In this document: piece after piece, positions 1 to 57,433 of the stretch
Numbering within the stretch: the stretch's first letter is position 1
How the letters are laid out: the number at the start of each line of letters is the position of its first letter
Origin: a virus
Taxonomy: Duplodnaviria; Caudoviricetes
Length of the DNA stretch: 57,433 nt
Virus record (IMG/VR): IMGVR_UViG_3300007512_000043
Location: 1-57,433 of that record
Reading direction: 5' to 3' (one strand)
Position numbers and translations under genes: made by a program
The notes under the pieces: generated by a model
Told to the model about the DNA's origin: nothing
What the model saw: only the letters and a program-made list of their open reading frames with translations
Database searches by the model: none

Positions 1-954
1 ATCAAAGATGATACTGATGCTGTCTATGTAGGTCTAGATGCTTCTGCTGATATAATGTCACTTGGCTTCAGTAATTCTTTCGCTTCTACAAATTTAAGCA
101 TAGATACAGTAGGTAAGGTCGGTATCGGGACTACTTCACCCGATGTTAGGCTTCAGGTTGAAGATAGTGCAGCGGGAAGCAATGTAGATGTTCTGCAATT
201 AACCAATACGAGCAATAGCGCAAACTCAAGTGTAGGTATGGAGTTTTTCTCCGCAAACGCACAGTTCGCCTATATTAGAGGAATAAGAACATCCGACTCA
301 AACGAAGGGATATTAACTTTAGGGGTTAGAAGCGGGGGTTCGGAAACTGATACCTTAAATTTAAAAGGCGGCAATGTCGGCATTGGGACTTCTGCCCCCG
401 GTTCATACAAGCTGTATGTAAATGGGAATACTTGGGTGCAGGGTTCCCTTGAAACCTCTGGGCAACTTAAAGCGGGAACAAGTCTGGCGATTGGCTCGTC
501 GGGTTCCGGGGGCTACACCCTGCCAGCTACAGACGGAACCAACGGCTACGTCCTCAAGACAAACGGAAGCGGAACGGTAACTTGGCAAGCTGACAGCAGC
601 GGCGGCGGTGGTGGTAGCGGGGATATAACGAGTGTCATTGGTGGTACTGGAATCAGCGTATCTGGTGGAACCAGCGGCGATGCGACAGTTAATTTGGATA
701 CGGCTGGGGCTGATTCAATGGTGAATGCTCTTGTAGAGTTGACCACCCCGCATGAAGATGATTTTATAATAGTATCGGACGAGGGAACCAGCGGCGACCC
801 GGTTAAAAAATGTAAGCTAAAGCATCTTGAGTTCGTCAACAATACAACTTACTCCAGTAGCGGATGTGGTTTCACTATTACCTACCGGGACTGGGATAAC
901 CAAACATTGGATACGGTGTCCATAACATTAAGTTGCGGCGGAGGGGGAAGCTAA
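1..954 (+). CDS. Tail fibre / receptor-binding protein, C-terminal part (5' truncated by the window edge)
   Basis: Frame is open from base 1. Repeated G(K/N)VGIGT(T/S)(S/A)P motifs, 'LPATDGTNGYVLKTNGSGTVTW' and 'GDITSVIGGTGISVSGG' segments are typical of phage fibre proteins. Confidence 0.75.
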   Translation: MKDDTDAVYVGLDASADIMSLGFSNSFASTNLSIDTVGKVGIGTTSPDVRLQVEDSAAGSNVDVLQLTNTSNSANSSVGMEFFSANAQFAYIRGIRTSDSNEGILTLGVRSGGSETDTLNLKGGNVGIGTSAPGSYKLYVNGNTWVQGSLETSGQLKAGTSLAIGSSGSGGYTLPATDGTNGYVLKTNGSGTVTWQADSSGGGGGSGDITSVIGGTGISVSGGTSGDATVNLDTAGADSMVNALVELTTPHEDDFIIVSDEGTSGDPVKKCKLKHLEFVNNTTYSSSGCGFTITYRDWDNQTLDTVSITLSCGGGGS

Positions 955-1368
955 ATGGTAATTGTAAATTCTAGCAAAGATAAACTGATACCTCTTCGGG
1001 ATTCACTACTAGCCGAGGTTGAGGCTAACGAAGATTGGGCGTTGCTCAATAGTGCAGGAGCCTTGCCCCCTAACTTGGAATACCATTCAATGCAGTTTGA
1101 GAAAACCAACGACAGCATAACGGTGGATGACGCGGAAGGGGTGGTTTCTGTTTACATCAAGCACAAGGTTATTGGTGGCGACATAGAGGTTGGGAAGGTT
1201 GTTAAGTTTGCGCTTGGCGATGAATTACCAGCAGACAAGACCCTTTGGGCTGAAGGGCAAGAGGATGATCTTTACGCGGATGCTTGGGAGGTGTCTGGAT
1301 ATGCCGAGCAACAGGAGTTAATCGCAAAAGTAGATCGTTTAATTAAAATCAAAGATGCCATCTCCTGA
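955..1368 (+). CDS. Hypothetical protein (fibre-associated)
   Basis: ATG directly follows the upstream TAA; 137 aa, acidic. Confidence 0.6.
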   Translation: MVIVNSSKDKLIPLRDSLLAEVEANEDWALLNSAGALPPNLEYHSMQFEKTNDSITVDDAEGVVSVYIKHKVIGGDIEVGKVVKFALGDELPADKTLWAEGQEDDLYADAWEVSGYAEQQELIAKVDRLIKIKDAIS

Positions 1369-1675
1369 TATAACATATGAATGGGTGCAGCGACGGCCAG
1401 CATTGGACTGCGAAGAAGATTGTGTTTGTCAATGGCTGTTCCACTTGCGGGCGACAAAAGGTGAGGCGGCTTCTTACGTTAGTGAGACTGTCCAGATAAC
1501 CGGGGAACATAAGCCTATAGGCGACTATACTGCTGACGAAATAGAGAAGATGGCAGAGGCGTACCGCAGGATTAACAAGTGGGACGCTATGCTGGCTGCT
1601 GACATTGAGGAACAGCTAAACGCGCCACGAAGTGTGGACGGCTGGAACGAGGAGACTTTAAGTGTTGATACCTAA
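1355..1675 (+). CDS. Hypothetical protein, apparent paralogue of 3113-3547
   Basis: Overlaps neighbours in operon fashion and shares a motif pattern with 3113-3547. Confidence 0.6.
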   Translation: MPSPDITYEWVQRRPALDCEEDCVCQWLFHLRATKGEAASYVSETVQITGEHKPIGDYTADEIEKMAEAYRRINKWDAMLAADIEEQLNAPRSVDGWNEETLSVDT

Positions 1676-2333
1676 AATCATACATCAAGTTTGGGGTGGG
1701 CCTATGCTGCCGGGGATACAGGAGTGTCTGGATTCGGTGAAGAGGGTTATGCCTGACTACGATGTTAGGGTGTATGATGGTAAAGAGGTGGACAGGATCG
1801 CCCCAGATGGAATGACGCTGGTCGGAAAGACGGATGTTGTCCGCAACAAGAAGCTCTACGAGGAGGGCGGCTGGTGGGTGGACGCTGACTGTTACATGAT
1901 GAAGCCACTCAACGGTGATTGCGCCTACAGCTACGGGCTACAGGAACAGCGAGACGGATGCTGGAATCAGGTTTGTGATTGGTTGTTCGGGTCGGAAGCT
2001 GGGAACCCAGATCAGAAGCGGTGTCTTGATTGGATTAACAGTAGCCAGCTTGTGAACACCTACGATGGTTACATGAGGCGACCAAGGAGGCATTGCCCAA
2101 GGTCGGGGTGGGGGATTGATACTGTTGGAGCAAAGGGGTTTCTCCCTTACAACGAATATGGCTCCAGATACTTTGCTAAAAACTATGGGAACAAGTGGCA
2201 TCATTTTCCGGGCCGAAGCCCACAGAGAAGGAAGCCAACCAACCCAACGGCGGTACATTTGTTTTTAGGTAGCTGGGTTAAATCAGCAACGGGGGTGTTG
2301 AGCGAGGTAAGGGAGGTTGAAAGATGGAGGTAA
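1662..2333 (+). CDS. Glycosyltransferase, DXD-motif (GT32/OCH1-like sugar-binding family)
   Basis: N-terminal IPKIIHQVW, then 'KTDVVR..LYEEGGWWVDAD' with DxD, and C-terminal 'AVHLFLGSW'. Confidence 0.85.
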   Translation: MLIPKIIHQVWGGPMLPGIQECLDSVKRVMPDYDVRVYDGKEVDRIAPDGMTLVGKTDVVRNKKLYEEGGWWVDADCYMMKPLNGDCAYSYGLQEQRDGCWNQVCDWLFGSEAGNPDQKRCLDWINSSQLVNTYDGYMRRPRRHCPRSGWGIDTVGAKGFLPYNEYGSRYFAKNYGNKWHHFPGRSPQRRKPTNPTAVHLFLGSWVKSATGVLSEVREVERWR

Positions 2334-2788
2334 CAAATTTAGTACAACAACTAGGGGGTCAAGAGGCGGCTGAGTCGCTGGCCAAAGGGCTAATCGGGGA
2401 ATACGGCTGGGTAGCCCTAGCTGCATTGGTGGCTATATTGGCAAAGGATGTGGTGATTAAATTCGCTCAATCAATACTGGTCTTCTTCGGCCACGGCTTT
2501 GAGAACGACGAGATCATCTATATCAGCGGCAGACAGGCCAGAATAATCCGTAAAGGCGTGACTTCAACCACCTTTTACATGAGCGACAGGCGAACCAAGA
2601 TGGTTGTCCCGAATGAAAAATTGTCAGACTTAACGGTGGAAAAGATGCTGCCGCATAACGGTGGCGACCCTTATTTGTCCAAGGGAAGCGACCCTGACTT
2701 TGTGGGTTACGAGGAAGTGCCAATAGTGCCGCCGCCAATGAAGGTTCAGGTGGTAGACAAGAAGCCAGCACCAAGGAGAAAACGATGA
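2324..2788 (+). CDS. Membrane protein with MscS-like beta domain
   Basis: One hydrophobic helix followed by 'FENDEIIYISGRQARIIRKGVTSTTFY...MVVPNEKL', resembling the MscS middle-domain pattern. Confidence 0.55.
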   Translation: MEVTNLVQQLGGQEAAESLAKGLIGEYGWVALAALVAILAKDVVIKFAQSILVFFGHGFENDEIIYISGRQARIIRKGVTSTTFYMSDRRTKMVVPNEKLSDLTVEKMLPHNGGDPYLSKGSDPDFVGYEEVPIVPPPMKVQVVDKKPAPRRKR

Positions 2789-3108
2789 GTTACCACAACT
2801 ACGACCCAGATGCGATGTTTCCAAGGAAGGCGAAGCCCCCTCGGTTCTGGACAGGAGAGAGGATTGCTAGGTGGGCGATTATCATTGGGCTGTCTGCTTT
2901 TGCTGTATTCGTGGGGGCAGGGTGTGGTTCCGTTAGGAACATAAAGGAAGTGGATTTCGGGATTACGGGCTTGGAGATGGAGTTTTACCCAAGCCATCCC
3001 TCTCAAGAGGAGAAAAGTATATTTGATTTCAGCACGCTAACGAATAGAGTTCGGGCGGTTCCAGTAGACTGGGATGGCCCTGTGCTGATGCCAATGAGAA
3101 GGAAATAA
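2785..3108 (+). CDS. Putative lipoprotein / membrane protein
   Basis: Hydrophobic stretch ending in VGAGC (lipobox-like); ATGA overlap with the upstream gene. Confidence 0.55.
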   Translation: MSYHNYDPDAMFPRKAKPPRFWTGERIARWAIIIGLSAFAVFVGAGCGSVRNIKEVDFGITGLEMEFYPSHPSQEEKSIFDFSTLTNRVRAVPVDWDGPVLMPMRRK

Positions 3109-3112
3109 TATT

Positions 3113-3547
3113 ATGGCTAATACATACAAATGCGTGAGGCTTGAGCCTCAATGTCACCACGCTGGCCACGCCGAAGGCGGCAAGGTTTGTAGTGTGGTAA
3201 TCGGCCTTACCGCTGAAGATGGTGAGGGTAATTCTGCTTATATTGATGGCACATACCAGTACCCGGAGGGCAAGTGTGTGGCCGTATCCACGTTCAAGTC
3301 CAATGCCAACAAGATCGTGAGCCAGTTTGCGGCAGACAACGGCTGGGTGGCGAGTCTGGACAGCCAGATAGAATCCCAGAAGGTAAGACCTGTTTCGCCC
3401 GACGACTTCTCTCCTCCAGAGATCACGGTGGATACCACGGTAGAGCCAGCGGAGGGTAGCCCTGCTGCTCCGAAGCCAGAACCTGAGCCTGAACCTGAGC
3501 CTGAACCTGAGCCAGCGGATGACGGAGAGGAAGAGGGGGGCGGATAG
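3113..3547 (+). CDS. Hypothetical protein with PE-repeat acidic tail
   Basis: 144-aa ORF with KPEPEPEPEPEPEP low-complexity C-terminus. Confidence 0.65.
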   Translation: MANTYKCVRLEPQCHHAGHAEGGKVCSVVIGLTAEDGEGNSAYIDGTYQYPEGKCVAVSTFKSNANKIVSQFAADNGWVASLDSQIESQKVRPVSPDDFSPPEITVDTTVEPAEGSPAAPKPEPEPEPEPEPEPADDGEEEGGG

Positions 3548-3643
3548 CCCTTGTCTTGGAGGAAGCACAGGCCGAAACCCAAGAAACGGAGGCGAAACAA
3601 GGGTTGTCATAAACCACACTTTATTGATAGAGTAACCCCGCTT

Positions 3644-3853
3644 ATGGCTGATCAGAATAAGGAGCAGATACAAACTGCTACCCAAATCCTAGTAAACGCA
3701 GCATCTCAGGCACGTTTGACTGCTGCTGAACACGACCAAGTGCGCCAAGCCACACAGATTGTGGCTACTGAACTTGGGTTGACGGGGCCGGGGGCTGCGC
3801 CTCCACCTGACATTGTTATGCCTGAACCCGCCGTGGAGGAAAAGCCAGAATAA
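3644..3853 (+). CDS. Hypothetical protein (start re-assigned to MADQNK)
   Basis: ATG at 3644 in the GCTTATGGC context shared with other genes; the upstream extension in the ORF track starts at TTG. Confidence 0.55.
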   Translation: MADQNKEQIQTATQILVNAASQARLTAAEHDQVRQATQIVATELGLTGPGAAPPPDIVMPEPAVEEKPE

Positions 3854-3859
3854 TGCTGA

Positions 3860-4015
3860 ATGAGTTGGCTAGACGACATCAAGGTGGTTTTTGCTTCATC
3901 CGCTGGTATAGGAAACTGGTGGATGGAGATTGATATTATCCTGAAACTAGCCATAAGTGCAGCCACATTGTTCTACATAATCCTCAAATGCCGTCACTTA
4001 TTGAAGCAAAAGTAA
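3860..4015 (+). CDS. Small membrane protein, holin-like (51 aa; not in ORF track)
   Basis: MSWLDDIKVVFASSAGIGNWWMEIDIILKLAISAATLFYIILKCRHLLKQK: hydrophobic helix with basic C-terminus; fills the gap between genes. Confidence 0.55.
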   Translation: MSWLDDIKVVFASSAGIGNWWMEIDIILKLAISAATLFYIILKCRHLLKQK

Positions 4016-4019
4016 AACT

Positions 4020-4355
4020 ATGAAACGTATCCTAATTATTGGGGCGTTGCTGCTGTTTGCGGCGAACGCCAACGCGGGTGGTCTTTTCAGCGCAGGCTGG
4101 AAGCCAGCCCCAAATCTAACCCTGTTTGGCCAGAAGGTAACTTGGGCCATTCCGAGCCTCTGCATAGGGGCCAAAGCTGGGGTTCTCCCTGATGCCGGGA
4201 TCAACTCGGACGGGATGAACCTGAAGATTCCTTACCTTGCGGTAAGTATTCCGTTCCCCAGCCTTACCGTTTCAGTGGGCAAGGATAAGCCCAAGGTTGA
4301 GCTAAAGCTGGGTGCGGTGGATAAAACGGAACATAAACCAAAGGGGGGTGAATAA
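4020..4355 (+). CDS. Secreted/exported protein with signal peptide
   Basis: MKRILIIGALLLFAANANA is a classic signal peptide with an A-x-A site. Confidence 0.65.
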   Translation: MKRILIIGALLLFAANANAGGLFSAGWKPAPNLTLFGQKVTWAIPSLCIGAKAGVLPDAGINSDGMNLKIPYLAVSIPFPSLTVSVGKDKPKVELKLGAVDKTEHKPKGGE

Positions 4356-4523
4356 ATGCTTAAATCAAAAACGACTTGGACTGCAATAACGGGCGCAATT
4401 GCTGGAATCGCCGGGTATTTTACCGGGGAACTGGAGCTAGGCGCTGCTGCTAATGTGGTAATCACAAGCTTGCTGGCCCTGTTCTTGAGGCACGGAATCA
4501 AGAAGGTCGAGAACGGAGGGTAA
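4356..4523 (+). CDS. Putative holin (55 aa, two TM helices; not in ORF track)
   Basis: MLKSKTTWTAITGAIAGIAGYFTGELELGAAANVVITSLLALFLRHGIKKVENGG; ATG directly follows the upstream TAA. Confidence 0.6.
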   Translation: MLKSKTTWTAITGAIAGIAGYFTGELELGAAANVVITSLLALFLRHGIKKVENGG

Positions 4524-4546
4524 TACCCCCAGATCGCTCTACAGGT

Positions 4547-4900
4547 ATGTCTATTATTAGACTGATAGCAGGGCTTCTCAAGGCCGTCCCAGTTTTGGGG
4601 CGGCTTTTTTCGAGACTCGCTGATGAGAAGAAGGAGCAGAAAGCACAAAAGAGATATGAGGAAAAACTGGATTTTATTGACAATGCTGTTGATAAGTATC
4701 GTCGGGCCGGGGTGCGTGACGGGGATGAAGCTAAACAACGTGAAGGAACTGACGGAGCACCCGCAGTTCCCAAGCGCCGCTCACGCCGCACCAGAGTGGA
4801 CGGAGGCAGCCCTAAGAAAAGTAGCAGAACTGGAGTATCACCTAGAAAGAAGGTGAAAACTTCAAAGCGGAAGCGCCGTAAGCCCAAGTCTTCCGGCTGA
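4547..4900 (+). CDS. Putative inner-membrane spanin-like protein (Rz-like)
   Basis: N-terminal hydrophobic/amphipathic segment, then a charged helical region; contains an out-of-frame lipoprotein ORF. Confidence 0.4.
   Translation: MSIIRLIAGLLKAVPVLGRLFSRLADEKKEQKAQKRYEEKLDFIDNAVDKYRRAGVRDGDEAKQREGTDGAPAVPKRRSRRTRVDGGSPKKSSRTGVSPRKKVKTSKRKRRKPKSSG
4656..4856 (+). CDS. Putative outer-membrane spanin-like lipoprotein (Rz1-like), embedded in 4547-4900
   Basis: MRKNWILLTMLLISIVGPGC: basic N-terminus, hydrophobic core and Cys (imperfect lipobox); different frame inside the Rz-like ORF. Confidence 0.45.
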   Translation: MRKNWILLTMLLISIVGPGCVTGMKLNNVKELTEHPQFPSAAHAAPEWTEAALRKVAELEYHLERR

Positions 4901-6334
4901 AGGGCTGTCTGAAATTTCTAGGTCTGAGGCCATTTCCCCTATAAGCGCATAGCTAAGGGAGTCAAAGCTATGCTTGTTGTCATCGTTAATCACATACTGC
5001 CCGGCACTTTTCCCCCTTCGAAGGAACCTAAGCATATCAATTGTCCTGAAGCAGTGGGCGCTAATGTGAAACCTGTTCTGCATTAACAGGTCCTTTATCA
5101 GCTTCACCCTCTGCCTTACAGAGCCTGAGAACTTTGGTGCCCCGATGAGGTTAATTTTACCACCACTGGATGCAGCAACAACCCTGTGGTCATAGGTATT
5201 ACCGGCGGCTCGGTACCTGACCATTGATGACATGTCCGACCAATGTGTCCACCTTATTGGTTTTCCTACCTGTTCCTCCAGAATCTCAATCTTATCAAGC
5301 GCCTCCCCGGTGAAGTCCTCAAGGGAGACATCTGCATGAAGCACGACGAGTTCATCGAGGACTGCCCACCTTGTGCCGCTCATTGTTTGAACCTTTTCCA
5401 TTATATGGAATGCGTGGTTTCTGTCTCCCAAGTCCCATCCTCCTATTAGTTCAGTACAGCTTTCGGAGGGCAAAATTACCTCCCATTCGCTTTCAACGGG
5501 TGATTCAGCATCACCGATGACGTGGGTTTCGTACTTAAAAACCTTGCCGAAATGGGAGTCTGTCGATGATGCGGTCCATTTTCCCAGCACATATCTGTCA
5601 TAAAGCTCAGGGTCTGGCCTGAATGTGGCAATCAAATCCTTCCTGTCGTAGTCGGATAGGTACGGGTTGTCATGTATCATTGCCTCTATGATCTGGAATT
5701 GCTCAGCGTATTCAGGGTCGGGATGGTCTTCCTTGAATGGCTCATCGTACCAAAGCTTGTAAATCCAGCTACTCGTTCCCTCTTCCGCAGGGTTAGTGTC
5801 CCCGATCCACTGATGCCTGTGGTAATCCAGCCCGGGCAGTCGAAGCTGCCCCTTGCTGATCGAGAAAACGCAGCTATCTTTGAAGTTTGATAGCTCGGAA
5901 AAGAAGATCATACTGAATCTAGTGCCCTTTATCTTCTCCTCAATATCATGATCTACGTCCAAGGAATGCAGTTGTATCTCGGTTTCCCCGTCGTGCATAT
6001 TCCTGATTTTCATGTAGTTCATCTTGGTCACACCGTCCACCTTTGGCCTTACGGTGACTTCAAACCCGTCCAGATTCTCCTCCCACTCAGGCACGATAAG
6101 GTCTGTTAGGTCTGACCAAACGCCTGATTTAGCGTTCCTAATGGTCTTCGTGAAGATTCCCACCCTTCCGCTTTTGGTTTCCCAGCAGTGCCGGACGAGC
6201 CTGTGCAATACTCCGATAGTCTTACTGGAGTATCTTGGGCCTGTCACCAGCAGGTAACGCTTATTGCAGTTGAATATCTCAAGCTGCTTTGGGCTGATTG
6301 AGGGGTACCAGCTCCCACTAGCATCTAGCGGCAT
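4862..6334 (-). CDS. terL: Terminase large subunit
   Basis: Q motif (ISPKQLEIF), Walker A-like GPRYSSKT, Walker B-like MIFFSE, GDTNP motif, 'DNPYL..Y', 'RYVLGKW', nuclease GGWDLG and C-terminal 'HSFDSLSY'. Confidence 0.88.
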   Translation of the reverse strand: MPLDASGSWYPSISPKQLEIFNCNKRYLLVTGPRYSSKTIGVLHRLVRHCWETKSGRVGIFTKTIRNAKSGVWSDLTDLIVPEWEENLDGFEVTVRPKVDGVTKMNYMKIRNMHDGETEIQLHSLDVDHDIEEKIKGTRFSMIFFSELSNFKDSCVFSISKGQLRLPGLDYHRHQWIGDTNPAEEGTSSWIYKLWYDEPFKEDHPDPEYAEQFQIIEAMIHDNPYLSDYDRKDLIATFRPDPELYDRYVLGKWTASSTDSHFGKVFKYETHVIGDAESPVESEWEVILPSESCTELIGGWDLGDRNHAFHIMEKVQTMSGTRWAVLDELVVLHADVSLEDFTGEALDKIEILEEQVGKPIRWTHWSDMSSMVRYRAAGNTYDHRVVAASSGGKINLIGAPKFSGSVRQRVKLIKDLLMQNRFHISAHCFRTIDMLRFLRRGKSAGQYVINDDNKHSFDSLSYALIGEMASDLEISDSPSAGRLGLTALPL

Positions 6335-6366
6335 ACTTGTGGTATTTTAACCAGACAGGTGCGCTT
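6335..6366. promoter_or_regulatory. Compact divergent promoter region between terL and the portal operon
   Basis: Only 32 bp separate the divergent ATGs. TAAAAT lies on the minus strand (6344-6349) 9 nt before the terL ATG, overlapping TGGTATTTT on the plus strand. Confidence 0.4.
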
Positions 6367-6615
6367 ATGGCAAACGAGATAAGTATAGATTTAAGCGACC
6401 CGGCTATGGCTGAAGCACTGGCTGACTGCAATCCGGGCGATACTCACACCATTACGATGGATGTCACTGTAACCGAAAAGGCGACCGAGCTCACTGGTGT
6501 GGTTGACCCAGTTAGCGTTGAGAAGTACGGTGCCGAGGAAGAGGAGGTATATGAGGAAGCCCCGCCAGCCCCAGTTGAAGGTGCCCCGCCAGCCCCAGTT
6601 GCTGCGGTAATGTGA
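6367..6615 (+). CDS. Hypothetical acidic protein
   Basis: ATG at 6367 (MANEIS...); C-terminal E/P-rich repeat APPAPV x2. Confidence 0.6.
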   Translation: MANEISIDLSDPAMAEALADCNPGDTHTITMDVTVTEKATELTGVVDPVSVEKYGAEEEEVYEEAPPAPVEGAPPAPVAAVM

Positions 6616-6866
6616 TGCCAAAGCATAAGCCTGAAATTACATACAACTCAGACGGCACGGTCAATGTGGTTCTGAAGTTCTATCGATTGAAGCCACACCG
6701 TGGAAGGGCCTTCAGAAGCGTTTCATACCACGATGCTGTTATGAAATCAGATGACATGAATGCCTATGTTAAGATATGGAGGAGGATGCCTAGGGAAAGA
6801 ATTAGGAAGGTCATGGTACAATATGCAAAGAATCGAATGATTCAAAACAGCCCAGTGATAATATGA
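6612..6866 (+). CDS. Hypothetical basic protein
   Basis: Coupled to both neighbours by 4-nt overlaps. Confidence 0.5.
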   Translation: MMPKHKPEITYNSDGTVNVVLKFYRLKPHRGRAFRSVSYHDAVMKSDDMNAYVKIWRRMPRERIRKVMVQYAKNRMIQNSPVII

Positions 6867-9145
6867 TTGATTTAAATGTATTAAATAGACGCGGTGTCAA
6901 CACGGACAAGCTTAAGTCTGCTTTTGGTCGCGGCGAAACCGTGATCCCTAAGAAAGCAAAGCCCCTCTTGGATGGGATTAGGGCCAGAATTGATGACGGC
7001 CTTCAATGGTGCATCAAGAACCATAAGATTTATCACGCCCTTGATCTGGCTTGGGACACCCCGTTCAAGCAGGTTAGCTCGACACTGGCCCACTCGCTGG
7101 TGACTAAGGACTTGGACAACGAGACGGTTCAGAATGCTGCCAGAGACTGGGGCCTGACAGGAATGCTGGACTCATTCACTGATGCAAAAGGAACGAAGCA
7201 GAGTCTAAACCTCCCGATATTTTTCAATGTATTCGTTCCGATAGTTAGGGCATATGTCACCATAAGGTGGGCTAGGATTTACAATGACAGGAGGCAATAC
7301 CCGCTATTCAAGTACGAGATGGCGCAGAACACAACCACCAACAAGCTTCGCTCCGATATAATTACCGACAGGATACAGGCTATGGCCAATCAGTATGGCT
7401 ATTCCGAAACCCTAAAGCAGGGAATTTTTCAAATGTTGCACTACGGCTCATGTTTCCAGTTTCCTCAGGAAGAGTGGCATTCTGAGAAACAGGTGGTCAC
7501 CAACTCGGCTGGCGCTGAAGAAGAGAAGTATGTGAAGGAGGGGCTTAGGTACCACCTTCCGCATCCTTCGCGAGTTTTCTACGACCAAGCCCACAGGACA
7601 ACGACGTTTAATAGCGATAGTGGCTGTAGCTTTGCTGGGTACTGGAGGATAATGAGGTATGGGGATATACGCAGAAATGATAAGTTCTGGAATGCCGACA
7701 AGATAAGGTATGGTAGGACCACAGACCTGCTTGCCGGAGCAAAAACCTATCTTGAATTGGTGTCGCCGTGTACGATGGAGTTCCCAAGGTCAGGGAATGC
7801 TTTTGGCATGCTTGACCGAGAGGAGGAGATAGACAGAGCTTACAATAAGGCAGATGATGACAAGGCTGTACTCATTACTGAATACTTTGAAAAGATTGTC
7901 CCAAGTGAGTATGGCCTTGGTGATTATGATCATCCTGTATGGTTTCGTTTTTGTTTGGCTAATGATGATACTGTCCTTTACGCTGCTCCATTACCTTACT
8001 GTCCAGTTGTATACTATGCTTACGACCCGCATGAAGGGCGCTCGATAAACGCCAGTCTTAGCTTGGAGGTTGTCCCGTTTCAGGACCAGATTGGGAACCT
8101 TTTATCCCAGTACTTGTTGTCAGTTAAGCAGAACTTGGCAAATATTACGTTTGTTGACACCGACCAAGTGTCTCAAACTGTAATTGAAAAGCTACAGAAC
8201 TGGGGCGAAAAAATATTTCGAGGCTTGAATTTCATGCCGTTTAGCTCCAGACAGAACAAGTTTGCCCAGTCAGATGTACGGGAGGCGTTTAACTCGGTCA
8301 GGTTTTCCACACTCGACACGAACGGGATCGTTGGTGCGATGCGGCAGGTCATTGATATGCTTGAAAGGCTCCTCGTTATTTCGGCTCAGGAGATTGCACA
8401 GACGGCCAGCCACGAGCAGACGGCAGAGGAGGTTAGAACCATTTCGTCAACCACCACAACCCGCCTTGCCTTCACTGCCACAGGGGCAGATGATGCGATT
8501 AATGCGTGGAAAGAGCAGCTTTACAGGGGGCTTATGGCTTATGGCGAAGATGAGGTTTATGCGAATATTAACTCGCAATACACGGTTGACACGCTTCATG
8601 GGCTTGGGTTCTCGGTTACTGAGAAGGACGAGGATCGCTCTGGCTCTGTTAAGGTACGAGGACAGAAGAGCGCACTTAGCCTTGAAAATGTTGGCTCTTA
8701 CAGGGATACTTTGGACCGTGTTTCTGATAACGCAATGGCTGCTGCGCTGACTCAGCTTTACACGATTGTGGCCCAAGACCCTGAAATCCGACAGAGCGTT
8801 GGCTTGGATCAAGTCCTTGGGGTTATTAACGAGATTGGCCAAATGCTTGGCTTGCCTAGAGACTTCAAGCTTCAGAAGATTAATGAAGCTGGTGGCCCAG
8901 ACCAGCAGGCAGATCAGATGGCTGCCGTGGCTGAGGAGATCAAGGGGGCAATATTGCAAGAAGTTGGAGATGCCATTGAGCCTATAGCCAAGGGCACTCA
9001 GGAAAACGCGAATGCAATTGATCAGATAGTTCAACTGATGAAATCGGGGCCTGTTCCACCCCAAGAAACACAGTATGATAACACTGTCCCATCACCCGCC
9101 GGAATCCCAGCGGGTGCTGGAAATCCAGAATTGGCTCAGGTCTAA
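6863..9145 (+). CDS. Portal protein (putative)
   Basis: 760 aa, first large gene of the head module and next to terL; 'TAEEVR' motif and helical C-terminus resemble podovirus portals. Confidence 0.7.
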   Translation: MIDLNVLNRRGVNTDKLKSAFGRGETVIPKKAKPLLDGIRARIDDGLQWCIKNHKIYHALDLAWDTPFKQVSSTLAHSLVTKDLDNETVQNAARDWGLTGMLDSFTDAKGTKQSLNLPIFFNVFVPIVRAYVTIRWARIYNDRRQYPLFKYEMAQNTTTNKLRSDIITDRIQAMANQYGYSETLKQGIFQMLHYGSCFQFPQEEWHSEKQVVTNSAGAEEEKYVKEGLRYHLPHPSRVFYDQAHRTTTFNSDSGCSFAGYWRIMRYGDIRRNDKFWNADKIRYGRTTDLLAGAKTYLELVSPCTMEFPRSGNAFGMLDREEEIDRAYNKADDDKAVLITEYFEKIVPSEYGLGDYDHPVWFRFCLANDDTVLYAAPLPYCPVVYYAYDPHEGRSINASLSLEVVPFQDQIGNLLSQYLLSVKQNLANITFVDTDQVSQTVIEKLQNWGEKIFRGLNFMPFSSRQNKFAQSDVREAFNSVRFSTLDTNGIVGAMRQVIDMLERLLVISAQEIAQTASHEQTAEEVRTISSTTTTRLAFTATGADDAINAWKEQLYRGLMAYGEDEVYANINSQYTVDTLHGLGFSVTEKDEDRSGSVKVRGQKSALSLENVGSYRDTLDRVSDNAMAAALTQLYTIVAQDPEIRQSVGLDQVLGVINEIGQMLGLPRDFKLQKINEAGGPDQQADQMAAVAEEIKGAILQEVGDAIEPIAKGTQENANAIDQIVQLMKSGPVPPQETQYDNTVPSPAGIPAGAGNPELAQV

Positions 9146-9383
9146 GGAGTGCGATAGCTTAAGGAAGCTTATCCTTGGGGAGATTGCGGCCCTGCAAGAG
9201 AAGTCGTCGCGACTTCTTATTATATCCATAGACGACCCCAAGAAACTTGCCGATGCCCAAGGTGTTGCAGAACAGGCCAATAAACTGGTAAAGTTTCTGG
9301 GTGTTTTTGATACAATTGCAAGAGGTGAGTACGATTTTATGAACGTGCAGTTAAACATTTCGGAGAAATTATTATGGCAGTAG
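9075..9383 (+). CDS. Hypothetical protein (between portal and scaffold)
   Basis: 102-aa helical ORF overlapping both neighbours. Confidence 0.55.
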   Translation: MITLSHHPPESQRVLEIQNWLRSKECDSLRKLILGEIAALQEKSSRLLIISIDDPKKLADAQGVAEQANKLVKFLGVFDTIARGEYDFMNVQLNISEKLLWQ

Positions 9384-10846
9384 CAGATGCAGTACAAAGA
9401 ATGGTAGACATCCAGCGCCCCCCGGGCGTCAGGACGACGAGTATGGAGATAGGCAAGCCGGGTGACGCAGTGCCCCCGGGAGAAGTCGAGTCTCCTCCGG
9501 TAGAGCCCCCGGTTCAAGAGCCCCCTCAGATCGAGGAGGCCCCCCCGGCTGAGGAGGCTCCTGTTGAAGAGAAGTCCGAGGGCTCGGTTGATGACGCAAC
9601 TGAAAGGCTAATGGAGCGTTTGGGCTACAGGGCCTCAAAGTCTGAGCCTGAGCCTGAGCCCGAGGAAGCCCCTGTTGAAGAGGAAGCCCCTGTTGAAGAG
9701 GAGCCGAAGGCAAAGAAGAAGCGAGGCCGCCCGCGTAAGGACCTTTCTGCTGACGAGATTAAGGACATAATCCGCGAGACAGCCCAGTCTGTGGCACCTC
9801 AGGTATCCGAGCCAGAGATTCCCGATATTCCGGCAACCAAGGACGAGGTCGAGGAGCTTAACCGGGAAGACCTAGAGGTTTTTTCCGAGCTTGAGGTAAA
9901 GAACCCCAAGTATTCTGGGATTAGGGATCGCTACAAAACCTACCTGAACTCACTTGCGTCCTATAAGGATGAGTGGCAGAAGGAGAATCCAAGCCAGAGG
10001 TTTGATCCGCAAGACCCGGAGCATGAAGAGTGGACTCAGGCCAACATGCCCGAGTTTGATGACAGGGATTTTGATGACGCCAGAATAGAAGCCAAGGCCA
10101 AGCGCCTGCTGAAGGACTCGGAGCGCAAATACATGAGCGAGCTTGAGTCTGTCAAATCGGAGGTTGCTGAGGCAAATATGAAGACAGAGCTTGAGCAGGG
10201 CGCGAACAACTCAATAGCTGAGGTGGTAAACTTTGTTGATGAGGGGTACCTTAAACTAGTTCAGGAAAAAGGTGGAGAGGCTTTTGAAGAGGCTGACCCG
10301 ATTGCCCATCACGTCATAAACGAGACGCTTGCCTCAGGCGAGGAGGCGCTTTATGAGCTTGAGAAGCTTGCCCATCCCAGTAAAAAGTTCAAGATCAACA
10401 TCAATAACGATGTTCACAAGGAGTTGATTGACTTTGCGGTTGGCAAGGAGAGGGAGATTTCTGCCCTCCCCCAAGGTGACCAGATGCACGAAGGCAAGCG
10501 GTTCGCTACAACAGAGCAATGGATGAAGATGCCGCCCTCAAGAAGGGAGAGCCACTGGAAGCTGGAGCCACAGCACATCAAGACGATGTATGTCAGCGAC
10601 CTAGCGAAACAGGCAAAGGAGAAGATAAGTGCAGAAAAGGATCGCTTTAATAGGTATGTAAATAAAAGCTCCGGGAATAAAAAATCCCAGCCTAGATCAG
10701 CTCAACCTTTTCCTGTACAAAGCAGGGTTACAAAACCTCAACCACCGGCCACATCTGGAGAAGCTGTTTCGTCAACAGCTACATCTGAGCAAGGAAAGGT
10801 TAATCTCGATGGGCAAGAAAAACTGAAGAAGTATCTTTGGGGGTGA
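9374..10846 (+). CDS. Capsid scaffolding protein (putative)
   Basis: Highly acidic P/E-rich N-terminus, coiled-coil character, positioned immediately before the capsid gene; includes a KRGRPRK AT-hook-like motif. Confidence 0.6.
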   Translation: MAVADAVQRMVDIQRPPGVRTTSMEIGKPGDAVPPGEVESPPVEPPVQEPPQIEEAPPAEEAPVEEKSEGSVDDATERLMERLGYRASKSEPEPEPEEAPVEEEAPVEEEPKAKKKRGRPRKDLSADEIKDIIRETAQSVAPQVSEPEIPDIPATKDEVEELNREDLEVFSELEVKNPKYSGIRDRYKTYLNSLASYKDEWQKENPSQRFDPQDPEHEEWTQANMPEFDDRDFDDARIEAKAKRLLKDSERKYMSELESVKSEVAEANMKTELEQGANNSIAEVVNFVDEGYLKLVQEKGGEAFEEADPIAHHVINETLASGEEALYELEKLAHPSKKFKININNDVHKELIDFAVGKEREISALPQGDQMHEGKRFATTEQWMKMPPSRRESHWKLEPQHIKTMYVSDLAKQAKEKISAEKDRFNRYVNKSSGNKKSQPRSAQPFPVQSRVTKPQPPATSGEAVSSTATSEQGKVNLDGQEKLKKYLWG

Positions 10847-10884
10847 TATACTGTCTCCCGTAACTCTTAACGGAGGAAAATATC

Positions 10885-12954
10885 ATGGGAGCAGGATCAC
10901 CTTATTCAAATAACGCAGCCCATCAAGGCCACGGCCCGGGCGGAACGCAAACCAAGTTATACCCGGCAAACGCCAATGCTAGGGACTCGCAAGGACTTCC
11001 AACTTCAGCCACGGCTGCTGTTTGGAACTCATACAACACTGAAGGGACAATAACTCGATCCAGTGTGGGCCTTGCGGCCCCAGCCGACTTGGACAACATA
11101 TTCACGGACGGTACTAACTACCGTGACATGACTCACCTGTTAACGACTTCATTGGAGTTGGCAACATGTGGGGCTCGACAGTACGGATTGTACGATTGGC
11201 TGATTTCTAGCGCACAGAGCGTTGGAAATCTGGTAAACACCAAGAAGATTCAGGGTTCAGGCTTTGAGGTTGACCCGTTCATCCTCGCAGCACAGAAGGA
11301 TTTCATTAAGGATTCCTACTGGGTTGTTAACGCAATCTATCAATCTGGCTACGAAGTGGCCCCTGCATCCGGCACAAACCTTACGGCTGCTGGTGCTACC
11401 GAGGAGCTGCTAACAGGAGTGGCTTCTGGTTCCAACATAATCAAGGTAAGTGTCCCGGCAACGGGCAACCAGCCGGTTGCGAACAACTACTTTGTTCCCG
11501 GTCAGCATCTATTCTTGTTTATAAAGGATGCCACTGGTGCTGCATACCGCCTTGAGTTTGAGGTCGTTCAGGCCAAGGGCGGCTCGGCTGCGATTCAAGG
11601 CGGCGCAGCAAATGATTACGTCGACATCGAGGTTACCTTCGTTGGTGGCTATGGTGCTGGAAAGTCTGTTTCGACAGGAACGGATGCTGGTGACTGGAAC
11701 GCATCCTTCAGGGTTGGCAGTTCTGTTAGCGTCAACGCATTGTCATTCAAGCTGTCAAAGGCTGGCAGCGGTGTGGTTGTTGCTGGGTCGAACAACGTCA
11801 GTGATTTTGAGAAATGGTGCGAAAATCGCCCAGCTCTGAATACCCTGAAACATATTCCGTTCTGGTATCAAACCTCACGCTTCACGCTCACTGTAGACCA
11901 GTTCTACAAGGAGTGGTTGCAACGGATGATGTCACAAAACACGTTCTTCCAGAAGTTTGGTGACGTTCCTTTGGCTGAGCGCAACAAGCAGTTGGGGCTC
12001 ATGTTCCAAAAGGAATGGGTGAACCAGTTCTTCTGGGGTCAACCGCTTTCGGGGCAGACTCTGGCTTTATACCAATCTGGGGACGTAACCGGGCTGGAGA
12101 AAATCAACAGCTACAACCCGTCTGGCATAACGGATGGTGACGCAAGCATTTCTTCCGGTATGGAGGGAAGCTTCATGAGCTACCGTGCCAGTGCAGTTGG
12201 CCTTTACCGGCAACTGAAGGACACGGGACGGGTTCTCGATTTGCAGGGTGCCAAGCTAAACCTTGAGAAGCACCTGTTTGACAAGCTGTTTGAAATTGTC
12301 CGGTCCCGCAAGGACCAAGGAAAAACAGCCGATAGTATTGATGTCTTTACCGACACAAGGACGGCCCGCCAAATCTGGCGTGGAATGATCGAATACTATA
12401 AGAAAGACGCCGATGGTGGCAGTGGCAACATAATGGGTTTGCAGTGGGATATGGCCCAGAAGAGCCTGTTTGGCGGGTTCTATTCTACCTCGTATGTCCT
12501 GCATCACCCGGTTGGAGTCACGATGAACATCATTACCAATGAGTTCTTCGATGACATGCTAACGGTGGCAGAGTTTGGTGACACCAAGGGTTACCTTGGT
12601 GTTCCGAACACGACGGACGGTCCATCTGGGAGCCCATACGACGGAAGCGGCTCTGGGACCGGGGCGACCGGCGATGCCGGTACGTCAGATGGTTCTGGCG
12701 GCAGGTTCCTGATGATCCTCGACTTGGGTGGCGGCATCTATCCGGGAATAGTTGCATCAAATCGTGTGGTTCACTCTACGGGTGATCTTAACGACCTTGC
12801 CAAGATTAACTCTGGTTACTCTTGCGTGATGGCAAACCCGACCAAGGAGGTTACGATGAACTCGCAAACGTGGACGGTAATTGTTGAGTGTCCGACCGAT
12901 AACCTGATTATCGAGAACTTCAGCAACGAGATTCCGGCCCCCGGAATTAGCTAA
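10885..12954 (+). CDS. Major capsid protein (putative)
   Basis: Follows the scaffold, has a strong GGAGG RBS and is followed by an intrinsic terminator. At 689 aa it would carry insertions. Confidence 0.65.
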   Translation: MGAGSPYSNNAAHQGHGPGGTQTKLYPANANARDSQGLPTSATAAVWNSYNTEGTITRSSVGLAAPADLDNIFTDGTNYRDMTHLLTTSLELATCGARQYGLYDWLISSAQSVGNLVNTKKIQGSGFEVDPFILAAQKDFIKDSYWVVNAIYQSGYEVAPASGTNLTAAGATEELLTGVASGSNIIKVSVPATGNQPVANNYFVPGQHLFLFIKDATGAAYRLEFEVVQAKGGSAAIQGGAANDYVDIEVTFVGGYGAGKSVSTGTDAGDWNASFRVGSSVSVNALSFKLSKAGSGVVVAGSNNVSDFEKWCENRPALNTLKHIPFWYQTSRFTLTVDQFYKEWLQRMMSQNTFFQKFGDVPLAERNKQLGLMFQKEWVNQFFWGQPLSGQTLALYQSGDVTGLEKINSYNPSGITDGDASISSGMEGSFMSYRASAVGLYRQLKDTGRVLDLQGAKLNLEKHLFDKLFEIVRSRKDQGKTADSIDVFTDTRTARQIWRGMIEYYKKDADGGSGNIMGLQWDMAQKSLFGGFYSTSYVLHHPVGVTMNIITNEFFDDMLTVAEFGDTKGYLGVPNTTDGPSGSPYDGSGSGTGATGDAGTSDGSGGRFLMILDLGGGIYPGIVASNRVVHSTGDLNDLAKINSGYSCVMANPTKEVTMNSQTWTVIVECPTDNLIIENFSNEIPAPGIS

Positions 12955-12990
12955 TCCTAGCCTGCTACTGGCGTATAGGAATAAAAATAG

Positions 12991-13019
12991 CGGGGCGGTT
13001 GTCATGACCGCCCCGTTTT
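12991..13019 (+). terminator. Rho-independent terminator after the capsid gene
   Basis: CGGGGCGGT-tgtcatg-ACCGCCCCG hairpin followed by TTTT, with an A-run upstream. Confidence 0.8.
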
Positions 13020-13039
13020 CTGTTATACTGCGGGCTGCT

Positions 13040-13465
13040 ATGGCGAAGCCGAAAACGCACTACTGGAAGAAGTCAGACCCTAGGAATCCCGTTCTACTGG
13101 AAAATGGGGGCTATCTTGAACTCGAAATAGTTGACCAAGCCACTGGGATTGTGATGGTTACGAACCCTGAGTTGCAGGAAAAACTGGTCGGGATGCTGGG
13201 TACCTACGGACTGGAGCAGATCGACAAGGAAACCTACGAGGACTTAAAAAAAAACAGGTTATCAACCTGCTTAAGGCCGCAGCAGAGGGAAGAGATAGGA
13301 GGGATAAGAGCCTCAACCGCACCAGAGAGGCGACCCCAGCCGGTCGACGCAGGTGTTGCAGCGGCTAACAACGAACGAAGCGCGGTCTTTTCAGAGGCAG
13401 AGAAGGCGCTTCCGCTTCCCGAGGATTACAAACCAAAGGCATCTAAACGCTCTAAACCGACATGA
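13040..13465 (+). CDS. Hypothetical protein
   Basis: ATG at 13040 (MAKPKT); the track start at 13004 falls inside the terminator hairpin. Confidence 0.6.
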   Translation: MAKPKTHYWKKSDPRNPVLLENGGYLELEIVDQATGIVMVTNPELQEKLVGMLGTYGLEQIDKETYEDLKKNRLSTCLRPQQREEIGGIRASTAPERRPQPVDAGVAAANNERSAVFSEAEKALPLPEDYKPKASKRSKPT

Positions 13466-15231
13466 CATTTGCAGAATTAGTAGGGGACCTGAGCGGGGAC
13501 ATCTGGCCGGAAGGCGTGCCAGAGAACCTGCTTGCCCCTATAAGAAAGAACTTTGCGGCAGCAGCCGTAAGCCTACAGCGATACATTCCCTGCTTTCAGG
13601 AGAGGAACATCAATCGCTACCCCCAGTGCTCGACTTACTACCAGAGGGGTATGACAGTATTCGATGCCCCGAAGGGGAGAATTGAAAGACTGTACACTGT
13701 CCAGAATGCAGACGAGGATTATCCTGCTGTCTTCAGACAGGCCCAGAAGCATGAAGTTGAGTGTCATTCGTTTGCGTATATTAAAAGTATATACCCACCT
13801 GCGAATGAAGGTATGGATGTTCTGCCTCTTGGGTTCAAGTACCCTGAGGAGGACAGTGATTTCAAGGTTTCGGTCGACGGAGTCACAGCGACAAAGCAGA
13901 CAACCAAGCACCCCCGCGCAGTGACCGGGCTTTGGGCTGTTGAAAAGAACAAGATTTATGTTTCGCCTTGGCTGAATAGCTACGAGGTTGCTGTGGTTGA
14001 GTGGAGCGGGCTGAAGCAGAGCTATGGAGATGAAGACATCGTATATGATTCGACCGACTGGAAGAGGGCTGTTCGCCTGTACGTCCACAAGGAGTACGCA
14101 CGGGATTTCGACAGTGATTACGAAAAGTACAAGTTCCTTACTGTTGAGTACAATGAGGCACTGGCTGACCTACTTTATGAATGCAAGAAGGAAAGCGAGG
14201 TTAAGCCCTTCCTATACTGCTCTGAAGCGTTCGATATTCTGACAGCCAGAAGGGACGCCCAGATTAAGGCGGGAACAACTGATGCTGTTGCAATCACTTC
14301 TGAGTATGTGTTTGCCCAGATCGGTGACTATGGCGCTTCTGCGGGTAGTGGTAATTACGACGGAACCAATGCTGGCAAGGTGGCAACACTAGTTAAAGGC
14401 TGGGGCCCTCAGTTTATCATTACAACCGGAGACAACAGTTATGACGCTAGTGGGGACGACACGACTGCTGGGCTGTATGATACGAATGTTGGACAGCACT
14501 ACAGTGATTACATCTTTCCGTTCGGCACTGGCCAGTCCAGTACCTACACATCCACTGCAACAGAGAATAAGTTTTTCCCTGCTGTTGGTAATCACGACTA
14601 TGTATCTGACAGCCTTTCAGCGTTTCAGGGTTACTTCACTCTTCCGGGCAACGAAAGGTACTACGATTTCCAGCGAGGAGGTATCCACTTCTTCTGCATC
14701 AACAGCGGTATCGCAACTGATGGAGATGTTGTTGAGCCTGATGCCTTGTCTGGTTCTGCCACCGAGCACAGGGCTGAGGAATCCATAATGGCCAACTGGT
14801 TGGAGGGTAAATTAGCATCATCAAATGCACACTGGAAGGTGGTTTATTTCCATCACCCCCCTCACTCGTCTGACGTTAACATGGGATCAGGTAAAGGCAC
14901 GCCAGCAATGCGTTGGCCTTTTCATGATTGGGATGTTGATGTTGTTATCAGTGGCCACGGCCATCAGTACGAGAGGATAAAGGATGCCAATAACAGTGAT
15001 TTTCCATATATTGTTAATGGCGCAGGAGGTGCCCCGTTAAGGGGATACCACAGCAACGGGCTGGAATCTGGGATTACAAGCGTGCTGAAGTATAACACCA
15101 AGCAAGGTGCTGTACGCGGAACCATCTCTGGTGACACATTAAAGTTTGAGTTTATAGATTATGACGGAACAGTTCAGGACACCTTGACACTAACCAAATC
15201 AGCTAATGCAACTTCAACTACATACTCATAA
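13462..15231 (+). CDS. Fusion: N-terminal putative head-tail adaptor domain + C-terminal calcineurin-like metallophosphoesterase (purple acid phosphatase-like)
   Basis: All metallophosphoesterase motifs are present: GDYG, GDNSY, GNHDY, HHPP, GHGHQYER. The N-terminal ~265 aa (MTFAELVGDL...) is assigned from position only. Confidence 0.8.
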   Translation: MTFAELVGDLSGDIWPEGVPENLLAPIRKNFAAAAVSLQRYIPCFQERNINRYPQCSTYYQRGMTVFDAPKGRIERLYTVQNADEDYPAVFRQAQKHEVECHSFAYIKSIYPPANEGMDVLPLGFKYPEEDSDFKVSVDGVTATKQTTKHPRAVTGLWAVEKNKIYVSPWLNSYEVAVVEWSGLKQSYGDEDIVYDSTDWKRAVRLYVHKEYARDFDSDYEKYKFLTVEYNEALADLLYECKKESEVKPFLYCSEAFDILTARRDAQIKAGTTDAVAITSEYVFAQIGDYGASAGSGNYDGTNAGKVATLVKGWGPQFIITTGDNSYDASGDDTTAGLYDTNVGQHYSDYIFPFGTGQSSTYTSTATENKFFPAVGNHDYVSDSLSAFQGYFTLPGNERYYDFQRGGIHFFCINSGIATDGDVVEPDALSGSATEHRAEESIMANWLEGKLASSNAHWKVVYFHHPPHSSDVNMGSGKGTPAMRWPFHDWDVDVVISGHGHQYERIKDANNSDFPYIVNGAGGAPLRGYHSNGLESGITSVLKYNTKQGAVRGTISGDTLKFEFIDYDGTVQDTLTLTKSANATSTTYS

Positions 15232-17624
15232 TGAATTTCGACAATGTTAAGACAGCAGACTGTGTAAACAAGGCAGTAACTCCAGCAAACAAGACTGATG
15301 TAGTTAAGGACAAGGATTATGTTCCGCCAACGACAGATGACCCCAATTGTTCTGATTACGAATGGGCCGCTCTCAACCCGGACAAGTGTTCAAATGCTCC
15401 GTCGATAGCGCGTCTAATAATTGAGCCATCCCCCGACGCTCAGGTGGAAGAAGGTAAGGTTGCGAAGTTCGACGCAAGGTTAGAGTTTGAGTTTGCAGAC
15501 GGCAAAATTAAGCACAAGAAGGTTACTGAGTTTGCTGACTGGTCTTCTTCAGATGAAGCATTGGCATCCCACACGAGTGATGGGAGGTTCAAAATAGGGC
15601 AGGTAACGGCAGACACAAGCGTTGATGTGTTCGCTTCCTATACACCCGAAGTCGATGGGGAGGTTCATCCAAAGTTAAATGCTTCTGCTCCCCTTGATAT
15701 TAAGGACAACTGCCTTCGCGTTGGAATGGATATTGTTCTCGTTGTGGATCGCAGTGGTTCAATGCTTAGAAAGGATTCTGCCGGAGAGGAAAGGCTTTCT
15801 GCGGCCAAGTCTGCGGCCCTCGGATTGGTGGACGGTGCAAACCTTCCAGATATGGCTCAGGAAGGCACCACAACAACTGGCGACTACGACAGAATGGCTG
15901 TTCTTTCGTATGCAGGGAACAAAGATGAGGGGTCTAATGTAACGACTCATATTAAACTTTCGCCAACCGGAGATTCAATCAGGGCAGGTGTAAACGATAT
16001 TCAGATCGCGGAGGAATGCGGAGGCCAAGGGGTTAACATTAGCACATGTGCTACTGGCATAGGGGGGGGCCTCTCTGATGCGTATGACCTTTTAAAAGCT
16101 GACGGAAAGCTCGGAAAGAGGAAGGTTATTATTGTCCTAACAGACGGGCATGAGAATGTTTGTGAGACTGGGAAGTATCCGAAAGTAATAGCTGACACAA
16201 TAAAGAAAGATGTGGAGCAGGCGGTTAGTTCGATTACGGAGTCGAACGGGACTGCTACTGCAACCTATGCGGTTGCCGCTGGGTCGAACGGCTTTTCTGC
16301 TGGCGAAACAGTGCACATTACTGGGGCTACTGGGGCCAATGCGGCAAAATACAACGGCCCCCATTATATCCTTACTGTCCCAGACGCAACTACATTTACA
16401 TTTGCCGTTGATTCAGAGACAGGGAATGCGGCTGGCACGCTGAAGGCAGCCCGAAACGCAGCCAACACAATGATCGTTGTTGTTGGGTTCCACACCACAG
16501 GCTCCAAGTCAATTCGCAGGTGTGACGGAACAGGCAGGACGGTTGACCAGTTCCTTGGAACTGACATTGCATCCTGCAATCTTTACTACACTGCGTCAAA
16601 CAGGGCTGACTTGGTTAAGGTGTTCCAGAAAATTCACAACCTTATCTGCGCTGACAACCAAGGGGGCAGTCCGTGCCACTATGTTGCCCCGCCCACGGAA
16701 ACCTCTGATAATCCGTGTCTTAATGACAGACATAACTATCACGGGCTTAAGAACTGGTCCCTAAGTAAGGGGAGGATTGACCTTATGGGCGCTGATATCT
16801 GGAGCTCGCTGTCTCCCGGGAATGGGCAATATGTAGGACTCATAGGAAATCGCGGAACCATTATAGGCTCCGACAAGATACAATCATTAAAAGGCACAAA
16901 CTGCCAGAGGTTCAGGGCACCATTTGATGAGCAGTATGGAGGCATACAGACAAAAAAAACATATGTGCTTGAGTCTGGTAAGTACGAGCTCATTGTCAGT
17001 CTGGCTGGAAACAGGGAGGTGTCCTTCCCCAACCTCGGAAACCAACTATGCAGCACTGTTCGTGTTTCTGTCGGCGGAAGACAGGTCGGGAAACTCGACA
17101 GAGCGAATAACAGGTTTGCCAGTGCTCCCGATAGTATCGGGACGGTGGACTGGGGTTTCTTGGACGGTGATCCGAGACTTGTTACAAGGAAGCTTGAAGG
17201 TGCGGTCGCTGAAAAGATTATCACTGTTGATCCGATGAAGGATTTTGCCAACTACTTCCTTCAGTTTGAAGGTGACGGTGAAGATGTACACATCCGTGTT
17301 GAACAGTACCCGCTTGGGTGGAACCTCAACACATACGAACACACCGTGGATTCATCTGTATTTGATGGACACGGGTGTGGAAGCAGGGTTGTTAATCCGG
17401 TATCAGTCAGGGAGTACGGAGGGTTCTGGACCCACAAGGGGCACTTGGTTCCTAACGAGAAGTATGAGGAGCTGCGTTACCAGACGAGTGGTGCTGACGA
17501 GTTCATTGGCCCTGTGCCGTTTGGTATTCTTCTTGGCGAGGTAACGCTTAACGAGGTTCTGTCGGACGGGACAAGGCGGCAGATATTCTACGATAACTTT
17601 GACAACGAGAAGGTTTGCTCATAA
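15231..17624 (+). CDS. Virion-associated protein with Ig-like and von Willebrand A domains
   Basis: 'WSSSDEALAS' Big-2-like motif; MIDAS DRSGS, T (ATGIGGGL) and D (VLTDG). Confidence 0.75.
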   Translation: MNFDNVKTADCVNKAVTPANKTDVVKDKDYVPPTTDDPNCSDYEWAALNPDKCSNAPSIARLIIEPSPDAQVEEGKVAKFDARLEFEFADGKIKHKKVTEFADWSSSDEALASHTSDGRFKIGQVTADTSVDVFASYTPEVDGEVHPKLNASAPLDIKDNCLRVGMDIVLVVDRSGSMLRKDSAGEERLSAAKSAALGLVDGANLPDMAQEGTTTTGDYDRMAVLSYAGNKDEGSNVTTHIKLSPTGDSIRAGVNDIQIAEECGGQGVNISTCATGIGGGLSDAYDLLKADGKLGKRKVIIVLTDGHENVCETGKYPKVIADTIKKDVEQAVSSITESNGTATATYAVAAGSNGFSAGETVHITGATGANAAKYNGPHYILTVPDATTFTFAVDSETGNAAGTLKAARNAANTMIVVVGFHTTGSKSIRRCDGTGRTVDQFLGTDIASCNLYYTASNRADLVKVFQKIHNLICADNQGGSPCHYVAPPTETSDNPCLNDRHNYHGLKNWSLSKGRIDLMGADIWSSLSPGNGQYVGLIGNRGTIIGSDKIQSLKGTNCQRFRAPFDEQYGGIQTKKTYVLESGKYELIVSLAGNREVSFPNLGNQLCSTVRVSVGGRQVGKLDRANNRFASAPDSIGTVDWGFLDGDPRLVTRKLEGAVAEKIITVDPMKDFANYFLQFEGDGEDVHIRVEQYPLGWNLNTYEHTVDSSVFDGHGCGSRVVNPVSVREYGGFWTHKGHLVPNEKYEELRYQTSGADEFIGPVPFGILLGEVTLNEVLSDGTRRQIFYDNFDNEKVCS

Positions 17625-18631
17625 TGCTAAGCATAGAGGAAATAAGAAACAGGGAATACAAGCCCGGGCCAAACCCCGGGCCAGAGAGTTTTTGCACAAT
17701 CATTGACTCCAAGGGCCTGTGGGAGGGAATGTTCAGCCTGTATTCTATACGCCTGTTTCACGACCAGCCGATTTATGTGGTGTGTGACAAGGAGACGAAG
17801 GATGTAATTGAGCGACTTGAGATAAAGGATGTTTACACCAAGCTGGCCGTTGACAAGAAGTCCAATGATAAAATTTTGCACGGCATATTCAAGGGCGGCT
17901 CTGATAAGTTTAACAAGGACTGGCACTTCTTCCACCCCATCGAGCTTATATTTAGAAAGCCCGATGTGGTTGATTTTGCAATGTCAAAGCACAACAACAC
18001 GCTGTTTGTTGACGGAGACATATATTATGTAAAGCCAACTGATGTGGTGTATGATTCAGAAGTGGGCCTCTACCCACAGTGTGCCAACTACTTCCTGAAC
18101 AGCAACGATATATGGCGTGAGAAAATGGAAGCCAAGTACGGCGTGCACACTGCAAGTATGGTTTACACAAACCGAAAAGATTTCACGGAGTGGTGGCGTG
18201 ATACCACAATCAATGACAGTGTCTACTATGAGCAGGAGAACCTGTCCCGGGCAGACAGGGTGTACGACGTAAAGTTTTTCCCGGCTACAGAGCAGCTACA
18301 GAGCTACCATTTTCAGGGCTATGGAGACATGAGTCCGTTCATGGAGGTTCCTTGCGAGCAAGCCCTAGAGCACACTGGATGGAGGATCGACAACGGTCTG
18401 CATGTGCAGGCTGGAGAGGTTACCTCGTTTCATTTCCATTTGGACTTGGGCGGTGTACAGGCCAGAGGGCAGGAGGTGGACTACAAGGCTAAGATTCTTG
18501 GAAGAATGTTTCTTACTATGCTTGCCGAATCAGAGAATGAGAAGCATCGCGATTTGCTTCGGTTTTACAACGAACACATAAGGGTGCACATAAATCCTGA
18601 GTGTGAGTGGAAGGAGGCCGCAAATGCCTAG
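17624..18631 (+). CDS. Putative glycosyltransferase (nucleotide-diphospho-sugar transferase fold)
   Basis: 'SIRLFHDQPIYVVCD', 'NTLFVDGDI' DxD motif, 'YYEQ..L', 'FHFH'; TAATG coupling with the upstream gene. Confidence 0.65.
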   Translation: MLSIEEIRNREYKPGPNPGPESFCTIIDSKGLWEGMFSLYSIRLFHDQPIYVVCDKETKDVIERLEIKDVYTKLAVDKKSNDKILHGIFKGGSDKFNKDWHFFHPIELIFRKPDVVDFAMSKHNNTLFVDGDIYYVKPTDVVYDSEVGLYPQCANYFLNSNDIWREKMEAKYGVHTASMVYTNRKDFTEWWRDTTINDSVYYEQENLSRADRVYDVKFFPATEQLQSYHFQGYGDMSPFMEVPCEQALEHTGWRIDNGLHVQAGEVTSFHFHLDLGGVQARGQEVDYKAKILGRMFLTMLAESENEKHRDLLRFYNEHIRVHINPECEWKEAANA

Positions 18632-19985
18632 CAGGATTACACCGAAGGACTTTAAGCGGTTTCTCCCAGAAGAGCGTGACACTATTGCTCAAGGCATATT
18701 AAAGTATGTTCAGTTTGCGATACTGTTCTGGCGTTGGTACAGGGATGCCTATGACTCTAGCGGGAACCCGGTTAACTCCATTCTGGAATCGGCATGTGAG
18801 TCTGGCTGCTTTGGTTCAAAAGTAATAGAAGAGGGCGTCCCAGAAAAAGGAAACCCTGTTGAGGAAAATGAAGACGGAACCGGAGAACCCAGCGACGGGG
18901 GCAAAGAGAATACAGTTCCCACTGTTCCTGTGCCGGGACCTGATGTTCCTCCTCCCAACAATGGCAAGCCCGGCAGTTTGGGTGATTGCTGCAAAAAACA
19001 CATTGGAAACTACAGTGATTTCTTCTTCTGGAAGGAGCCCAAGGGTGTCGATCTAAAGTGCAGCACAGGTCCCGGTGGCGGGGCTAGAAAGTTTATATCA
19101 ATTAAAAACGGATTGCCGTGGGGGCCGAAGTTTGAGACAGGGCAGGACAAGAGCAGCAACTTCAATACCCTTGTTGGTTGGACAGATGTAACCCGGGCAC
19201 CAAAGATGCACATCGATGTCCCAATCTCAGGCGGTGCAGGCGGCACTGGCTCGACTGAGACAGAAACGCTTCATCGATGGGACAGGGTGGTGATTCAGAT
19301 TTGGGGGTGGACCCCGGAGCTTCGAGCACTGGAGAATGAATCTGACTTGGAAACCTACCCTCCTATTCAGGGCTCTGTCCTTTACAACAAGGATTCAAGC
19401 CGCGTTAACTTTTTTCTTCAGAACGCATATGGTACCAGCGGCGGCGACTTCGGGGCTGAGATAACTTTAGAAAACAGTAGGCCGGAGCATGACTCAGACT
19501 TTGGAGAACAGATGAGAAACTTTACGATTCACATCTGCCCTTGGCATAACAGAAATGGAAAAGGCCCGGGGACACCTGTTAAAGATATAGAAAAAAAAGA
19601 CAGGTTCCCTCTGACGGTCAGAAAGGGAAACATATTAGCTGAGCAGCCGTACTTGGCACATATATGGGGGATAAGGATACTGCACCTGCACCAAGGGAAT
19701 TACAAAACCGATGGAAACATACCTTGGCAGGTTAAGTCGCCCAACAATTCGGTTGATTGGATAAACTGCCTTCTTGATGACCGATGGCAAAATGAAGAGC
19801 CCTGTTATGTGCCGAGCACTATCTCGGAAATTAATTGGAGCAAGAAGCCTAGGTCGTATGCCCCGCTATGGGGTTATGCAGAGGGGTCGCGAGCTGGTAT
19901 TTTTGATATTTACAAGGAACAGGATTTTAATGAAATGCCACTGACATATGAAAGTCATGTTAGTTTCGGAAAACGACAGCGCTAA
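18624..19985 (+). CDS. Putative tail appendage protein, N-terminus paralogous to 20004-22265
   Basis: AAGGAGG RBS before ATG 18624; N-terminus MPSRITPKDFK... aligns by eye with MPSPVTPNEIK... Confidence 0.6.
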   Translation: MPSRITPKDFKRFLPEERDTIAQGILKYVQFAILFWRWYRDAYDSSGNPVNSILESACESGCFGSKVIEEGVPEKGNPVEENEDGTGEPSDGGKENTVPTVPVPGPDVPPPNNGKPGSLGDCCKKHIGNYSDFFFWKEPKGVDLKCSTGPGGGARKFISIKNGLPWGPKFETGQDKSSNFNTLVGWTDVTRAPKMHIDVPISGGAGGTGSTETETLHRWDRVVIQIWGWTPELRALENESDLETYPPIQGSVLYNKDSSRVNFFLQNAYGTSGGDFGAEITLENSRPEHDSDFGEQMRNFTIHICPWHNRNGKGPGTPVKDIEKKDRFPLTVRKGNILAEQPYLAHIWGIRILHLHQGNYKTDGNIPWQVKSPNNSVDWINCLLDDRWQNEEPCYVPSTISEINWSKKPRSYAPLWGYAEGSRAGIFDIYKEQDFNEMPLTYESHVSFGKRQR

Positions 19986-20003
19986 AAACAAGGATACAAT
20001 AAA

Positions 20004-22265
20004 ATGCCATCACCAGTAACACCAAACGAAATTAAGGACACGCTTCCAAACGTGGACAGCAGTTTATGCGATAAGCTTAAGAAGGTAATAATTGATTTTC
20101 CCCGAAAGGTATATGCGTGGATGAGTTATATGTACAATGACGACGGCACCTTCTCGGAAGATTTCAAGCAGGAGATGTGCAGTATTAATTGCGACGACAT
20201 AAACAAGGGCCCAAATAGGCCTGACGTAGATAACGGGGGCGGTGGCGGGACTCCGCAAGTGAAGATAAAAGGTGCCATTGCAACTCCAGCAACCAGATAC
20301 GAAGGAGGCATAATGCTTATCTGGCCGAAGATGGACAACGCAGCATTCTACACCATATTAAGAACCCCAACCATCACAATTGATCACGACACACCGGGGT
20401 CCACTTATGCTGCCTCGGTGACAGCAGTCAAAGTTGAGGGGCTTCAGGAGGCACTGCCTTCGGGCAAGAAGGTTACGTTTGATAACGGCACGGTGTTAAC
20501 AACAACAGGAAATGCAGCCATAGGAACCACAGCAATAGCCTGTACACTGACCGGGGTTTTGCCAGATGGGGAACCCGGCCACCTTTCGGCAACAGATGCT
20601 AAGATTATTACCAAGGATAAAGACCTTTGGACCAACCCAAACTGGAGACAAATTGATCCCGGCCAGATTGGCCTCAGGCGAAACTCTTTTTGTTTCATTG
20701 ATGCACGCGGTATGGAGATATGGGACGGAACAGGCTACGAGACTCACGATGTCAATGGGAACCTCGCGAACGACCTGAAAGACGGACACAGGTATAATTA
20801 CTTTATTTGTTACAAGTCAGCCTCTGGAAAATACTCAGCATACTCTGATCCGGTTGTAGGATTCTCGAAGTATGTTAGGGGGTTCTCTACGGAAACAGGC
20901 ACAGAAGGACTTGCCTATTCCGGTGGTGATGATGCTTATTACGAGTATGATGTTAAATCTGATTTGACTTACCCGAACAGCGGCAAAAGCTACATGAGGG
21001 TTGTTCTCAGGGGCGGTGGTGGTGGCGGTGGTGCTGGTGGTGACTATGCGGAGCCGACAGGGGTAAGCTACTACGTTAAAGCTATTGCCTATGACGGACA
21101 GTTAAGCGATGAGTTTACTTTTACCTTGGGAGGGAGCCCAAACATAGAACACTTTCGGGAAGGCCAGAGGATCAAACTCAAGGACAACGGTAACACTAAG
21201 TTTAACGCTCATACTTTCATTATTAAAAGTGTAAGCAGCCCTCAATTTGTCTGCTACAAGATAGACGGTACTGAGAATCTGGCAGGTGAGTCTTCTCAGT
21301 CCAATGGTGGAACAATCCCCGGAACATCCGATGCGTCCCACGGGCAGGTTTACCGAGAGCTGGACAAGCAAAAGGTTAAAATTGCAGGAGGAGGCGGGGG
21401 CGCAGGCGGGCTGTTGATATGCGTGTTTGAAATTACGAATGCAATCACTGCGTTCAGGGTGCTTACAAAAGATTCCTCAAGTACGCCTAAGGTAGTAAAT
21501 TACTCTGACCAAGGAACTGCCCCGCTCAAGCAGATACTTATAGAACTTGATTCAGAGGTGGATGCTGACCATACGATACCATTTAATGTCGGAGGGGTGG
21601 GCAGGGTCAGCCCAACCGTACACCCCACCGCAGGCGAGCCTTCGACAAACCCCGGGGCGCACACCACGGTGGCTCAGGCTGGCGACCCGACCTTTTACTT
21701 TGCCACTGTGGATAAGACGGGCTATTTAGCACCTTACTTCACAACACTTCAGGTGAAAACAGGAGGTAATTGGGTAGAGGTGGCTAGGGTGGCTGATGGG
21801 CAGGGCGGTGGCTACAGGAATGGCTTTACTGATCTTGAATCTCTTGGGGGTAAAGGCGGCTCTACTTACACCACCACCAATATTACTGGTTGTGCGATCA
21901 GGACGACTGCGCTGTCGAAGTTAGCCGGGGCAAAGGACGGAAAGTTTTTCAAGAAGGGAACTAATGGAACTAATGGCGTTACATCTTCGCACTATGGCCC
22001 AGAAGGTGGAGCATTCGTTGGATCAGGAGGGTATGTGTGGGATGGGTTCAAGCCTATTGGCCCTAACACAGTGCTGGCAGCAGGTATGGGCGGTGACACA
22101 GCCGGAATGGCTGGAACATCTTTTTACCTAGACGCCCCGGGCGGGGGTGGGTCAGCAAGCTCAGGCTCTTCTGTTCAAACCGACACAAGTAATTGTTTTG
22201 GCGGGCATGCTATGGCTGGTTGCGCTTGGGTTACGTTCTCGGACAATGCTTACGATTTGTACTAA
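20004..22265 (+). CDS. Glycine-rich tail fibre/spike protein
   Basis: Gly-rich repeats (RGGGGGGGAGG, AGGGGGAGG, APGGGGS) typical of phage tail Gly-rich domains. Confidence 0.65.
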   Translation: MPSPVTPNEIKDTLPNVDSSLCDKLKKVIIDFPRKVYAWMSYMYNDDGTFSEDFKQEMCSINCDDINKGPNRPDVDNGGGGGTPQVKIKGAIATPATRYEGGIMLIWPKMDNAAFYTILRTPTITIDHDTPGSTYAASVTAVKVEGLQEALPSGKKVTFDNGTVLTTTGNAAIGTTAIACTLTGVLPDGEPGHLSATDAKIITKDKDLWTNPNWRQIDPGQIGLRRNSFCFIDARGMEIWDGTGYETHDVNGNLANDLKDGHRYNYFICYKSASGKYSAYSDPVVGFSKYVRGFSTETGTEGLAYSGGDDAYYEYDVKSDLTYPNSGKSYMRVVLRGGGGGGGAGGDYAEPTGVSYYVKAIAYDGQLSDEFTFTLGGSPNIEHFREGQRIKLKDNGNTKFNAHTFIIKSVSSPQFVCYKIDGTENLAGESSQSNGGTIPGTSDASHGQVYRELDKQKVKIAGGGGGAGGLLICVFEITNAITAFRVLTKDSSSTPKVVNYSDQGTAPLKQILIELDSEVDADHTIPFNVGGVGRVSPTVHPTAGEPSTNPGAHTTVAQAGDPTFYFATVDKTGYLAPYFTTLQVKTGGNWVEVARVADGQGGGYRNGFTDLESLGGKGGSTYTTTNITGCAIRTTALSKLAGAKDGKFFKKGTNGTNGVTSSHYGPEGGAFVGSGGYVWDGFKPIGPNTVLAAGMGGDTAGMAGTSFYLDAPGGGGSASSGSSVQTDTSNCFGGHAMAGCAWVTFSDNAYDLY

Positions 22266-24265
22266 TGCACATCCCACCAAAAACTAAATTATATGAGATG
22301 CGTCCGTTGACAGGGCCGCTCGACCCGCAGTCATCTCCCGATGGTGTTGCTGCCGGGGCTCATAGGTGGGTGCAGAACTTTCGTGTCAACAAGGACGGCA
22401 ATCTCCAGCGGTCTGAGGGCTTTAGGCGGTTTATGTACTCTGACTCGTCAAACAATAATGCCGACCTGCACAACCAGTTCCCGCTTAATGATGCAAGCAC
22501 CCCCGCACAGATTGCAACTGGAACAGAGGAGGACATAACATTTCTGTTCGAAGCCAAGGCGGCAAGCGGTGACACTAGGCTTCTCGCTGGAGGTTCAAAG
22601 AGAACTTACGTTTACAACCAGAAGTCCAATAACTGGAGGATAATCAGGAACTCGTCTACAGCTACTGGCAGATGGAAGGCCGCCCAGCTTGGGGAGGATG
22701 TTGTTTTTGTTAATGAAAACGAGAAGCCCCATTACTGGAAGATGGATCAACCAGCAGAGAACTCCTCAACGGGGTCTGTTCGCGAGATAGAAAGCTTCTC
22801 GGAGATCGGCTTGAATCGCATTCGACATATACAGGAGTGGCGAGGGCTGATGTTTTACGGGAATGTCAACGAAGGCAACGAGTGGATGCCTGATAGGCTC
22901 ATATGGTCTGACTTCAAGAAGCCGTTCAGCGTTGCGCCTGCTGAGGAGTCGCTCGCGGGGTACCAAGATTTGGGGCCGGGTGAGGACATTATAGGTATGG
23001 AGCCGCTTGGAAATGCTCTGCTTGTGTACACTTCCAAGGGGGTTTGGCAGTTTGAGGTTTCTGGCGGAACAGGCACGGATGTACTTTCTTTCAGGAAGAG
23101 GTACACCGATGAGGACAACGGGAACACAATCCCCGCCTATCCGAATACCATTATCAATGCGTCCGACAACCACTTCTATCTGGGGAGGGATGGGATTTAT
23201 TATTACAACATTTACAGGGCAGCACCCGATCAGCCTGATTGGCTAAAGGATGCTTCTGCTGTAATTTTCGATGGAATCAATTCTTCAGAGTGTGAGGCTC
23301 CTGTTGCGGCATTCAATGCAAGGACGGATGAAGTGTGGATAAGCTGGCCCGGCTCCACTCTCACAAAGAACTCGAAGTCGATTATAATAAATGTAAGGCA
23401 CAAGCATGTAACCTATTATGATGCCGGTTTCACCGCGCTGTCTAATTTTGTAAGCAAGGCATACACCAGCATAGGTGACTGGCTGACAACCAAGAACTAT
23501 GTGTGCAGCCCTCTTTCTATAGCAAGGCACAGGGACAGCACAGAGGGGTCTGTGATTTGCTCTGGCACATTAGACCTTTTGGACACCATCCCATCCCCGG
23601 CGCTTACAAGCATATACTCCACGACAAGTATAACAGTAACTGACGAGGGTCAGGATGGTGATGACCTCATCACGGAGGACTGGGATGCTGCCAGCACATC
23701 GGATCACAGCTTGTACGGGAACCTCGGGATTCAAAAATTTGCAGATATTTGTACTCAGGGATGCAGGGAGGAGCCAAGGTTTGTAATGGCGTATGCCAAG
23801 GATAACTGCCTGAAGGAAGATGGCGGTGCTTATTACAGGGAGCGCTGCACAGACAAGACAGGGTGTGGTGTTTACACGAAGGACACAGGGTACAAAAGCA
23901 TCCTTCGTTCCCCTGCTCTCAGGTTTAACAGTCCGAAGAACAACAAACTTCTTCGTGCCCTTACGGTTGAGTTTGAGCACGCACAAGCTGGCGGCAAACT
24001 GTCGTTGAGGGTGGGGAACGCAGCGCAATCAGTTGACCCGAACACCGTAGGCTCTAAGTGCGGCCTGCAATGGAGACAGCATGATGAGAAAGCCGTGGGG
24101 TGTGTGTCGGATATTAGAGACTTAAGCTTGCGTGCAGTTGAAGAATTAACTTGGCCTCTATATGAGCAGGGTAGAAATCTCTACTATGAGCTTAGCGTCT
24201 ACGGAACAGTAGGCAAGTTTGAGGCCTCAGCCATAAGACTCTATGCCGAAACTAAAACGTCGTAG
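22265..24265 (+). CDS. Tail nozzle / DNA stabilisation protein (P22 gp10 / T7 gp12-like beta-propeller, putative)
   Basis: About 666 aa, beta-rich, 'QNFRVNKDGNLQRSEG' near the start and 'RLIWSD'; position before the ejection proteins; TAATG coupling. Confidence 0.6.
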   Translation: MHIPPKTKLYEMRPLTGPLDPQSSPDGVAAGAHRWVQNFRVNKDGNLQRSEGFRRFMYSDSSNNNADLHNQFPLNDASTPAQIATGTEEDITFLFEAKAASGDTRLLAGGSKRTYVYNQKSNNWRIIRNSSTATGRWKAAQLGEDVVFVNENEKPHYWKMDQPAENSSTGSVREIESFSEIGLNRIRHIQEWRGLMFYGNVNEGNEWMPDRLIWSDFKKPFSVAPAEESLAGYQDLGPGEDIIGMEPLGNALLVYTSKGVWQFEVSGGTGTDVLSFRKRYTDEDNGNTIPAYPNTIINASDNHFYLGRDGIYYYNIYRAAPDQPDWLKDASAVIFDGINSSECEAPVAAFNARTDEVWISWPGSTLTKNSKSIIINVRHKHVTYYDAGFTALSNFVSKAYTSIGDWLTTKNYVCSPLSIARHRDSTEGSVICSGTLDLLDTIPSPALTSIYSTTSITVTDEGQDGDDLITEDWDAASTSDHSLYGNLGIQKFADICTQGCREEPRFVMAYAKDNCLKEDGGAYYRERCTDKTGCGVYTKDTGYKSILRSPALRFNSPKNNKLLRALTVEFEHAQAGGKLSLRVGNAAQSVDPNTVGSKCGLQWRQHDEKAVGCVSDIRDLSLRAVEELTWPLYEQGRNLYYELSVYGTVGKFEASAIRLYAETKTS

Positions 24266-24704
24266 TGATGAGGATGGGGATCGGGTCGATGAGATTCTAA
24301 GTGCAGCTCGGACAAGAACCCTAACCCCGGATGAGCTAAAGGAGGTTATATGGATTCTAGCTCCAGCCACCGACTGGCCAGCCTTCTATCACGACAACCA
24401 GCAGTTCTACTTCGATAACATATCTGGTGAGTTGTATACAGTTAAGGATGACGGGACTCGTCTCTATGTTGGATTTATACCGGACACCCTTGCCAATATG
24501 CTTGGCGGGGGAGGCGGCAACAGGGGTGGTGGTAATTTTGCCAGATTAGCCCCAACTGCTAAAAAGCTAAACATACCGCTGCCACCGTTCCCGAAGATAC
24601 CCGGAAACGTAAAGGCCAAGTTTCCAGAGCTAACAGAAAGCTGGGACAAATGGGAGGAGTCGGTTGAGCAGTGGGTTCAGTACGTCCAAAACCAATTGTC
24701 ATAA
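24243..24704 (+). CDS. Hypothetical protein
   Basis: 153-aa ORF overlapping the upstream gene. Confidence 0.6.
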   Translation: MPKLKRRSDEDGDRVDEILSAARTRTLTPDELKEVIWILAPATDWPAFYHDNQQFYFDNISGELYTVKDDGTRLYVGFIPDTLANMLGGGGGNRGGGNFARLAPTAKKLNIPLPPFPKIPGNVKAKFPELTESWDKWEESVEQWVQYVQNQLS

Positions 24705-25400
24705 ATGCCTTACACTCCAGAAGAGTCCGAGTTGGTCAAATACCTAGACCCCCAAGGTATTGGAACTGACGAGCCGCTGACTGGCACTCGATTCAGGGAG
24801 CTCAAGCTCACGGGCTGGACAGACAGGGATGAGAGTGGGGTGACCCCGCCGCTTTGGAACATCGGTTATAAGTGGAACTTTTTTTGGCTTGGGAAGCACA
24901 TACATTACCCTACCTTTGAGTTCCAACAGCATGTCGTTGGGTTTATCCCAAACATTATAAGTCTTTGGTATATCATGGCCCTGCTGACGTTTGCCCTTCG
25001 TCGCCCGCTTGATAAAGACCAGTGGGAGATAATCAATAGCTGGTGGAAACACTACAGTTCTTCGCTTGGAATAGGGGACGAGGTCTCTGACAGATGGTAC
25101 TCATACTACGTCGGCCCCAAGTTTTATTCTCATGCCATATACTTTGACCCGTCTGCTGAATTGGACTCAGCCCCCACTATCCTGAGGCTGGGTGGCAACA
25201 TGAAAGCCAATGAGCTAGGAGCTATGGGTGGCGGCACGATTGAGGTTGTGAAGCCCAGAGAAATTCCCCTTTTCCCGCAGTGGGATGATAAGATAATCAA
25301 TCGTTTTCATAGGTCGGACGACCCGGAAATGCGTAGTTACACAAAAGCGCTGGATGATTGGTCTGCGTTGATGCACAACGCCATCAGCCGATTAGCCTAA
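24705..25400 (+). CDS. Hypothetical protein (aromatic-rich)
   Basis: ATG directly follows the upstream TAA; 231 aa. Confidence 0.6.
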   Translation: MPYTPEESELVKYLDPQGIGTDEPLTGTRFRELKLTGWTDRDESGVTPPLWNIGYKWNFFWLGKHIHYPTFEFQQHVVGFIPNIISLWYIMALLTFALRRPLDKDQWEIINSWWKHYSSSLGIGDEVSDRWYSYYVGPKFYSHAIYFDPSAELDSAPTILRLGGNMKANELGAMGGGTIEVVKPREIPLFPQWDDKIINRFHRSDDPEMRSYTKALDDWSALMHNAISRLA

Positions 25401-25431
25401 GGGTGGGGCTGTGTGTTAAAATGCCGCCGCT

Positions 25432-26520
25432 ATGGCTGTATATGACAGAAATACTAATTCAACAACACCGATTGTCTTTGCCGGGTCTTCAAACCCTAAC
25501 ATAGCCCACTGGTTCTCAACCGCGCCAGCTAGGGAGGCATTCTCAACCGCGCCAGCTAGGGAGAAGTGGAGTAAAAGGCGCACACAACCCACATTAAATC
25601 AGTTCGGGTCGCCTATGCTGCTAAACCAACTGGGAAATAATTTTCCCCTTGCTGGCTCACCTTCTTGGCAGCAGCAGGAGGGGACAAAGAATCCGTACCA
25701 AGTTCTTGAAACACCTCGGTCAACCGACCTCGCAGACAGGATAAGAAAAATCCTTGGTGCCTCCGACAAGCAGCAACAGAAGGCTGAGAAGGCGGTGGGT
25801 AAATATGAGAGCGCTTTGAATCGTGCCCCGGCTGGGGCGTTTGCAAAGCAGGAGAGCGATTACCTGTCCAGATTCTATGACTCACGGGCACAGCAAGAGC
25901 TTGAGGGAATGAGGGAGAGGCAGGCTGATGCCCTTCGGCAGGCGGGTGATCTGGCCCGTGGGAACCTAAGGCGCGATCTAAAGGCGTCTGGATTCAGGAG
26001 CGGGGCGGGGGGCTCAAGCAGGCTCGACCGTTTTGCACTAGACCGTAATATGGCCATAGAGGCTGACATTGCGAATCGCATGTCGGCGGCTGAGCGAGGG
26101 GATTATGACTACCTGAACAGGATGAGGGCGAGTGCCCTAGGGCAGCGTGGGAACATCTACGATAGGTTGGCATCAAGGGAGCTGTTGCCTATGCAGGCAA
26201 GAAACCAAATGCTCCAGAATCAGCTCGGATTTCTTGGCAATGTGGGGCAACAGGAGAGAGCCAACACTCTTTATCACCTAGCTGAAACTCCTGAATACAC
26301 CCAGAACAAGGAGTATCAAGCAATGCTGGCACAGCAGGGGCTTCAACCTGTGAGGGTTCCGGGAACTAATTACGGTTATGACATGAATCAAACCGAGCCA
26401 TTTGCAAGGTTTCCAAGGGCACCTTGGGTTGGTTATGGGGTTAACCCAGTGAACAACCTGTACGGCTATCAGTACAGTATGCCTCAATACAGCTACCCTA
26501 ACGTAATACGACAAGTCTAA
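25432..26520 (+). CDS. Internal virion / ejection protein (putative)
   Basis: Q/A/R-rich helical protein in the position of podovirus ejection proteins. Confidence 0.55.
   Translation: MAVYDRNTNSTTPIVFAGSSNPNIAHWFSTAPAREAFSTAPAREKWSKRRTQPTLNQFGSPMLLNQLGNNFPLAGSPSWQQQEGTKNPYQVLETPRSTDLADRIRKILGASDKQQQKAEKAVGKYESALNRAPAGAFAKQESDYLSRFYDSRAQQELEGMRERQADALRQAGDLARGNLRRDLKASGFRSGAGGSSRLDRFALDRNMAIEADIANRMSAAERGDYDYLNRMRASALGQRGNIYDRLASRELLPMQARNQMLQNQLGFLGNVGQQERANTLYHLAETPEYTQNKEYQAMLAQQGLQPVRVPGTNYGYDMNQTEPFARFPRAPWVGYGVNPVNNLYGYQYSMPQYSYPNVIRQV
25513..25563 (+). repeat. In-frame tandem duplication, 24-bp perfect copy with 27-bp period
   Basis: TTCTCAACCGCGCCAGCTAGGGAG at 25513-25536 and 25540-25563 (FSTAPARE x2). 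Confidence 0.9.
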
Positions 26521-28952
26521 TGCCTACAATATATGACAACTTAAGGCGCTCTGGTTACCAGAGGCCGTGGATGAAGAACTATAAGGACCCTTTGTCGGCT
26601 CCAAGATATGGTGAATCCACCGGCTTCATAGGGGGAGGCGGCACCTACCACGATTCTCCCGGCGGCAAGGGCTTCACAAATACAACGAAATACTTTTCTG
26701 ATTACGCGCCGGGCACAGCCTATTCCTCGTTCGAGGAGGCGCTGGCCGTGGGCAAGGAAGCCAGAACAAGACAGGAGTTGGAGGATTACAAGAGGTATGC
26801 AATGGCACTGGGGATTCCCATCAGTGATGAGGGGTACGCCCAGTACAGTAAAGAGCGAGGGGCTGAGAGAGGCCTTGAGATGACCGCTGCCCAGAAGAAC
26901 GCGGAGATAGCCCGGGATCAGGCCAACAGGAACAGGAAGTATATGTTCGATGTTCTTCAGGCTGACAGGGCCGCAAGACTGAAGGCGCGTGATCAGCAAA
27001 TAGCCATCCAGAGAGAGAGAGGTAAACAGGACAGATGGTACGGGGGTGGCAGCGGCGGCGGTGGTGGCAGCGGTTACAGCCGTGCAAACAGGTCCACAAC
27101 TCAAGCTGTTACGGCTGTTGGGTCAGGCGCATTTAATAACGCTACTGAGAAACAAGTCGTGGATTATCTCATAAGGGCTGGAGTAAATGAGCATCAACTA
27201 AATACAGGGATAGCCAACTGGAGAAACAAGCGTACATCCTTTCAAAGGGGCAACGAGAAGTATACAACTGGGTTTGAGTCCCCAGCTACACAGGGGAGGG
27301 AACTTGGCAAGCAGCAGGAGCAGGACATTAAAGACCTTGTTGAAAGGGGGAACCTCACCGGGTTGGCTGACTTGCCTGTTGATAATATACCGGAGGGCAG
27401 GCGTCCCCACATTGAGGCATACATTAAGGACCGCCGACAATCGACACTTAATAATCGCGAGAAGGCTAGGCAGATTAAGATTATGTGGGATCAAATGTTT
27501 GAAGACCACAAAGCAGAACAGGAGGAAAGAGAACCGGATAAGAAATTTAAACCCTCCCCAGCTATGCAGGAGCAGTACCGCGAATTCATTAATGAACACA
27601 AGGAATTCGTTCTTGGGGACTGGCAAAATCCGCACTTTACAACGAGGTTTAATGATGAATTTGTAGGGGAGGACTTCGAATCTGTTAACCCGTTCTCTAA
27701 GGTGGTCGAACCCGGTGACGAGCCGGTAACCTTGCCGCCTTTCGACTCGCCTAGGGCTGATTGGGAAGGTGAGCTTGAAGAGATTAGAGGTTACGAGAGG
27801 AAATATGGAAGTCAGTTAGGCCCTTTTTCTGATGAGAAGGCAATAGATTCATCCTCTCCGCATATGCCGGTTATTGCAGAGAAGTACCGCAAGTCTGGTA
27901 TTCCGCGCAGGCTTTGGCCAGCCCAAGTGAAGGAGTTTGAGGCTCAAAGAGGGAGGGAATGGGGGCTTAGGCAGAGGGCGGCAAAAGGTGGTATGGATTA
28001 TGAGTCGCCTGAATTTCAGGCAATGATAAAGGCAGAGGAGGAGCAGGCCGCACACGATCAATTCATGGCTGACTACTCTAGGAAGCTAAGAGCAACCCAA
28101 AGGGAAAGGGAGCTGGCAAAGCCTCCCCAGCCCCAAGGCGCTGACACTGACGATCCATTTAAGCTGGCACAGTATGAAGCCATACTTGCTCCACCTATGC
28201 AACGTGATCCAATTGAAGTCGGCCTTGAGAAAGAAGCATTGAGAATAGGGATGCAAGAGGACATAGCTGCTGGGGGTGGTGAGCTTCCTGAGTATAGAGG
28301 CTTTGATATGGTTGAGGAATGGGAGGATAGGATTCCTCCGGTCCCTGCCCCTGAAACGTCTGCCTACAGGCCAACGCCGGTACCACCAGATGAGCATATC
28401 CCCTACTACTTAGGGAGGAACACAGTCTTTGCTGACCCGACTGATCAGGGCCTAGTGCCCGCTTGGGGAGCACAGGTGGCTGGGCCTCACCTTGAGAATC
28501 CCAATTGGGAAGCCCTTAAAGCAGGCGTAGGCGGCCTTGCAGCCGCGCCGTTTGATTCAGTGAAGGGTCTATCTTATGGCGTGAACAAGGGGTTAATTAA
28601 CCCGCTTTTATCCTTTGCTGAGACAGCGACAGGGGAGCCCTTTTCAGATTACCACCTCGCGACCGAGGGTATATTTCAGGATAGGGCAGCTCCAGTTATG
28701 AACCCGACCGCGTACACCAAGGACGGAAGGAAACCTAGGATAACCACAGAGCTCTTCATGAATAAACTTCTGCCAATAGCAGAGAGACAGGCAATGGCTG
28801 CTCGCCGCGCCGCAGGGAGGTCTGACACTGACGGTGTAACAGATGAGTCCATTGCTAATCTTCTTGAGCAGTTTGAGATTGTTGATATGGATAAGTTTTA
28901 CGAAGCCCAAGGCCTTGGTGAGCCGCCGTATCATGTATGGCCCAAAGGATGA
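26520..28952 (+). CDS. Internal virion / ejection protein (putative)
   Basis: 810 aa, charged and helical; TAATG coupling. Confidence 0.55.
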   Translation: MPTIYDNLRRSGYQRPWMKNYKDPLSAPRYGESTGFIGGGGTYHDSPGGKGFTNTTKYFSDYAPGTAYSSFEEALAVGKEARTRQELEDYKRYAMALGIPISDEGYAQYSKERGAERGLEMTAAQKNAEIARDQANRNRKYMFDVLQADRAARLKARDQQIAIQRERGKQDRWYGGGSGGGGGSGYSRANRSTTQAVTAVGSGAFNNATEKQVVDYLIRAGVNEHQLNTGIANWRNKRTSFQRGNEKYTTGFESPATQGRELGKQQEQDIKDLVERGNLTGLADLPVDNIPEGRRPHIEAYIKDRRQSTLNNREKARQIKIMWDQMFEDHKAEQEEREPDKKFKPSPAMQEQYREFINEHKEFVLGDWQNPHFTTRFNDEFVGEDFESVNPFSKVVEPGDEPVTLPPFDSPRADWEGELEEIRGYERKYGSQLGPFSDEKAIDSSSPHMPVIAEKYRKSGIPRRLWPAQVKEFEAQRGREWGLRQRAAKGGMDYESPEFQAMIKAEEEQAAHDQFMADYSRKLRATQRERELAKPPQPQGADTDDPFKLAQYEAILAPPMQRDPIEVGLEKEALRIGMQEDIAAGGGELPEYRGFDMVEEWEDRIPPVPAPETSAYRPTPVPPDEHIPYYLGRNTVFADPTDQGLVPAWGAQVAGPHLENPNWEALKAGVGGLAAAPFDSVKGLSYGVNKGLINPLLSFAETATGEPFSDYHLATEGIFQDRAAPVMNPTAYTKDGRKPRITTELFMNKLLPIAERQAMAARRAAGRSDTDGVTDESIANLLEQFEIVDMDKFYEAQGLGEPPYHVWPKG

Positions 28953-28960
28953 TTTAATAA

Positions 28961-31900
28961 ATGCCACAAGGTACATATCCTTCATTAAACTATGGCGGCC
29001 AACGCAGGAGACAGTCTGGCCCAAGGCCCCGTGTGTCAGGGGCATACATGCCCTTTACCAGCTATGAAGATTTTGACGCATACAGCAAGAAGCTATCTGA
29101 AGCACAACAAGCCTATAAGGATTACGAGGACTACTTAAAATCCATAGAGGATGAAAGGGAGCGCGAGAGGCAAAGGCGCAGGAAGATCATTGAGGACCCG
29201 GAGTACGCCAAGCTCTACTCTGAGAGGTACAGGGTAGGTCAGGAGAATCTAAAAGACACCCCGTCTAGGGTCGCAGCTCATCTGGAACAGGGCATTAAGT
29301 CCACCGGGGAATCTCTTTACAAGCAGTACACTGAAGCCTACGAGGCTTCAGCCTACCTGTTAGGAGCGGATTACGAACGCCTGAAAGAACTTAGGGAAGA
29401 GCGCAAGGCTGCTGAGCAGATGATGGAGGAGCAGAAGGCCGAGCGTCTCAAGGGTATACGCGGTGGGTCAGGTTCTGAGTTTGCATATGAAGCAGGTCAG
29501 GCGGCAGCACAAGAGGCCCCGTTCCTTGCTGCCTCAGCCGGAACAGGAAGAATTGTTTCTGGCACAGTAAAGAAGGGACTTGAGAAGAGCGCGGCAAAGA
29601 AGGCTGTTGCCGTAGAGGCTGCGCTTAAGGAGGCTCCAGTGAGTGCAGCAGGTAGGGCTTCAGCAATGGAAGCTCAAAGGGTTAGTGCTGCCGAGAGGAT
29701 TGCCAAGCTTACAGAGAAGACAAACAGGCAGGCGTCTGTTGCCACAATGGGCGCGATACACGGTGACAGGAAGTTTTCATCATCAAGTGCTGCAAATTAT
29801 GACATCATGTATCCTCAGGTGTATTCTGCGCTTGAGGCCCAGAATCGTGATGGGGAGTTCTCGCCAAAAGAACTGGCTAGAATGGCTGATGAGCAGACCC
29901 GTGAAATAGCAATTGCTCCCTCTCTTGCAGCAGGTGCTGCAACCACGGCGCTTGTTACAACATTTGGAGCCACTGGTGTTGAGTCACTGTTTGCAAACAC
30001 TGCATCTAGGATAACCGCTAGGAACGCAATCTCAACCCTTGGTAAGGGATTTGGGTTTGAGTTCACAGAGGAAGGTGCTGATCAGTTTATAGAGCAGGTT
30101 ATACAGAAGCACACACTAAGAGAGGACAGGCCTTGGGAAGATATAATAAGCGAAACGTGGCATGCCGCAACCATTGGCGGTGTTGTTGGCGTCAAGTACT
30201 CAGGCATTGGCTTGGTTGCTCGCGCACCCAAGGAGGTCGACCTGCGCTGGAGAGAGAGGCAGGGCAGGAAAGCACTGGAGAGGATTCAAAGTAGGGACTT
30301 CTTCATCAGCTACATCAAGGAGCAAAACCCTGAACTAAGCGATGAAGTCGTAAGGGAAAAGGCAAGGGAGCTGGCTGATGGGGTTGCTGACATCAAGGAG
30401 AGGGCGAGACTCAGGTCATCCGGTGCAACAGAAGAAGAGATTGAGGATCAGTCTGCAATAAATCAGTTAATTTCCGAAGACCAGCTTGACCAGCTTGAGA
30501 GCGAAGGTGTGGATGTTAGTGATGAGAGAACCAAGAACGTCGAGCTTAAGGTGTTTTATGACAGGGGTGTAACTGCTGCTCAAACGAATGAGAATGCAGA
30601 GGATATAATAGAGGAGATTGAGAGAGACTATGGAGCTGTTGCCGCCACTAAATTCGCAGAAGGGTTTAACCAAACTAAAGCCACGGACGAGCTATCAGAG
30701 CCTGAAGTTGGAGAGGAACAAGCGGAGCCTGAGACAGTACCGGCAGAGGAACCGACCGGGCCGGATATTGAGGCACCAGTTGATGTCGATGTTGAGGAAG
30801 AGAAGCCGGAGGTTCCGTTAGAAGGGGAAGAAAAACTTGAAGCTCTGGCCAAAGAATATTGGGAGGCGGGAGAAGCAGAGAGCTTTAAATCCGCCAGACC
30901 GATTATAAAGGAGTTCGATGAGCTGGCAGAGGAGCTGGGGTACGACCACATGGATCGCATCGTGGAAGAAGATAGCGTATTAGCTGAGATTTTTTACAAG
31001 CACGCCCCGGAACATCAGAAGCCAGCTCTAGAAGAGGCAGAGAAAGGGGCAGCACCAGCGCCCGAGCCTGCCCCTGAGCCTGTTGCGGAGCCTGAGCCTG
31101 CGCCCGAGCCCGCTCCTGAGCCAGAACCAACAGAAGCAGAAGCGGAGACTGCCGAAGCGCCGGGCACAGAACGAACAGACCTTACCGGGGTTAAGGAAGG
31201 CGACATTATTAATCTGTTTGACCCTAGAGGTCGCCCAGTGCCTCGCGAAGTTACGGCTATTAATGCGGATTCGACCACGGTGACAACAAAGGAACCCGGC
31301 AATCCAGATGATCCCGGCAGTTCCATATCAGATGAAGGTATATACAGCACAATATCTACTAAGTCAGAGGATTTCGAGATAGGTACAATTGAGGGCAGCC
31401 CTCCTGTTAGTTCCTTAACAGATGAAGAACTTCAACATGCACTTGGCAGGCAGCAGGAGATCATAGACTCCAAGAAAAAACACGGGCAGCCGTATGAGTG
31501 GGTTGCAAGAAACTACAATGCCATTAAATATGAGCAGAGGCGCAGGGCTGAAGAGCCCGAGACTGAAATAGGCATTGAGAGTCAGTTGTCCGAGTCCCCA
31601 TCCGACGAAGCTTTCTTTGGCCCTCCCGATCTTCGACAGCCCGGCCAACCAACTCCACCGGCAGAAGAAAAGCCACTGCCTGTAAACATGATTCCTTACA
31701 CGGAATCAAAGTACAATTCTAAGACACAGACGTTTGACAAGGTAAAGGGCGAGTCCGAGTATGTAAGCCTTAACGGTCGCTTCATAAAGCTGGTTGACGT
31801 AAACGGAATCAAGGTTCCGTTCTACCTGTCCACTGGCAGGGCAGGAAAGGAAAATGTACCAGAAGGTAAATGGTACCCCATCTTTGGTGTATCTACCGCA

Positions 31901-34900
31901 ACGGGCTGGCTTAATAAGGGTACTCAGTCACAGATTCTGGATTATTATGGCAGCCCAGCTCTCCGGGATGCAGCTAAAAAGCTGGACGATGAAGTCGGAG
32001 ACATAAGGGCAGCGGATGTCCCACGGCTGGCAAGCGGGATGACGAAGAGAAAGGGCAAGAAAGGATGGTCAGACCCTTCAACGCTTGAGGCTATAGAATT
32101 TATCAATAACGCCCTAGGGGTAACGGCCCTGAAAAGGGATGAGGCCCTGAAAAAGGATGATGATGGGGTTAAGGGAATAGACAAAAACATTAGGACAGTT
32201 CTGTCTGCCATCGAGGGTGAATCATCACCTACGGAAAGCAAGGGGCAGGTGGTTTTTAATGCACTCGCAGCGGCAGGTGACCTTATTAATCCAGAGCTGG
32301 TTGGGCGAGGCACACTTGAAGGTGAGGCTTTGTCGCTTGGCAGCATGCTTGAAGGCCGGGATGAGACGGAGCCCCCTCCCGGTTTCTCATATGACCGCAA
32401 CTTCAACTTGGTTCCGCTTAAGCCGGGCGAGAAGAGGGAGCCAGTAAGAATTGAGGTCAAACGCGAGAACCTTAAGATACCACCAAACAACTTGCTCATT
32501 ATCGGGTCGCATATCAAACGAACGACAGGCAGAGGAAGAGGGGGTGTTGAGTACCACAAGAGCATTGATGGTTTCCTTCCATCGGGTCACAAGGCAGAGG
32601 AAGTTCTACTTCCGTTCAGGTTTGCTGGGGAGAACAGGCCTATGGCCTTTATTAGGTACAACAAGGAGGGTGGAAAGATACAAGTTGGGTACTTTGTTAG
32701 GTCTGCCGGGCCTAGCCCATTTAGATTTAAGCCAACTCACACATTAAAAAACTCTGAGAGGTATGAGTACAGGACGCCCAACGGCACCCTGAAGGGGTTT
32801 AAGATTCCAACATCGCTGACAACGAGTAAGGCGATAGTAAACGAAAAGAACTGGGAGCGACTTCCAAGTAAGTACTCAGGGAAACTTGAGAGAGCAGAGG
32901 CAGCGGCAACACCTGACTCTCACCTCATACGCAGATTTATAGATCACATCTCCAGCCCGGTGCTTAAGCGCCAGCTAAACCTAATGTGGAACAACGGGTT
33001 GGACAGGTGGAAAAACCCACAAGGAAGCATAGACGAGGGCGTTATCCCGCCTATGCTCAGCTTGGAGGGGATTGCTGCAACAATACTTGTAGCCAACCAG
33101 TTTAAGAAGGGAACCGGGAGCAAGAGAGGGAAGTACGCGAGAACACTCATCTCGACAGGGAAGATGGAGGAGCTTGCCAACTCTTTTGAGAGCGCAATCA
33201 AAACCCTAAGGAACTCGGATTCGTACACAAAGACGGTTTTAAACGACAAGGGGACCCCAAAGAAAACAGTCAACGCCCTTCTCAGGAGGCACGACCTGCT
33301 ACTGAGGGCAACCAAGGGGCTTTCCCCGGGGCAGACTCAGGAATTGATCAGCAAATGGGAAGAGGAGCAGGTCAAGTCCACGGCAGAGTTTGATGTTAAG
33401 CAGTTTCTTAACGCAATGGAGATGGTTGCAGCCATCAACAAGACACACAAGGCAAGGGAACTAACCCTGAATGACATCATATTTGTTGATAAGGGTCAGG
33501 CTGATGAGTACTTCACTGGAGCCGTATTCACGCCTGACCAAAGGGGCCAAAGCCGGGCGTACCAAGTAGCCATAGGCAAGGCACCGCCACGGGTAAAGAA
33601 GATAGAAGATGTTACTGCTGAAGTTGTCTCCGACAGGGAAGTAAAGACAACTACTGTAGATGAAGATGGAGCCCTTAAAGATGAGGGTTATGCCAGAGCT
33701 TACGGGATTGAGATAACCGACTCCAACAGGATTCCGCTTAGCGTCTTGGTCAAGGGGCTCAAGGAGCTGATGCCCGATATAGACTTCAGCACTCAGGAGC
33801 TCCCAGACGGCACTGGCCGGGGCACCGAGAAGACAGAGGTTGAGAGAATAAAGTTTGACGTAGACCCAACGCAAAAGAAAAAGACTGGAACATCATTTAT
33901 GGATGTTACTGGTGGAAAAGGAGGGGCGAAGACTACAACCGCAAGAGCCAAGAGGGCCATCCCCGGTAGGGTAATCAAAAGAACACAGCTTAACCTTACA
34001 CCCCTGAACCCTGAAGCACTTACAGAGGAAAAACTTCTCACGGTAAGGGCTGCAATTAAATTTATAAGCAAGAAGGCATCCAGAATTAAGGACTTCCAGC
34101 CGTCAGCACGATGGACGGCAGCCAATAAGAAAAAGCTGAAGCTTGAGAGGCTGAAGGCAAAGAAGGACTTCAACGATAAGCTGAAGAAATTTTGGAACGC
34201 CAGCGAGGATGAGCTTGCCGACCTTGCGAAGAAGGAGGAGACACAGTTCTTTAAGGACATAGCCCGGTGGCTGCTTCAGCCTAACTCCAAGAAGGGGACA
34301 ACATGGGCGCAGTTCATTAAAAACAACAGCACGACAGATGCTGTTGGCGGCATAAAGAGGGGGCCTGACCTTACGAAAGCTGAAAAGGCTTACCTTAGCA
34401 GGGGCCTGACCATCAAGGAAACCAAGTTGCTGCAAGAGGAGGGAGGCTCTGAAGCTGATTGGGCAGGCATGCTTACGGCTGGCAAGATTCAGAGCTATGC
34501 AAGCGATCAATTAGCAGGCGTCCTGAAGGAAGGAGAGGAGAAACCGGAAGCAACACAAGGGTTCCTTCCGTTGACAACGCCAGACGCCGGGCCACCGGAT
34601 ATTGTAACAGAGGAAATTCACTTGGTGAAGGATCAGCTTAAGGACAGGGTTAAGAAGTTCAGGCTGGATGGCAGGCAGTTCTACATTATTGATACGACTG
34701 GCAAAGAGGACTTGGGCTTTTGGTATACGTTCAACGCAAAGGAGGCAACCAAGGAGGAGTTCGGCGGGTACGGCACAGGGGAAGACTGGGTTCAACTGCC
34801 GATGAGCGAGGTTAAGACAGAGCTGCAAGCAAAGAACAGGATTCTTGATCAGGTAAACAAGTCCAATGACAACCTCAGCGTTCTTGGAATGGCTGCGCTT

Positions 34901-37900
34901 ATCGATTCATCCTTGGCCAGCAAGGCGCAGGAAATCCAGCAGGCAGTCCCGATTGAAAAATATGAGGCAGGGGAGGCCGAGTATGCGTACACGCGGTACT
35001 CGACTGCTGAGCATTTAACTCAGGAGCAGTTGGTCACTAGGGAGATAGAGCCTGAGCACCCAGATGACGCAGGGGTAATTAACAAAAAACTTAAGGCTGA
35101 GAGTGAGGCTGTAAGGCTTTCCAGAGAGAAGGCGTTCAAGGAGATGGCTAGGCTTACCCCTGTCGACAGAAGGAAGATGCTCAAACACACAGAGGCTGTG
35201 TCCTTTAAGTGGCAAGACAAGCCTCAGGAGAGGATTCCAATGCCGGAGCCAAGCCAGAAGGTGCACAGGCAAAAGGAGGATGATGCAGGGCCAAGGCGCA
35301 TATATGAAATAAACAACGCTGGTCGGCTTGTTAATATTCCCAAGAGTAATTTATTCAACAACGCTTGGCGAAAGAGGAACGGACTTAAACTTGTTGAGTT
35401 CAGTGACGGGAAGTGGTGGCACGTTATTGGGGGGCCGGTGGTTCACACCAAGATGAGTGGGCCTAGGGTAACAACTGCTGCTTCTGAGGAGGTTCTCGAC
35501 AGGATGGCTGCAACAGCCCCGGTTACCCACGGGGAGAGGATGAGGCAGACTAGACTGAATCAGCCGCCGCCAAGCAGTGTAGTTGACCCGGGCAGAGATT
35601 TCGAAGGGAACACATTTACCCTGACTGAAGAGGGAGGGAAGAAGGTTCAGTCTATCCTTAACACATATACCAATACCCGTGAGTTCCTTGAGGAGATGGC
35701 AGACCGAATTGCTGACTACGGCAAGGGAGAGTTGGCCCATCAGCTTACTAAATTTGCAGAGGCTGGTCGCCCGGGACAACCATCAATTCATTTTAAGGAC
35801 CGTATCAAAAATCCTGCTGGCCGAGATGCCCTGAAGAGCTGGGCCAAGCGCGTGTCACCGGAAAAGTGGCAAGCAGTTGCTCATTACGCAGAGGAAATAC
35901 TTCTTACGGCTAACACTGGTGGCAGGGCGAATAGGTTCAGGGTAAGGGTAGAACAGGCAGAGAGAATCGGCCCGGTGATCCCCACTGATCTTCCTTGGGC
36001 GCAAGGGAAGAAACAGCTTAAGGACTTAATCAGCCGAAAGGACAACGGCCTAACCGATGAGGCGAGGGAGAAGGCGCTTAGGATAATAAACGAGATTGAT
36101 TCAGAGTTGCTGGACAATCTTTCCCTTAGGATAGGGGCAAGGTTGAACTCCAACGGGGACACAGAAGTGGATATCGTTGGTGAGTTCAACACTCTTGGCA
36201 ATCTCATTACACTTGCTGGCGATGTCAGTGTCGATCCAGATGTTCTGCTTGAGGAGATAGCCCACTTCACAGCTAGGGTCCTGCCTGAAAAACTTAGGAA
36301 CGAGGCCCGGGGGCTGCACAAGGCTGCGCTTGATGATGCGTTTAAGAAGAGCCAAGCCACCCCCGTAATGGCGAAGCATCCTCGTACTGAGGAAAAAATA
36401 ATTCAAGTCCGCCGTTGGGCGGCCAAGCACGTCTTGGTTCGCAAGGTGCTTGAGAAAATCAGAAAGGGTGAGGACGGTCAGTTAACCAGTGACGAGTACA
36501 GGGCTGTCCTACCTAGAATCGGTGACCTTGTCTCAGGCACAGGGAAAATGTCTGATACCGTGTCCGTTGATGCCGAGATGCTGGAAGATATTGTGAGGGA
36601 AACATATCATCTTGCAAACCCGGATGAGTTTTATGCCAACGCAATGGTCACAAGGGTTGGTGACTCCACATTTGATCGTGCCCGTGGGTTCCTCAAGAAC
36701 ATTCTTCGCGCAATAACTAGAGTGTTCTCCGGCAAGAGTGAAAGCGAAAAGGTTGATGACTTTGTAAGGAGGGCGCTTAAAGCACTAGCCAATCCTGATA
36801 AGCGCAACAAGGATATGCGAGGCATGCTTATGCGCCGCAACATTCTTGCGAAGGGAATGCGTGTGTTAAGCAGGGCTGATCGACTAAGGGATGCTGTGCT
36901 TGCGCTGAACGAAAGGGCGCAGGCAGCCGATGATCTCGGCAATACAGAAACGGCTGCTCGCCGCAGGGATGAGGTGAAGAGGCTTGTGTCTCAGGCGTCA
37001 GCAATCACGAATATATTTGATAAGGTTATAAGGAGGATAGCCCCTGACTTGTCTCCCAATAGCAAGGTTTGGGGGATGGTCAACATGCGTGACATAGATT
37101 TTGTTAACGATCTCCTTGAGGTGTTTCCGTCAGAGAGCGAGTACAGAAAGGTACTTGAAAAGTTTGCCTCGGATGGAAGGCATGAGCTTGGTCAAGCCAC
37201 TGCACTGTATGCAATGCACATGATACAGGAGATGGAGAGAGTTGCTAGGACACTGACCGAGAGGGCGGAAAAGAGATCAAAGGATGTAAGGGGCAAGAAC
37301 TTCCTGAAGTCGCTGACAGAATTTGCAAAGAAAGTAGGAGACAGCGCAGTAACCGGCAAAACCAAGGCTGATCTTACATCTGAAATAAAAGATGTCATCA
37401 GTATAGCAGCTACCGAGTTTGCCGAAACCGGGGACATTCGCGGACTGCTTGGTGGTGAGTTTGTGAGGGTTGCAAGTGAGGATGCAATACAGGCAGCACA
37501 GGACAAGGCCGGGATGATAGCCGCGAATATGGAGCAGATAGCCACCATCCTCACTGAAACAGCAGATGGTAGGGAGCTCCTCAACAGGGACGATATCAGT
37601 GAGGAAGCAACTGAGGAGGAGAGCCTGTCAATAACGGGAGAGCAGCTTGAGACTATCGCGCATGACATTTATCAGATTGTGGATTCTGTTCTGGCGGCAA
37701 ATCAAACCCCGATAGATATGATGCCTGACGATGAGCAGATTGCTTGGAGGGTTGCTGCTGGATTGTTTGCAGGTAATAAGAAAGCTAGGGAACACGCCAC
37801 GGTTTCGTCCTTCGGTGAGGAGGATGCGGAAATTTACAAGCGGGCTGTAGAAGAAGTTGCAAAGCTAAGGGATGGCTTGGAAAGCGGAAAGCTCAACAGT

Positions 37901-40900
37901 CAGAGCGCCTTTGACTCCTTTTCTGGGGATATGGACCTCCTGTTAGAGGAGGGGAAGCTTGCCTATGTTGCGCGTTATGCAATCAGATCGCCAATGCGAA
38001 GGATCAAGGACGCGCTCGACCACCGTAAGGCGGCTGATCTAGCAAGGGCCGTGATGAATGACCCTGAAATGCTGGACTACCGGCGGCAGGTTGGGATAGA
38101 TGCAAAGGTTGACGATGTTCCTGACCTGCTTGGTGATACTTTCTATGAGCAGTTTGTTAATGGTGAGGTAATCATTCCAGTCCCCCCAACTGATCTTGTT
38201 GAGGAGTTCGATCCAGATGGCAGGCTAAAGAGAGGGAAGGAACCCAATGTGAGGAAGTTCAGGTTCTTTACCGGCAAGGAAGAGGGAGCCAAAGAGAACC
38301 TGCTGGCTGCGTATGAGGCCGCAATAGACATTCAGAAGTGGCTGGATCAAGAGCTCAAGAAGACAACTCCTGTGATTGATGCTGAAACAGGGCTGCCTAT
38401 GCTTGACGAAAAGGGGGACGTTATTATGGACGACGCCCCGTTAAGTCCGTACTGGAATTTTTACTGGAACACTCTTCAGCAGTTACAGGCAGGGTTCCTT
38501 CATGACGCAGTGTGGAACGCGCCGGACGACATGAACCAGAGGGGTATGTTCAGGAATACATACTTCGGTGTTCTTCGCCACCTAGTTTCAGGCACGCCAA
38601 CAAGGGCAATGAAGATTGCATCCCGGTACGTTGATAAGCATGAGATGTACTACGTTCTGTTTGACTCATGGAAGGCAAACTTCAAGGCACCTTGGGCAAA
38701 CAAGTTACTGGATGCGGCAAAGTCTAGGCCGGGCAGGTTTGCGCTGGACGTTGGTGGCATCGGGCTAAGATGGGAAGAGCTAAAAGCTTGGGCTCAGGTA
38801 AGCAAGGATGCTCAGGTTGCCAAGGGTGTTGCAAACTGGGAGAGAACAATAGGCAGGCACCTCCGCGAAAGCTGGCAGGAAGGAGGTCAGGAGATTGGCG
38901 TAGGCGAGTTGCTTCCCAATGGTGAAATTGTAACCAAGGAAGATATGGCCCTCATTGACTTTGAGTTCAAGATGGCCAATGAGGCTTACGAGATTAACGA
39001 GCTTATAACTGACATCGACGAGAGCGTTCAGCCCCTGAGGGTAAACGACCAGACGGTCAAGACACTCAGAAGAAGGGCGCTAAAGCGAGGCAAGAAGATG
39101 CTTCCAAGGAGGTTCAGCACAAACGGGAGGAGCCTTGTCAGCAGGTGGAACAGGTTGAAGGATGATCTCAAGGGGGCTGATCTTTTTGATGCGGTATTCA
39201 GGAACGGCGAGGAGGGGTTCGAGGCAATGGTTTCATTCCTTAATGACAGGGACCCTGAGTGGATAACGGCACCAACCGAAGACGAGGAGGGCCGATTGAA
39301 ACCAAGGCCCGGCTCACCGAACGAGCATCTTTACAGCATTGTCGCTCAAGAGATACAGCAAAACGGCCCCGAGATGGAGCACACAACGAATGCTGTAATA
39401 AAGCTGCTGGCAGAGAAGGGCAGCCGAGGTGCCGATGATGTGAAAGTGGCCATCATGAACGAGCTTGAAGGGTCGCTTACAAATCTGAACAGGAGGATCA
39501 ACCCACCAGAGAAGGATGCGATGCTGGTTCAGCTTAACCACTCAAGCGGCCACTCCCCAATGACTGACGCGAGACAGGATAAGCTTGGCCCAAGCTTCTT
39601 CTACACGCACGGGTTTAACCACGAGGCTGAGGTCCAAAGCTTTACCAGTTCACTCCAGCTACCTGTTGCGAACGGGGTTATTAATGCACTGCGTTCAGCA
39701 TCTAGGGACTTGAATGATTTTATAAACAAGGGTGGCATCAAGGAGGCAATTGACGACGCTGTTGAAAAGCTGTACGGAAACAAAAAGAACCCGAACAAGT
39801 ACAGGTACAGCAACAAGGTCCTAAAGGAAGTAAGGAAGGAGCTTGGCATTGATACCGGGAGCAAGAACAACCCAGAGGTAGACATCTTCAACACAATCGT
39901 AGCTATTGACTCATTCACAAGGGACTATGAAGATGTTTACGGGGCAGGTTACAAGGACTTTACTGTTGACTTGATGCCTAAGCTTGGTCGCCGGGTTTGG
40001 TCTTCAATTGTTGGAGGCATCCTTGGGAACACAATGACTGCGATGCGTAACGTCTCGGAGACAGCCATTGGTGCAACCATAAACGTGCAGAGCCTCACTG
40101 GCGGAACGGGATTGCAGGCTGCGATGGCTGTCATTACTCGCGGGTATCTTGTTCACGCGCTAAAGCTTGGAGGCTCCCTAGCCAAGAGCTTGCTTAAGTT
40201 GTCGGTCTATCCGGTTGGAGGATTCAAGCAGGACAAATTTGTTCCGTTACTGCCCCTGCGTAGCGCAGTCACTAGCGGCTGGTGGCACCAGAAATACAGG
40301 AAGGGCCTCAAGCAGAAGTTAATGGGGATTAAGCCTGACATTACGATGCTAATTCAAGGGCTCTTTGATCCTATGATTGTTGAGCTTGCTCAGGTAATGC
40401 CAAGGAGAATTAATGAGCATAAGATTTTAGAAAGGCAGGGGCTTGGGATGCCAATCACCCCAACAGAAACGATGCTGAACTTCGGCCAGCTTCGTGAGAT
40501 GGGTGGGAGGATAATGGACGAGGTGTCTGCGGAGGAAACCAGCTCCTCCAATCCAGTTGCGGCCCTATGGAACCGGGGACTGTACAACTTGGTTGGACAT
40601 TGGGAGTCCTACATTGCGCTCTGGTTTAGACCGACGCTTCCAAGGATTGGGGACTTAGCGGCCAATAACATAATGGCTTCAATGGGTCATTATGTTGGGC
40701 ACAACCTAGAACGAAAGGCTCGGCTGGCCTTTGGCAGCAGGATGAAGAACAAGGTGGCCCTTGATGAGGACATAACCCCACAGGAGTTGGTGGGTAACTT
40801 CCTAGGTTTACTTGAGGCTAACAGGGTTACTTGGAATAATGTTGAGGAGTTCCTGTCTCAGGCTGGTGTTACAAACTTTAAGGATCAGGTAAGGAAGTTC

Positions 40901-42205
40901 TGGAGGGAACTCCAGACTGCCCCGAATGATGAGGCAAGGAGGAATGTAAAACTATTCAAACCAAAACAACTGGACCGGATGGCAGCGATCATTGTCATGA
41001 CAAACAACCATCCGACTCCAGCCAACCGCCCGTTATGGATGAAGACCAATGTGATGAACTCTGTCCTGTTCGCTCTCACTGGCTGGTCGTTCAACCAGTT
41101 GCAGAACTGGGCGAAGTCAATGCCGGGCACGGGGTATAAGACGCGAGGAGACAAGTCAGTGATGCAGGGGTTTGTCCAAAGGGCTCAAGCCTTTTTAGTA
41201 ATGGCCGCAGCTTTGGGCATAGCCATACCCGACAACTGGCTGCTTGAATACCTAGCCAGAATGGCAGACAGGCAGCTTTATGGGCGAAGAAGGGTTGCCC
41301 GTTTGCCAAATGAAATGCAGGGAACAAAGAACCAGATGTGGGCAACTGCCGGGCTGGCATTTCAGTCCGTGCCCCTCTTCGGAGGCACACTTGCCGCACT
41401 TGCACACGATCTTCCCGGCAGGCCGCAGCATCTTCCTGCCAATCTTCTGATGAGTCAGGTTGGGAATGCCATCCGGTGGGGAATGGAGATGAAGGAGGCT
41501 GGTTTATATCTCCCCGATACTAAGAACAGGGAGGTGGTTTTAGAATGGATGATTAATCAGTCAGTAAACGCAGCCAACCGGGCTCTGCCGATGACAAGGA
41601 TCATCACCTCCAGAATAAGTCCTCACCAGAAAGCCCTGCTGAAAACAATCAATGCAATAAGGGCCGTCAAGGCAAACTATGGTGACCCGAAGGCTACAAA
41701 GAGTACCGCAGGCTGGTCGGGGCAATACCAATACAGGCAGTCCAGCTTATGGAGCCCGTACAGGGAGCTCTGGGCGGCGGCTGTCGAGAGCGGTGACCTG
41801 AACGAGGCAAGCAGAATATTTGACGAGGCAATCCCGGTTTTCATTGCGGCGAAGAAGTACGCAACAGGGGACAAGGTTTGGGATTCGCCGGGTGCTTGGG
41901 ACAAAGCCAAGAGAAGTATGGAGCAGAGCTTAAAAACTATGAACCCGGTAAGGCGTTCGCTTAGGTCAGTTCCAACAAGGGATATGTTCTGGAGGAACTT
42001 AACTCACGTCAACAAAATTGATCGTAACTATATTGAGACGAGCATTCGAAACTGGGAAAATGCGTATGCGGAGTTCGGGTGGACAGGGCTATTCGCCAAT
42101 GAGCCTGTTAGGGAAAAGCCTCCAACGGTTCCACCCCCCTCGAAAAGAATCCCCAGCTACAGGCCTAAAAGTCAGGGTCCAAGGTCGAGGGTTCCGGGCG
42201 GCTAG
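28961..42205 (+). CDS. Giant internal virion / polyvalent protein (4414 aa)
   Basis: Single 13.2-kb ORF ending the late operon. Ala/Gly-rich N-terminus with 'GFEFTEEGADQ', acidic linkers, a zincin-like 'LLEEIAHF...PDEFYA' segment and a hydrophobic C-terminal region. Confidence 0.7.
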   Translation: MPQGTYPSLNYGGQRRRQSGPRPRVSGAYMPFTSYEDFDAYSKKLSEAQQAYKDYEDYLKSIEDERERERQRRRKIIEDPEYAKLYSERYRVGQENLKDTPSRVAAHLEQGIKSTGESLYKQYTEAYEASAYLLGADYERLKELREERKAAEQMMEEQKAERLKGIRGGSGSEFAYEAGQAAAQEAPFLAASAGTGRIVSGTVKKGLEKSAAKKAVAVEAALKEAPVSAAGRASAMEAQRVSAAERIAKLTEKTNRQASVATMGAIHGDRKFSSSSAANYDIMYPQVYSALEAQNRDGEFSPKELARMADEQTREIAIAPSLAAGAATTALVTTFGATGVESLFANTASRITARNAISTLGKGFGFEFTEEGADQFIEQVIQKHTLREDRPWEDIISETWHAATIGGVVGVKYSGIGLVARAPKEVDLRWRERQGRKALERIQSRDFFISYIKEQNPELSDEVVREKARELADGVADIKERARLRSSGATEEEIEDQSAINQLISEDQLDQLESEGVDVSDERTKNVELKVFYDRGVTAAQTNENAEDIIEEIERDYGAVAATKFAEGFNQTKATDELSEPEVGEEQAEPETVPAEEPTGPDIEAPVDVDVEEEKPEVPLEGEEKLEALAKEYWEAGEAESFKSARPIIKEFDELAEELGYDHMDRIVEEDSVLAEIFYKHAPEHQKPALEEAEKGAAPAPEPAPEPVAEPEPAPEPAPEPEPTEAEAETAEAPGTERTDLTGVKEGDIINLFDPRGRPVPREVTAINADSTTVTTKEPGNPDDPGSSISDEGIYSTISTKSEDFEIGTIEGSPPVSSLTDEELQHALGRQQEIIDSKKKHGQPYEWVARNYNAIKYEQRRRAEEPETEIGIESQLSESPSDEAFFGPPDLRQPGQPTPPAEEKPLPVNMIPYTESKYNSKTQTFDKVKGESEYVSLNGRFIKLVDVNGIKVPFYLSTGRAGKENVPEGKWYPIFGVSTATGWLNKGTQSQILDYYGSPALRDAAKKLDDEVGDIRAADVPRLASGMTKRKGKKGWSDPSTLEAIEFINNALGVTALKRDEALKKDDDGVKGIDKNIRTVLSAIEGESSPTESKGQVVFNALAAAGDLINPELVGRGTLEGEALSLGSMLEGRDETEPPPGFSYDRNFNLVPLKPGEKREPVRIEVKRENLKIPPNNLLIIGSHIKRTTGRGRGGVEYHKSIDGFLPSGHKAEEVLLPFRFAGENRPMAFIRYNKEGGKIQVGYFVRSAGPSPFRFKPTHTLKNSERYEYRTPNGTLKGFKIPTSLTTSKAIVNEKNWERLPSKYSGKLERAEAAATPDSHLIRRFIDHISSPVLKRQLNLMWNNGLDRWKNPQGSIDEGVIPPMLSLEGIAATILVANQFKKGTGSKRGKYARTLISTGKMEELANSFESAIKTLRNSDSYTKTVLNDKGTPKKTVNALLRRHDLLLRATKGLSPGQTQELISKWEEEQVKSTAEFDVKQFLNAMEMVAAINKTHKARELTLNDIIFVDKGQADEYFTGAVFTPDQRGQSRAYQVAIGKAPPRVKKIEDVTAEVVSDREVKTTTVDEDGALKDEGYARAYGIEITDSNRIPLSVLVKGLKELMPDIDFSTQELPDGTGRGTEKTEVERIKFDVDPTQKKKTGTSFMDVTGGKGGAKTTTARAKRAIPGRVIKRTQLNLTPLNPEALTEEKLLTVRAAIKFISKKASRIKDFQPSARWTAANKKKLKLERLKAKKDFNDKLKKFWNASEDELADLAKKEETQFFKDIARWLLQPNSKKGTTWAQFIKNNSTTDAVGGIKRGPDLTKAEKAYLSRGLTIKETKLLQEEGGSEADWAGMLTAGKIQSYASDQLAGVLKEGEEKPEATQGFLPLTTPDAGPPDIVTEEIHLVKDQLKDRVKKFRLDGRQFYIIDTTGKEDLGFWYTFNAKEATKEEFGGYGTGEDWVQLPMSEVKTELQAKNRILDQVNKSNDNLSVLGMAALIDSSLASKAQEIQQAVPIEKYEAGEAEYAYTRYSTAEHLTQEQLVTREIEPEHPDDAGVINKKLKAESEAVRLSREKAFKEMARLTPVDRRKMLKHTEAVSFKWQDKPQERIPMPEPSQKVHRQKEDDAGPRRIYEINNAGRLVNIPKSNLFNNAWRKRNGLKLVEFSDGKWWHVIGGPVVHTKMSGPRVTTAASEEVLDRMAATAPVTHGERMRQTRLNQPPPSSVVDPGRDFEGNTFTLTEEGGKKVQSILNTYTNTREFLEEMADRIADYGKGELAHQLTKFAEAGRPGQPSIHFKDRIKNPAGRDALKSWAKRVSPEKWQAVAHYAEEILLTANTGGRANRFRVRVEQAERIGPVIPTDLPWAQGKKQLKDLISRKDNGLTDEAREKALRIINEIDSELLDNLSLRIGARLNSNGDTEVDIVGEFNTLGNLITLAGDVSVDPDVLLEEIAHFTARVLPEKLRNEARGLHKAALDDAFKKSQATPVMAKHPRTEEKIIQVRRWAAKHVLVRKVLEKIRKGEDGQLTSDEYRAVLPRIGDLVSGTGKMSDTVSVDAEMLEDIVRETYHLANPDEFYANAMVTRVGDSTFDRARGFLKNILRAITRVFSGKSESEKVDDFVRRALKALANPDKRNKDMRGMLMRRNILAKGMRVLSRADRLRDAVLALNERAQAADDLGNTETAARRRDEVKRLVSQASAITNIFDKVIRRIAPDLSPNSKVWGMVNMRDIDFVNDLLEVFPSESEYRKVLEKFASDGRHELGQATALYAMHMIQEMERVARTLTERAEKRSKDVRGKNFLKSLTEFAKKVGDSAVTGKTKADLTSEIKDVISIAATEFAETGDIRGLLGGEFVRVASEDAIQAAQDKAGMIAANMEQIATILTETADGRELLNRDDISEEATEEESLSITGEQLETIAHDIYQIVDSVLAANQTPIDMMPDDEQIAWRVAAGLFAGNKKAREHATVSSFGEEDAEIYKRAVEEVAKLRDGLESGKLNSQSAFDSFSGDMDLLLEEGKLAYVARYAIRSPMRRIKDALDHRKAADLARAVMNDPEMLDYRRQVGIDAKVDDVPDLLGDTFYEQFVNGEVIIPVPPTDLVEEFDPDGRLKRGKEPNVRKFRFFTGKEEGAKENLLAAYEAAIDIQKWLDQELKKTTPVIDAETGLPMLDEKGDVIMDDAPLSPYWNFYWNTLQQLQAGFLHDAVWNAPDDMNQRGMFRNTYFGVLRHLVSGTPTRAMKIASRYVDKHEMYYVLFDSWKANFKAPWANKLLDAAKSRPGRFALDVGGIGLRWEELKAWAQVSKDAQVAKGVANWERTIGRHLRESWQEGGQEIGVGELLPNGEIVTKEDMALIDFEFKMANEAYEINELITDIDESVQPLRVNDQTVKTLRRRALKRGKKMLPRRFSTNGRSLVSRWNRLKDDLKGADLFDAVFRNGEEGFEAMVSFLNDRDPEWITAPTEDEEGRLKPRPGSPNEHLYSIVAQEIQQNGPEMEHTTNAVIKLLAEKGSRGADDVKVAIMNELEGSLTNLNRRINPPEKDAMLVQLNHSSGHSPMTDARQDKLGPSFFYTHGFNHEAEVQSFTSSLQLPVANGVINALRSASRDLNDFINKGGIKEAIDDAVEKLYGNKKNPNKYRYSNKVLKEVRKELGIDTGSKNNPEVDIFNTIVAIDSFTRDYEDVYGAGYKDFTVDLMPKLGRRVWSSIVGGILGNTMTAMRNVSETAIGATINVQSLTGGTGLQAAMAVITRGYLVHALKLGGSLAKSLLKLSVYPVGGFKQDKFVPLLPLRSAVTSGWWHQKYRKGLKQKLMGIKPDITMLIQGLFDPMIVELAQVMPRRINEHKILERQGLGMPITPTETMLNFGQLREMGGRIMDEVSAEETSSSNPVAALWNRGLYNLVGHWESYIALWFRPTLPRIGDLAANNIMASMGHYVGHNLERKARLAFGSRMKNKVALDEDITPQELVGNFLGLLEANRVTWNNVEEFLSQAGVTNFKDQVRKFWRELQTAPNDEARRNVKLFKPKQLDRMAAIIVMTNNHPTPANRPLWMKTNVMNSVLFALTGWSFNQLQNWAKSMPGTGYKTRGDKSVMQGFVQRAQAFLVMAAALGIAIPDNWLLEYLARMADRQLYGRRRVARLPNEMQGTKNQMWATAGLAFQSVPLFGGTLAALAHDLPGRPQHLPANLLMSQVGNAIRWGMEMKEAGLYLPDTKNREVVLEWMINQSVNAANRALPMTRIITSRISPHQKALLKTINAIRAVKANYGDPKATKSTAGWSGQYQYRQSSLWSPYRELWAAAVESGDLNEASRIFDEAIPVFIAAKKYATGDKVWDSPGAWDKAKRSMEQSLKTMNPVRRSLRSVPTRDMFWRNLTHVNKIDRNYIETSIRNWENAYAEFGWTGLFANEPVREKPPTVPPPSKRIPSYRPKSQGPRSRVPGG

Positions 42206-43094
42206 GCATTACAGACTTGGCTTGAATCAGCTTGCCTACTTCATCCACATCCGTGTCTAGGTAGCGTTGCAGCATACTGGTGGATGACCACCCTATTATC
42301 TCGACAATTGTTGTCACCTTTATCCCCGCCTTTATCATGTTGGTTGCTGCTCCGTGGCGAAGGCAGTGGAATGTCATGTGCGGCGGTAGCCCGGCTGCTT
42401 TAACTATCCGCTTGAACTCCTTGCTTAAGGAGTTGGAGGCATACCTTTGTGCCCCAAGGGGAAAGTAGAACTCTTGGTCGTCCTCAATGGGCAGGCCCTT
42501 GATAGCCTCCACCAGATCATGATGTAGCGGCAACTCGATCTCCCTCTCGCTCTGCTTTCTTGGCATGAACTTGAATGTCATCCTGTTCCAGTCAACGCAG
42601 TGAGCCCCAAACTTGGCACAGTCTTCTATCCTCATTCCGTAATGCCATCCCAACAGTATCATCGGAACCCAGTAATCACAGCCGTGGTCAGCATTGGCTG
42701 CCCCGATCAACGGGGCAATCTCCTCAGGCTCAAACCCCCTTACATGTTTCCCTTCTTTCGGGAACTTGCCGACTAGGAAGCAGGGGTTCCTGTCGAAATA
42801 ACCCATTACCAGTCCCCAGCTATAGAAGGACTTCAGCCTTTGGATATACACATTGATTGATCCCCCGGTTCGAACACGCTTTCCCTTAACAGGTGCCCTC
42901 AGGGTTGAAGCCCACCTGTTAACAGTATCGGGCTCAAGCGGGTCCAGCTTCCTGTCCAAACAAAACATGGCAAACTTTTCCAGTGTGCCTTGGAGCCCGA
43001 TAATCGTGTTGTCTTTACCTGTGACCTTCTTGAAGGCAAGAAATTCGTGAATCAATTGTGGCAGCGTTCTGCCTAGCTTTTTTTTCTTCTTCAT
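42165..43094 (-). CDS. int: Tyrosine recombinase / integrase
   Basis: Catalytic R (YGMRIED), HCLRH, IIGW and Y (LQRY); N-terminal SAM-like core-binding region. Confidence 0.92.
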   Translation of the reverse strand: MKKKKKLGRTLPQLIHEFLAFKKVTGKDNTIIGLQGTLEKFAMFCLDRKLDPLEPDTVNRWASTLRAPVKGKRVRTGGSINVYIQRLKSFYSWGLVMGYFDRNPCFLVGKFPKEGKHVRGFEPEEIAPLIGAANADHGCDYWVPMILLGWHYGMRIEDCAKFGAHCVDWNRMTFKFMPRKQSEREIELPLHHDLVEAIKGLPIEDDQEFYFPLGAQRYASNSLSKEFKRIVKAAGLPPHMTFHCLRHGAATNMIKAGIKVTTIVEIIGWSSTSMLQRYLDTDVDEVGKLIQAKSVMPSRPEPSTLDPDF

Positions 43095-43100
43095 TGTGGC

Positions 43101-43415
43101 TCATAATTCAAGCAGCTCCAGCAGATACCTTTTGTTTGGACTTCTTTTGATGTGGTTCATCTTCGCACCCTCTCGTCTTAACAGGTACTTCCTTGTCTTC
43201 GCTTGGTGAACAAGGTCTACACCGCAAGCCAAGGCAAACCGGCTTGCCTGCTCAACGTCCACCCGCCCCCAACTTGAGAGCCGTGATATCTCACCGACTC
43301 TCTTTATTGTCAGCCCTGACTGCTTGGATATCTCTTGGTTTGTCATTGCTGTGCCACCGGATCGGGCAAGCACTCGGCATAAATTGGGTGGTATCTTGTC
43401 TAAATGTCTAAGCAT
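43101..43415 (-). CDS. HTH DNA-binding protein
   Basis: 'MTNQEISKQSGLTIKRVGEI' HTH pattern. Confidence 0.6.
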   Translation of the reverse strand: MLRHLDKIPPNLCRVLARSGGTAMTNQEISKQSGLTIKRVGEISRLSSWGRVDVEQASRFALACGVDLVHQAKTRKYLLRREGAKMNHIKRSPNKRYLLELLEL

Positions 43416-44719
43416 ATTGCTCCTTCATCGAATTTTGTAAGGTCACGGTGAAACACCATTGGAATCTTTACACCGCTCAATCCATCCCTGTTCTTATCGA
43501 CAGACAGCTTCACAGGTATAGCTAAATCCTCATCGTTCATCTTGTACTCAGGGTCACGCCACAGAAACAGAACCACATCGGCATCCTGTTCAATGGAGCC
43601 TGAGTCGCGGAGGTCGCTGAGCTTCGGCGGTCTGGCATCCTTGTCGGCTGATCTGGAAAGCTGGGAAACCAGAATAACAGGTATGTTCAGTTCCTTTGCC
43701 AGAGTCTTGCAGCCTGAGCTGATCTCTGTCACCTCGTCATTACGACTTCCCCTGTCCCTAGTGCTGCGTATAAGTTGCAGGTAGTCTATGACAAGCATCT
43801 TGATCTTGTGTTGCTGCTTCATTCTTCTTGCGGCAGCAGTAATTTGCTGAACTGACAAACCGCTTCTGTCGTCTATGAACAGTGGCGCATCAGCAATCCT
43901 AGATGCAGCAGCGCTGATCTCATCAATATTGTCTCTCGCATCGTCCTTGCTTATCCCTGCCTCTATGTGAACCAAGCGTTGAATCAGTGCCGCTGCTGAC
44001 ATTTCCAACGAAAAGATTCCAACTGCCATACCTGAGTCAACCGCCACATGCCGGGCTATACATATAGCCATTGATGTCTTTCCAACGCTAGGCCGGGCAG
44101 CAAGTATAATTATGTTGGCCTTCTGCAATCCCTTCAGCGTGTTGTCAAGGGATGGGTAGCTTGTCTTGATGCCGAGCATCGCACTGGGATTACTTATGCT
44201 GTCTCCCAGCTTGGCCAAGTACTCACTGACGAGCTCCGGGGTATCATGTTCGCCTGACTTTGACTGGTCCTGTGCTATCGCAAGTATGTCACGCTGTGCA
44301 CGCTCAAGTGCATGTGATGCGTCTGGCTCAGACAAGGCTGACGATATGGCTTCACGACCTGTCTCAATGAGGCGGCGCTTGATGTGGTAGCCCATCAGTT
44401 CGTCGGCGTAATACTTCCAGTTGTGTGCGCTTGGTGTGCTATCCGTAATGCCTGCAACACGGGCAAGACCCCCTGCATCTTCCTCACCTCCAAGTTTCTT
44501 GATGTGGTTTATCAAGGTTAACTCATCAATAAGCGAGTTGGAATTGAACAGTGTGAGTACGCAGTCGAAAACAAACCTGTTCCCAATATTGTAGAAATAA
44601 TCGGCACAACATTTATGCTCTGATATAAATGATGGCAGCACCTCGCTTGGCTTTAGCATGATGCACCCAAGCATACCTGCTTCCATATCCTCGTTGTGTG
44701 GAATTTCGTCAATCTTCAT
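43400..44719 (-). CDS. dnaB: Replicative DNA helicase, DnaB family
   Basis: PHNEDME N-terminus, AARPSVGKT, FSLEMS, IDYLQL, SQLSR, DLRDSGSIEQDADVV, KNRDG. Confidence 0.95.
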   Translation of the reverse strand: MKIDEIPHNEDMEAGMLGCIMLKPSEVLPSFISEHKCCADYFYNIGNRFVFDCVLTLFNSNSLIDELTLINHIKKLGGEEDAGGLARVAGITDSTPSAHNWKYYADELMGYHIKRRLIETGREAISSALSEPDASHALERAQRDILAIAQDQSKSGEHDTPELVSEYLAKLGDSISNPSAMLGIKTSYPSLDNTLKGLQKANIIILAARPSVGKTSMAICIARHVAVDSGMAVGIFSLEMSAAALIQRLVHIEAGISKDDARDNIDEISAAASRIADAPLFIDDRSGLSVQQITAAARRMKQQHKIKMLVIDYLQLIRSTRDRGSRNDEVTEISSGCKTLAKELNIPVILVSQLSRSADKDARPPKLSDLRDSGSIEQDADVVLFLWRDPEYKMNDEDLAIPVKLSVDKNRDGLSGVKIPMVFHRDLTKFDEGAICLDI

Positions 44720-45080
44720 TCATCAACCACTCAGTAGGTAACTGTCTGCAAACCTCAAAGAAATCCTCTAGCGATAGGCACACTATCCAGTCAGCATAAT
44801 TCTTCTTGAACCCAACAATGGGAATCTGGCCCGGCTTGGAATCACCATCAGCCTGCTCAAGTGCCTGCCTTGGGGTTCCCTTTTCTCGGAACTTAATTTC
44901 CCAGTGGAACTTGGCCATCATTGGGACGATCACGTCGGGAGCCGCTGTTCCTCCAGCCCCACGTCCAGCATTCTGGCAACCTCTAATGGTGGCAAGCTCG
45001 CCCTCTCCGTGGAACCCCGCTGCACGCAGCTCGTCACGGAACATCCTCTCCCCCCTTGCCCCCTTCTGCCTACTGTTCAT
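44709..45080 (-). CDS. Holliday junction resolvase-like PD-(D/E)xK nuclease
   Basis: MNSRQKGARGER...PDV...WEIK; start re-assigned to 45080. Confidence 0.8.
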   Translation of the reverse strand: MNSRQKGARGERMFRDELRAAGFHGEGELATIRGCQNAGRGAGGTAAPDVIVPMMAKFHWEIKFREKGTPRQALEQADGDSKPGQIPIVGFKKNYADWIVCLSLEDFFEVCRQLPTEWLMNED

Positions 45081-45507
45081 ATAAGGTAGGTTTATCCGTG
45101 AACTCATCAACAGGAAAATGAACAACAGGTTCGATATCATCCGAGTCGCCCCTGTCTTTTCTTCCTCCCATCTCAACGTGAGCTACAACATCATCCACCC
45201 TGTAGAATCCTAAAGCATCAGTCCATTTAGCGGCAACCCAGAAAGCACAACCCGTAAGCCGTGCCAGATTAGCGCCGGTTGCATACTTGCCCAACGAAAT
45301 GATAAGGGTGGAGAACCTGTTCTTCTCAAACGACCTAGATTTTAATTCAATAAAACCAAAGAGGCCGCTCTTGTTGAACACTGCCCAGTCAACACGATAG
45401 CTAACAGGCAGCTTGTGACACCTGAGGTCATGATATTTAAGGAGGTAGTTTGCAACCTCCCTCTCAGCCTCCCTGTCCTTCTCTGATTCATATCTGGGTC
45501 TGGTCAC
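45070..45507 (-). CDS. PD-(D/E)xK nuclease-family protein
   Basis: 'YRVDWA...FIELKSR' and 'GGRKDRGDSDDIEP' motifs; GTG start. Confidence 0.65.
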   Translation of the reverse strand: MTRPRYESEKDREAEREVANYLLKYHDLRCHKLPVSYRVDWAVFNKSGLFGFIELKSRSFEKNRFSTLIISLGKYATGANLARLTGCAFWVAAKWTDALGFYRVDDVVAHVEMGGRKDRGDSDDIEPVVHFPVDEFTDKPTLYEQ

Positions 45508-45509
45508 TT

Positions 45510-46619
45510 TTACTTCTTCTGGATTACGCTGTCAGTAGCCGAGGTAACCTTGATCACATCGCCTAGTTGTTGCTCCATAAAGTCTTCGCCGTCCAATGCC
45601 TTTGCTGCTGTTGATGCAAGAGTCCGGTACTTTGAGTAACTAATACTGCACGAAGCGAAGAACTCCTCGTCAGTTATTCCCAAGCTCTTGGCCAAGTCAA
45701 AGGCCTTCTTGGCGTCCGTAAGCTTGCTGATTTTTCTGCCCTTCTTGAGGCCGAAGCCCGGTATACTTGTGGAGCTGTTTGCCAGTAGTTCCCGTGCTTC
45801 TGCTTTCCTCTGGTTCCATATGTTCTCAACCATTGAAGATGCTTCACGGGCCCTGTAAAGAACAGCAGCCCTGTTCTCTGGGGTTAATTCAGACAGGGGT
45901 TTGTCCAGCTCTCCCATTGAGTCCTCTACCCTCCAAGAAGCAGCAGGGCATATTGATATAGCTTTACACCACTTGCATGAATCCAGTGATGGCATCAGCG
46001 GTGGATTGTCTGCACGGGCAGCAGCCACAACCTTGAGGATTTTCTTTTCAAACAGGGCAAGATCAGCTTCCGTGAACGTGGCTGATATAGCCTTGCCGTA
46101 CTGTGATTCCGGTTGATTGAAGGAATACACCACGCTTTTACCCGGTGTACCTATGTAGCGGTGGAAGAGTAGGCTTTCGGTCATCGCCTGCCAGTTGCCT
46201 TCAACTGATTCTTGACCGAGACCTGTTTTGTAGTTGACCAATACGGTGTTCCCGTTTAGTTTATCAATACCACCAACGTCGATCTTCCCGCTGAACAATC
46301 TGTCGCCATCATCCCACTCATACCACAGTCTGATCTCACGAACCAATGTGTCACAAGTTTCCAGTAAGACTGCGTCAAAATCCTGCATCTCCTTGGCAAC
46401 CAATGCTTCCTCTGGGGATAGTTCAACATCCTTCCCTTCCATTCTTTCGTGAACTCTAGTTCCTCTTTCAGCATACGGGGAAGCTGGCTCAGGTGGGGCT
46501 TTGCCGCTCATTCGGTGGGAGCCGGGGCATGATGCCAGCCTATGAATACCAGACGCAGAGGGCAGCCCCATCCTCTCATCACCCGCTGGCACCGGGTCAT
46601 CTACTATTACTTTACTCAT
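45510..46619 (-). CDS. Cas4-like / DUF2800-type recombination exonuclease
   Basis: 'SAS..HRLASCPGS', 'AERGTRVHE', 'GKIDV...VNYKTG', 'CKWCKAISICP' Cys cluster; start re-assigned to 46619. Confidence 0.8.
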   Translation of the reverse strand: MSKVIVDDPVPAGDERMGLPSASGIHRLASCPGSHRMSGKAPPEPASPYAERGTRVHERMEGKDVELSPEEALVAKEMQDFDAVLLETCDTLVREIRLWYEWDDGDRLFSGKIDVGGIDKLNGNTVLVNYKTGLGQESVEGNWQAMTESLLFHRYIGTPGKSVVYSFNQPESQYGKAISATFTEADLALFEKKILKVVAAARADNPPLMPSLDSCKWCKAISICPAASWRVEDSMGELDKPLSELTPENRAAVLYRAREASSMVENIWNQRKAEARELLANSSTSIPGFGLKKGRKISKLTDAKKAFDLAKSLGITDEEFFASCSISYSKYRTLASTAAKALDGEDFMEQQLGDVIKVTSATDSVIQKK

Positions 46620-46632
46620 GTTTAAAAAGATC

Positions 46633-46769
46633 GCCACAGGAAATCCAATAACATGTCTCAGGGAGGAACCACACAACCATCGAACATGTCACGGGCATTG
46701 GATTTTTTAACCCGAACATAGCACTTATATCATGATCAAACCATATGAGTGCGCCCTTAAACCTGTGGC
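46633..46769 (-). ncRNA. Putative structured intergenic RNA (multi-stem)
   Basis: Nested inverted repeats: GCCACAGG/CCTGTGGC (46633-40/46762-69), AAATCCAAT/ATTGGATTT (46641-49/46697-705), ACATGT/ACATGT (46651-56/46684-89), GCACTTATAT/ATATGAGTGC (46721-30/46743-52). Confidence 0.55.
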
Positions 46770-46777
46770 TAAATTAC

Positions 46778-47707
46778 TTACTTGCTCAACGCGACAGCGG
46801 TTGACAGGAAAACTTGAGGTTTATCCAGTATCGAGTCAGCATAGCTTTGACTAATGCTCTGCCATGTTTCGCCGTCCTTTATCTGGCCTCTCATAACAAG
46901 GAACTTGTGTATCAGTAGCTCCTTGCCTGAGAACAATTGACTTAACTTGTCCTTTGCCTCCTTTGTTAGAGCATCCTCAAGAGCTCCGTTTGATTCCGGC
47001 TTGGGCTCTGGCTTGGGCTCTGGTTTCTCACTTGCGGGAGGCGTGTCGGCTTCATCTGAAGAGAGCCAGTCCTTAATCATAGAGGCAAGTTCTTCACCCG
47101 GCCTAGCGAACACCATACCTGACAGCTCTGGACATCGGCTCTTCTCTATTGTGATGTTGTTCATTGTGTCCATCACGCCGAATAAGTCGAACTCGTAGTC
47201 GATACCGTCACGCTGCTGTGTGGCTAGGCCGATCTTTGCAACACTGACCTTCCCCTTGTCATCCTTCTCCTGTTCATACGCCTGCTTCATTCTCATTGTT
47301 GCAATGAGGTGGCCGGGGTGTGTCATCAGCGTATCCAGCAACAGATTGTGCAGTGGGGTTACCTTGCCCCAAGCGTTGAATGATTTGCCCTGCTTCCCAA
47401 CCAAGTCTAGCGCCCCATCTCTGCCCATCCAAGCGTGGCTTAAGCTGTCCACAATAAGGACATCGTAATCTGATGCTGCCTTGATTGCATCCACATAGCT
47501 TTGCGGGTGGTGTGTCTCCAACTGCGCCACATCAAAATCAAACTTGTTAGAGTAAATCTCTGCGCTTGATCTTTCTGTGTCCAATAGTGCCACACTCTTG
47601 CCGAGCTGATGTGCCAGCCTTAGTGCGGTGTATGTTTTGCCGCTGCCAGCAATACCGGCAATGGCCATCCTTAATTTCCTATTACTTCTTTGTGCTTTTT
47701 TATACAT
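46778..47707 (-). CDS. AAA_24 / Sak4-like ssDNA-annealing ATPase
   Basis: GIAGSGKTYTAL, LDTE, IVDSLSHAW, 'QRDGIDYEFD'. Confidence 0.85.
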   Translation of the reverse strand: MYKKAQRSNRKLRMAIAGIAGSGKTYTALRLAHQLGKSVALLDTERSSAEIYSNKFDFDVAQLETHHPQSYVDAIKAASDYDVLIVDSLSHAWMGRDGALDLVGKQGKSFNAWGKVTPLHNLLLDTLMTHPGHLIATMRMKQAYEQEKDDKGKVSVAKIGLATQQRDGIDYEFDLFGVMDTMNNITIEKSRCPELSGMVFARPGEELASMIKDWLSSDEADTPPASEKPEPKPEPKPESNGALEDALTKEAKDKLSQLFSGKELLIHKFLVMRGQIKDGETWQSISQSYADSILDKPQVFLSTAVALSK

Positions 47708-47858
47708 CTCTTGTAACGATTGCTTTGTTTTTTATTCCGATTCGGATGAATTGCGATGCGGCTGCACCGACCTTCATCCCTGTATTCTTACACCACTTCT
47801 TTAAAAGCAGGTGTGTCTTACCATCTATAGTTAGTGACTGTGTCTTTACATCCTTCAT
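47700..47858 (-). CDS. Small ribbon-helix-helix-like DNA-binding protein
   Basis: MKDVKTQSLTIDGKTHLLLKKWCKNTGMKV...; first gene after the predicted promoter. Confidence 0.55.
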   Translation of the reverse strand: MKDVKTQSLTIDGKTHLLLKKWCKNTGMKVGAAASQFIRIGIKNKAIVTRDV

Positions 47859-47874
47859 ATGTGAAGAAGGACAA

Positions 47875-47915
47875 AGGATGTCCCACCGCATCGGCTTGGT
47901 CAATATTATTATTCA
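47875..47915 (-). promoter_or_regulatory. Sigma70-like promoter for the replication operon
   Basis: TTGACC (47903-47898), 17 nt spacer, CATCCT; AT-rich upstream tract; lies just after the terminator. Confidence 0.5.
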
Positions 47916-47926
47916 TATTAATTAAC

Positions 47927-47956
47927 AAAAAATAGGGAGGCCCGAAGGCCTCCCTA
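47927..47956 (-). terminator. Rho-independent terminator ending the early/TIGR operon
   Basis: Minus strand TAGGGAGGCC-TTCG-GGCCTCCCTA-TTTTTT: 10-bp stem with a cUUCGg loop. Confidence 0.88.
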
Positions 47957-48053
47957 CCCAAGCAATGTGAGCAACACAACAAACAGAGGGAAATACTACG
48001 AAACCCCTGTCGCAGGCACACATTATCCAACCAGTAGGCACCTAGGCAAGCCC

Positions 48054-48431
48054 TTATTTGCTATTCTTTTTACTGAAGAACTTGTTCCTCAGTACGGCCA
48101 TCTTGACCGAATGTTCAGCGGTTCCTGTCCTAACCGCATTCGTCCTTAACCATTCCTCAGTCAGCCCCAGCTTCTTGAGTGATGCTGCGACATCCACCTT
48201 CTTGGCTCCTGTTGGCCTAATGCTGAAGACCAGCCTTGGGTCATCCCCGTTTGAGGCTGGCTCAACCTTGGGCCCCTTCTTCACAGGGGTCCTGTTCTTC
48301 TTCCTGAGCACAGGCTCAGGTTGCTGCTCTTGCAGTGAGGCAGACACAAGCCTTGCCTCTTTCATCGTCCCGACCAAGCCAATCAAATCGGCTAGGTCAT
48401 TGCCTCTAGCATGTATAATAACGGTATACAT
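48054..48431 (-). CDS. Hypothetical basic protein downstream of the array
   Basis: AGAAAGGAA RBS upstream; 125 aa. Confidence 0.65.
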   Translation of the reverse strand: MYTVIIHARGNDLADLIGLVGTMKEARLVSASLQEQQPEPVLRKKNRTPVKKGPKVEPASNGDDPRLVFSIRPTGAKKVDVAASLKKLGLTEEWLRTNAVRTGTAEHSVKMAVLRNKFFSKKNSK

Positions 48432-48470
48432 AAATATATTATTCCTTTCTGTATAATTGTTGTGATTAAA

Positions 48471-49367
48471 CTTAACGCTCTGCTGGATTGGTGCTCTCTC
48501 GTATTTTGACTCGTTCTGATTATATGGTACTCACATTATTGATGACTCGCTCACTCAGTATGGTTCTCTTATTTTTAGTGACTCGCTCTTGCAGTATGGT
48601 TCTCTCTTTCGAAGTGACTCGCTCTATCATATTGGTTCCACTCATGGACAGTGGCTCGTTCGTCGGATCTGGTTCTCACTTTTTTAATGACTCGTTCGGA
48701 ATGACTGGCTCTATCGGGTAATATGACTCGTTCGGGGTGCGGGGTTCTCTCAAATAGTATGACTCGTTCGGTTCTAATGGTTCTCTCCTATTCGTTGACT
48801 CGCTCCGTATCTCTGGTTCTCTCGATGTATGTGACTCGTTCGTTCATAGTGGCACACTGCTGCTGCATAACTCGTTCGGGGATGATGGTTCTGCTTATGA
48901 TCTTTGACTCGTTCTGCTCCAATTGATTCTCTCAGGTCACATGACTCGTTCTATTCATTTGGTTCTCTCCTTGGTACTTGACTCGTTCATTACCAGTGGT
49001 GCTGTTCTGTAGTAGTGACTCGTTCCAGTCTGATGGCTCTCTCGAATATGGTGACTCGTTCAACTTTCTTGGTTCTCTCAAGTTAAATGCCTCGTTCAGT
49101 AGGGGTGGTTCTCTCTTATACAATGACTCGTTCTCAGTCTTTGGTTCTCTCAGCCAAGATGACTCGTTCGCGTATACTGGTTCTCTCAGTAGGCATGACT
49201 CGTTCGACCAAGATGGTTCCCTCAACAACTTTGACTCGTTCTAGTTCTCTGGTTCTCTCGGAATGACTGACTCGTTCTGGACTAATGGTTCTCTCGAAAA
49301 CGATGACTCGCTTCTGCCTTCTGGTTCTCTCAAGACCTATGACTCGCTCGGCAATCAAGGTTCCCTC
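48471..49367 (-). repeat. TIGR-like (tandem interspaced guide RNA) dual-repeat array, ~24-25 units of 36 bp
   Basis: Plus-strand unit TGACTCGTTC-N8-TGGTTCTCTC-N8. 24 copies of the first repeat (48507...49340) and 25 of the second (48489...49358), with variable 8-mers between. Adjacent to a Nop/IS110-like gene. Confidence 0.88.
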
Positions 49368-50113
49368 TATTGGCCGGGCTTATTGTATTCCGCTATTATT
49401 TTTTCAGCATCCCAGCCTAGCTTTAGCTTGTCACTAACGTAGTCTGTTGGAATGCCGAATGCGTCAGCGAAGTCTTTCTGCGATATGTAGATAGTCTTCG
49501 TCGAGTGTCTGACTACGGGCTCCTTGTTGTCGTCGCCTGTCGGAATGTTGGGAACATATGTGTAACCCTGCTCCACCACCAGCCTATCAACCTCCACATA
49601 GTTTGGCGGGACATCGAACCCAAAGGATTGTTCAAGGGTCCAGCCCTTGTTCTTCCTCGCTATTATCGTTTGGTACTTTGCGAACAGCGGGAACGGGTAG
49701 GCCCCGTCCTCAATCTGTCGCATAAGTTCCCTAACTGAACCCCCTTCCAGCACCTCGCCTCCGTTAGGAAGCCTCAGCCTCAGGTTCTCTTCAACCACCG
49801 GAGTGACATGATCGAGACACTTGTCAGGGGTAATGTCGTTGCCGGGTATCAGATCGAACAGGCTTACAACCTCATGCTTATCAATAGCAAAGAACTCCCG
49901 CTTGTCGCTGACCCTCTTGCTTGCCAGTGCCGAGTGTATCTTAGACTCAATGAAGTTGGCATCATCAACCTCCTTTGCGTAGATACATTCGAAGGGGGAA
50001 GGTACGTTCGTGTCAAACAACTGCTTCATCCTCCTCTCCAAGTTGCCGGTTTGCCCTATCTTCACAACGCACGGCATTGATGCGTTCGTAACTGCGTATA
50101 TTATACCGTTCAT
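49367..50113 (-). CDS. GIY-YIG superfamily nuclease (T5orf172/Mug113 domain) with C-terminal repeated HTH-like motifs
   Basis: 'GIIYAVTN..MP.VVKIGQT.NLERRMKQL....VPSPF...IESKIH..L...RV...REFF'; C-terminal 'KGWTLEQ' and 'FGIP...KLKLGWDAE'; GAGGAG RBS. Confidence 0.85.
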   Translation of the reverse strand: MNGIIYAVTNASMPCVVKIGQTGNLERRMKQLFDTNVPSPFECIYAKEVDDANFIESKIHSALASKRVSDKREFFAIDKHEVVSLFDLIPGNDITPDKCLDHVTPVVEENLRLRLPNGGEVLEGGSVRELMRQIEDGAYPFPLFAKYQTIIARKNKGWTLEQSFGFDVPPNYVEVDRLVVEQGYTYVPNIPTGDDNKEPVVRHSTKTIYISQKDFADAFGIPTDYVSDKLKLGWDAEKIIAEYNKPGQ

Positions 50114-50122
50114 TTTATCTCC

Positions 50123-50200
50123 TCAGTCGTCTGTCAGTACCAAGTAATAGAAATACAAGGTCATTACCAATGATGCGAATGCCAGTATCATGAGAATCAT
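50123..50200 (-). CDS. 25-aa single-TM peptide (not in ORF track)
   Basis: MILMILAFASLVMTLYFYYLVLTDD. ATGA overlap with the tas stop codon; its own stop overlaps the RBS of the next gene. Confidence 0.5.
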   Translation of the reverse strand: MILMILAFASLVMTLYFYYLVLTDD

Positions 50201-50991
50201 GCCGCCTTTATATGGTGCACATGGCCCATATGCGCTATGGGATAAGGCAACGGCGGGTCTGTCTTGTAGTGCTCACGGTATGCCGTCTCATGCCAGTGCG
50301 CCAAGAACAGCTTGACCGCATATCGCTTGGCTCTGGCGTGAATGTGGCCCGGCGGCAGCTTGCCAACCGAGTAGTGCTTGTATGCCTCGGTGTTCTTTCC
50401 GACCCGCTTGGCACCCTCATCTGCCTGAGACTTGTACATGAGTACGCTGTTGTTTGCAGTCTCAAGCACCTTGCGTTGTTCATAGTACTGACCATAGATG
50501 TCCTTGTCCCTTGACTTAACCTTCACGAATGACTCACCTATCTTCCAGCACAGTGTCTTTAGGCTGGCGTTCCAAGGGCGCTTCTGTCCCTTGCCCCACT
50601 TGCACGTTGGGTCCTGACCTGCGTACCTCCAGATGTGTCCGACAGTAGGGGCCTTGGTGATGTCGATATGAGCAAGAAGGCCAGCCGCAATCACAGGGCC
50701 GATCCCGCATATACCCATAGACCACTGCCCCACTGGGTCAGCCTTCGCATACCTGTTCAGCGACCTCTTGATGTTGTGCTCAAGGTCTTCGTTGACTTCA
50801 CCAACCCACTCAAGCAATGAGCTTGGCTCGTTTGTGCCTGCCAAGCTTCTCACCTGTGCTGCTGCCCTTATTCTGCTATCTTGTATCTGATAGTATGTGT
50901 CCACTAGGAACCTAGCTTCATCTGATGAGAGCCTTGAGCTCGCATCAAGCAGGTCCTTGTCCAGTTTTATTCTCTCTCTTCCTTCGCTCAT
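50197..50991 (-). CDS. tasA: TIGR-associated Nop-domain protein (TasA-like; IS110 C-terminal-like fold, no RuvC/HNH)
   Basis: Helical N-terminus ('LVDTYYQIQDSRIRAAAQVR'), 'GICGIGPVIAAGLLAHID', 'IWRYAG', 'PWNASLKTLCWKIGESFVK', 'YYEQRK', 'HIHARAKRYAVKLFLAHW'. No DEDD RuvC domain; adjacent to a 36-bp dual-repeat array. Confidence 0.82.
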   Translation of the reverse strand: MSEGRERIKLDKDLLDASSRLSSDEARFLVDTYYQIQDSRIRAAAQVRSLAGTNEPSSLLEWVGEVNEDLEHNIKRSLNRYAKADPVGQWSMGICGIGPVIAAGLLAHIDITKAPTVGHIWRYAGQDPTCKWGKGQKRPWNASLKTLCWKIGESFVKVKSRDKDIYGQYYEQRKVLETANNSVLMYKSQADEGAKRVGKNTEAYKHYSVGKLPPGHIHARAKRYAVKLFLAHWHETAYREHYKTDPPLPYPIAHMGHVHHIKAA

Positions 50992-51230
50992 TTGTTTCCC
51001 TTTCTGTTTGTTTCGCTAACGGGAGTTATTCCCGTTACATATGTCCTTAGTTTTTCGGCGGGGTCATGATCCCACTTCTGGGCCACACCTTCGCCGTAGT
51101 TTTCATTGCAGTCCATTGATGTGCCAATAACCCTGTTGTTGACAATCTCCACTGCCCGTGACTTGTTCTTTGCATCCACCTCAAAGTAGTGGGTGCTCTT
51201 TCTTCTTACTGTTACTAGGTATTTTTTCAT
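50988..51230 (-). CDS. Hypothetical protein
   Basis: 80 aa, coupled to both neighbours by overlaps. Confidence 0.6.
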   Translation of the reverse strand: MKKYLVTVRRKSTHYFEVDAKNKSRAVEIVNNRVIGTSMDCNENYGEGVAQKWDHDPAEKLRTYVTGITPVSETNRKGNK

Positions 51231-51454
51231 AGCTCTCCATCTGCGAGTAGCTCGCCATTGGTGATCTCGTTTTGTCCTCCCTTCGCAATCCGCATGACAG
51301 TGAACATGTCCCTGCCGTTGGTGTGTACCAACTCAACGCGAATTGCGCCGCTGTGACTTGCCGCCTCAGTAACAAGGCCCGTGCTCTTGTGCCCTCTCGC
51401 CGTTGCCTGTGTCTTGCGTGCGCTTACTGGTATAGTACCGTAGAAGTGTGACAT
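51227..51454 (-). CDS. Hypothetical phage protein
   Basis: MSHFYGTI...ATARGHKSTG; GAAAGGAA RBS. Confidence 0.65.
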   Translation of the reverse strand: MSHFYGTIPVSARKTQATARGHKSTGLVTEAASHSGAIRVELVHTNGRDMFTVMRIAKGGQNEITNGELLADGEL

Positions 51455-51456
51455 TA

Positions 51457-51606
51457 TTATCTTCCTTTCCTTAAGTCTCCGTAATTAAACTTCGTTCTGT
51501 TCTGGTCAAGCCCTCGCTTCTTGAGGAACTTTGCATAACCCTTGTCGACTTCTTTCCTCAGTCCCGCAAACGTATCCTCTGGTAGGGAGTCTGCCACCTG
51601 AGCCAT
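51457..51606 (-). CDS. Possible 49-aa protein (not in ORF track)
   Basis: MAQVADSLPEDTFAGLRKEVDKGYAKFLKKRGL... fills the gap between genes. Confidence 0.35.
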   Translation of the reverse strand: MAQVADSLPEDTFAGLRKEVDKGYAKFLKKRGLDQNRTKFNYGDLRKGR

Positions 51607-51636
51607 CTTTTTCCCGTCATGTTTCTCACTCATGTG

Positions 51637-52032
51637 TTATTTTATGCTTCCTCCTGACGCCCAGTCAGGGTTGTGATCAAGCTGCAACTTTATCCACGCT
51701 GTGGTGTACAGCTCCTTGTACTTCTCTCTCATCTTGTCAGTCCATCCATTGTCATCCCTTCGCCAGTCAAACTGTGGCCGCTTATCAACCACAGCAGGGA
51801 AGTGTTCGTTGACTATCCTCTGTGCCCTGCTTGGGCTACATCGGATGTGCTTGTCATACTTAACCAGTCGGTGGATATCTGGATTACCACTGAACTCGCC
51901 AGTCAGTATCGCCAACTCAATTGTTGACTCCCATATTTGCAGTGGGTCACCGCAGACCTGACAGTCCACGGGGTACCACTCTTTCACTTTCTCATCCTTG
52001 CCTGTGTCTAGGTTTAGCTGTATCTCACTCAT
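51637..52032 (-). CDS. Hypothetical protein with CxxC
   Basis: CQVC and HIRC suggest a zinc site; ATGA overlap. Confidence 0.6.
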   Translation of the reverse strand: MSEIQLNLDTGKDEKVKEWYPVDCQVCGDPLQIWESTIELAILTGEFSGNPDIHRLVKYDKHIRCSPSRAQRIVNEHFPAVVDKRPQFDWRRDDNGWTDKMREKYKELYTTAWIKLQLDHNPDWASGGSIK

Positions 52033-52265
52033 ATAATTCCTAACTCCTCCTTGTGTTTCTCTGTGTAACCATAGTCATCCTCATCTAAGGAGTACCACCT
52101 TTGGTATGCTGTCTCCATATTGAATTTGAAATCACACAATGTTGTATCATCTGACAACGCCCAATGCTTGCCTAGGTATTCTCCTATTGCCTCGGCTATT
52201 ATCTTTAAGCGAAGGGGGTCAGCCTTTATCGACAGGTGGTGTTCGCTTACATTTATCTCACTCAT
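52029..52265 (-). CDS. Hypothetical protein
   Basis: GAAAGGAA RBS before ATG 52265 (MSEINV). Confidence 0.55.
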   Translation of the reverse strand: MSEINVSEHHLSIKADPLRLKIIAEAIGEYLGKHWALSDDTTLCDFKFNMETAYQRWYSLDEDDYGYTEKHKEELGII

Positions 52266-52387
52266 TGTCTTTCCTTTCCAGTGGCCACTTGCCGTCGAAC
52301 TCAAACGATCCCAACTCCTTGTACCTCCCTCGGCTTAACTGCTTGAGGTAGGTCACGGTGCCGGGGGCACCAGACAGGCAGTCCATA

Positions 52388-52675
52388 TCACGAATTGACA
52401 TGATCGCCATTCTCCTTGTCCCCCTGTAGTGGGTGTCCAGCCTGACATGTGTCGTGTGCTTTGGTGTCCTCATTGAACTTGAACTCTTCTCCTTTATACT
52501 CATTGATTTGTTCCTTGTTATTCTGTCCCATTATCTGCTCAACTATTTGAGCAACTGTGTATACCCAATACGGGTGCCCACCTTTCTCCCCCTCAACCAG
52601 CCAACGCTGTAGCCTCTCGTCGAGGAGGCTGTCACGCTGGCGTGGTGTAAGGAGAATGGTGTACTCATTTGGCAT
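52388..52675 (-). CDS. Hypothetical protein
   Basis: ORF overlapping the upstream gene end; start uncertain. Confidence 0.4.
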   Translation of the reverse strand: MPNEYTILLTPRQRDSLLDERLQRWLVEGEKGGHPYWVYTVAQIVEQIMGQNNKEQINEYKGEEFKFNEDTKAHDTCQAGHPLQGDKENGDHVNS

Positions 52676-53477
52676 TGCTTCCGAACTGTGAGACATAGCT
52701 GATGAGCTTTAGGAAGTCATCCCTGTTCAACGATATGTTGTCCAGTGAGTTTTTCTCCTGTTCATCTCGGCTTACCTGCATGCAGATTTCACCAAGTTTT
52801 TCAGAAGTGTATTCAAGTGAAACAGTTTCACCGTATGACCTCTTGAACTTAGGTTTACCCAAGATTGAATCTATCTTGGATATGTATTTCTTTACCCCAT
52901 CAGCCTTGCTCAGGTAGTCCTTAGCCCAGAAACTGCTTGCCCGATAGAGGGTGTCGTATGTTTCCCAAGTCTTCTCAATCTTCTTACTGGCTATCGTTAC
53001 GTCAGTAAGGGGAGACTTCTTGTTTGGGTTGCCCACGTTGCGCCATACCTTGCCTTCAAGGTCACGCCTTTCAGAGTAATCCCATCTATCCACTATCCGG
53101 CTAAACAGGGAGGATTGTTTCTCACTCCACATGCTGCCGTTTGGTGCATAGTCAGTCGGGTCGAAGCCGGGCGTAATAAAATGCTCCCGCTCGTCAACGT
53201 CCACATAAGCAGGCCACTTATACCTCAACTCAAACGAGTTGAATGCCGGTGTGTAGCAGGCATCGACCTGTCTTCCTATCGCAAACTCACCCTCATCCTT
53301 GAAGGTAAACCTTGCACCATAGGTTGCCCCGTCGAACAACTCGGGCTTAATGCCCTCAACTGGTAGCCCTCGGATATCCAGAAGCTGACCGATGCTTTCG
53401 GCAATGAGCTTGGACGCTGCAAGTTTTGCATCATCCTTTGCGTTTGCCCCCACCATATTTAATGATATATCGTTCAT
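52665..53477 (-). CDS. Hypothetical protein
   Basis: 270 aa; AGAAAGGAACCA leader motif. Confidence 0.7.
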   Translation of the reverse strand: MNDISLNMVGANAKDDAKLAASKLIAESIGQLLDIRGLPVEGIKPELFDGATYGARFTFKDEGEFAIGRQVDACYTPAFNSFELRYKWPAYVDVDEREHFITPGFDPTDYAPNGSMWSEKQSSLFSRIVDRWDYSERRDLEGKVWRNVGNPNKKSPLTDVTIASKKIEKTWETYDTLYRASSFWAKDYLSKADGVKKYISKIDSILGKPKFKRSYGETVSLEYTSEKLGEICMQVSRDEQEKNSLDNISLNRDDFLKLISYVSQFGSNAK

Positions 53478-53495
53478 GTATTATTGGTTCCTTTC

Positions 53496-55028
53496 TTATT
53501 CAACGATTACCGGAATGTAACCGTAAGTTCTTTGTGGTAGTACAATGGAATCACAGGCATTCACGCCAACGAAGATGGTTGGCACGCCTGACTCGGTCAT
53601 GCTGTCATAACAGAACCCCATATCTGTCACGAATATAGCCCAGTCGTAGTCGTGCTTCTTATCCCTCAACCAGTCTATCGCTGGCTGCATGTCCGTGCCT
53701 CCGCGCCCCAGCCACTCACGGGGTACCGTAAGAGGCAGGTCGTTGTAGTTGTATTCACGAATGCCACGCTCATGTATTGTGGCATCGCACTGCACCATTG
53801 TGATCTCTGCCTTCGGCCATTCCTCCAGAACCTTGCTGATCTGGACGATAGCCTCGTCGCATTCACGGTGACCCATACTCCCGCTGGTGTCTGTGATTAC
53901 CGCACCCTTGGTCTTACCCTTGGTGCGATTGGACGGGAAGATAACATCGCCCATCGTGCGCCTGCGGTGTGGCCGCTTGTGATTGCGCCCACCCAAGCAT
54001 GACTTGTGGATGTACTCACGGAGCTTTGACCAGTTATTCGCAGCCTTCTTGGCAATGGAATTTTCTATGTAATCAATCCCATACCCTGCGCCCCTGCCTT
54101 GCTGCTTCATGAGCACCACTGCCTGAGTTGCTGTCTCTTCGTACTCGGCCTCGGCATGATCCATCCCCTCCTCTTCAATGACGGGACTGTCATCAACCTC
54201 GCCAACCACAGTGCTGTCTCCGGTTATCTCTTCAAACTTTTCAGTAAGAGACTTGCCGCTGCTCGCTGTACCCCCGCTGGATGTGGCATCTCCACTGCCA
54301 CCAGCATTGCTGTCGCCGTCAGTATCGCTGTCACCATCACTGCCGTCGCCGTCGCCGTCGCCGTCGCCCCCGTCGTCAGGCTTCTTGTCGCCGTCGCCCC
54401 CGCTGGTGGTGCTGGACTCTTCATCGTCAGGCTCGCACCCTTCGCCATTCTCTCCGCCATCTCCGCCTTCACCATCCTCGCACGGCTCGGTGATGCCTCC
54501 GTGTGGAGGCTCAGGAAGATCGGCAATGTCCTTCTCAAGCTCACGGTAATACCATTCAGCCGACTTTAGGTGAGGGAACTTTGCCCAATCACCTTCTCTT
54601 GGCATGAGTATCTTGACCTTGTTGATCAGCTCGTCCCAAACGTCCAGCTTGATGATGTAATCCCTGAGCAGTGAGTTGATAGCCAAGTCACCGGCCACAT
54701 TGTAGCCCTTGTGATTTCGGTCACCCCTTCTGACGTGGTGCCCCAGCAGCAGGTGCATTGCCTCATGCAACACCACCCACTTGACGGCATCCGTGCTCAG
54801 CTTATCCACAAACTTGGGATTATACTTGAGCACTCGTCCATTGGTACACATGGTCGGGACGCCGTGATCCATAACAACCTTCCACTTGGCAATCCACGGG
54901 ACGCCAATTGGATGGAAGTCGAAGATGTAATCATGACCCAGATCAACCTTCAACTTCGCTCTCTTCATTATGTCATCCAACAAGCTGTCGGCTGACTTCA
55001 TCGCTTCTTTTAATTTAGTATTGCTCAT
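53496..55028 (-). CDS. DUF2201-type metallopeptidase + vWA domain protein
   Basis: 'TMCTNG...YNPKFV', HEAMH (HExxH), 'NVAGDLAIN', D/G-rich linker, MIDAS DTSGS, 'GRGGTD', 'VTD'; start re-assigned to 55028. Confidence 0.85.
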   Translation of the reverse strand: MSNTKLKEAMKSADSLLDDIMKRAKLKVDLGHDYIFDFHPIGVPWIAKWKVVMDHGVPTMCTNGRVLKYNPKFVDKLSTDAVKWVVLHEAMHLLLGHHVRRGDRNHKGYNVAGDLAINSLLRDYIIKLDVWDELINKVKILMPREGDWAKFPHLKSAEWYYRELEKDIADLPEPPHGGITEPCEDGEGGDGGENGEGCEPDDEESSTTSGGDGDKKPDDGGDGDGDGDGSDGDSDTDGDSNAGGSGDATSSGGTASSGKSLTEKFEEITGDSTVVGEVDDSPVIEEEGMDHAEAEYEETATQAVVLMKQQGRGAGYGIDYIENSIAKKAANNWSKLREYIHKSCLGGRNHKRPHRRRTMGDVIFPSNRTKGKTKGAVITDTSGSMGHRECDEAIVQISKVLEEWPKAEITMVQCDATIHERGIREYNYNDLPLTVPREWLGRGGTDMQPAIDWLRDKKHDYDWAIFVTDMGFCYDSMTESGVPTIFVGVNACDSIVLPQRTYGYIPVIVE

Positions 55029-55062
55029 ACTGTATGGTTCCTTTCTGATTACTGGCAAGTAA

Positions 55063-56094
55063 TTAGCTCACCAAGTTAATACTTCTTATGTCATCAAGCA
55101 TGCTCCTTGCGGTGGCTGTTGCCTCCTTCCGCATATTGCTGTCCTTCTTGACTCCCTCGGCTGTGAACTTCTCAAACACCTGCGCCATCTTCTCCGATGC
55201 CTTCTCAATGTCGGGGCACCCAGAGACGTTGACCTCCTTCATCACGCTCACCAGTTGCTTGATGTTGTTGATCGAGTTGCCATTGTGTCTAGCCCTCAGC
55301 CCCTTGCGCTTGTCCTCAAGCTTCTTGACCTTGGCCTCCGCTTTTTCAAGCTTGTCCTTGTCCCCTTTCGGGGCCGCCTTCAAGTCGGCCTTGGCTTTAA
55401 TTAGCAGGACATCAATCTGTTCCTGCTCCTCCTTTGCCTTGCCGTATGGTTCAAGGGTGTCGATGCAATTGGTTAACACGTCCTCCATTCTGGTGACTGA
55501 CTCATTGCGAGCTGCTGTCACCTTTCGCTGGAGTCTCTGATTCAACTCATGCTCCATATCCTTGACCACGGCAGCGGTATGGTTAAGGCGAATGTCATCA
55601 CCGCCCTTGACCACGTCACGCTCAATGGTGAACTTGAAGTTATCCCTGAGCTCTTCACGACTAGGGAAGTCAGCCCACTCAAACTCACCTCGGAGTCTGG
55701 ACTTGGCATCCTCTCGCATACCGTCATAGTCCTCGTCCACTATTTTGTCAGCGACCTCAGTTGACTTGAGCTGCAACTCCTTGAGCTGTGTCTCAATAGA
55801 CGGCCAGAACTTGAGCCTGACCAGTCGCCATCCGTTGTCATCATATGCACAGCTTCTGTAATTCAGATAGCTGCGTGCCTCACCAACCAGCTTGGCGTAG
55901 CGTGCGAGGTTATCACCCCGTAGCTTCACAAGCGTAGTCCTTACGGAATCGGTGTCGATTCCCTTCGACTTGGCCGTGTCAACGGCAAGCCGTTCGCTCT
56001 TCTTGCTTTTGCCCGGCTGCTTGAAGCTGAGCTTGACGAGAATCACATCCTCTTGGATTCTCTTTAGTACTTTTTGTTGTGCAGTTAGCAACAT
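55063..56094 (-). CDS. Hypothetical coiled-coil protein of the MoxR/vWA cassette (DUF3150-like, tentative)
   Basis: 343 aa between the AAA and vWA genes; 'FEWADFPSREELRDNF' motif; conserved leader motif. Confidence 0.55.
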   Translation of the reverse strand: MLLTAQQKVLKRIQEDVILVKLSFKQPGKSKKSERLAVDTAKSKGIDTDSVRTTLVKLRGDNLARYAKLVGEARSYLNYRSCAYDDNGWRLVRLKFWPSIETQLKELQLKSTEVADKIVDEDYDGMREDAKSRLRGEFEWADFPSREELRDNFKFTIERDVVKGGDDIRLNHTAAVVKDMEHELNQRLQRKVTAARNESVTRMEDVLTNCIDTLEPYGKAKEEQEQIDVLLIKAKADLKAAPKGDKDKLEKAEAKVKKLEDKRKGLRARHNGNSINNIKQLVSVMKEVNVSGCPDIEKASEKMAQVFEKFTAEGVKKDSNMRKEATATARSMLDDIRSINLVS

Positions 56095-56118
56095 ATTATG
56101 GTTCCTTTCTTGTTTGTA

Positions 56119-57246
56119 TTACAGGTTCTTCGCCTGTAAATCCTTGTAGGCTTGGTGCGAGGCCACCGTCATCCTGTCTTTCGCCATTCGAAAGAAGTTC
56201 GCTTGGTATTCCTCGGGCCACCGACCTGCGTAATCGCAGAAAGCCCTTGTCTTCGCACGGTCTTCAATGAACATGCCCTTCTCATCCTGAGGGGCAGCAT
56301 CTTGTACCATTGAGATACTGGTTGCGTAGTACAACCCCGGCTCCTTCGGGAGCTTGCAACCCTTCGGGTCTTTGAAGATTTCCCCGGGCTGTGGACACTC
56401 ACTCATTCGTGTGCGGAACTCCTTCATTGAGTTGCCCACGTTGCGCCCAACTGTTCCGAAGATACATGCTTCAACCACCTTTGGATTGGTGCTCCACTTG
56501 GTGCCAATCTCATAGCATGACTCGATGAGTTTGGATGCCCAAGTAAATGTCCTTGAGTTGCACCTTGCGTGCTCGGCATAGGACACTGGCTCCCCGAACA
56601 CCTCGTCCTTCTGGTACTTGGCAAAAGCCTGAGCCCAAGCAGGGACGTTGTTATTCTGAGCCCATTGAACATACCCATCAACGGCTTCCTCACTCTGATG
56701 CGCCACATACAGATGCGTCAGCCTTGTGGACAACGCTTCCGTAAACGGTGTGGTTCCGATGTCACTCTCACCGTTACCGGCGGCAATGACCCTGACACAA
56801 TCGTAGAGGCGTGCACCATTACACATCCTGTCGAGGATGAGTTGCAGTGCCACGTTCAACACCTCTTGCATCGAACGATCCAGCTCATCAAGAAACATCA
56901 GACACTTGTCAGTCCATTCCCCTTTGAGGTTCTTCCAACGCGGTTTGATCAGCTTGCCCTTATCGTCAAACTTCTCAAACGGTATCACATTGGATGACTG
57001 GAGCCACTCAACGCACTTGTTCACCCTGTCTGCGACAGGCAGTCCAGCCAGATCGGGCGGCTCTTTGTCCGAACAACGAACATCGAACAACGCCCAGCCC
57101 AGCATCTCGGCAATCTGCCTGACGATACTGGATTTTGCACAACCCGGTGGACCCCACAACATGACGGGCTGGTTGACATTAACACAGACCATCAGTGCTG
57201 ACTTGATTGTGGCTATCGGATAGGTAACAGCTTCACAGCTATTCAT
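56119..57246 (-). CDS. MoxR-like AAA+ ATPase
   Basis: 'PVMLWGPPGCAKS', 'FLDELDR', 'IAAGN', 'ALSTRL'; start re-assigned to 57246. Confidence 0.88.
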   Translation of the reverse strand: MNSCEAVTYPIATIKSALMVCVNVNQPVMLWGPPGCAKSSIVRQIAEMLGWALFDVRCSDKEPPDLAGLPVADRVNKCVEWLQSSNVIPFEKFDDKGKLIKPRWKNLKGEWTDKCLMFLDELDRSMQEVLNVALQLILDRMCNGARLYDCVRVIAAGNGESDIGTTPFTEALSTRLTHLYVAHQSEEAVDGYVQWAQNNNVPAWAQAFAKYQKDEVFGEPVSYAEHARCNSRTFTWASKLIESCYEIGTKWSTNPKVVEACIFGTVGRNVGNSMKEFRTRMSECPQPGEIFKDPKGCKLPKEPGLYYATSISMVQDAAPQDEKGMFIEDRAKTRAFCDYAGRWPEEYQANFFRMAKDRMTVASHQAYKDLQAKNL

Positions 57247-57338
57247 TCTATTATGGTTCCTTTCTTTTTTTGTTATGGTTGTACCAGCCAATGGCTGGCA
57301 GGCTCGGTCACCTGACCGCTCCCCTCAAACATCAGAAG

Positions 57339-57392
57339 ATGATGACAGGACTCATCAGCCTGTCAATATTATTTTTAATTTTTTTTTATTAT
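57339..57392 (-). promoter_or_regulatory. Strong sigma70-like early promoter with UP element and overlapping palindrome
   Basis: TTGACA (57366-57361), 16 nt spacer, TGn-CATCAT; A-tract UP element; inverted repeat TGACAGG-N9-CCTGTCA spans the spacer. Confidence 0.65.
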
Positions 57393-57410
57393 TCTGATGG
57401 TTGAAGGGAA

Positions 57411-57432
57411 CGGCCAGCCCGAAGGCTGACCG
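57411..57432 (-). terminator. Hairpin with UUCG loop, possible upstream terminator
   Basis: Minus strand CGGTCAGCC-TTCG-GGCTGGCCG followed by TTCCCTT; weak U-tract and at the window edge. Confidence 0.4.
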
Positions 57433-57433
57433 C

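Follow-up and report, generated by a model that had tools for sequence, protein, structure and literature searches.

Homology, predicted fold and repeat architecture very probably place this locus among the dual-repeat TIGR-TasA systems, carried here by a tailed marine phage that is probably temperate. The window, meaning the whole 57,433-nucleotide stretch of IMG/VR record IMGVR_UViG_3300007512_000043 that was analysed, represents 81% of the phage genome and encodes a tyrosine integrase (42165-43094); a search for tRNA genes gave none. Systems of the TIGR-TasA kind were first published in 2025, making this locus a further example and not the first; earlier publications already cover the type of system, the layout of its guides and the action of TasA as a repressor. 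A close TasA homologue is present in the supplementary table of the original TIGR-Tas paper, and a 40-residue stretch of TasA had no match in the examined part of the Faure et al. supplementary table.

Marine metagenomes from four studies contained this phage in almost identical form. Contigs from four runs in four studies spanned the array and both junctions of an inserted gene with 0-1 differences, which excludes an assembly artefact. Among the runs listed as holding this DNA we found 0 RNA runs. The features of the locus are as follows, from upstream to downstream.

50197..50991, minus strand: tasA, predicted from homology and fold to encode a 264-aa Nop-domain protein (coiled-coil hairpin plus Nop domain)
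50123..50200, minus strand: mini-ORF of 25 aa, hydrophobic, MILMILAFASLVMTLYFYYLVLTDD, read from the sequence
49367..50113, minus strand: T5orf172 gene with a 248-aa product (Pfam, PADLOC)
48476..49381, minus strand: putative TIGR array with 25 loop repeats, 24 full edge repeats and a truncated edge at both ends
49381-49376, minus strand: degenerate 5'-truncated edge AAGCCC, ahead of loop repeat 1 (array parse)
48480-48476, minus strand: 3'-truncated last edge repeat GAGCG (array parse)
48054..48431, minus strand: open reading frame of 125 aa, directly 3' of the array and co-oriented with it
47930..47959, minus strand: terminator-like hairpin with a 13-bp stem and 7 G-C pairs, followed by a T run (sequence scan)

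The TasA protein

The tasA product is predicted, from homology and modelling, to be a Tas protein with a Nop domain but no nuclease domain. The motifs GIGPVIAAGLL, WRYAG, WNASLK and HARAKR, which a sequence-only reading of this DNA had listed for the 264-aa ORF, were present in the translation. In a phmmer search of PDB sequences, TasA matched 9mty_A (TasR, E 1.3e-15) and 21kl_A (TasH, E 5.5e-14), with all other matches at E > 0.5, and the alignments began at TasR residue 142 and TasH residue 126, past their nuclease domains. Pfam found neither HNH nor RuvC, in keeping with the lack of both domains claimed earlier; Transposase_20 was the only Pfam match, at 18.5 bits and thus under the 21.3-bit cut-off. 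In the AlphaFold2 model (pLDDT 86.9, pTM 0.83), helices 23-51 and 58-83 form a long hairpin. Compared by Foldseek, the model supported the Nop fold that had been suggested for the product of 50197-50991: the 10 best chains listed were TasH and TasR structures, followed by IS110-family recombinases, and the Tas chains matched with a probability of 1.00 and query-normalised TM of 0.53-0.64.

TasA Y250 and H257 align with SpTasH Y289 and H296 at an identical 7-residue spacing, and all 32 sequences compared had H257, with Y250 conserved at 90% or more. According to two sources (PMC13421893; Xu et al. preprint, section 10), the SpTasH residues are catalytic in pre-tigRNA maturation. Because the C-terminal loop 251-259 of the model, which includes H257, has pLDDT < 50, the dyad is assigned from the alignment and not from the structure. 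As judged by that alignment, the predicted Tyr/His processing dyad of dual-repeat clades is conserved in TasA.

Array architecture

Tandem Repeats Finder reported a period of 36 over 48523-49367. Parsing the minus strand register by register resolved two alternating repeats, the edge GAACGAGTCA and the loop GAGAGAACCA, an arrangement that we assign from its sequence to the TIGR dual-repeat architecture. The loop repeat was exact in 11 of 25 copies and the edge repeat in 15 of 24 full copies; four loop repeats were degenerate (AACAGCACCA, AGCAGAACCA, CAGTGTGCCA, AGTGGAACCA). Edge and loop repeats have GA at the start and CA at the end in common. There were 24 full units and one leader-proximal unit, which matches the roughly 24-25 units of 36-bp period counted in the sequence-only reading. 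Unit length was 36 nt (10+8+10+8) in 19/24 units and 37 nt, with one 9-nt spacer, in the other 5/24. Spacers were 8 nt, sometimes 9, and 47/48 were distinct, so the claim that almost all of them differ also held. Given the four degenerate loop repeats and the five units of 37 nt, some units may be non-functional.

Shuffled sequences indicated that the repeats are far from a chance occurrence. Allowing at most one mismatch, GAACGAGTCA matched 28 times in the window, with 23 of these matches on the minus strand of the array, against a shuffle expectation of 3.07 (sd 1.61), and 28 or more matches were reached in 0/100 shuffles. For GAGAGAACCA, 24 matches were found in the window, 18 of them in the array, where 4.68 were expected from shuffles and 24 or more were reached in 0/100. 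No Rfam family matched within 47800-51400. TIGR arrays end in a 3'-truncated edge repeat (PMC12045711, section 4), and so does this one. Homology to TasR and TasH, the Tas-type Nop fold, the lack of a nuclease domain, the dual-repeat array with repeats close to those of Salicola phage CGphi29, its truncated end edge and the Tyr/His dyad all support the TIGR-TasA reading first made from the letters of the DNA.

Relatives of tasA and of the array

The TasA family is large: at E <= 0.001 it comprised 7109 of 7478 candidates, and IMG/VR contained 439 relatives. The genome collection contained one distant relative at 52% identity, on a 5.8-kb contig from a MAG of Eubacterium sp. From the cultured-phage collection only proteins of Salicola phage CGphi29 and Microcystis phage Mvi-JY20 were recovered, both at <30% identity, and a DNA-level search of that collection gave no match.

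Arrays of the same design were found in 60 related loci, with 1077 units in total. Of 59 related arrays, 47 lay no more than 100 nt from tasA, and here the distance is 0.83 kb. Edge/loop pairs among the relatives were GAGCGAGCCA/GAGAGAACCA, GATCGAGACA/GAGAGAACCA, GATTGAAACA/GATAGTAACA (locus L011) and GTGCGAGCCA/GTGAGAACCA; the repeat ends change together in edge and loop across loci, in a comparison that is qualitative and carries no covariation statistic. Guide sets were almost wholly different between phages with tasA genes 94-96% identical in DNA. Guides are replaced much more quickly than tasA changes, and what is inherited as a unit appears to be the cassette from edge to edge.

Guide targets

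Guides were tested in both pairing geometries, with spacer A followed by the reverse-complemented spacer B or the other way round. The best matches of the 24 window guides to the window itself, across four geometries with gaps of 0-2, had 2 mismatches and equalled the same-strand controls. When 173 guides from six phages were compared with their own genomes (either geometry, gaps 0-2), there were 0 perfect matches and the match distribution equalled that of the mispaired control; two genomes of this set, which carry 40 and 18 guides, are 100% complete. The paired-spacer search proposed in the sequence-only reading, in both registers with gaps of 0-2, therefore produced no match beyond the mispaired control within the phages' own genomes. 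Searches for cross-targeting among relatives also gave nothing above control, both for 232 guides against 164 kb and for 1078 guides against 305 kb. None of the 24 window guides thereby gained a target, and the silencing of competitor elements or host genes suggested in the sequence-only reading would be a candidate purpose.

The own-genome results weigh on an alternative in which the guides are self-directed, setting late-gene timing or aiding integration via DNA bending, with targets that are mismatched or located in the missing 19% of the genome. Gene regulation and help to integrases are raised as possibilities by Faure et al. (section 10), the phage encodes an integrase of its own, and a self-target could sit in the part of the genome beyond the window. 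We nevertheless consider a self-directed role very unlikely, because in all six phages, the two complete genomes included, guides matched the genome that carries them at the level of mispaired controls, and because near-complete guide turnover at such high tasA identity is hard to square with conserved self-targets. The reading we prefer is that the targets would lie outside the phage's own genome, on the host chromosome or a rival mobile element.

A more specific proposal, that the guides aim at protein-coding genes of rival phages or the host and that lineages track the same motifs synonymously, is unlikely to be correct. It stems from families formed by guides of phages with TasA proteins that are 27-30% different from that of the window. 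With the family members written as spacer A plus the reverse complement of spacer B, differences fell only at every third base and one peptide was kept. Window unit 5 and three guides of other phages encode P-T-A-Y, and in three of these four the opposite strand reads V-Y-A-V-G; other families encode E-I-D-A, T-S-P-G and Y-T-D-I-Y. Unit 5 had one perfect 16/16 match in the viral collection, in frame as V-Y-A-V-G within a ~795-aa ORF on another viral contig. This ORF belonged to no PHROG or Pfam family, 11 relatives of it contained no guide match, and its contig had no match to any window guide besides unit 5. A second guide of the unit 5 family had one exact 16-mer match in the viral collection, in unrelated DNA. 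The exact 16-mer matches of these two guides, one each and in unrelated genes, are indistinguishable from chance. The global test of three-base periodicity over 50 guide families was not significant (best z = 1.1, p = 0.17). Given that the excess came only from a few families and that family-level and global tests were null, we treat synonymous tracking as a lead only.

Neighbouring genes and probable transcription unit

The sequence-only reading had the array co-oriented with tasA and 0.8 kb downstream of it, both of which were right, and had missed the content of the gap, namely the 25-aa mini-ORF and the T5orf172 gene. The ATG of the mini-ORF overlaps the tasA stop codon (ATGA). A counterpart, MILMILALSSLAVTVFMFYIILTDE, occupies the same place in locus L002 and was absent from the other relatives examined. 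The N-terminus of the T5orf172 product matched Pfam T5orf172 (E 1.9e-16) and MUG113 (E 1.2e-13) of the GIY-YIG clan over residues 3-87, and the PADLOC candidate defence family PDC-S57 over residues 2-98 (E 2.9e-34); its C-terminal half had no match in Pfam, PHROGs or PADLOC. A pattern search of the viral collection found no close relatives of this protein.

Such a domain in such a place invites a second alternative, in which the T5orf172 protein is a nuclease in trans that is recruited to the TasA-tigRNA complex and cuts the bound DNA, as a split analogue of TasH or TasR. The gene is indeed co-oriented inside the operon, with a stop codon that overlaps the first array repeat, and its domain is of a nuclease clan and has the candidate defence match given above; in the library searched we found no literature linking TIGR, Tas and T5orf172. 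A recruited nuclease is nonetheless highly improbable. T5orf172 homologues were absent from 13/13 and 85/85 related TasA loci (86 distinct contigs together), the site of the gene is intact and empty in L002, the closest syntenic relative, and the protein's own homologues were few (18 of 320 candidates at E <= 0.001). Contigs of other marine runs spanned both junctions of the gene. In loci L006 and L012 the tasA-array junction carries small ORFs of other, unrelated kinds, which makes it look like a site open to insertions in general. The T5orf172 gene is most likely a lineage-specific insertion, an independent mobile or conflict gene that is not part of the TIGR-TasA system.

The 125-aa ORF after the array had no match in Pfam, PHROG or PADLOC, and has counterparts after the arrays of L002 (74% identical) and L035 (39% identical). 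Upstream of tasA, an 80-aa ORF belonged to no Pfam, PADLOC or significant PHROG family. The hairpin at 47930..47959 was the sole minus-strand terminator-like site within 47600-52800, and the transcription unit probably ends there. A promoter scan returned 7 sites against 4.6 (sd 2.2) in shuffles, which is no excess. We can only infer co-transcription of tasA and the array, as 0.83 kb and an inserted gene separate them.

Comparison with known systems

The SpTIGR-TasH system of Salicola phage CGphi29 (NC_020844; PDB 9W03 and 21KL among others) has a 36-nt unit with two 10-nt repeats and two 8-nt spacers, as here. Its edge repeat AAGCGAGCCA differs from GAACGAGTCA at 3/10 positions and its loop repeat AAGACAACCA from GAGAGAACCA at 2/10. 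Both systems have the array downstream of the tas gene and a truncated edge repeat at its end, and the two proteins, 28.5% identical over 161 residues, share the Nop fold and the Tyr/His dyad at aligned positions. SpTasH is a DNA-cutting protein with an HNH nuclease at its N-terminus, whereas TasA here begins past that domain and lacks it. The Sp array also sits among head genes with a terminator directly after it, whereas here the 125-aa ORF comes first. TaTasR (PDB 9MTY), the top sequence match among solved structures, has the coiled-coil plus Nop architecture in common with TasA but differs in its N-terminal RuvC domain, 9-nt spacers and UG...CCA repeat ends, where this locus has no RuvC, 8-nt spacers and GA...CA.

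FpTasA, MbTasA and PlTasA are solo Nop-domain Tas proteins accompanied by an array, like TasA here. FpTasA of Flavonifractor plautii binds 36-nt RNAs (PMC12045711, section 5), and MbTasA, from a Minisyncoccota bacterium, binds its DNA target and acts as a transcriptional repressor that does not cut (Xu et al. 2026 preprint, section 12). The arrays of PlTasA are of the stem-loop type, according to the Guan et al. preprint, and stem-loop clades are without the Y/H dyad (Xu et al. preprint, section 10). In contrast to stem-loop TasA such as PlTasA, this locus is dual-repeat and has the Y/H dyad. Faure et al. (section 10) liken TasA to nuclease-free CRISPR systems on mobile elements (type IV, type V-M); the likeness is in the proposed RNA-guided binding that disturbs another element without cutting, while the proteins are unrelated and the CRISPR systems have single long spacers, a PAM and another array architecture. 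The IS110-family recombinases (IS621, ISCro4), which use a bridge RNA, have a related RNA-binding domain and were the next-best fold matches (E 0.017-0.2); the locus differs from them in having many short guides instead of one bridge RNA and no transposon flanks.

These comparisons leave next to no probability for readings without a guide array, despite a period divisible by 3 and the 'transposase' label given to TasA by PHROGs and public annotations alongside the weak Transposase_20 match: a coding 12-codon repeat is contradicted by 9-18 stop codons per frame in all six frames of the array, five 37-nt units and essentially random spacer columns (0-0.4 bit, against 1.1-2.0 bit in repeat columns); a CRISPR-Cas array by two alternating 10-nt repeats with 8-nt spacers instead of one 25-36-nt repeat, and by no Cas match among 12 neighbouring proteins in PADLOC; and an IS110-type transposon remnant with a bridge RNA by the absence of a DEDD/RuvC transposase domain, the sub-threshold Transposase_20 score and 24-25 units in place of one bridge RNA.

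Proposed mechanism

For the dual-repeat TIGR-TasA system that we propose, the binding, processing and outcome steps are modelled on the homologues SpTasH, TaTasR, FpTasA and MbTasA. Judging from their positions, tasA, the 25-aa mini-ORF, the T5orf172 gene, the array and the 125-aa ORF would form one minus-strand transcript ending at the hairpin at 47959-47930. By analogy, a TasA dimer would bind the precursor at the conserved repeat ends (GA...CA), and the Tyr250/His257 dyad would cut within every edge repeat. Cutting would release 24-25 tigRNAs of 36-37 nt, in each of which the loop repeat is predicted to stand between two 8-nt spacers, A before it and B after it, with half an edge repeat at either end. 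TasA, having no nuclease domain, may then bind and bend DNA and block transcription or replication, with no cleavage expected.

Implications for TIGR-Tas biology

The comparative set leaves the known picture of TIGR-Tas unchanged, and the locus adds to it a well-preserved TIGR-TasA example with 24-25 guides. Guide targets and the way in which arrays change are named as open questions in the literature. The comparative set bears on both, with no match to the carrier phage beyond controls and fast guide turnover, and it indicates that the tasA-array junction accepts foreign genes. Synonymous tracking, if true, would provide the first natural TIGR targets and fix the pairing geometry in vivo. The repeat class is that of the biochemically characterised Salicola phage system, minus the nuclease, and the two systems make a natural pair for comparing cutting with non-cutting effectors whose guide scaffolds are nearly identical.

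A nuclease-free Tas protein and its guide array

Sequence and structure searches matched the 264-aa protein to Tas proteins. Its translation contains the GIGPVIAAGLL, WRYAG, WNASLK, and HARAKR motifs quoted in the sequence-only reading, and Pfam found no nuclease domain in it, in agreement with the RuvC- and HNH-free architecture described there. The sole Pfam match was a sub-threshold Transposase_20, and PHROGs placed the protein in a family labelled 'transposase'. In a sequence search of solved structures, the only significant matches were TIGR-TasR (9mty_A, E 1.3e-15) and TasH (21kl_A, E 5.5e-14, plus seven other entries), which bear RuvC and HNH nuclease domains, respectively, and the alignments began past these domains. 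Given 32 homologues, AlphaFold2 produced a confident model (pLDDT 86.9, pTM 0.83) with a Tas-type fold: the best 10 among the Foldseek matches listed against the PDB were all TasH or TasR chains, followed by IS110-family recombinases. The Tas-specific matches in sequence and modelled fold, together with the lack of a nuclease domain, identify the protein as TasA, the solo-Nop form. Near its C-terminus, Y250 and H257 align with identical spacing to Y289 and H296 of SpTasH from Salicola phage CGphi29, which are reported to catalyze pre-tigRNA maturation (PMC13421893); dual-repeat clades reportedly conserve such Tyr/His processing residues (Xu et al. 2026, bioRxiv 10.64898/2026.09.09.750476). Across the 32 aligned homologues H257 never varied and Y250 hardly did; the loop at this site was of low confidence in the AlphaFold2 model.

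Features of the tasA locus
50197–50991, minus: tasA, 264-aa ORF
50200–50123, minus: 25-aa hydrophobic mini-ORF, ATG overlapping the tasA stop codon (ATGA)
50113–49367, minus: 248-aa T5orf172 gene, stop codon overlapping the first array repeat
49381–48476, minus: TIGR array, from Tandem Repeats Finder period-36 rows and a register-by-register parse
Array 5' end, minus: degenerate truncated edge AAGCCC, from the parse
Array 3' end, minus: truncated edge GAGCG, from the parse
47959–47930, minus: terminator-like 13-bp hairpin and T run, past the 125-aa ORF downstream of the array

The register-by-register parse resolved 25 loop-type repeats (consensus GAGAGAACCA, exact in 11) and 24 full edge-type repeats (consensus GAACGAGTCA, exact in 15), bearing out the earlier count of about 24–25 minus-strand units with a period of 36. 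Spacers were 8 nt long, with one 9-nt spacer in 5/24 full units, and 47 of 48 were distinct, as expected from the claim that almost all differ. With up to one mismatch, the edge repeat had 28 matches in the window (3.07 expected), 23 of them inside the array; the loop repeat had 24 (4.68 expected), with 18 inside; none of 100 shuffles reached the observed number for either repeat. Because each of the six frames contained 9–18 stop codons and the spacer columns were nearly random, a protein-coding repeat, one of the refuting outcomes named at the outset, is ruled out. Information in the spacer columns was 0–0.4 bit in the window array, versus 1.1–2.0 bit in the repeat columns, and 0–0.1 bit when 359 distinct guides of arrays sharing these repeats were taken together. 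An Rfam search of the array region returned no family match.

Dual-repeat TIGR arrays are defined by two alternating 8–12-nt repeats, short spacers, and a 3'-truncated terminal edge repeat (Faure et al. 2025, PMC12045711), and the window array fits this definition on all three features. Since the terminal 3'-truncated repeat is of the edge type, GAACGAGTCA is the edge and GAGAGAACCA the loop. Salicola phage CGphi29 has the same 10+8+10+8 layout and repeats (AAGCGAGCCA and AAGACAACCA) that are almost those of the window, whereas its SpTasH shares only 28.5% identity with the window TasA over 161 residues. The TIGR-TasA observation was confirmed and its interpretation supported. Binding of 36-nt RNAs by TasA (PMC12045711) and RNA-guided repression by a TasA (Xu et al. 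2026) have already been published; the mechanism of the window protein would follow by analogy with characterized homologues. Its clade has also been catalogued. The supplementary table of Faure et al. lists a closely similar protein from the same metagenome as L002, the closest syntenic relative of the window locus, and a 40-residue stretch of the window's own TasA had no match in the part of that table searched. Xu et al. report 6,685 arrays among 20,096 tas loci. One Tas ORF catalogued in supplementary file 3 of PMC12045711 is named 'T5orf172 domain-containing protein' by JGI; it begins with a periodic ERAK...ES sequence, which resembles the translation of an upstream array joined in frame to tasA.

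Locus integrity and the inserted T5orf172 gene

The window, a linear viral record, spans 57,433 bases and has an estimated completeness of 81%. We aligned contigs of four marine metagenome runs from four studies to positions 47900–51300. Run X3 gave depth in 30/30 bins with seven pieces. Because all four runs bridged the tasA/T5orf172 junction and three bridged the T5orf172/array junction, with 0 or 1 differing position in each piece, misassembly and a rare variant are both excluded as sources of the arrangement. The hairpin at 47959–47930 was the sole minus-strand terminator-like site within 47600–52800, and promoter-like sites were no commoner than in shuffles. Orientation and spacing suggest that one transcript runs from tasA through the inserted gene and the array to the 125-aa ORF.

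The viral collection contained 439 relatives; we examined an initial 13 loci and a later 80. Including the window, 60 of these had arrays of this design (1077 units in total), and repeat ends co-varied between edge and loop types across loci. The array lay within 100 nt of the tasA match in 47/59 relatives, with a maximum distance of 647 nt; seven close relatives had a truncated edge and one spacer ahead of the first loop repeat, which began 11–24 nt past the stop codon. The window array begins 0.83 kb past tasA on the same strand, so the co-orientation and spacing first noted both stand; left undescribed were the two ORFs that occupy the gap. The mini-ORF has a counterpart in the same place in L002, with conservative changes, and was absent from the other relatives examined.

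The N-terminal domain of the 248-aa protein belongs to T5orf172/MUG113 of the GIY-YIG clan (Pfam); in PADLOC it matches PDC-S57, a candidate defence family (E 2.9e-34). No homologue was found near tasA in 86 distinct related contigs. L002, with 77.6% DNA identity to the window in tasA and the same genes to either side, has the same flanks and an empty site. The family of the 248-aa protein has few members: 18 of 320 candidates reached E ≤ 0.001, one at 94% identity and the others at ≤57%. The G+C content of the gene does not stand out. A different insert of ~300 nt with a ~90-aa ORF occupies the tasA–array junction in the related loci L006 (4807–5111) and L012 (428–732), where the sister phage L007 (4807–4831) carries 24 nt and no ORF. 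The insertion point follows the tasA stop codon and precedes the first truncated edge, and the window and L002 carry other inserts there. It is improbable that the T5orf172 protein, despite its GIY-YIG-clan domain, serves TasA as a nuclease in trans that cuts DNA bound by TasA-tigRNA. We read the gene as an independent insertion at a permissive site.

Elsewhere in the window, a single 4414-aa ORF (28961–42205, plus) past the structural genes had no Pfam or PHROG match. A 520-aa protein and, two genes upstream, an ATPase gene lie at 53496–55058 and 56119–57291 (both minus). The 520-aa protein is labelled 'HNH endonuclease' by PHROG and contains a DUF2201 putative metallopeptidase and a VWA-like domain by Pfam, so the PHROG label looks misleading. 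No tRNA genes were found.

Guide targets

We searched with paired spacers in both possible pairing geometries, as the sequence-only reading had proposed, and recovered no target beyond controls in the window phage or its relatives. Window guides matched the window with 2 mismatches at best, and same-strand control geometries behaved alike. Five related phage genomes were taken whole, two of them 100% complete. Across these and the window, 173 guides had 0 perfect matches to their own genomes in either geometry at gaps of 0–2, and their match distributions equalled those of mispaired controls. Neither 232 guides against 164 kb of relatives nor 1078 guides against 305 kb gave an excess over control. 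The targets therefore probably lie outside the phages searched. The genome collection yielded a single distant relative, and no cultured-phage relatives exceeded 30% identity.

Some guide families shared across arrays differ only at every third base (spacer A plus the reverse complement of spacer B), and each such family keeps one peptide. Unit 5 of the window (49205–49170) and three guides of other phages all encode P-T-A-Y, with V-Y-A-V-G on the opposite strand in 3/4; further families encode E-I-D-A, T-S-P-G, and Y-T-D-I-Y. Guide pairs with 3–5 differences all in one phase numbered 11 versus 2.6 expected, 5/11 from one family. Broader tests showed no significant excess: at family level there were 6 coherent families versus about 3.5 expected, with other geometries scoring alike, and the global statistic over 50 families was z = 1.1 (p = 0.17). 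Written in the same order (spacer A, then the reverse complement of spacer B), unit 5 matched the viral collection perfectly over 16 nt at a single site, in a 15.7-kb viral contig (G006:C1:13043–13058), in frame (V-Y-A-V-G) within a ~795-aa ORF of no PHROG or Pfam family. A sister guide had one match, in unrelated DNA; 11 relatives of the ORF had no guide match, and no other window guide matched the contig. We could not distinguish the unit 5 match from chance, and we treat the third-base peptide families as a lead and not a finding.

Array turnover

Guide sets change much faster than tasA, counting units as shared when at least 12 of 16 positions match.

Shared guide units in pairs of related tasA loci (pair; tasA DNA identity; shared units)
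L006 / L007; 97.7%; most, differing by whole-unit insertions/deletions in the interior, not at one end
L004 / L008; 95.5%; about 5, of 17 and 24
L003 / L005; 94.0%; at most 1, of 12 and 13
Window / L002; 77.6%; 2/24

Near-identical pairs (14–15 of 16) were twofold more numerous for loop-flanking than for edge-flanking spacers (91 vs 43). This is consistent with edge-to-edge cassettes being inherited, and it supports the assignment of edge and loop. Unit 13 of L006 and unit 16 of L007 occupy matching array positions and share unusual variants of the repeats (GAGTGAGTCA and GAGAGTGCCA), but their spacers differ (8/16 identical), as if replaced in place. In window unit 14 (48877–48832; L002 5294–5339) the loop repeat is degenerate (CAGTGTGCCA) and the edge variant ends in TTA; the unit's spacers and loop repeat are identical in the window and L002 despite the divergence in tasA, and L006, L007, and L012 also contain its spacer B and the two repeat variants.

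To what is published on TIGR-Tas systems, this locus and its relatives add the inserted T5orf172 gene, guide sets with no self-targets found even in complete genomes, and the pace and mode of array turnover.

Follow-up and report, generated by a model that had tools for sequence, protein, structure and literature searches.

A T5orf172 nuclease gene between tasA and the TIGR array of a marine phage: a probable homing-endonuclease-like insertion

Background

Does a nuclease gene that lies between tasA and a TIGR array belong to the RNA-guided system that surrounds it, or is it a passenger? The question is raised by a 57.4-kb metagenome-derived virus record, which was analysed over its full length (57,433 nucleotides, hereafter "the window"). 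A first-pass annotation of this DNA favoured an effector recruited in trans by a nuclease-less TasA, which would be a new TIGR-Tas subtype, and gave as its alternative a homing-endonuclease-like gene that had inserted at this position.

Both readings have models among known systems. In the Tas proteins TasH and TasR an HNH or RuvC nuclease is fused in cis. In T4-like phages, I-TevI and the Seg proteins are made up of an N-terminal GIY-YIG-type domain, a linker and a C-terminal DNA-binding domain with helix-turn-helix elements, and such GIY-YIG homing endonucleases are encoded by free-standing genes between conserved phage genes. Genes of the T5orf172 type have been reported to form one class of homing endonuclease genes in phages, whose DNA-binding domains can be exchanged (Barth, Dunham & Seed 2023, PMC10448857). 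The main texts of PMC12045711 and of the TIGRFinder preprint mention neither GIY-YIG nor T5orf172, though their supplementary neighbour-gene tables might list cases, and GIY is not mentioned in 10.64898/2026.08.11.744272.

Organization of the locus

All features of the locus lie on the minus strand. The first is tasA (50197-50991), which encodes a nuclease-less TIGR-associated protein of 264 aa and was identified by its ORF call, a match to PHROG 4285 (E 3e-51) and the profile matches to 9mty_A and TasH described below. It is followed by a small hydrophobic ORF of 22 codons (50123-50191), found by reading the sequence and called the "peptide" in the first-pass annotation; by a GGAG site nine bases ahead of the next start codon; and by the T5orf172 (GIY-YIG superfamily) gene (49367-50113), an ORF of 248 aa with an ATG start. 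The dual-repeat TIGR array comes next (48490-49367; 24 units of 36-37 nt by repeat analysis), then an ORF for a protein of 125 aa without a Pfam or PHROG family (48054-48431), and finally a strong terminator-like hairpin (47930-47959) with 13 pairs and a T run behind it, which was found by consensus scan only. The first edge repeat of the array occupies 49359-49367 and the TAG stop codon of the nuclease gene 49367-49369, with one base (49367) common to both, exactly the 1-nt overlap that had been described at first sight.

Consensus scans of the minus strand found no terminator-like site from tasA down to the hairpin at 47959-47930. Because no such site intervenes, and because the array of relatives stands right after tasA without a separate leader, tasA, the nuclease gene and the array are probably carried on one transcript. 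The earlier suggestion of a single transcript with no separate leader fits these observations, though a scan of this kind does not prove that the transcript is single.

The record is metagenome-derived and repeats such as those of the array can mislead assemblers, so a chimeric assembly could in principle have joined the nuclease gene to the TIGR locus. However, contigs from four runs (X4, X5, X6 and X8), marine metagenomes from four studies, span 49211-49870 and 49750-50347 and show at most one difference from the window there. The contig spans that bridge the junctions are 49314-49765, 49211-49870, 49750-50347 and 49953-50226. The contigs of the four runs show no alternative joint and no empty (nuclease-less) form, although contigs can hide rare variants, and a copy of the nuclease protein that is 94% identical was found in another, separate data source. 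Since both junctions are bridged by independent contigs, the order tasA, nuclease gene, array is real and stable in this phage lineage, and the chance that it is an artefact of assembly is negligible.

The nuclease

Residues 3-87 of the protein match T5orf172 (PF10544; E 1.9e-16, 60.8 bits against a cut-off of 20) over model positions 1-98 of 101, and the same residues match MUG113 (PF13455; E 1.2e-13, 51.9 bits). The T5orf172 match reached 63.1 bits in a search of the whole record. With PF10544 above its curated cut-off, the initial identification of a GIY-YIG (T5orf172) gene is confirmed, and family model, conserved residues and fold agree in placing the protein among the T5orf172 nucleases. 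In an alignment of 16 full-length family members (alignment A1), K18-I19-G20, R28 and E73 show no variation and Y6 hardly any. To judge from known GIY-YIG enzymes (PMC10448857 and PMC8263062 among the sources), these would be the positions expected for GIY-YIG-type catalysis, with Y6 as the Tyr of the first motif, R28 as the Arg and E73 as the metal-binding Glu.

The structure model of the nuclease (pLDDT 84) consists of an N-terminal nuclease domain, residues 1 to about 95, and a C-terminal helical, putative DNA-binding domain, residues about 110-248, with a pLDDT of 80-94. The model resembles T5orf172 proteins in BFVD (86-107 columns, rmsd 1.2-2.8, E 3e-7). Foldseek comparison with the PDB returned no match at E<=0.001 for the nuclease model and none for the C-terminal domain; the similarity to the GIY-YIG domains of Slx1 and UvrC is weak (E 0.03-2). 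Alignment A1, used as a profile against PDB sequences, gave matches at chance level only.

The repeated "GW..E" motifs that had been noticed in the C-terminal part were located at G157-E161 and G233-E237. W158 and G233 are invariant in the 16 family members, and each motif forms a turn between two helices in the model. No Pfam family matched the C-terminal domain. Its look-alikes in the Atlas carry HTH_psq, NUMOD1 and I-TevI_DNA-bd domains, with scores of 0.79-0.81 and TM values of at most 0.50, and are leads only. The nuclease belongs to PF10544, whereas I-TevI and the Seg proteins belong to PF01541, and the resemblance that the C-terminal domain shows to I-TevI_DNA-bd and NUMOD1 is one of these weak leads.

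The protein is built like those of the T5orf172 homing genes of ICP1, T5-like and other phages, in which the nuclease domain and a separate DNA-binding region, putative here, occupy opposite ends. Like the genes described in PMC10448857, it is encoded between phage genes, is sporadic among relatives and belongs to a family in which domains are exchanged. None of the Cys-rich zinc-fingers described there (CapR, DUF723 and DUF4397) is present in the C-terminal domain, which is helical and HTH-like, with the two GW..E turns. The site differs too: those genes lie in the neighbourhoods of essential genes (terminase, ribonucleotide reductase, capsid), whereas the insertion site in the window is a TIGR-Tas locus. 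The G+C content of the nuclease gene is 0.50, and both G+C and GC3 are the same as in the rest of the phage, so composition carries no signal on the origin of the gene.

TasA and the TIGR array

A profile built from the window TasA and nine relatives matches 9mty_A (E 2e-20), TasH 21kl (E 2e-11) and the IS621 transposase (E 3e-3), and the matches cover the Nop/C-terminal part. The 9mty_A entry, which we take to be TasR, was deposited as a Transposase IS116/IS110/IS902 C-terminal domain-containing protein. The window TasA has a weak Transposase_20 match in Pfam and no Pfam nuclease family. It is thus a Nop-domain protein that is homologous to characterised Tas proteins and has no nuclease domain, as the first-pass annotation had held. 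Its homology is to the Nop/C-terminal part of TasH and TasR. In those proteins the nuclease is an N-terminal domain, conserved within the clade, whereas the nuclease of the window is encoded by a separate, non-conserved gene with a putative DNA-binding domain of its own.

The array contains 24 loop repeats at a spacing of 36-37 nt (48507-49340), flanked by edge repeats (48490-49367). On the minus strand the edge repeat approximates GAGAGAACC and the loop repeat GAACGAGTCA. The spacers are 8-10 nt long, with two in each unit, and the dual repeat in units of about 36 nt is that of TIGR-Tas arrays. The same pair of edge and loop repeats follows tasA in eight relatives (L001-L008). The claim that a TIGR array adjoins the stop codon of the nuclease gene is borne out by this 24-unit dual repeat, which starts at 49367.

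Comparison with the closest relative

The closest relative, L001, has a TasA that is 83% identical to that of the window. Its positions 4701-5867 align to window positions 51270-50113, a stretch that takes in sequence upstream of tasA, tasA itself and the 22-aa ORF at 50123-50191, with 75% identity over 1179 nt. The alignment resumes at 49383-49338 of the window (89% over 46 nt) and continues into the array and the downstream gene. By blastn and an alignment of the junctions, about 730 bp are absent from L001, corresponding to the nuclease ORF without its last five codons. The missing segment (49384-50122, minus strand, edges +/-10 nt) holds the GGAG ribosome-binding site and the nuclease ORF to about Tyr243. 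L001 keeps the 22-aa ORF and the first array unit, and the stop codon of the nuclease gene lies in sequence that L001 shares. The 4-nt sequence ATAA is found at both edges of the segment. The 125-aa gene also lies 3' of the array in L001; it occurs in relatives that have no tasA (L015, L020 and L021) as well.

The window and L001 therefore differ by the presence or absence of a gene-sized segment at one site with conserved flanks, the pattern expected of a homing gene. The empty site is represented by a single comparator, L001, with flanks that are 75-89% identical, and gain is preferred to loss by parsimony across the relatives: all others are without the nuclease gene, so a gain in the window lineage is the parsimonious reading.

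Absence of the nuclease gene from other tasA loci

If the nuclease were a working part of the TIGR-Tas system, TasA with its tigRNA would find the target and recruit the free-standing GIY-YIG protein to cut it. The window itself offers several points that agree with such an effector. The gene shares its orientation with tasA and the array, which flank it, no terminator-like site intervenes, TasA has no nuclease of its own, and the arrangement is stable in the contigs of four studies. The comparison with other loci argues against it. Among the 13 closest TasA loci in IMG/VR (41-83% identical), none has a relative of the nuclease (best tblastn E 0.096; nothing at E<=10 with the family HMM), and in most of them the array starts 13-70 nt past the tasA stop codon. 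The nearest of them, L001, has the same locus minus the nuclease gene.

The wider census gave the same result. The TasA alignment gathered 80 viral and 36 genomic loci, and 120 TasA loci were examined, compared with 20,096 tas loci and 6,685 arrays in print (TIGRSafari). When PF10544 was run over the whole of the 84 TasA-bearing viral records, no T5orf172 gene was found near tasA; the single match above the cut-off was separated from tasA by some 13 kb, and a single sub-threshold match by some 16 kb. In the genomic loci (L123-L158, 36 in all), T5orf172 was sought with the narrow family HMM and, among ORFs of the tasA-array gap, with Pfam. A downstream array was found in 89 of the 120 loci (74 viral, 15 genomic), and in 75 of the 89 it starts at most 150 nt from the tasA stop codon. 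Arrays were called by a periodic k-mer method in place of TRF, which by itself under-called them because the spacers vary. Six loci elsewhere have an ORF of at least 50 aa in the tasA-array gap. Four of these ORFs have no family, another resembles Mom (PF25680, E 3e-24), the sixth is weakly ParB_N-like, and none is a T5orf172 gene. Nor is PF10544, PF13455 or PF01541 fused to any of 110 longer TasA homologues.

The census thus gave no sign that the nuclease is conserved between tas and array. According to Faure et al. 2025 (PMC12045711), TasA has no clear protein associations except an occasional parB-like gene, tasParB. The window locus is like the tasParB-tasA operons in having a second gene in the tasA operon, there sometimes with the array between or beside the genes. 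It is unlike them in that the T5orf172 gene stands beside tasA in the window lineage only, with no case in the other 84 viral records. The conserved operonic association that marks a Tas accessory or effector gene such as tasParB was not found for the nuclease, whether by viral record (0/84), by gap ORF (0/6) or by nuclease-family locus (0/29, below).

Two further points weigh against recruitment. The nuclease has a conserved putative DNA-binding domain of its own, which would be superfluous in a recruited effector, and TasA alone has been reported to be functional as an RNA-guided repressor (10.64898/2026.09.09.750476). By analogy with that report, the window TasA is most likely an RNA-guided DNA binder or repressor by itself. 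A prediction of the complex of TasA (A2) with the nuclease (A1) gave no verdict (score 0.00 in two runs, controls not folded), and it counts neither way. The comparative data are compatible with a co-option specific to this lineage. Nevertheless, tasA of the relatives directly adjoins the array, the nuclease is sporadic and its family lives without tasA, and so the comparative half of what the first-pass annotation had named as grounds for abandoning its favoured reading is now in hand. We regard an effector acting in trans, and with it a new subtype, as highly improbable.

The nuclease family in other phages

Relatives of the nuclease were found by alignment-based scans of IMG/VR; a pattern scan with the single protein found none. 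The TasA HMM detected no tasA in the 29 loci of the nuclease family; in 17 of them the available sequence extends upstream from the nuclease gene by 1 kb or more. The family occupies seven different gene neighbourhoods (21 loci, including the window) in phages that have core genes in common with the window phage, namely those for a DnaB-like helicase, an AAA_24 protein and the 125-aa protein. One particular conserved gene has the nuclease gene after it in some of these phages, whereas in others the next core gene comes directly behind it. Sporadic spread and varied insertion sites are thus both observed, with seven neighbourhoods among 21 loci and no copy in the 13 closest TasA loci. The nuclease is also the protein best conserved between the window phage and L015-type phages (54% identity, against 22-49% for core genes). 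In four sequences (L041-L043 and P0018) the C-terminal domain of the nuclease is joined to DUF6998 and not to T5orf172.

We conclude, with a probability of about 0.8, that the nuclease gene is a free-standing, T5orf172-type, homing-endonuclease-like mobile gene that was inserted, precisely, into the short spacer between tasA with the 22-aa ORF and the first TIGR repeat in one marine phage lineage. The identity of the domain, the indel relative to L001, the sporadic spread, the occurrence at other sites in phages without tasA and the exchange of the N-terminal domain are all observed. The inserted homing gene, which the first-pass annotation had offered as its second choice, is accordingly the reading that the indel, the spread, the seven neighbourhoods and the domain swap support. 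The evidence points to an ordinary nuclease-less TIGR effector, TasA, accompanied by a selfish passenger nuclease. The gene is best read as a further T5orf172 mobile gene, in an unusual place.

A homing gene at this site could work as follows. The C-terminal helical domain would bind a specific DNA site, which in related phages probably lies in or close to the empty tasA-array junction, and the N-terminal GIY-YIG-type domain would cut nearby. During co-infection the nuclease would cut the genomes of related phages that are without its gene, and recombinational repair against the filled allele would copy the gene, probably together with flanking tasA and array sequence. The nuclease may be expressed by read-through of the tasA operon from its own GGAG, with the array still transcribed through the gene. 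TasA and its tigRNAs would work alone, in the role of RNA-guided DNA binder or repressor that other TasA proteins have in published work.

Possible benefits to the phage

Some features of the gene suit a useful gene as well as a selfish one. Its orientation within the operon, its own ribosome-binding site, its tight packing and its intactness also fit co-option, and the gene looks fixed, being present in the contigs of all four studies, which a useful gene would explain too. We consider it quite improbable that, in this one phage lineage, a homing-derived T5orf172 nuclease now serves by co-option as a cutting subunit separate from TasA, in which case TasA-tigRNA would bind and bend the target and the free nuclease would cut it. 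A milder version, to which we give no more weight, is that homing drags tasA and the leader-proximal spacers into related phages and so drives the spread of TIGR.

A different benefit would come from a domesticated or stand-alone competition nuclease, kept for its value to the phage and independent of any guide RNA. It would cut the DNA of competing phages, satellites or the host at a site read by its C-terminal domain, and it would neighbour TIGR-TasA in a small island of inter-element conflict. The N-terminal domain matches PADLOC PDC-S57, a candidate single-gene defence family (E 3e-34), whose name we did not find mentioned in the literature searched. Judged from this match, a defence-like role of the nuclease is possible. 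The match takes in residues 2-98 only (model positions 5-102 of 212), however, and is thus confined to the nuclease domain of a gene that is set in a phage operon. The gene is intact, with conserved catalytic-type residues, in all contigs from the four studies. There is also precedent (PMC8263062 and PMC10448857) for homing-derived T5orf172 nucleases that were domesticated in phage-satellite conflicts, and Odn (Gp88) stands at the CRISPR-Cas locus of those ICP1 phages that have no CRISPR-Cas (PMC8263062).

The window nuclease is like Odn of the Vibrio phage ICP1 in being a homing-related T5orf172 nuclease at a place where the phage keeps an RNA-guided system. The two differ in that Odn, which has a RepA-like specificity domain, replaces CRISPR-Cas, whereas the window nuclease co-exists with the RNA-guided system. 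Seven neighbourhoods and a gene-sized indel form the pattern of a selfish gene, for which no benefit is needed, and a competition nuclease is in our view unlikely. This explanation overlaps with homing, because homing endonucleases also exclude the markers of competitors.

Inserts at tas loci

Had the nuclease proved to act in trans, it would have been the first in-trans effector of a TIGR-Tas system, defining a new subtype, and one half of a two-part programmable nuclease. A homing gene has consequences of another kind: homing elements at TIGR-Tas loci could reassort alleles of tasA, and spacers, among phages. The junction between tasA and the array tolerates inserts, which include the window nuclease gene, the Mom-like gene, the weakly ParB-like gene and small ORFs, and adjacency inside phage operons is poor ground for inferring function. 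Inteins and the window nuclease gene together suggest that homing elements often target the tas loci of phages.

Intein-type families (LAGLIDADG_3, Hint_2, Intein_splicing or PT-HINT) were detected in 43 of the 110 longer TasA homologues; the main texts of two TIGR papers mention neither inteins nor LAGLIDADG. In one homologue (P0035), TasA is split exactly at the invariant Cys148 by about 420 residues, and the insert has Hint and LAGLIDADG domains in Pfam.

Organization of the tasA-array region

In a few relatives, genes other than the nuclease gene separate tasA from the array. Six such ORFs were found, at L145:4877-5428, L153:4882-5547, L048:4826-5098, L050:4847-5152, L099:5051-5425 and L125:2120-2398 (handles beginning with L denote loci of relatives). 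One of the six encodes a Mom-family protein (E = 3e-24). The product of another weakly resembles ParB_N and may be the published tasParB; the remaining four had no family match. The 90-aa gap ORF present in L048 is missing from its close relative L049. The tasA-array junction appears to be permissive for insertions.

A hydrophobic ORF of 22 codons begins 8 nt past the tasA stop on the minus strand of the window (50123-50191), and is also conserved in L001 (approximately 5789-5857), a locus whose TasA is 83% identical to that of the window. It is missing in L002-L005, L007 and L008, where the array directly follows tasA.

The side of tasA on which arrays lie also varies among the relatives. Arrays were detected on both sides of tasA in L055, L089, L105, L106, L108, L109, L125, L126, L137, L138 and L141, and only upstream of it in 12 further loci, in agreement with the TIGRFinder preprint, which reports that array position is flexible.

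Downstream of the array, the window carries a gene for a 125-aa protein (48054-48431, minus strand). In L015, a tasA-less, partly syntenic phage that has no TIGR locus, the same gene (L015:6302-6676) lies downstream of the nuclease gene with one small gene in between, indicating that the nuclease gene occupies a comparable genomic location in the two phages. This arrangement also occurs in L020 and L021, which are likewise tasA-less.

Domain variation in the nuclease and TasA families

In L041:148-987, L042:3001-3891, L043:4892-5782 and the protein P0018, the nuclease family's C-terminal domain (approximately HMM positions 94-245) is fused to an N-terminal DUF6998 (PF22522) in place of T5orf172, which amounts to a domain swap.

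Intein-type Pfam families (LAGLIDADG_3, Hint_2, Intein_splicing and PT-HINT) were detected in 43 of the 110 longer TasA homologues (proteins P0019-P0125). In P0035, an insert of about 420 residues carrying Pfam Hint and LAGLIDADG domains breaks the TasA sequence precisely at invariant Cys148. In the window, the codon for Cys148 lies at 50548-50550. The words "intein" and "LAGLIDADG" were not found in the main texts of the TIGR papers searched. Of the TasA homologues P0063 and P0066, one bears an HTH_3 domain toward the C-terminus (residues 394-434 of 506), and the other an HNH domain that is located mid-protein (residues 328-380 of 575), whereas the HNH of TasH is described as N-terminal.
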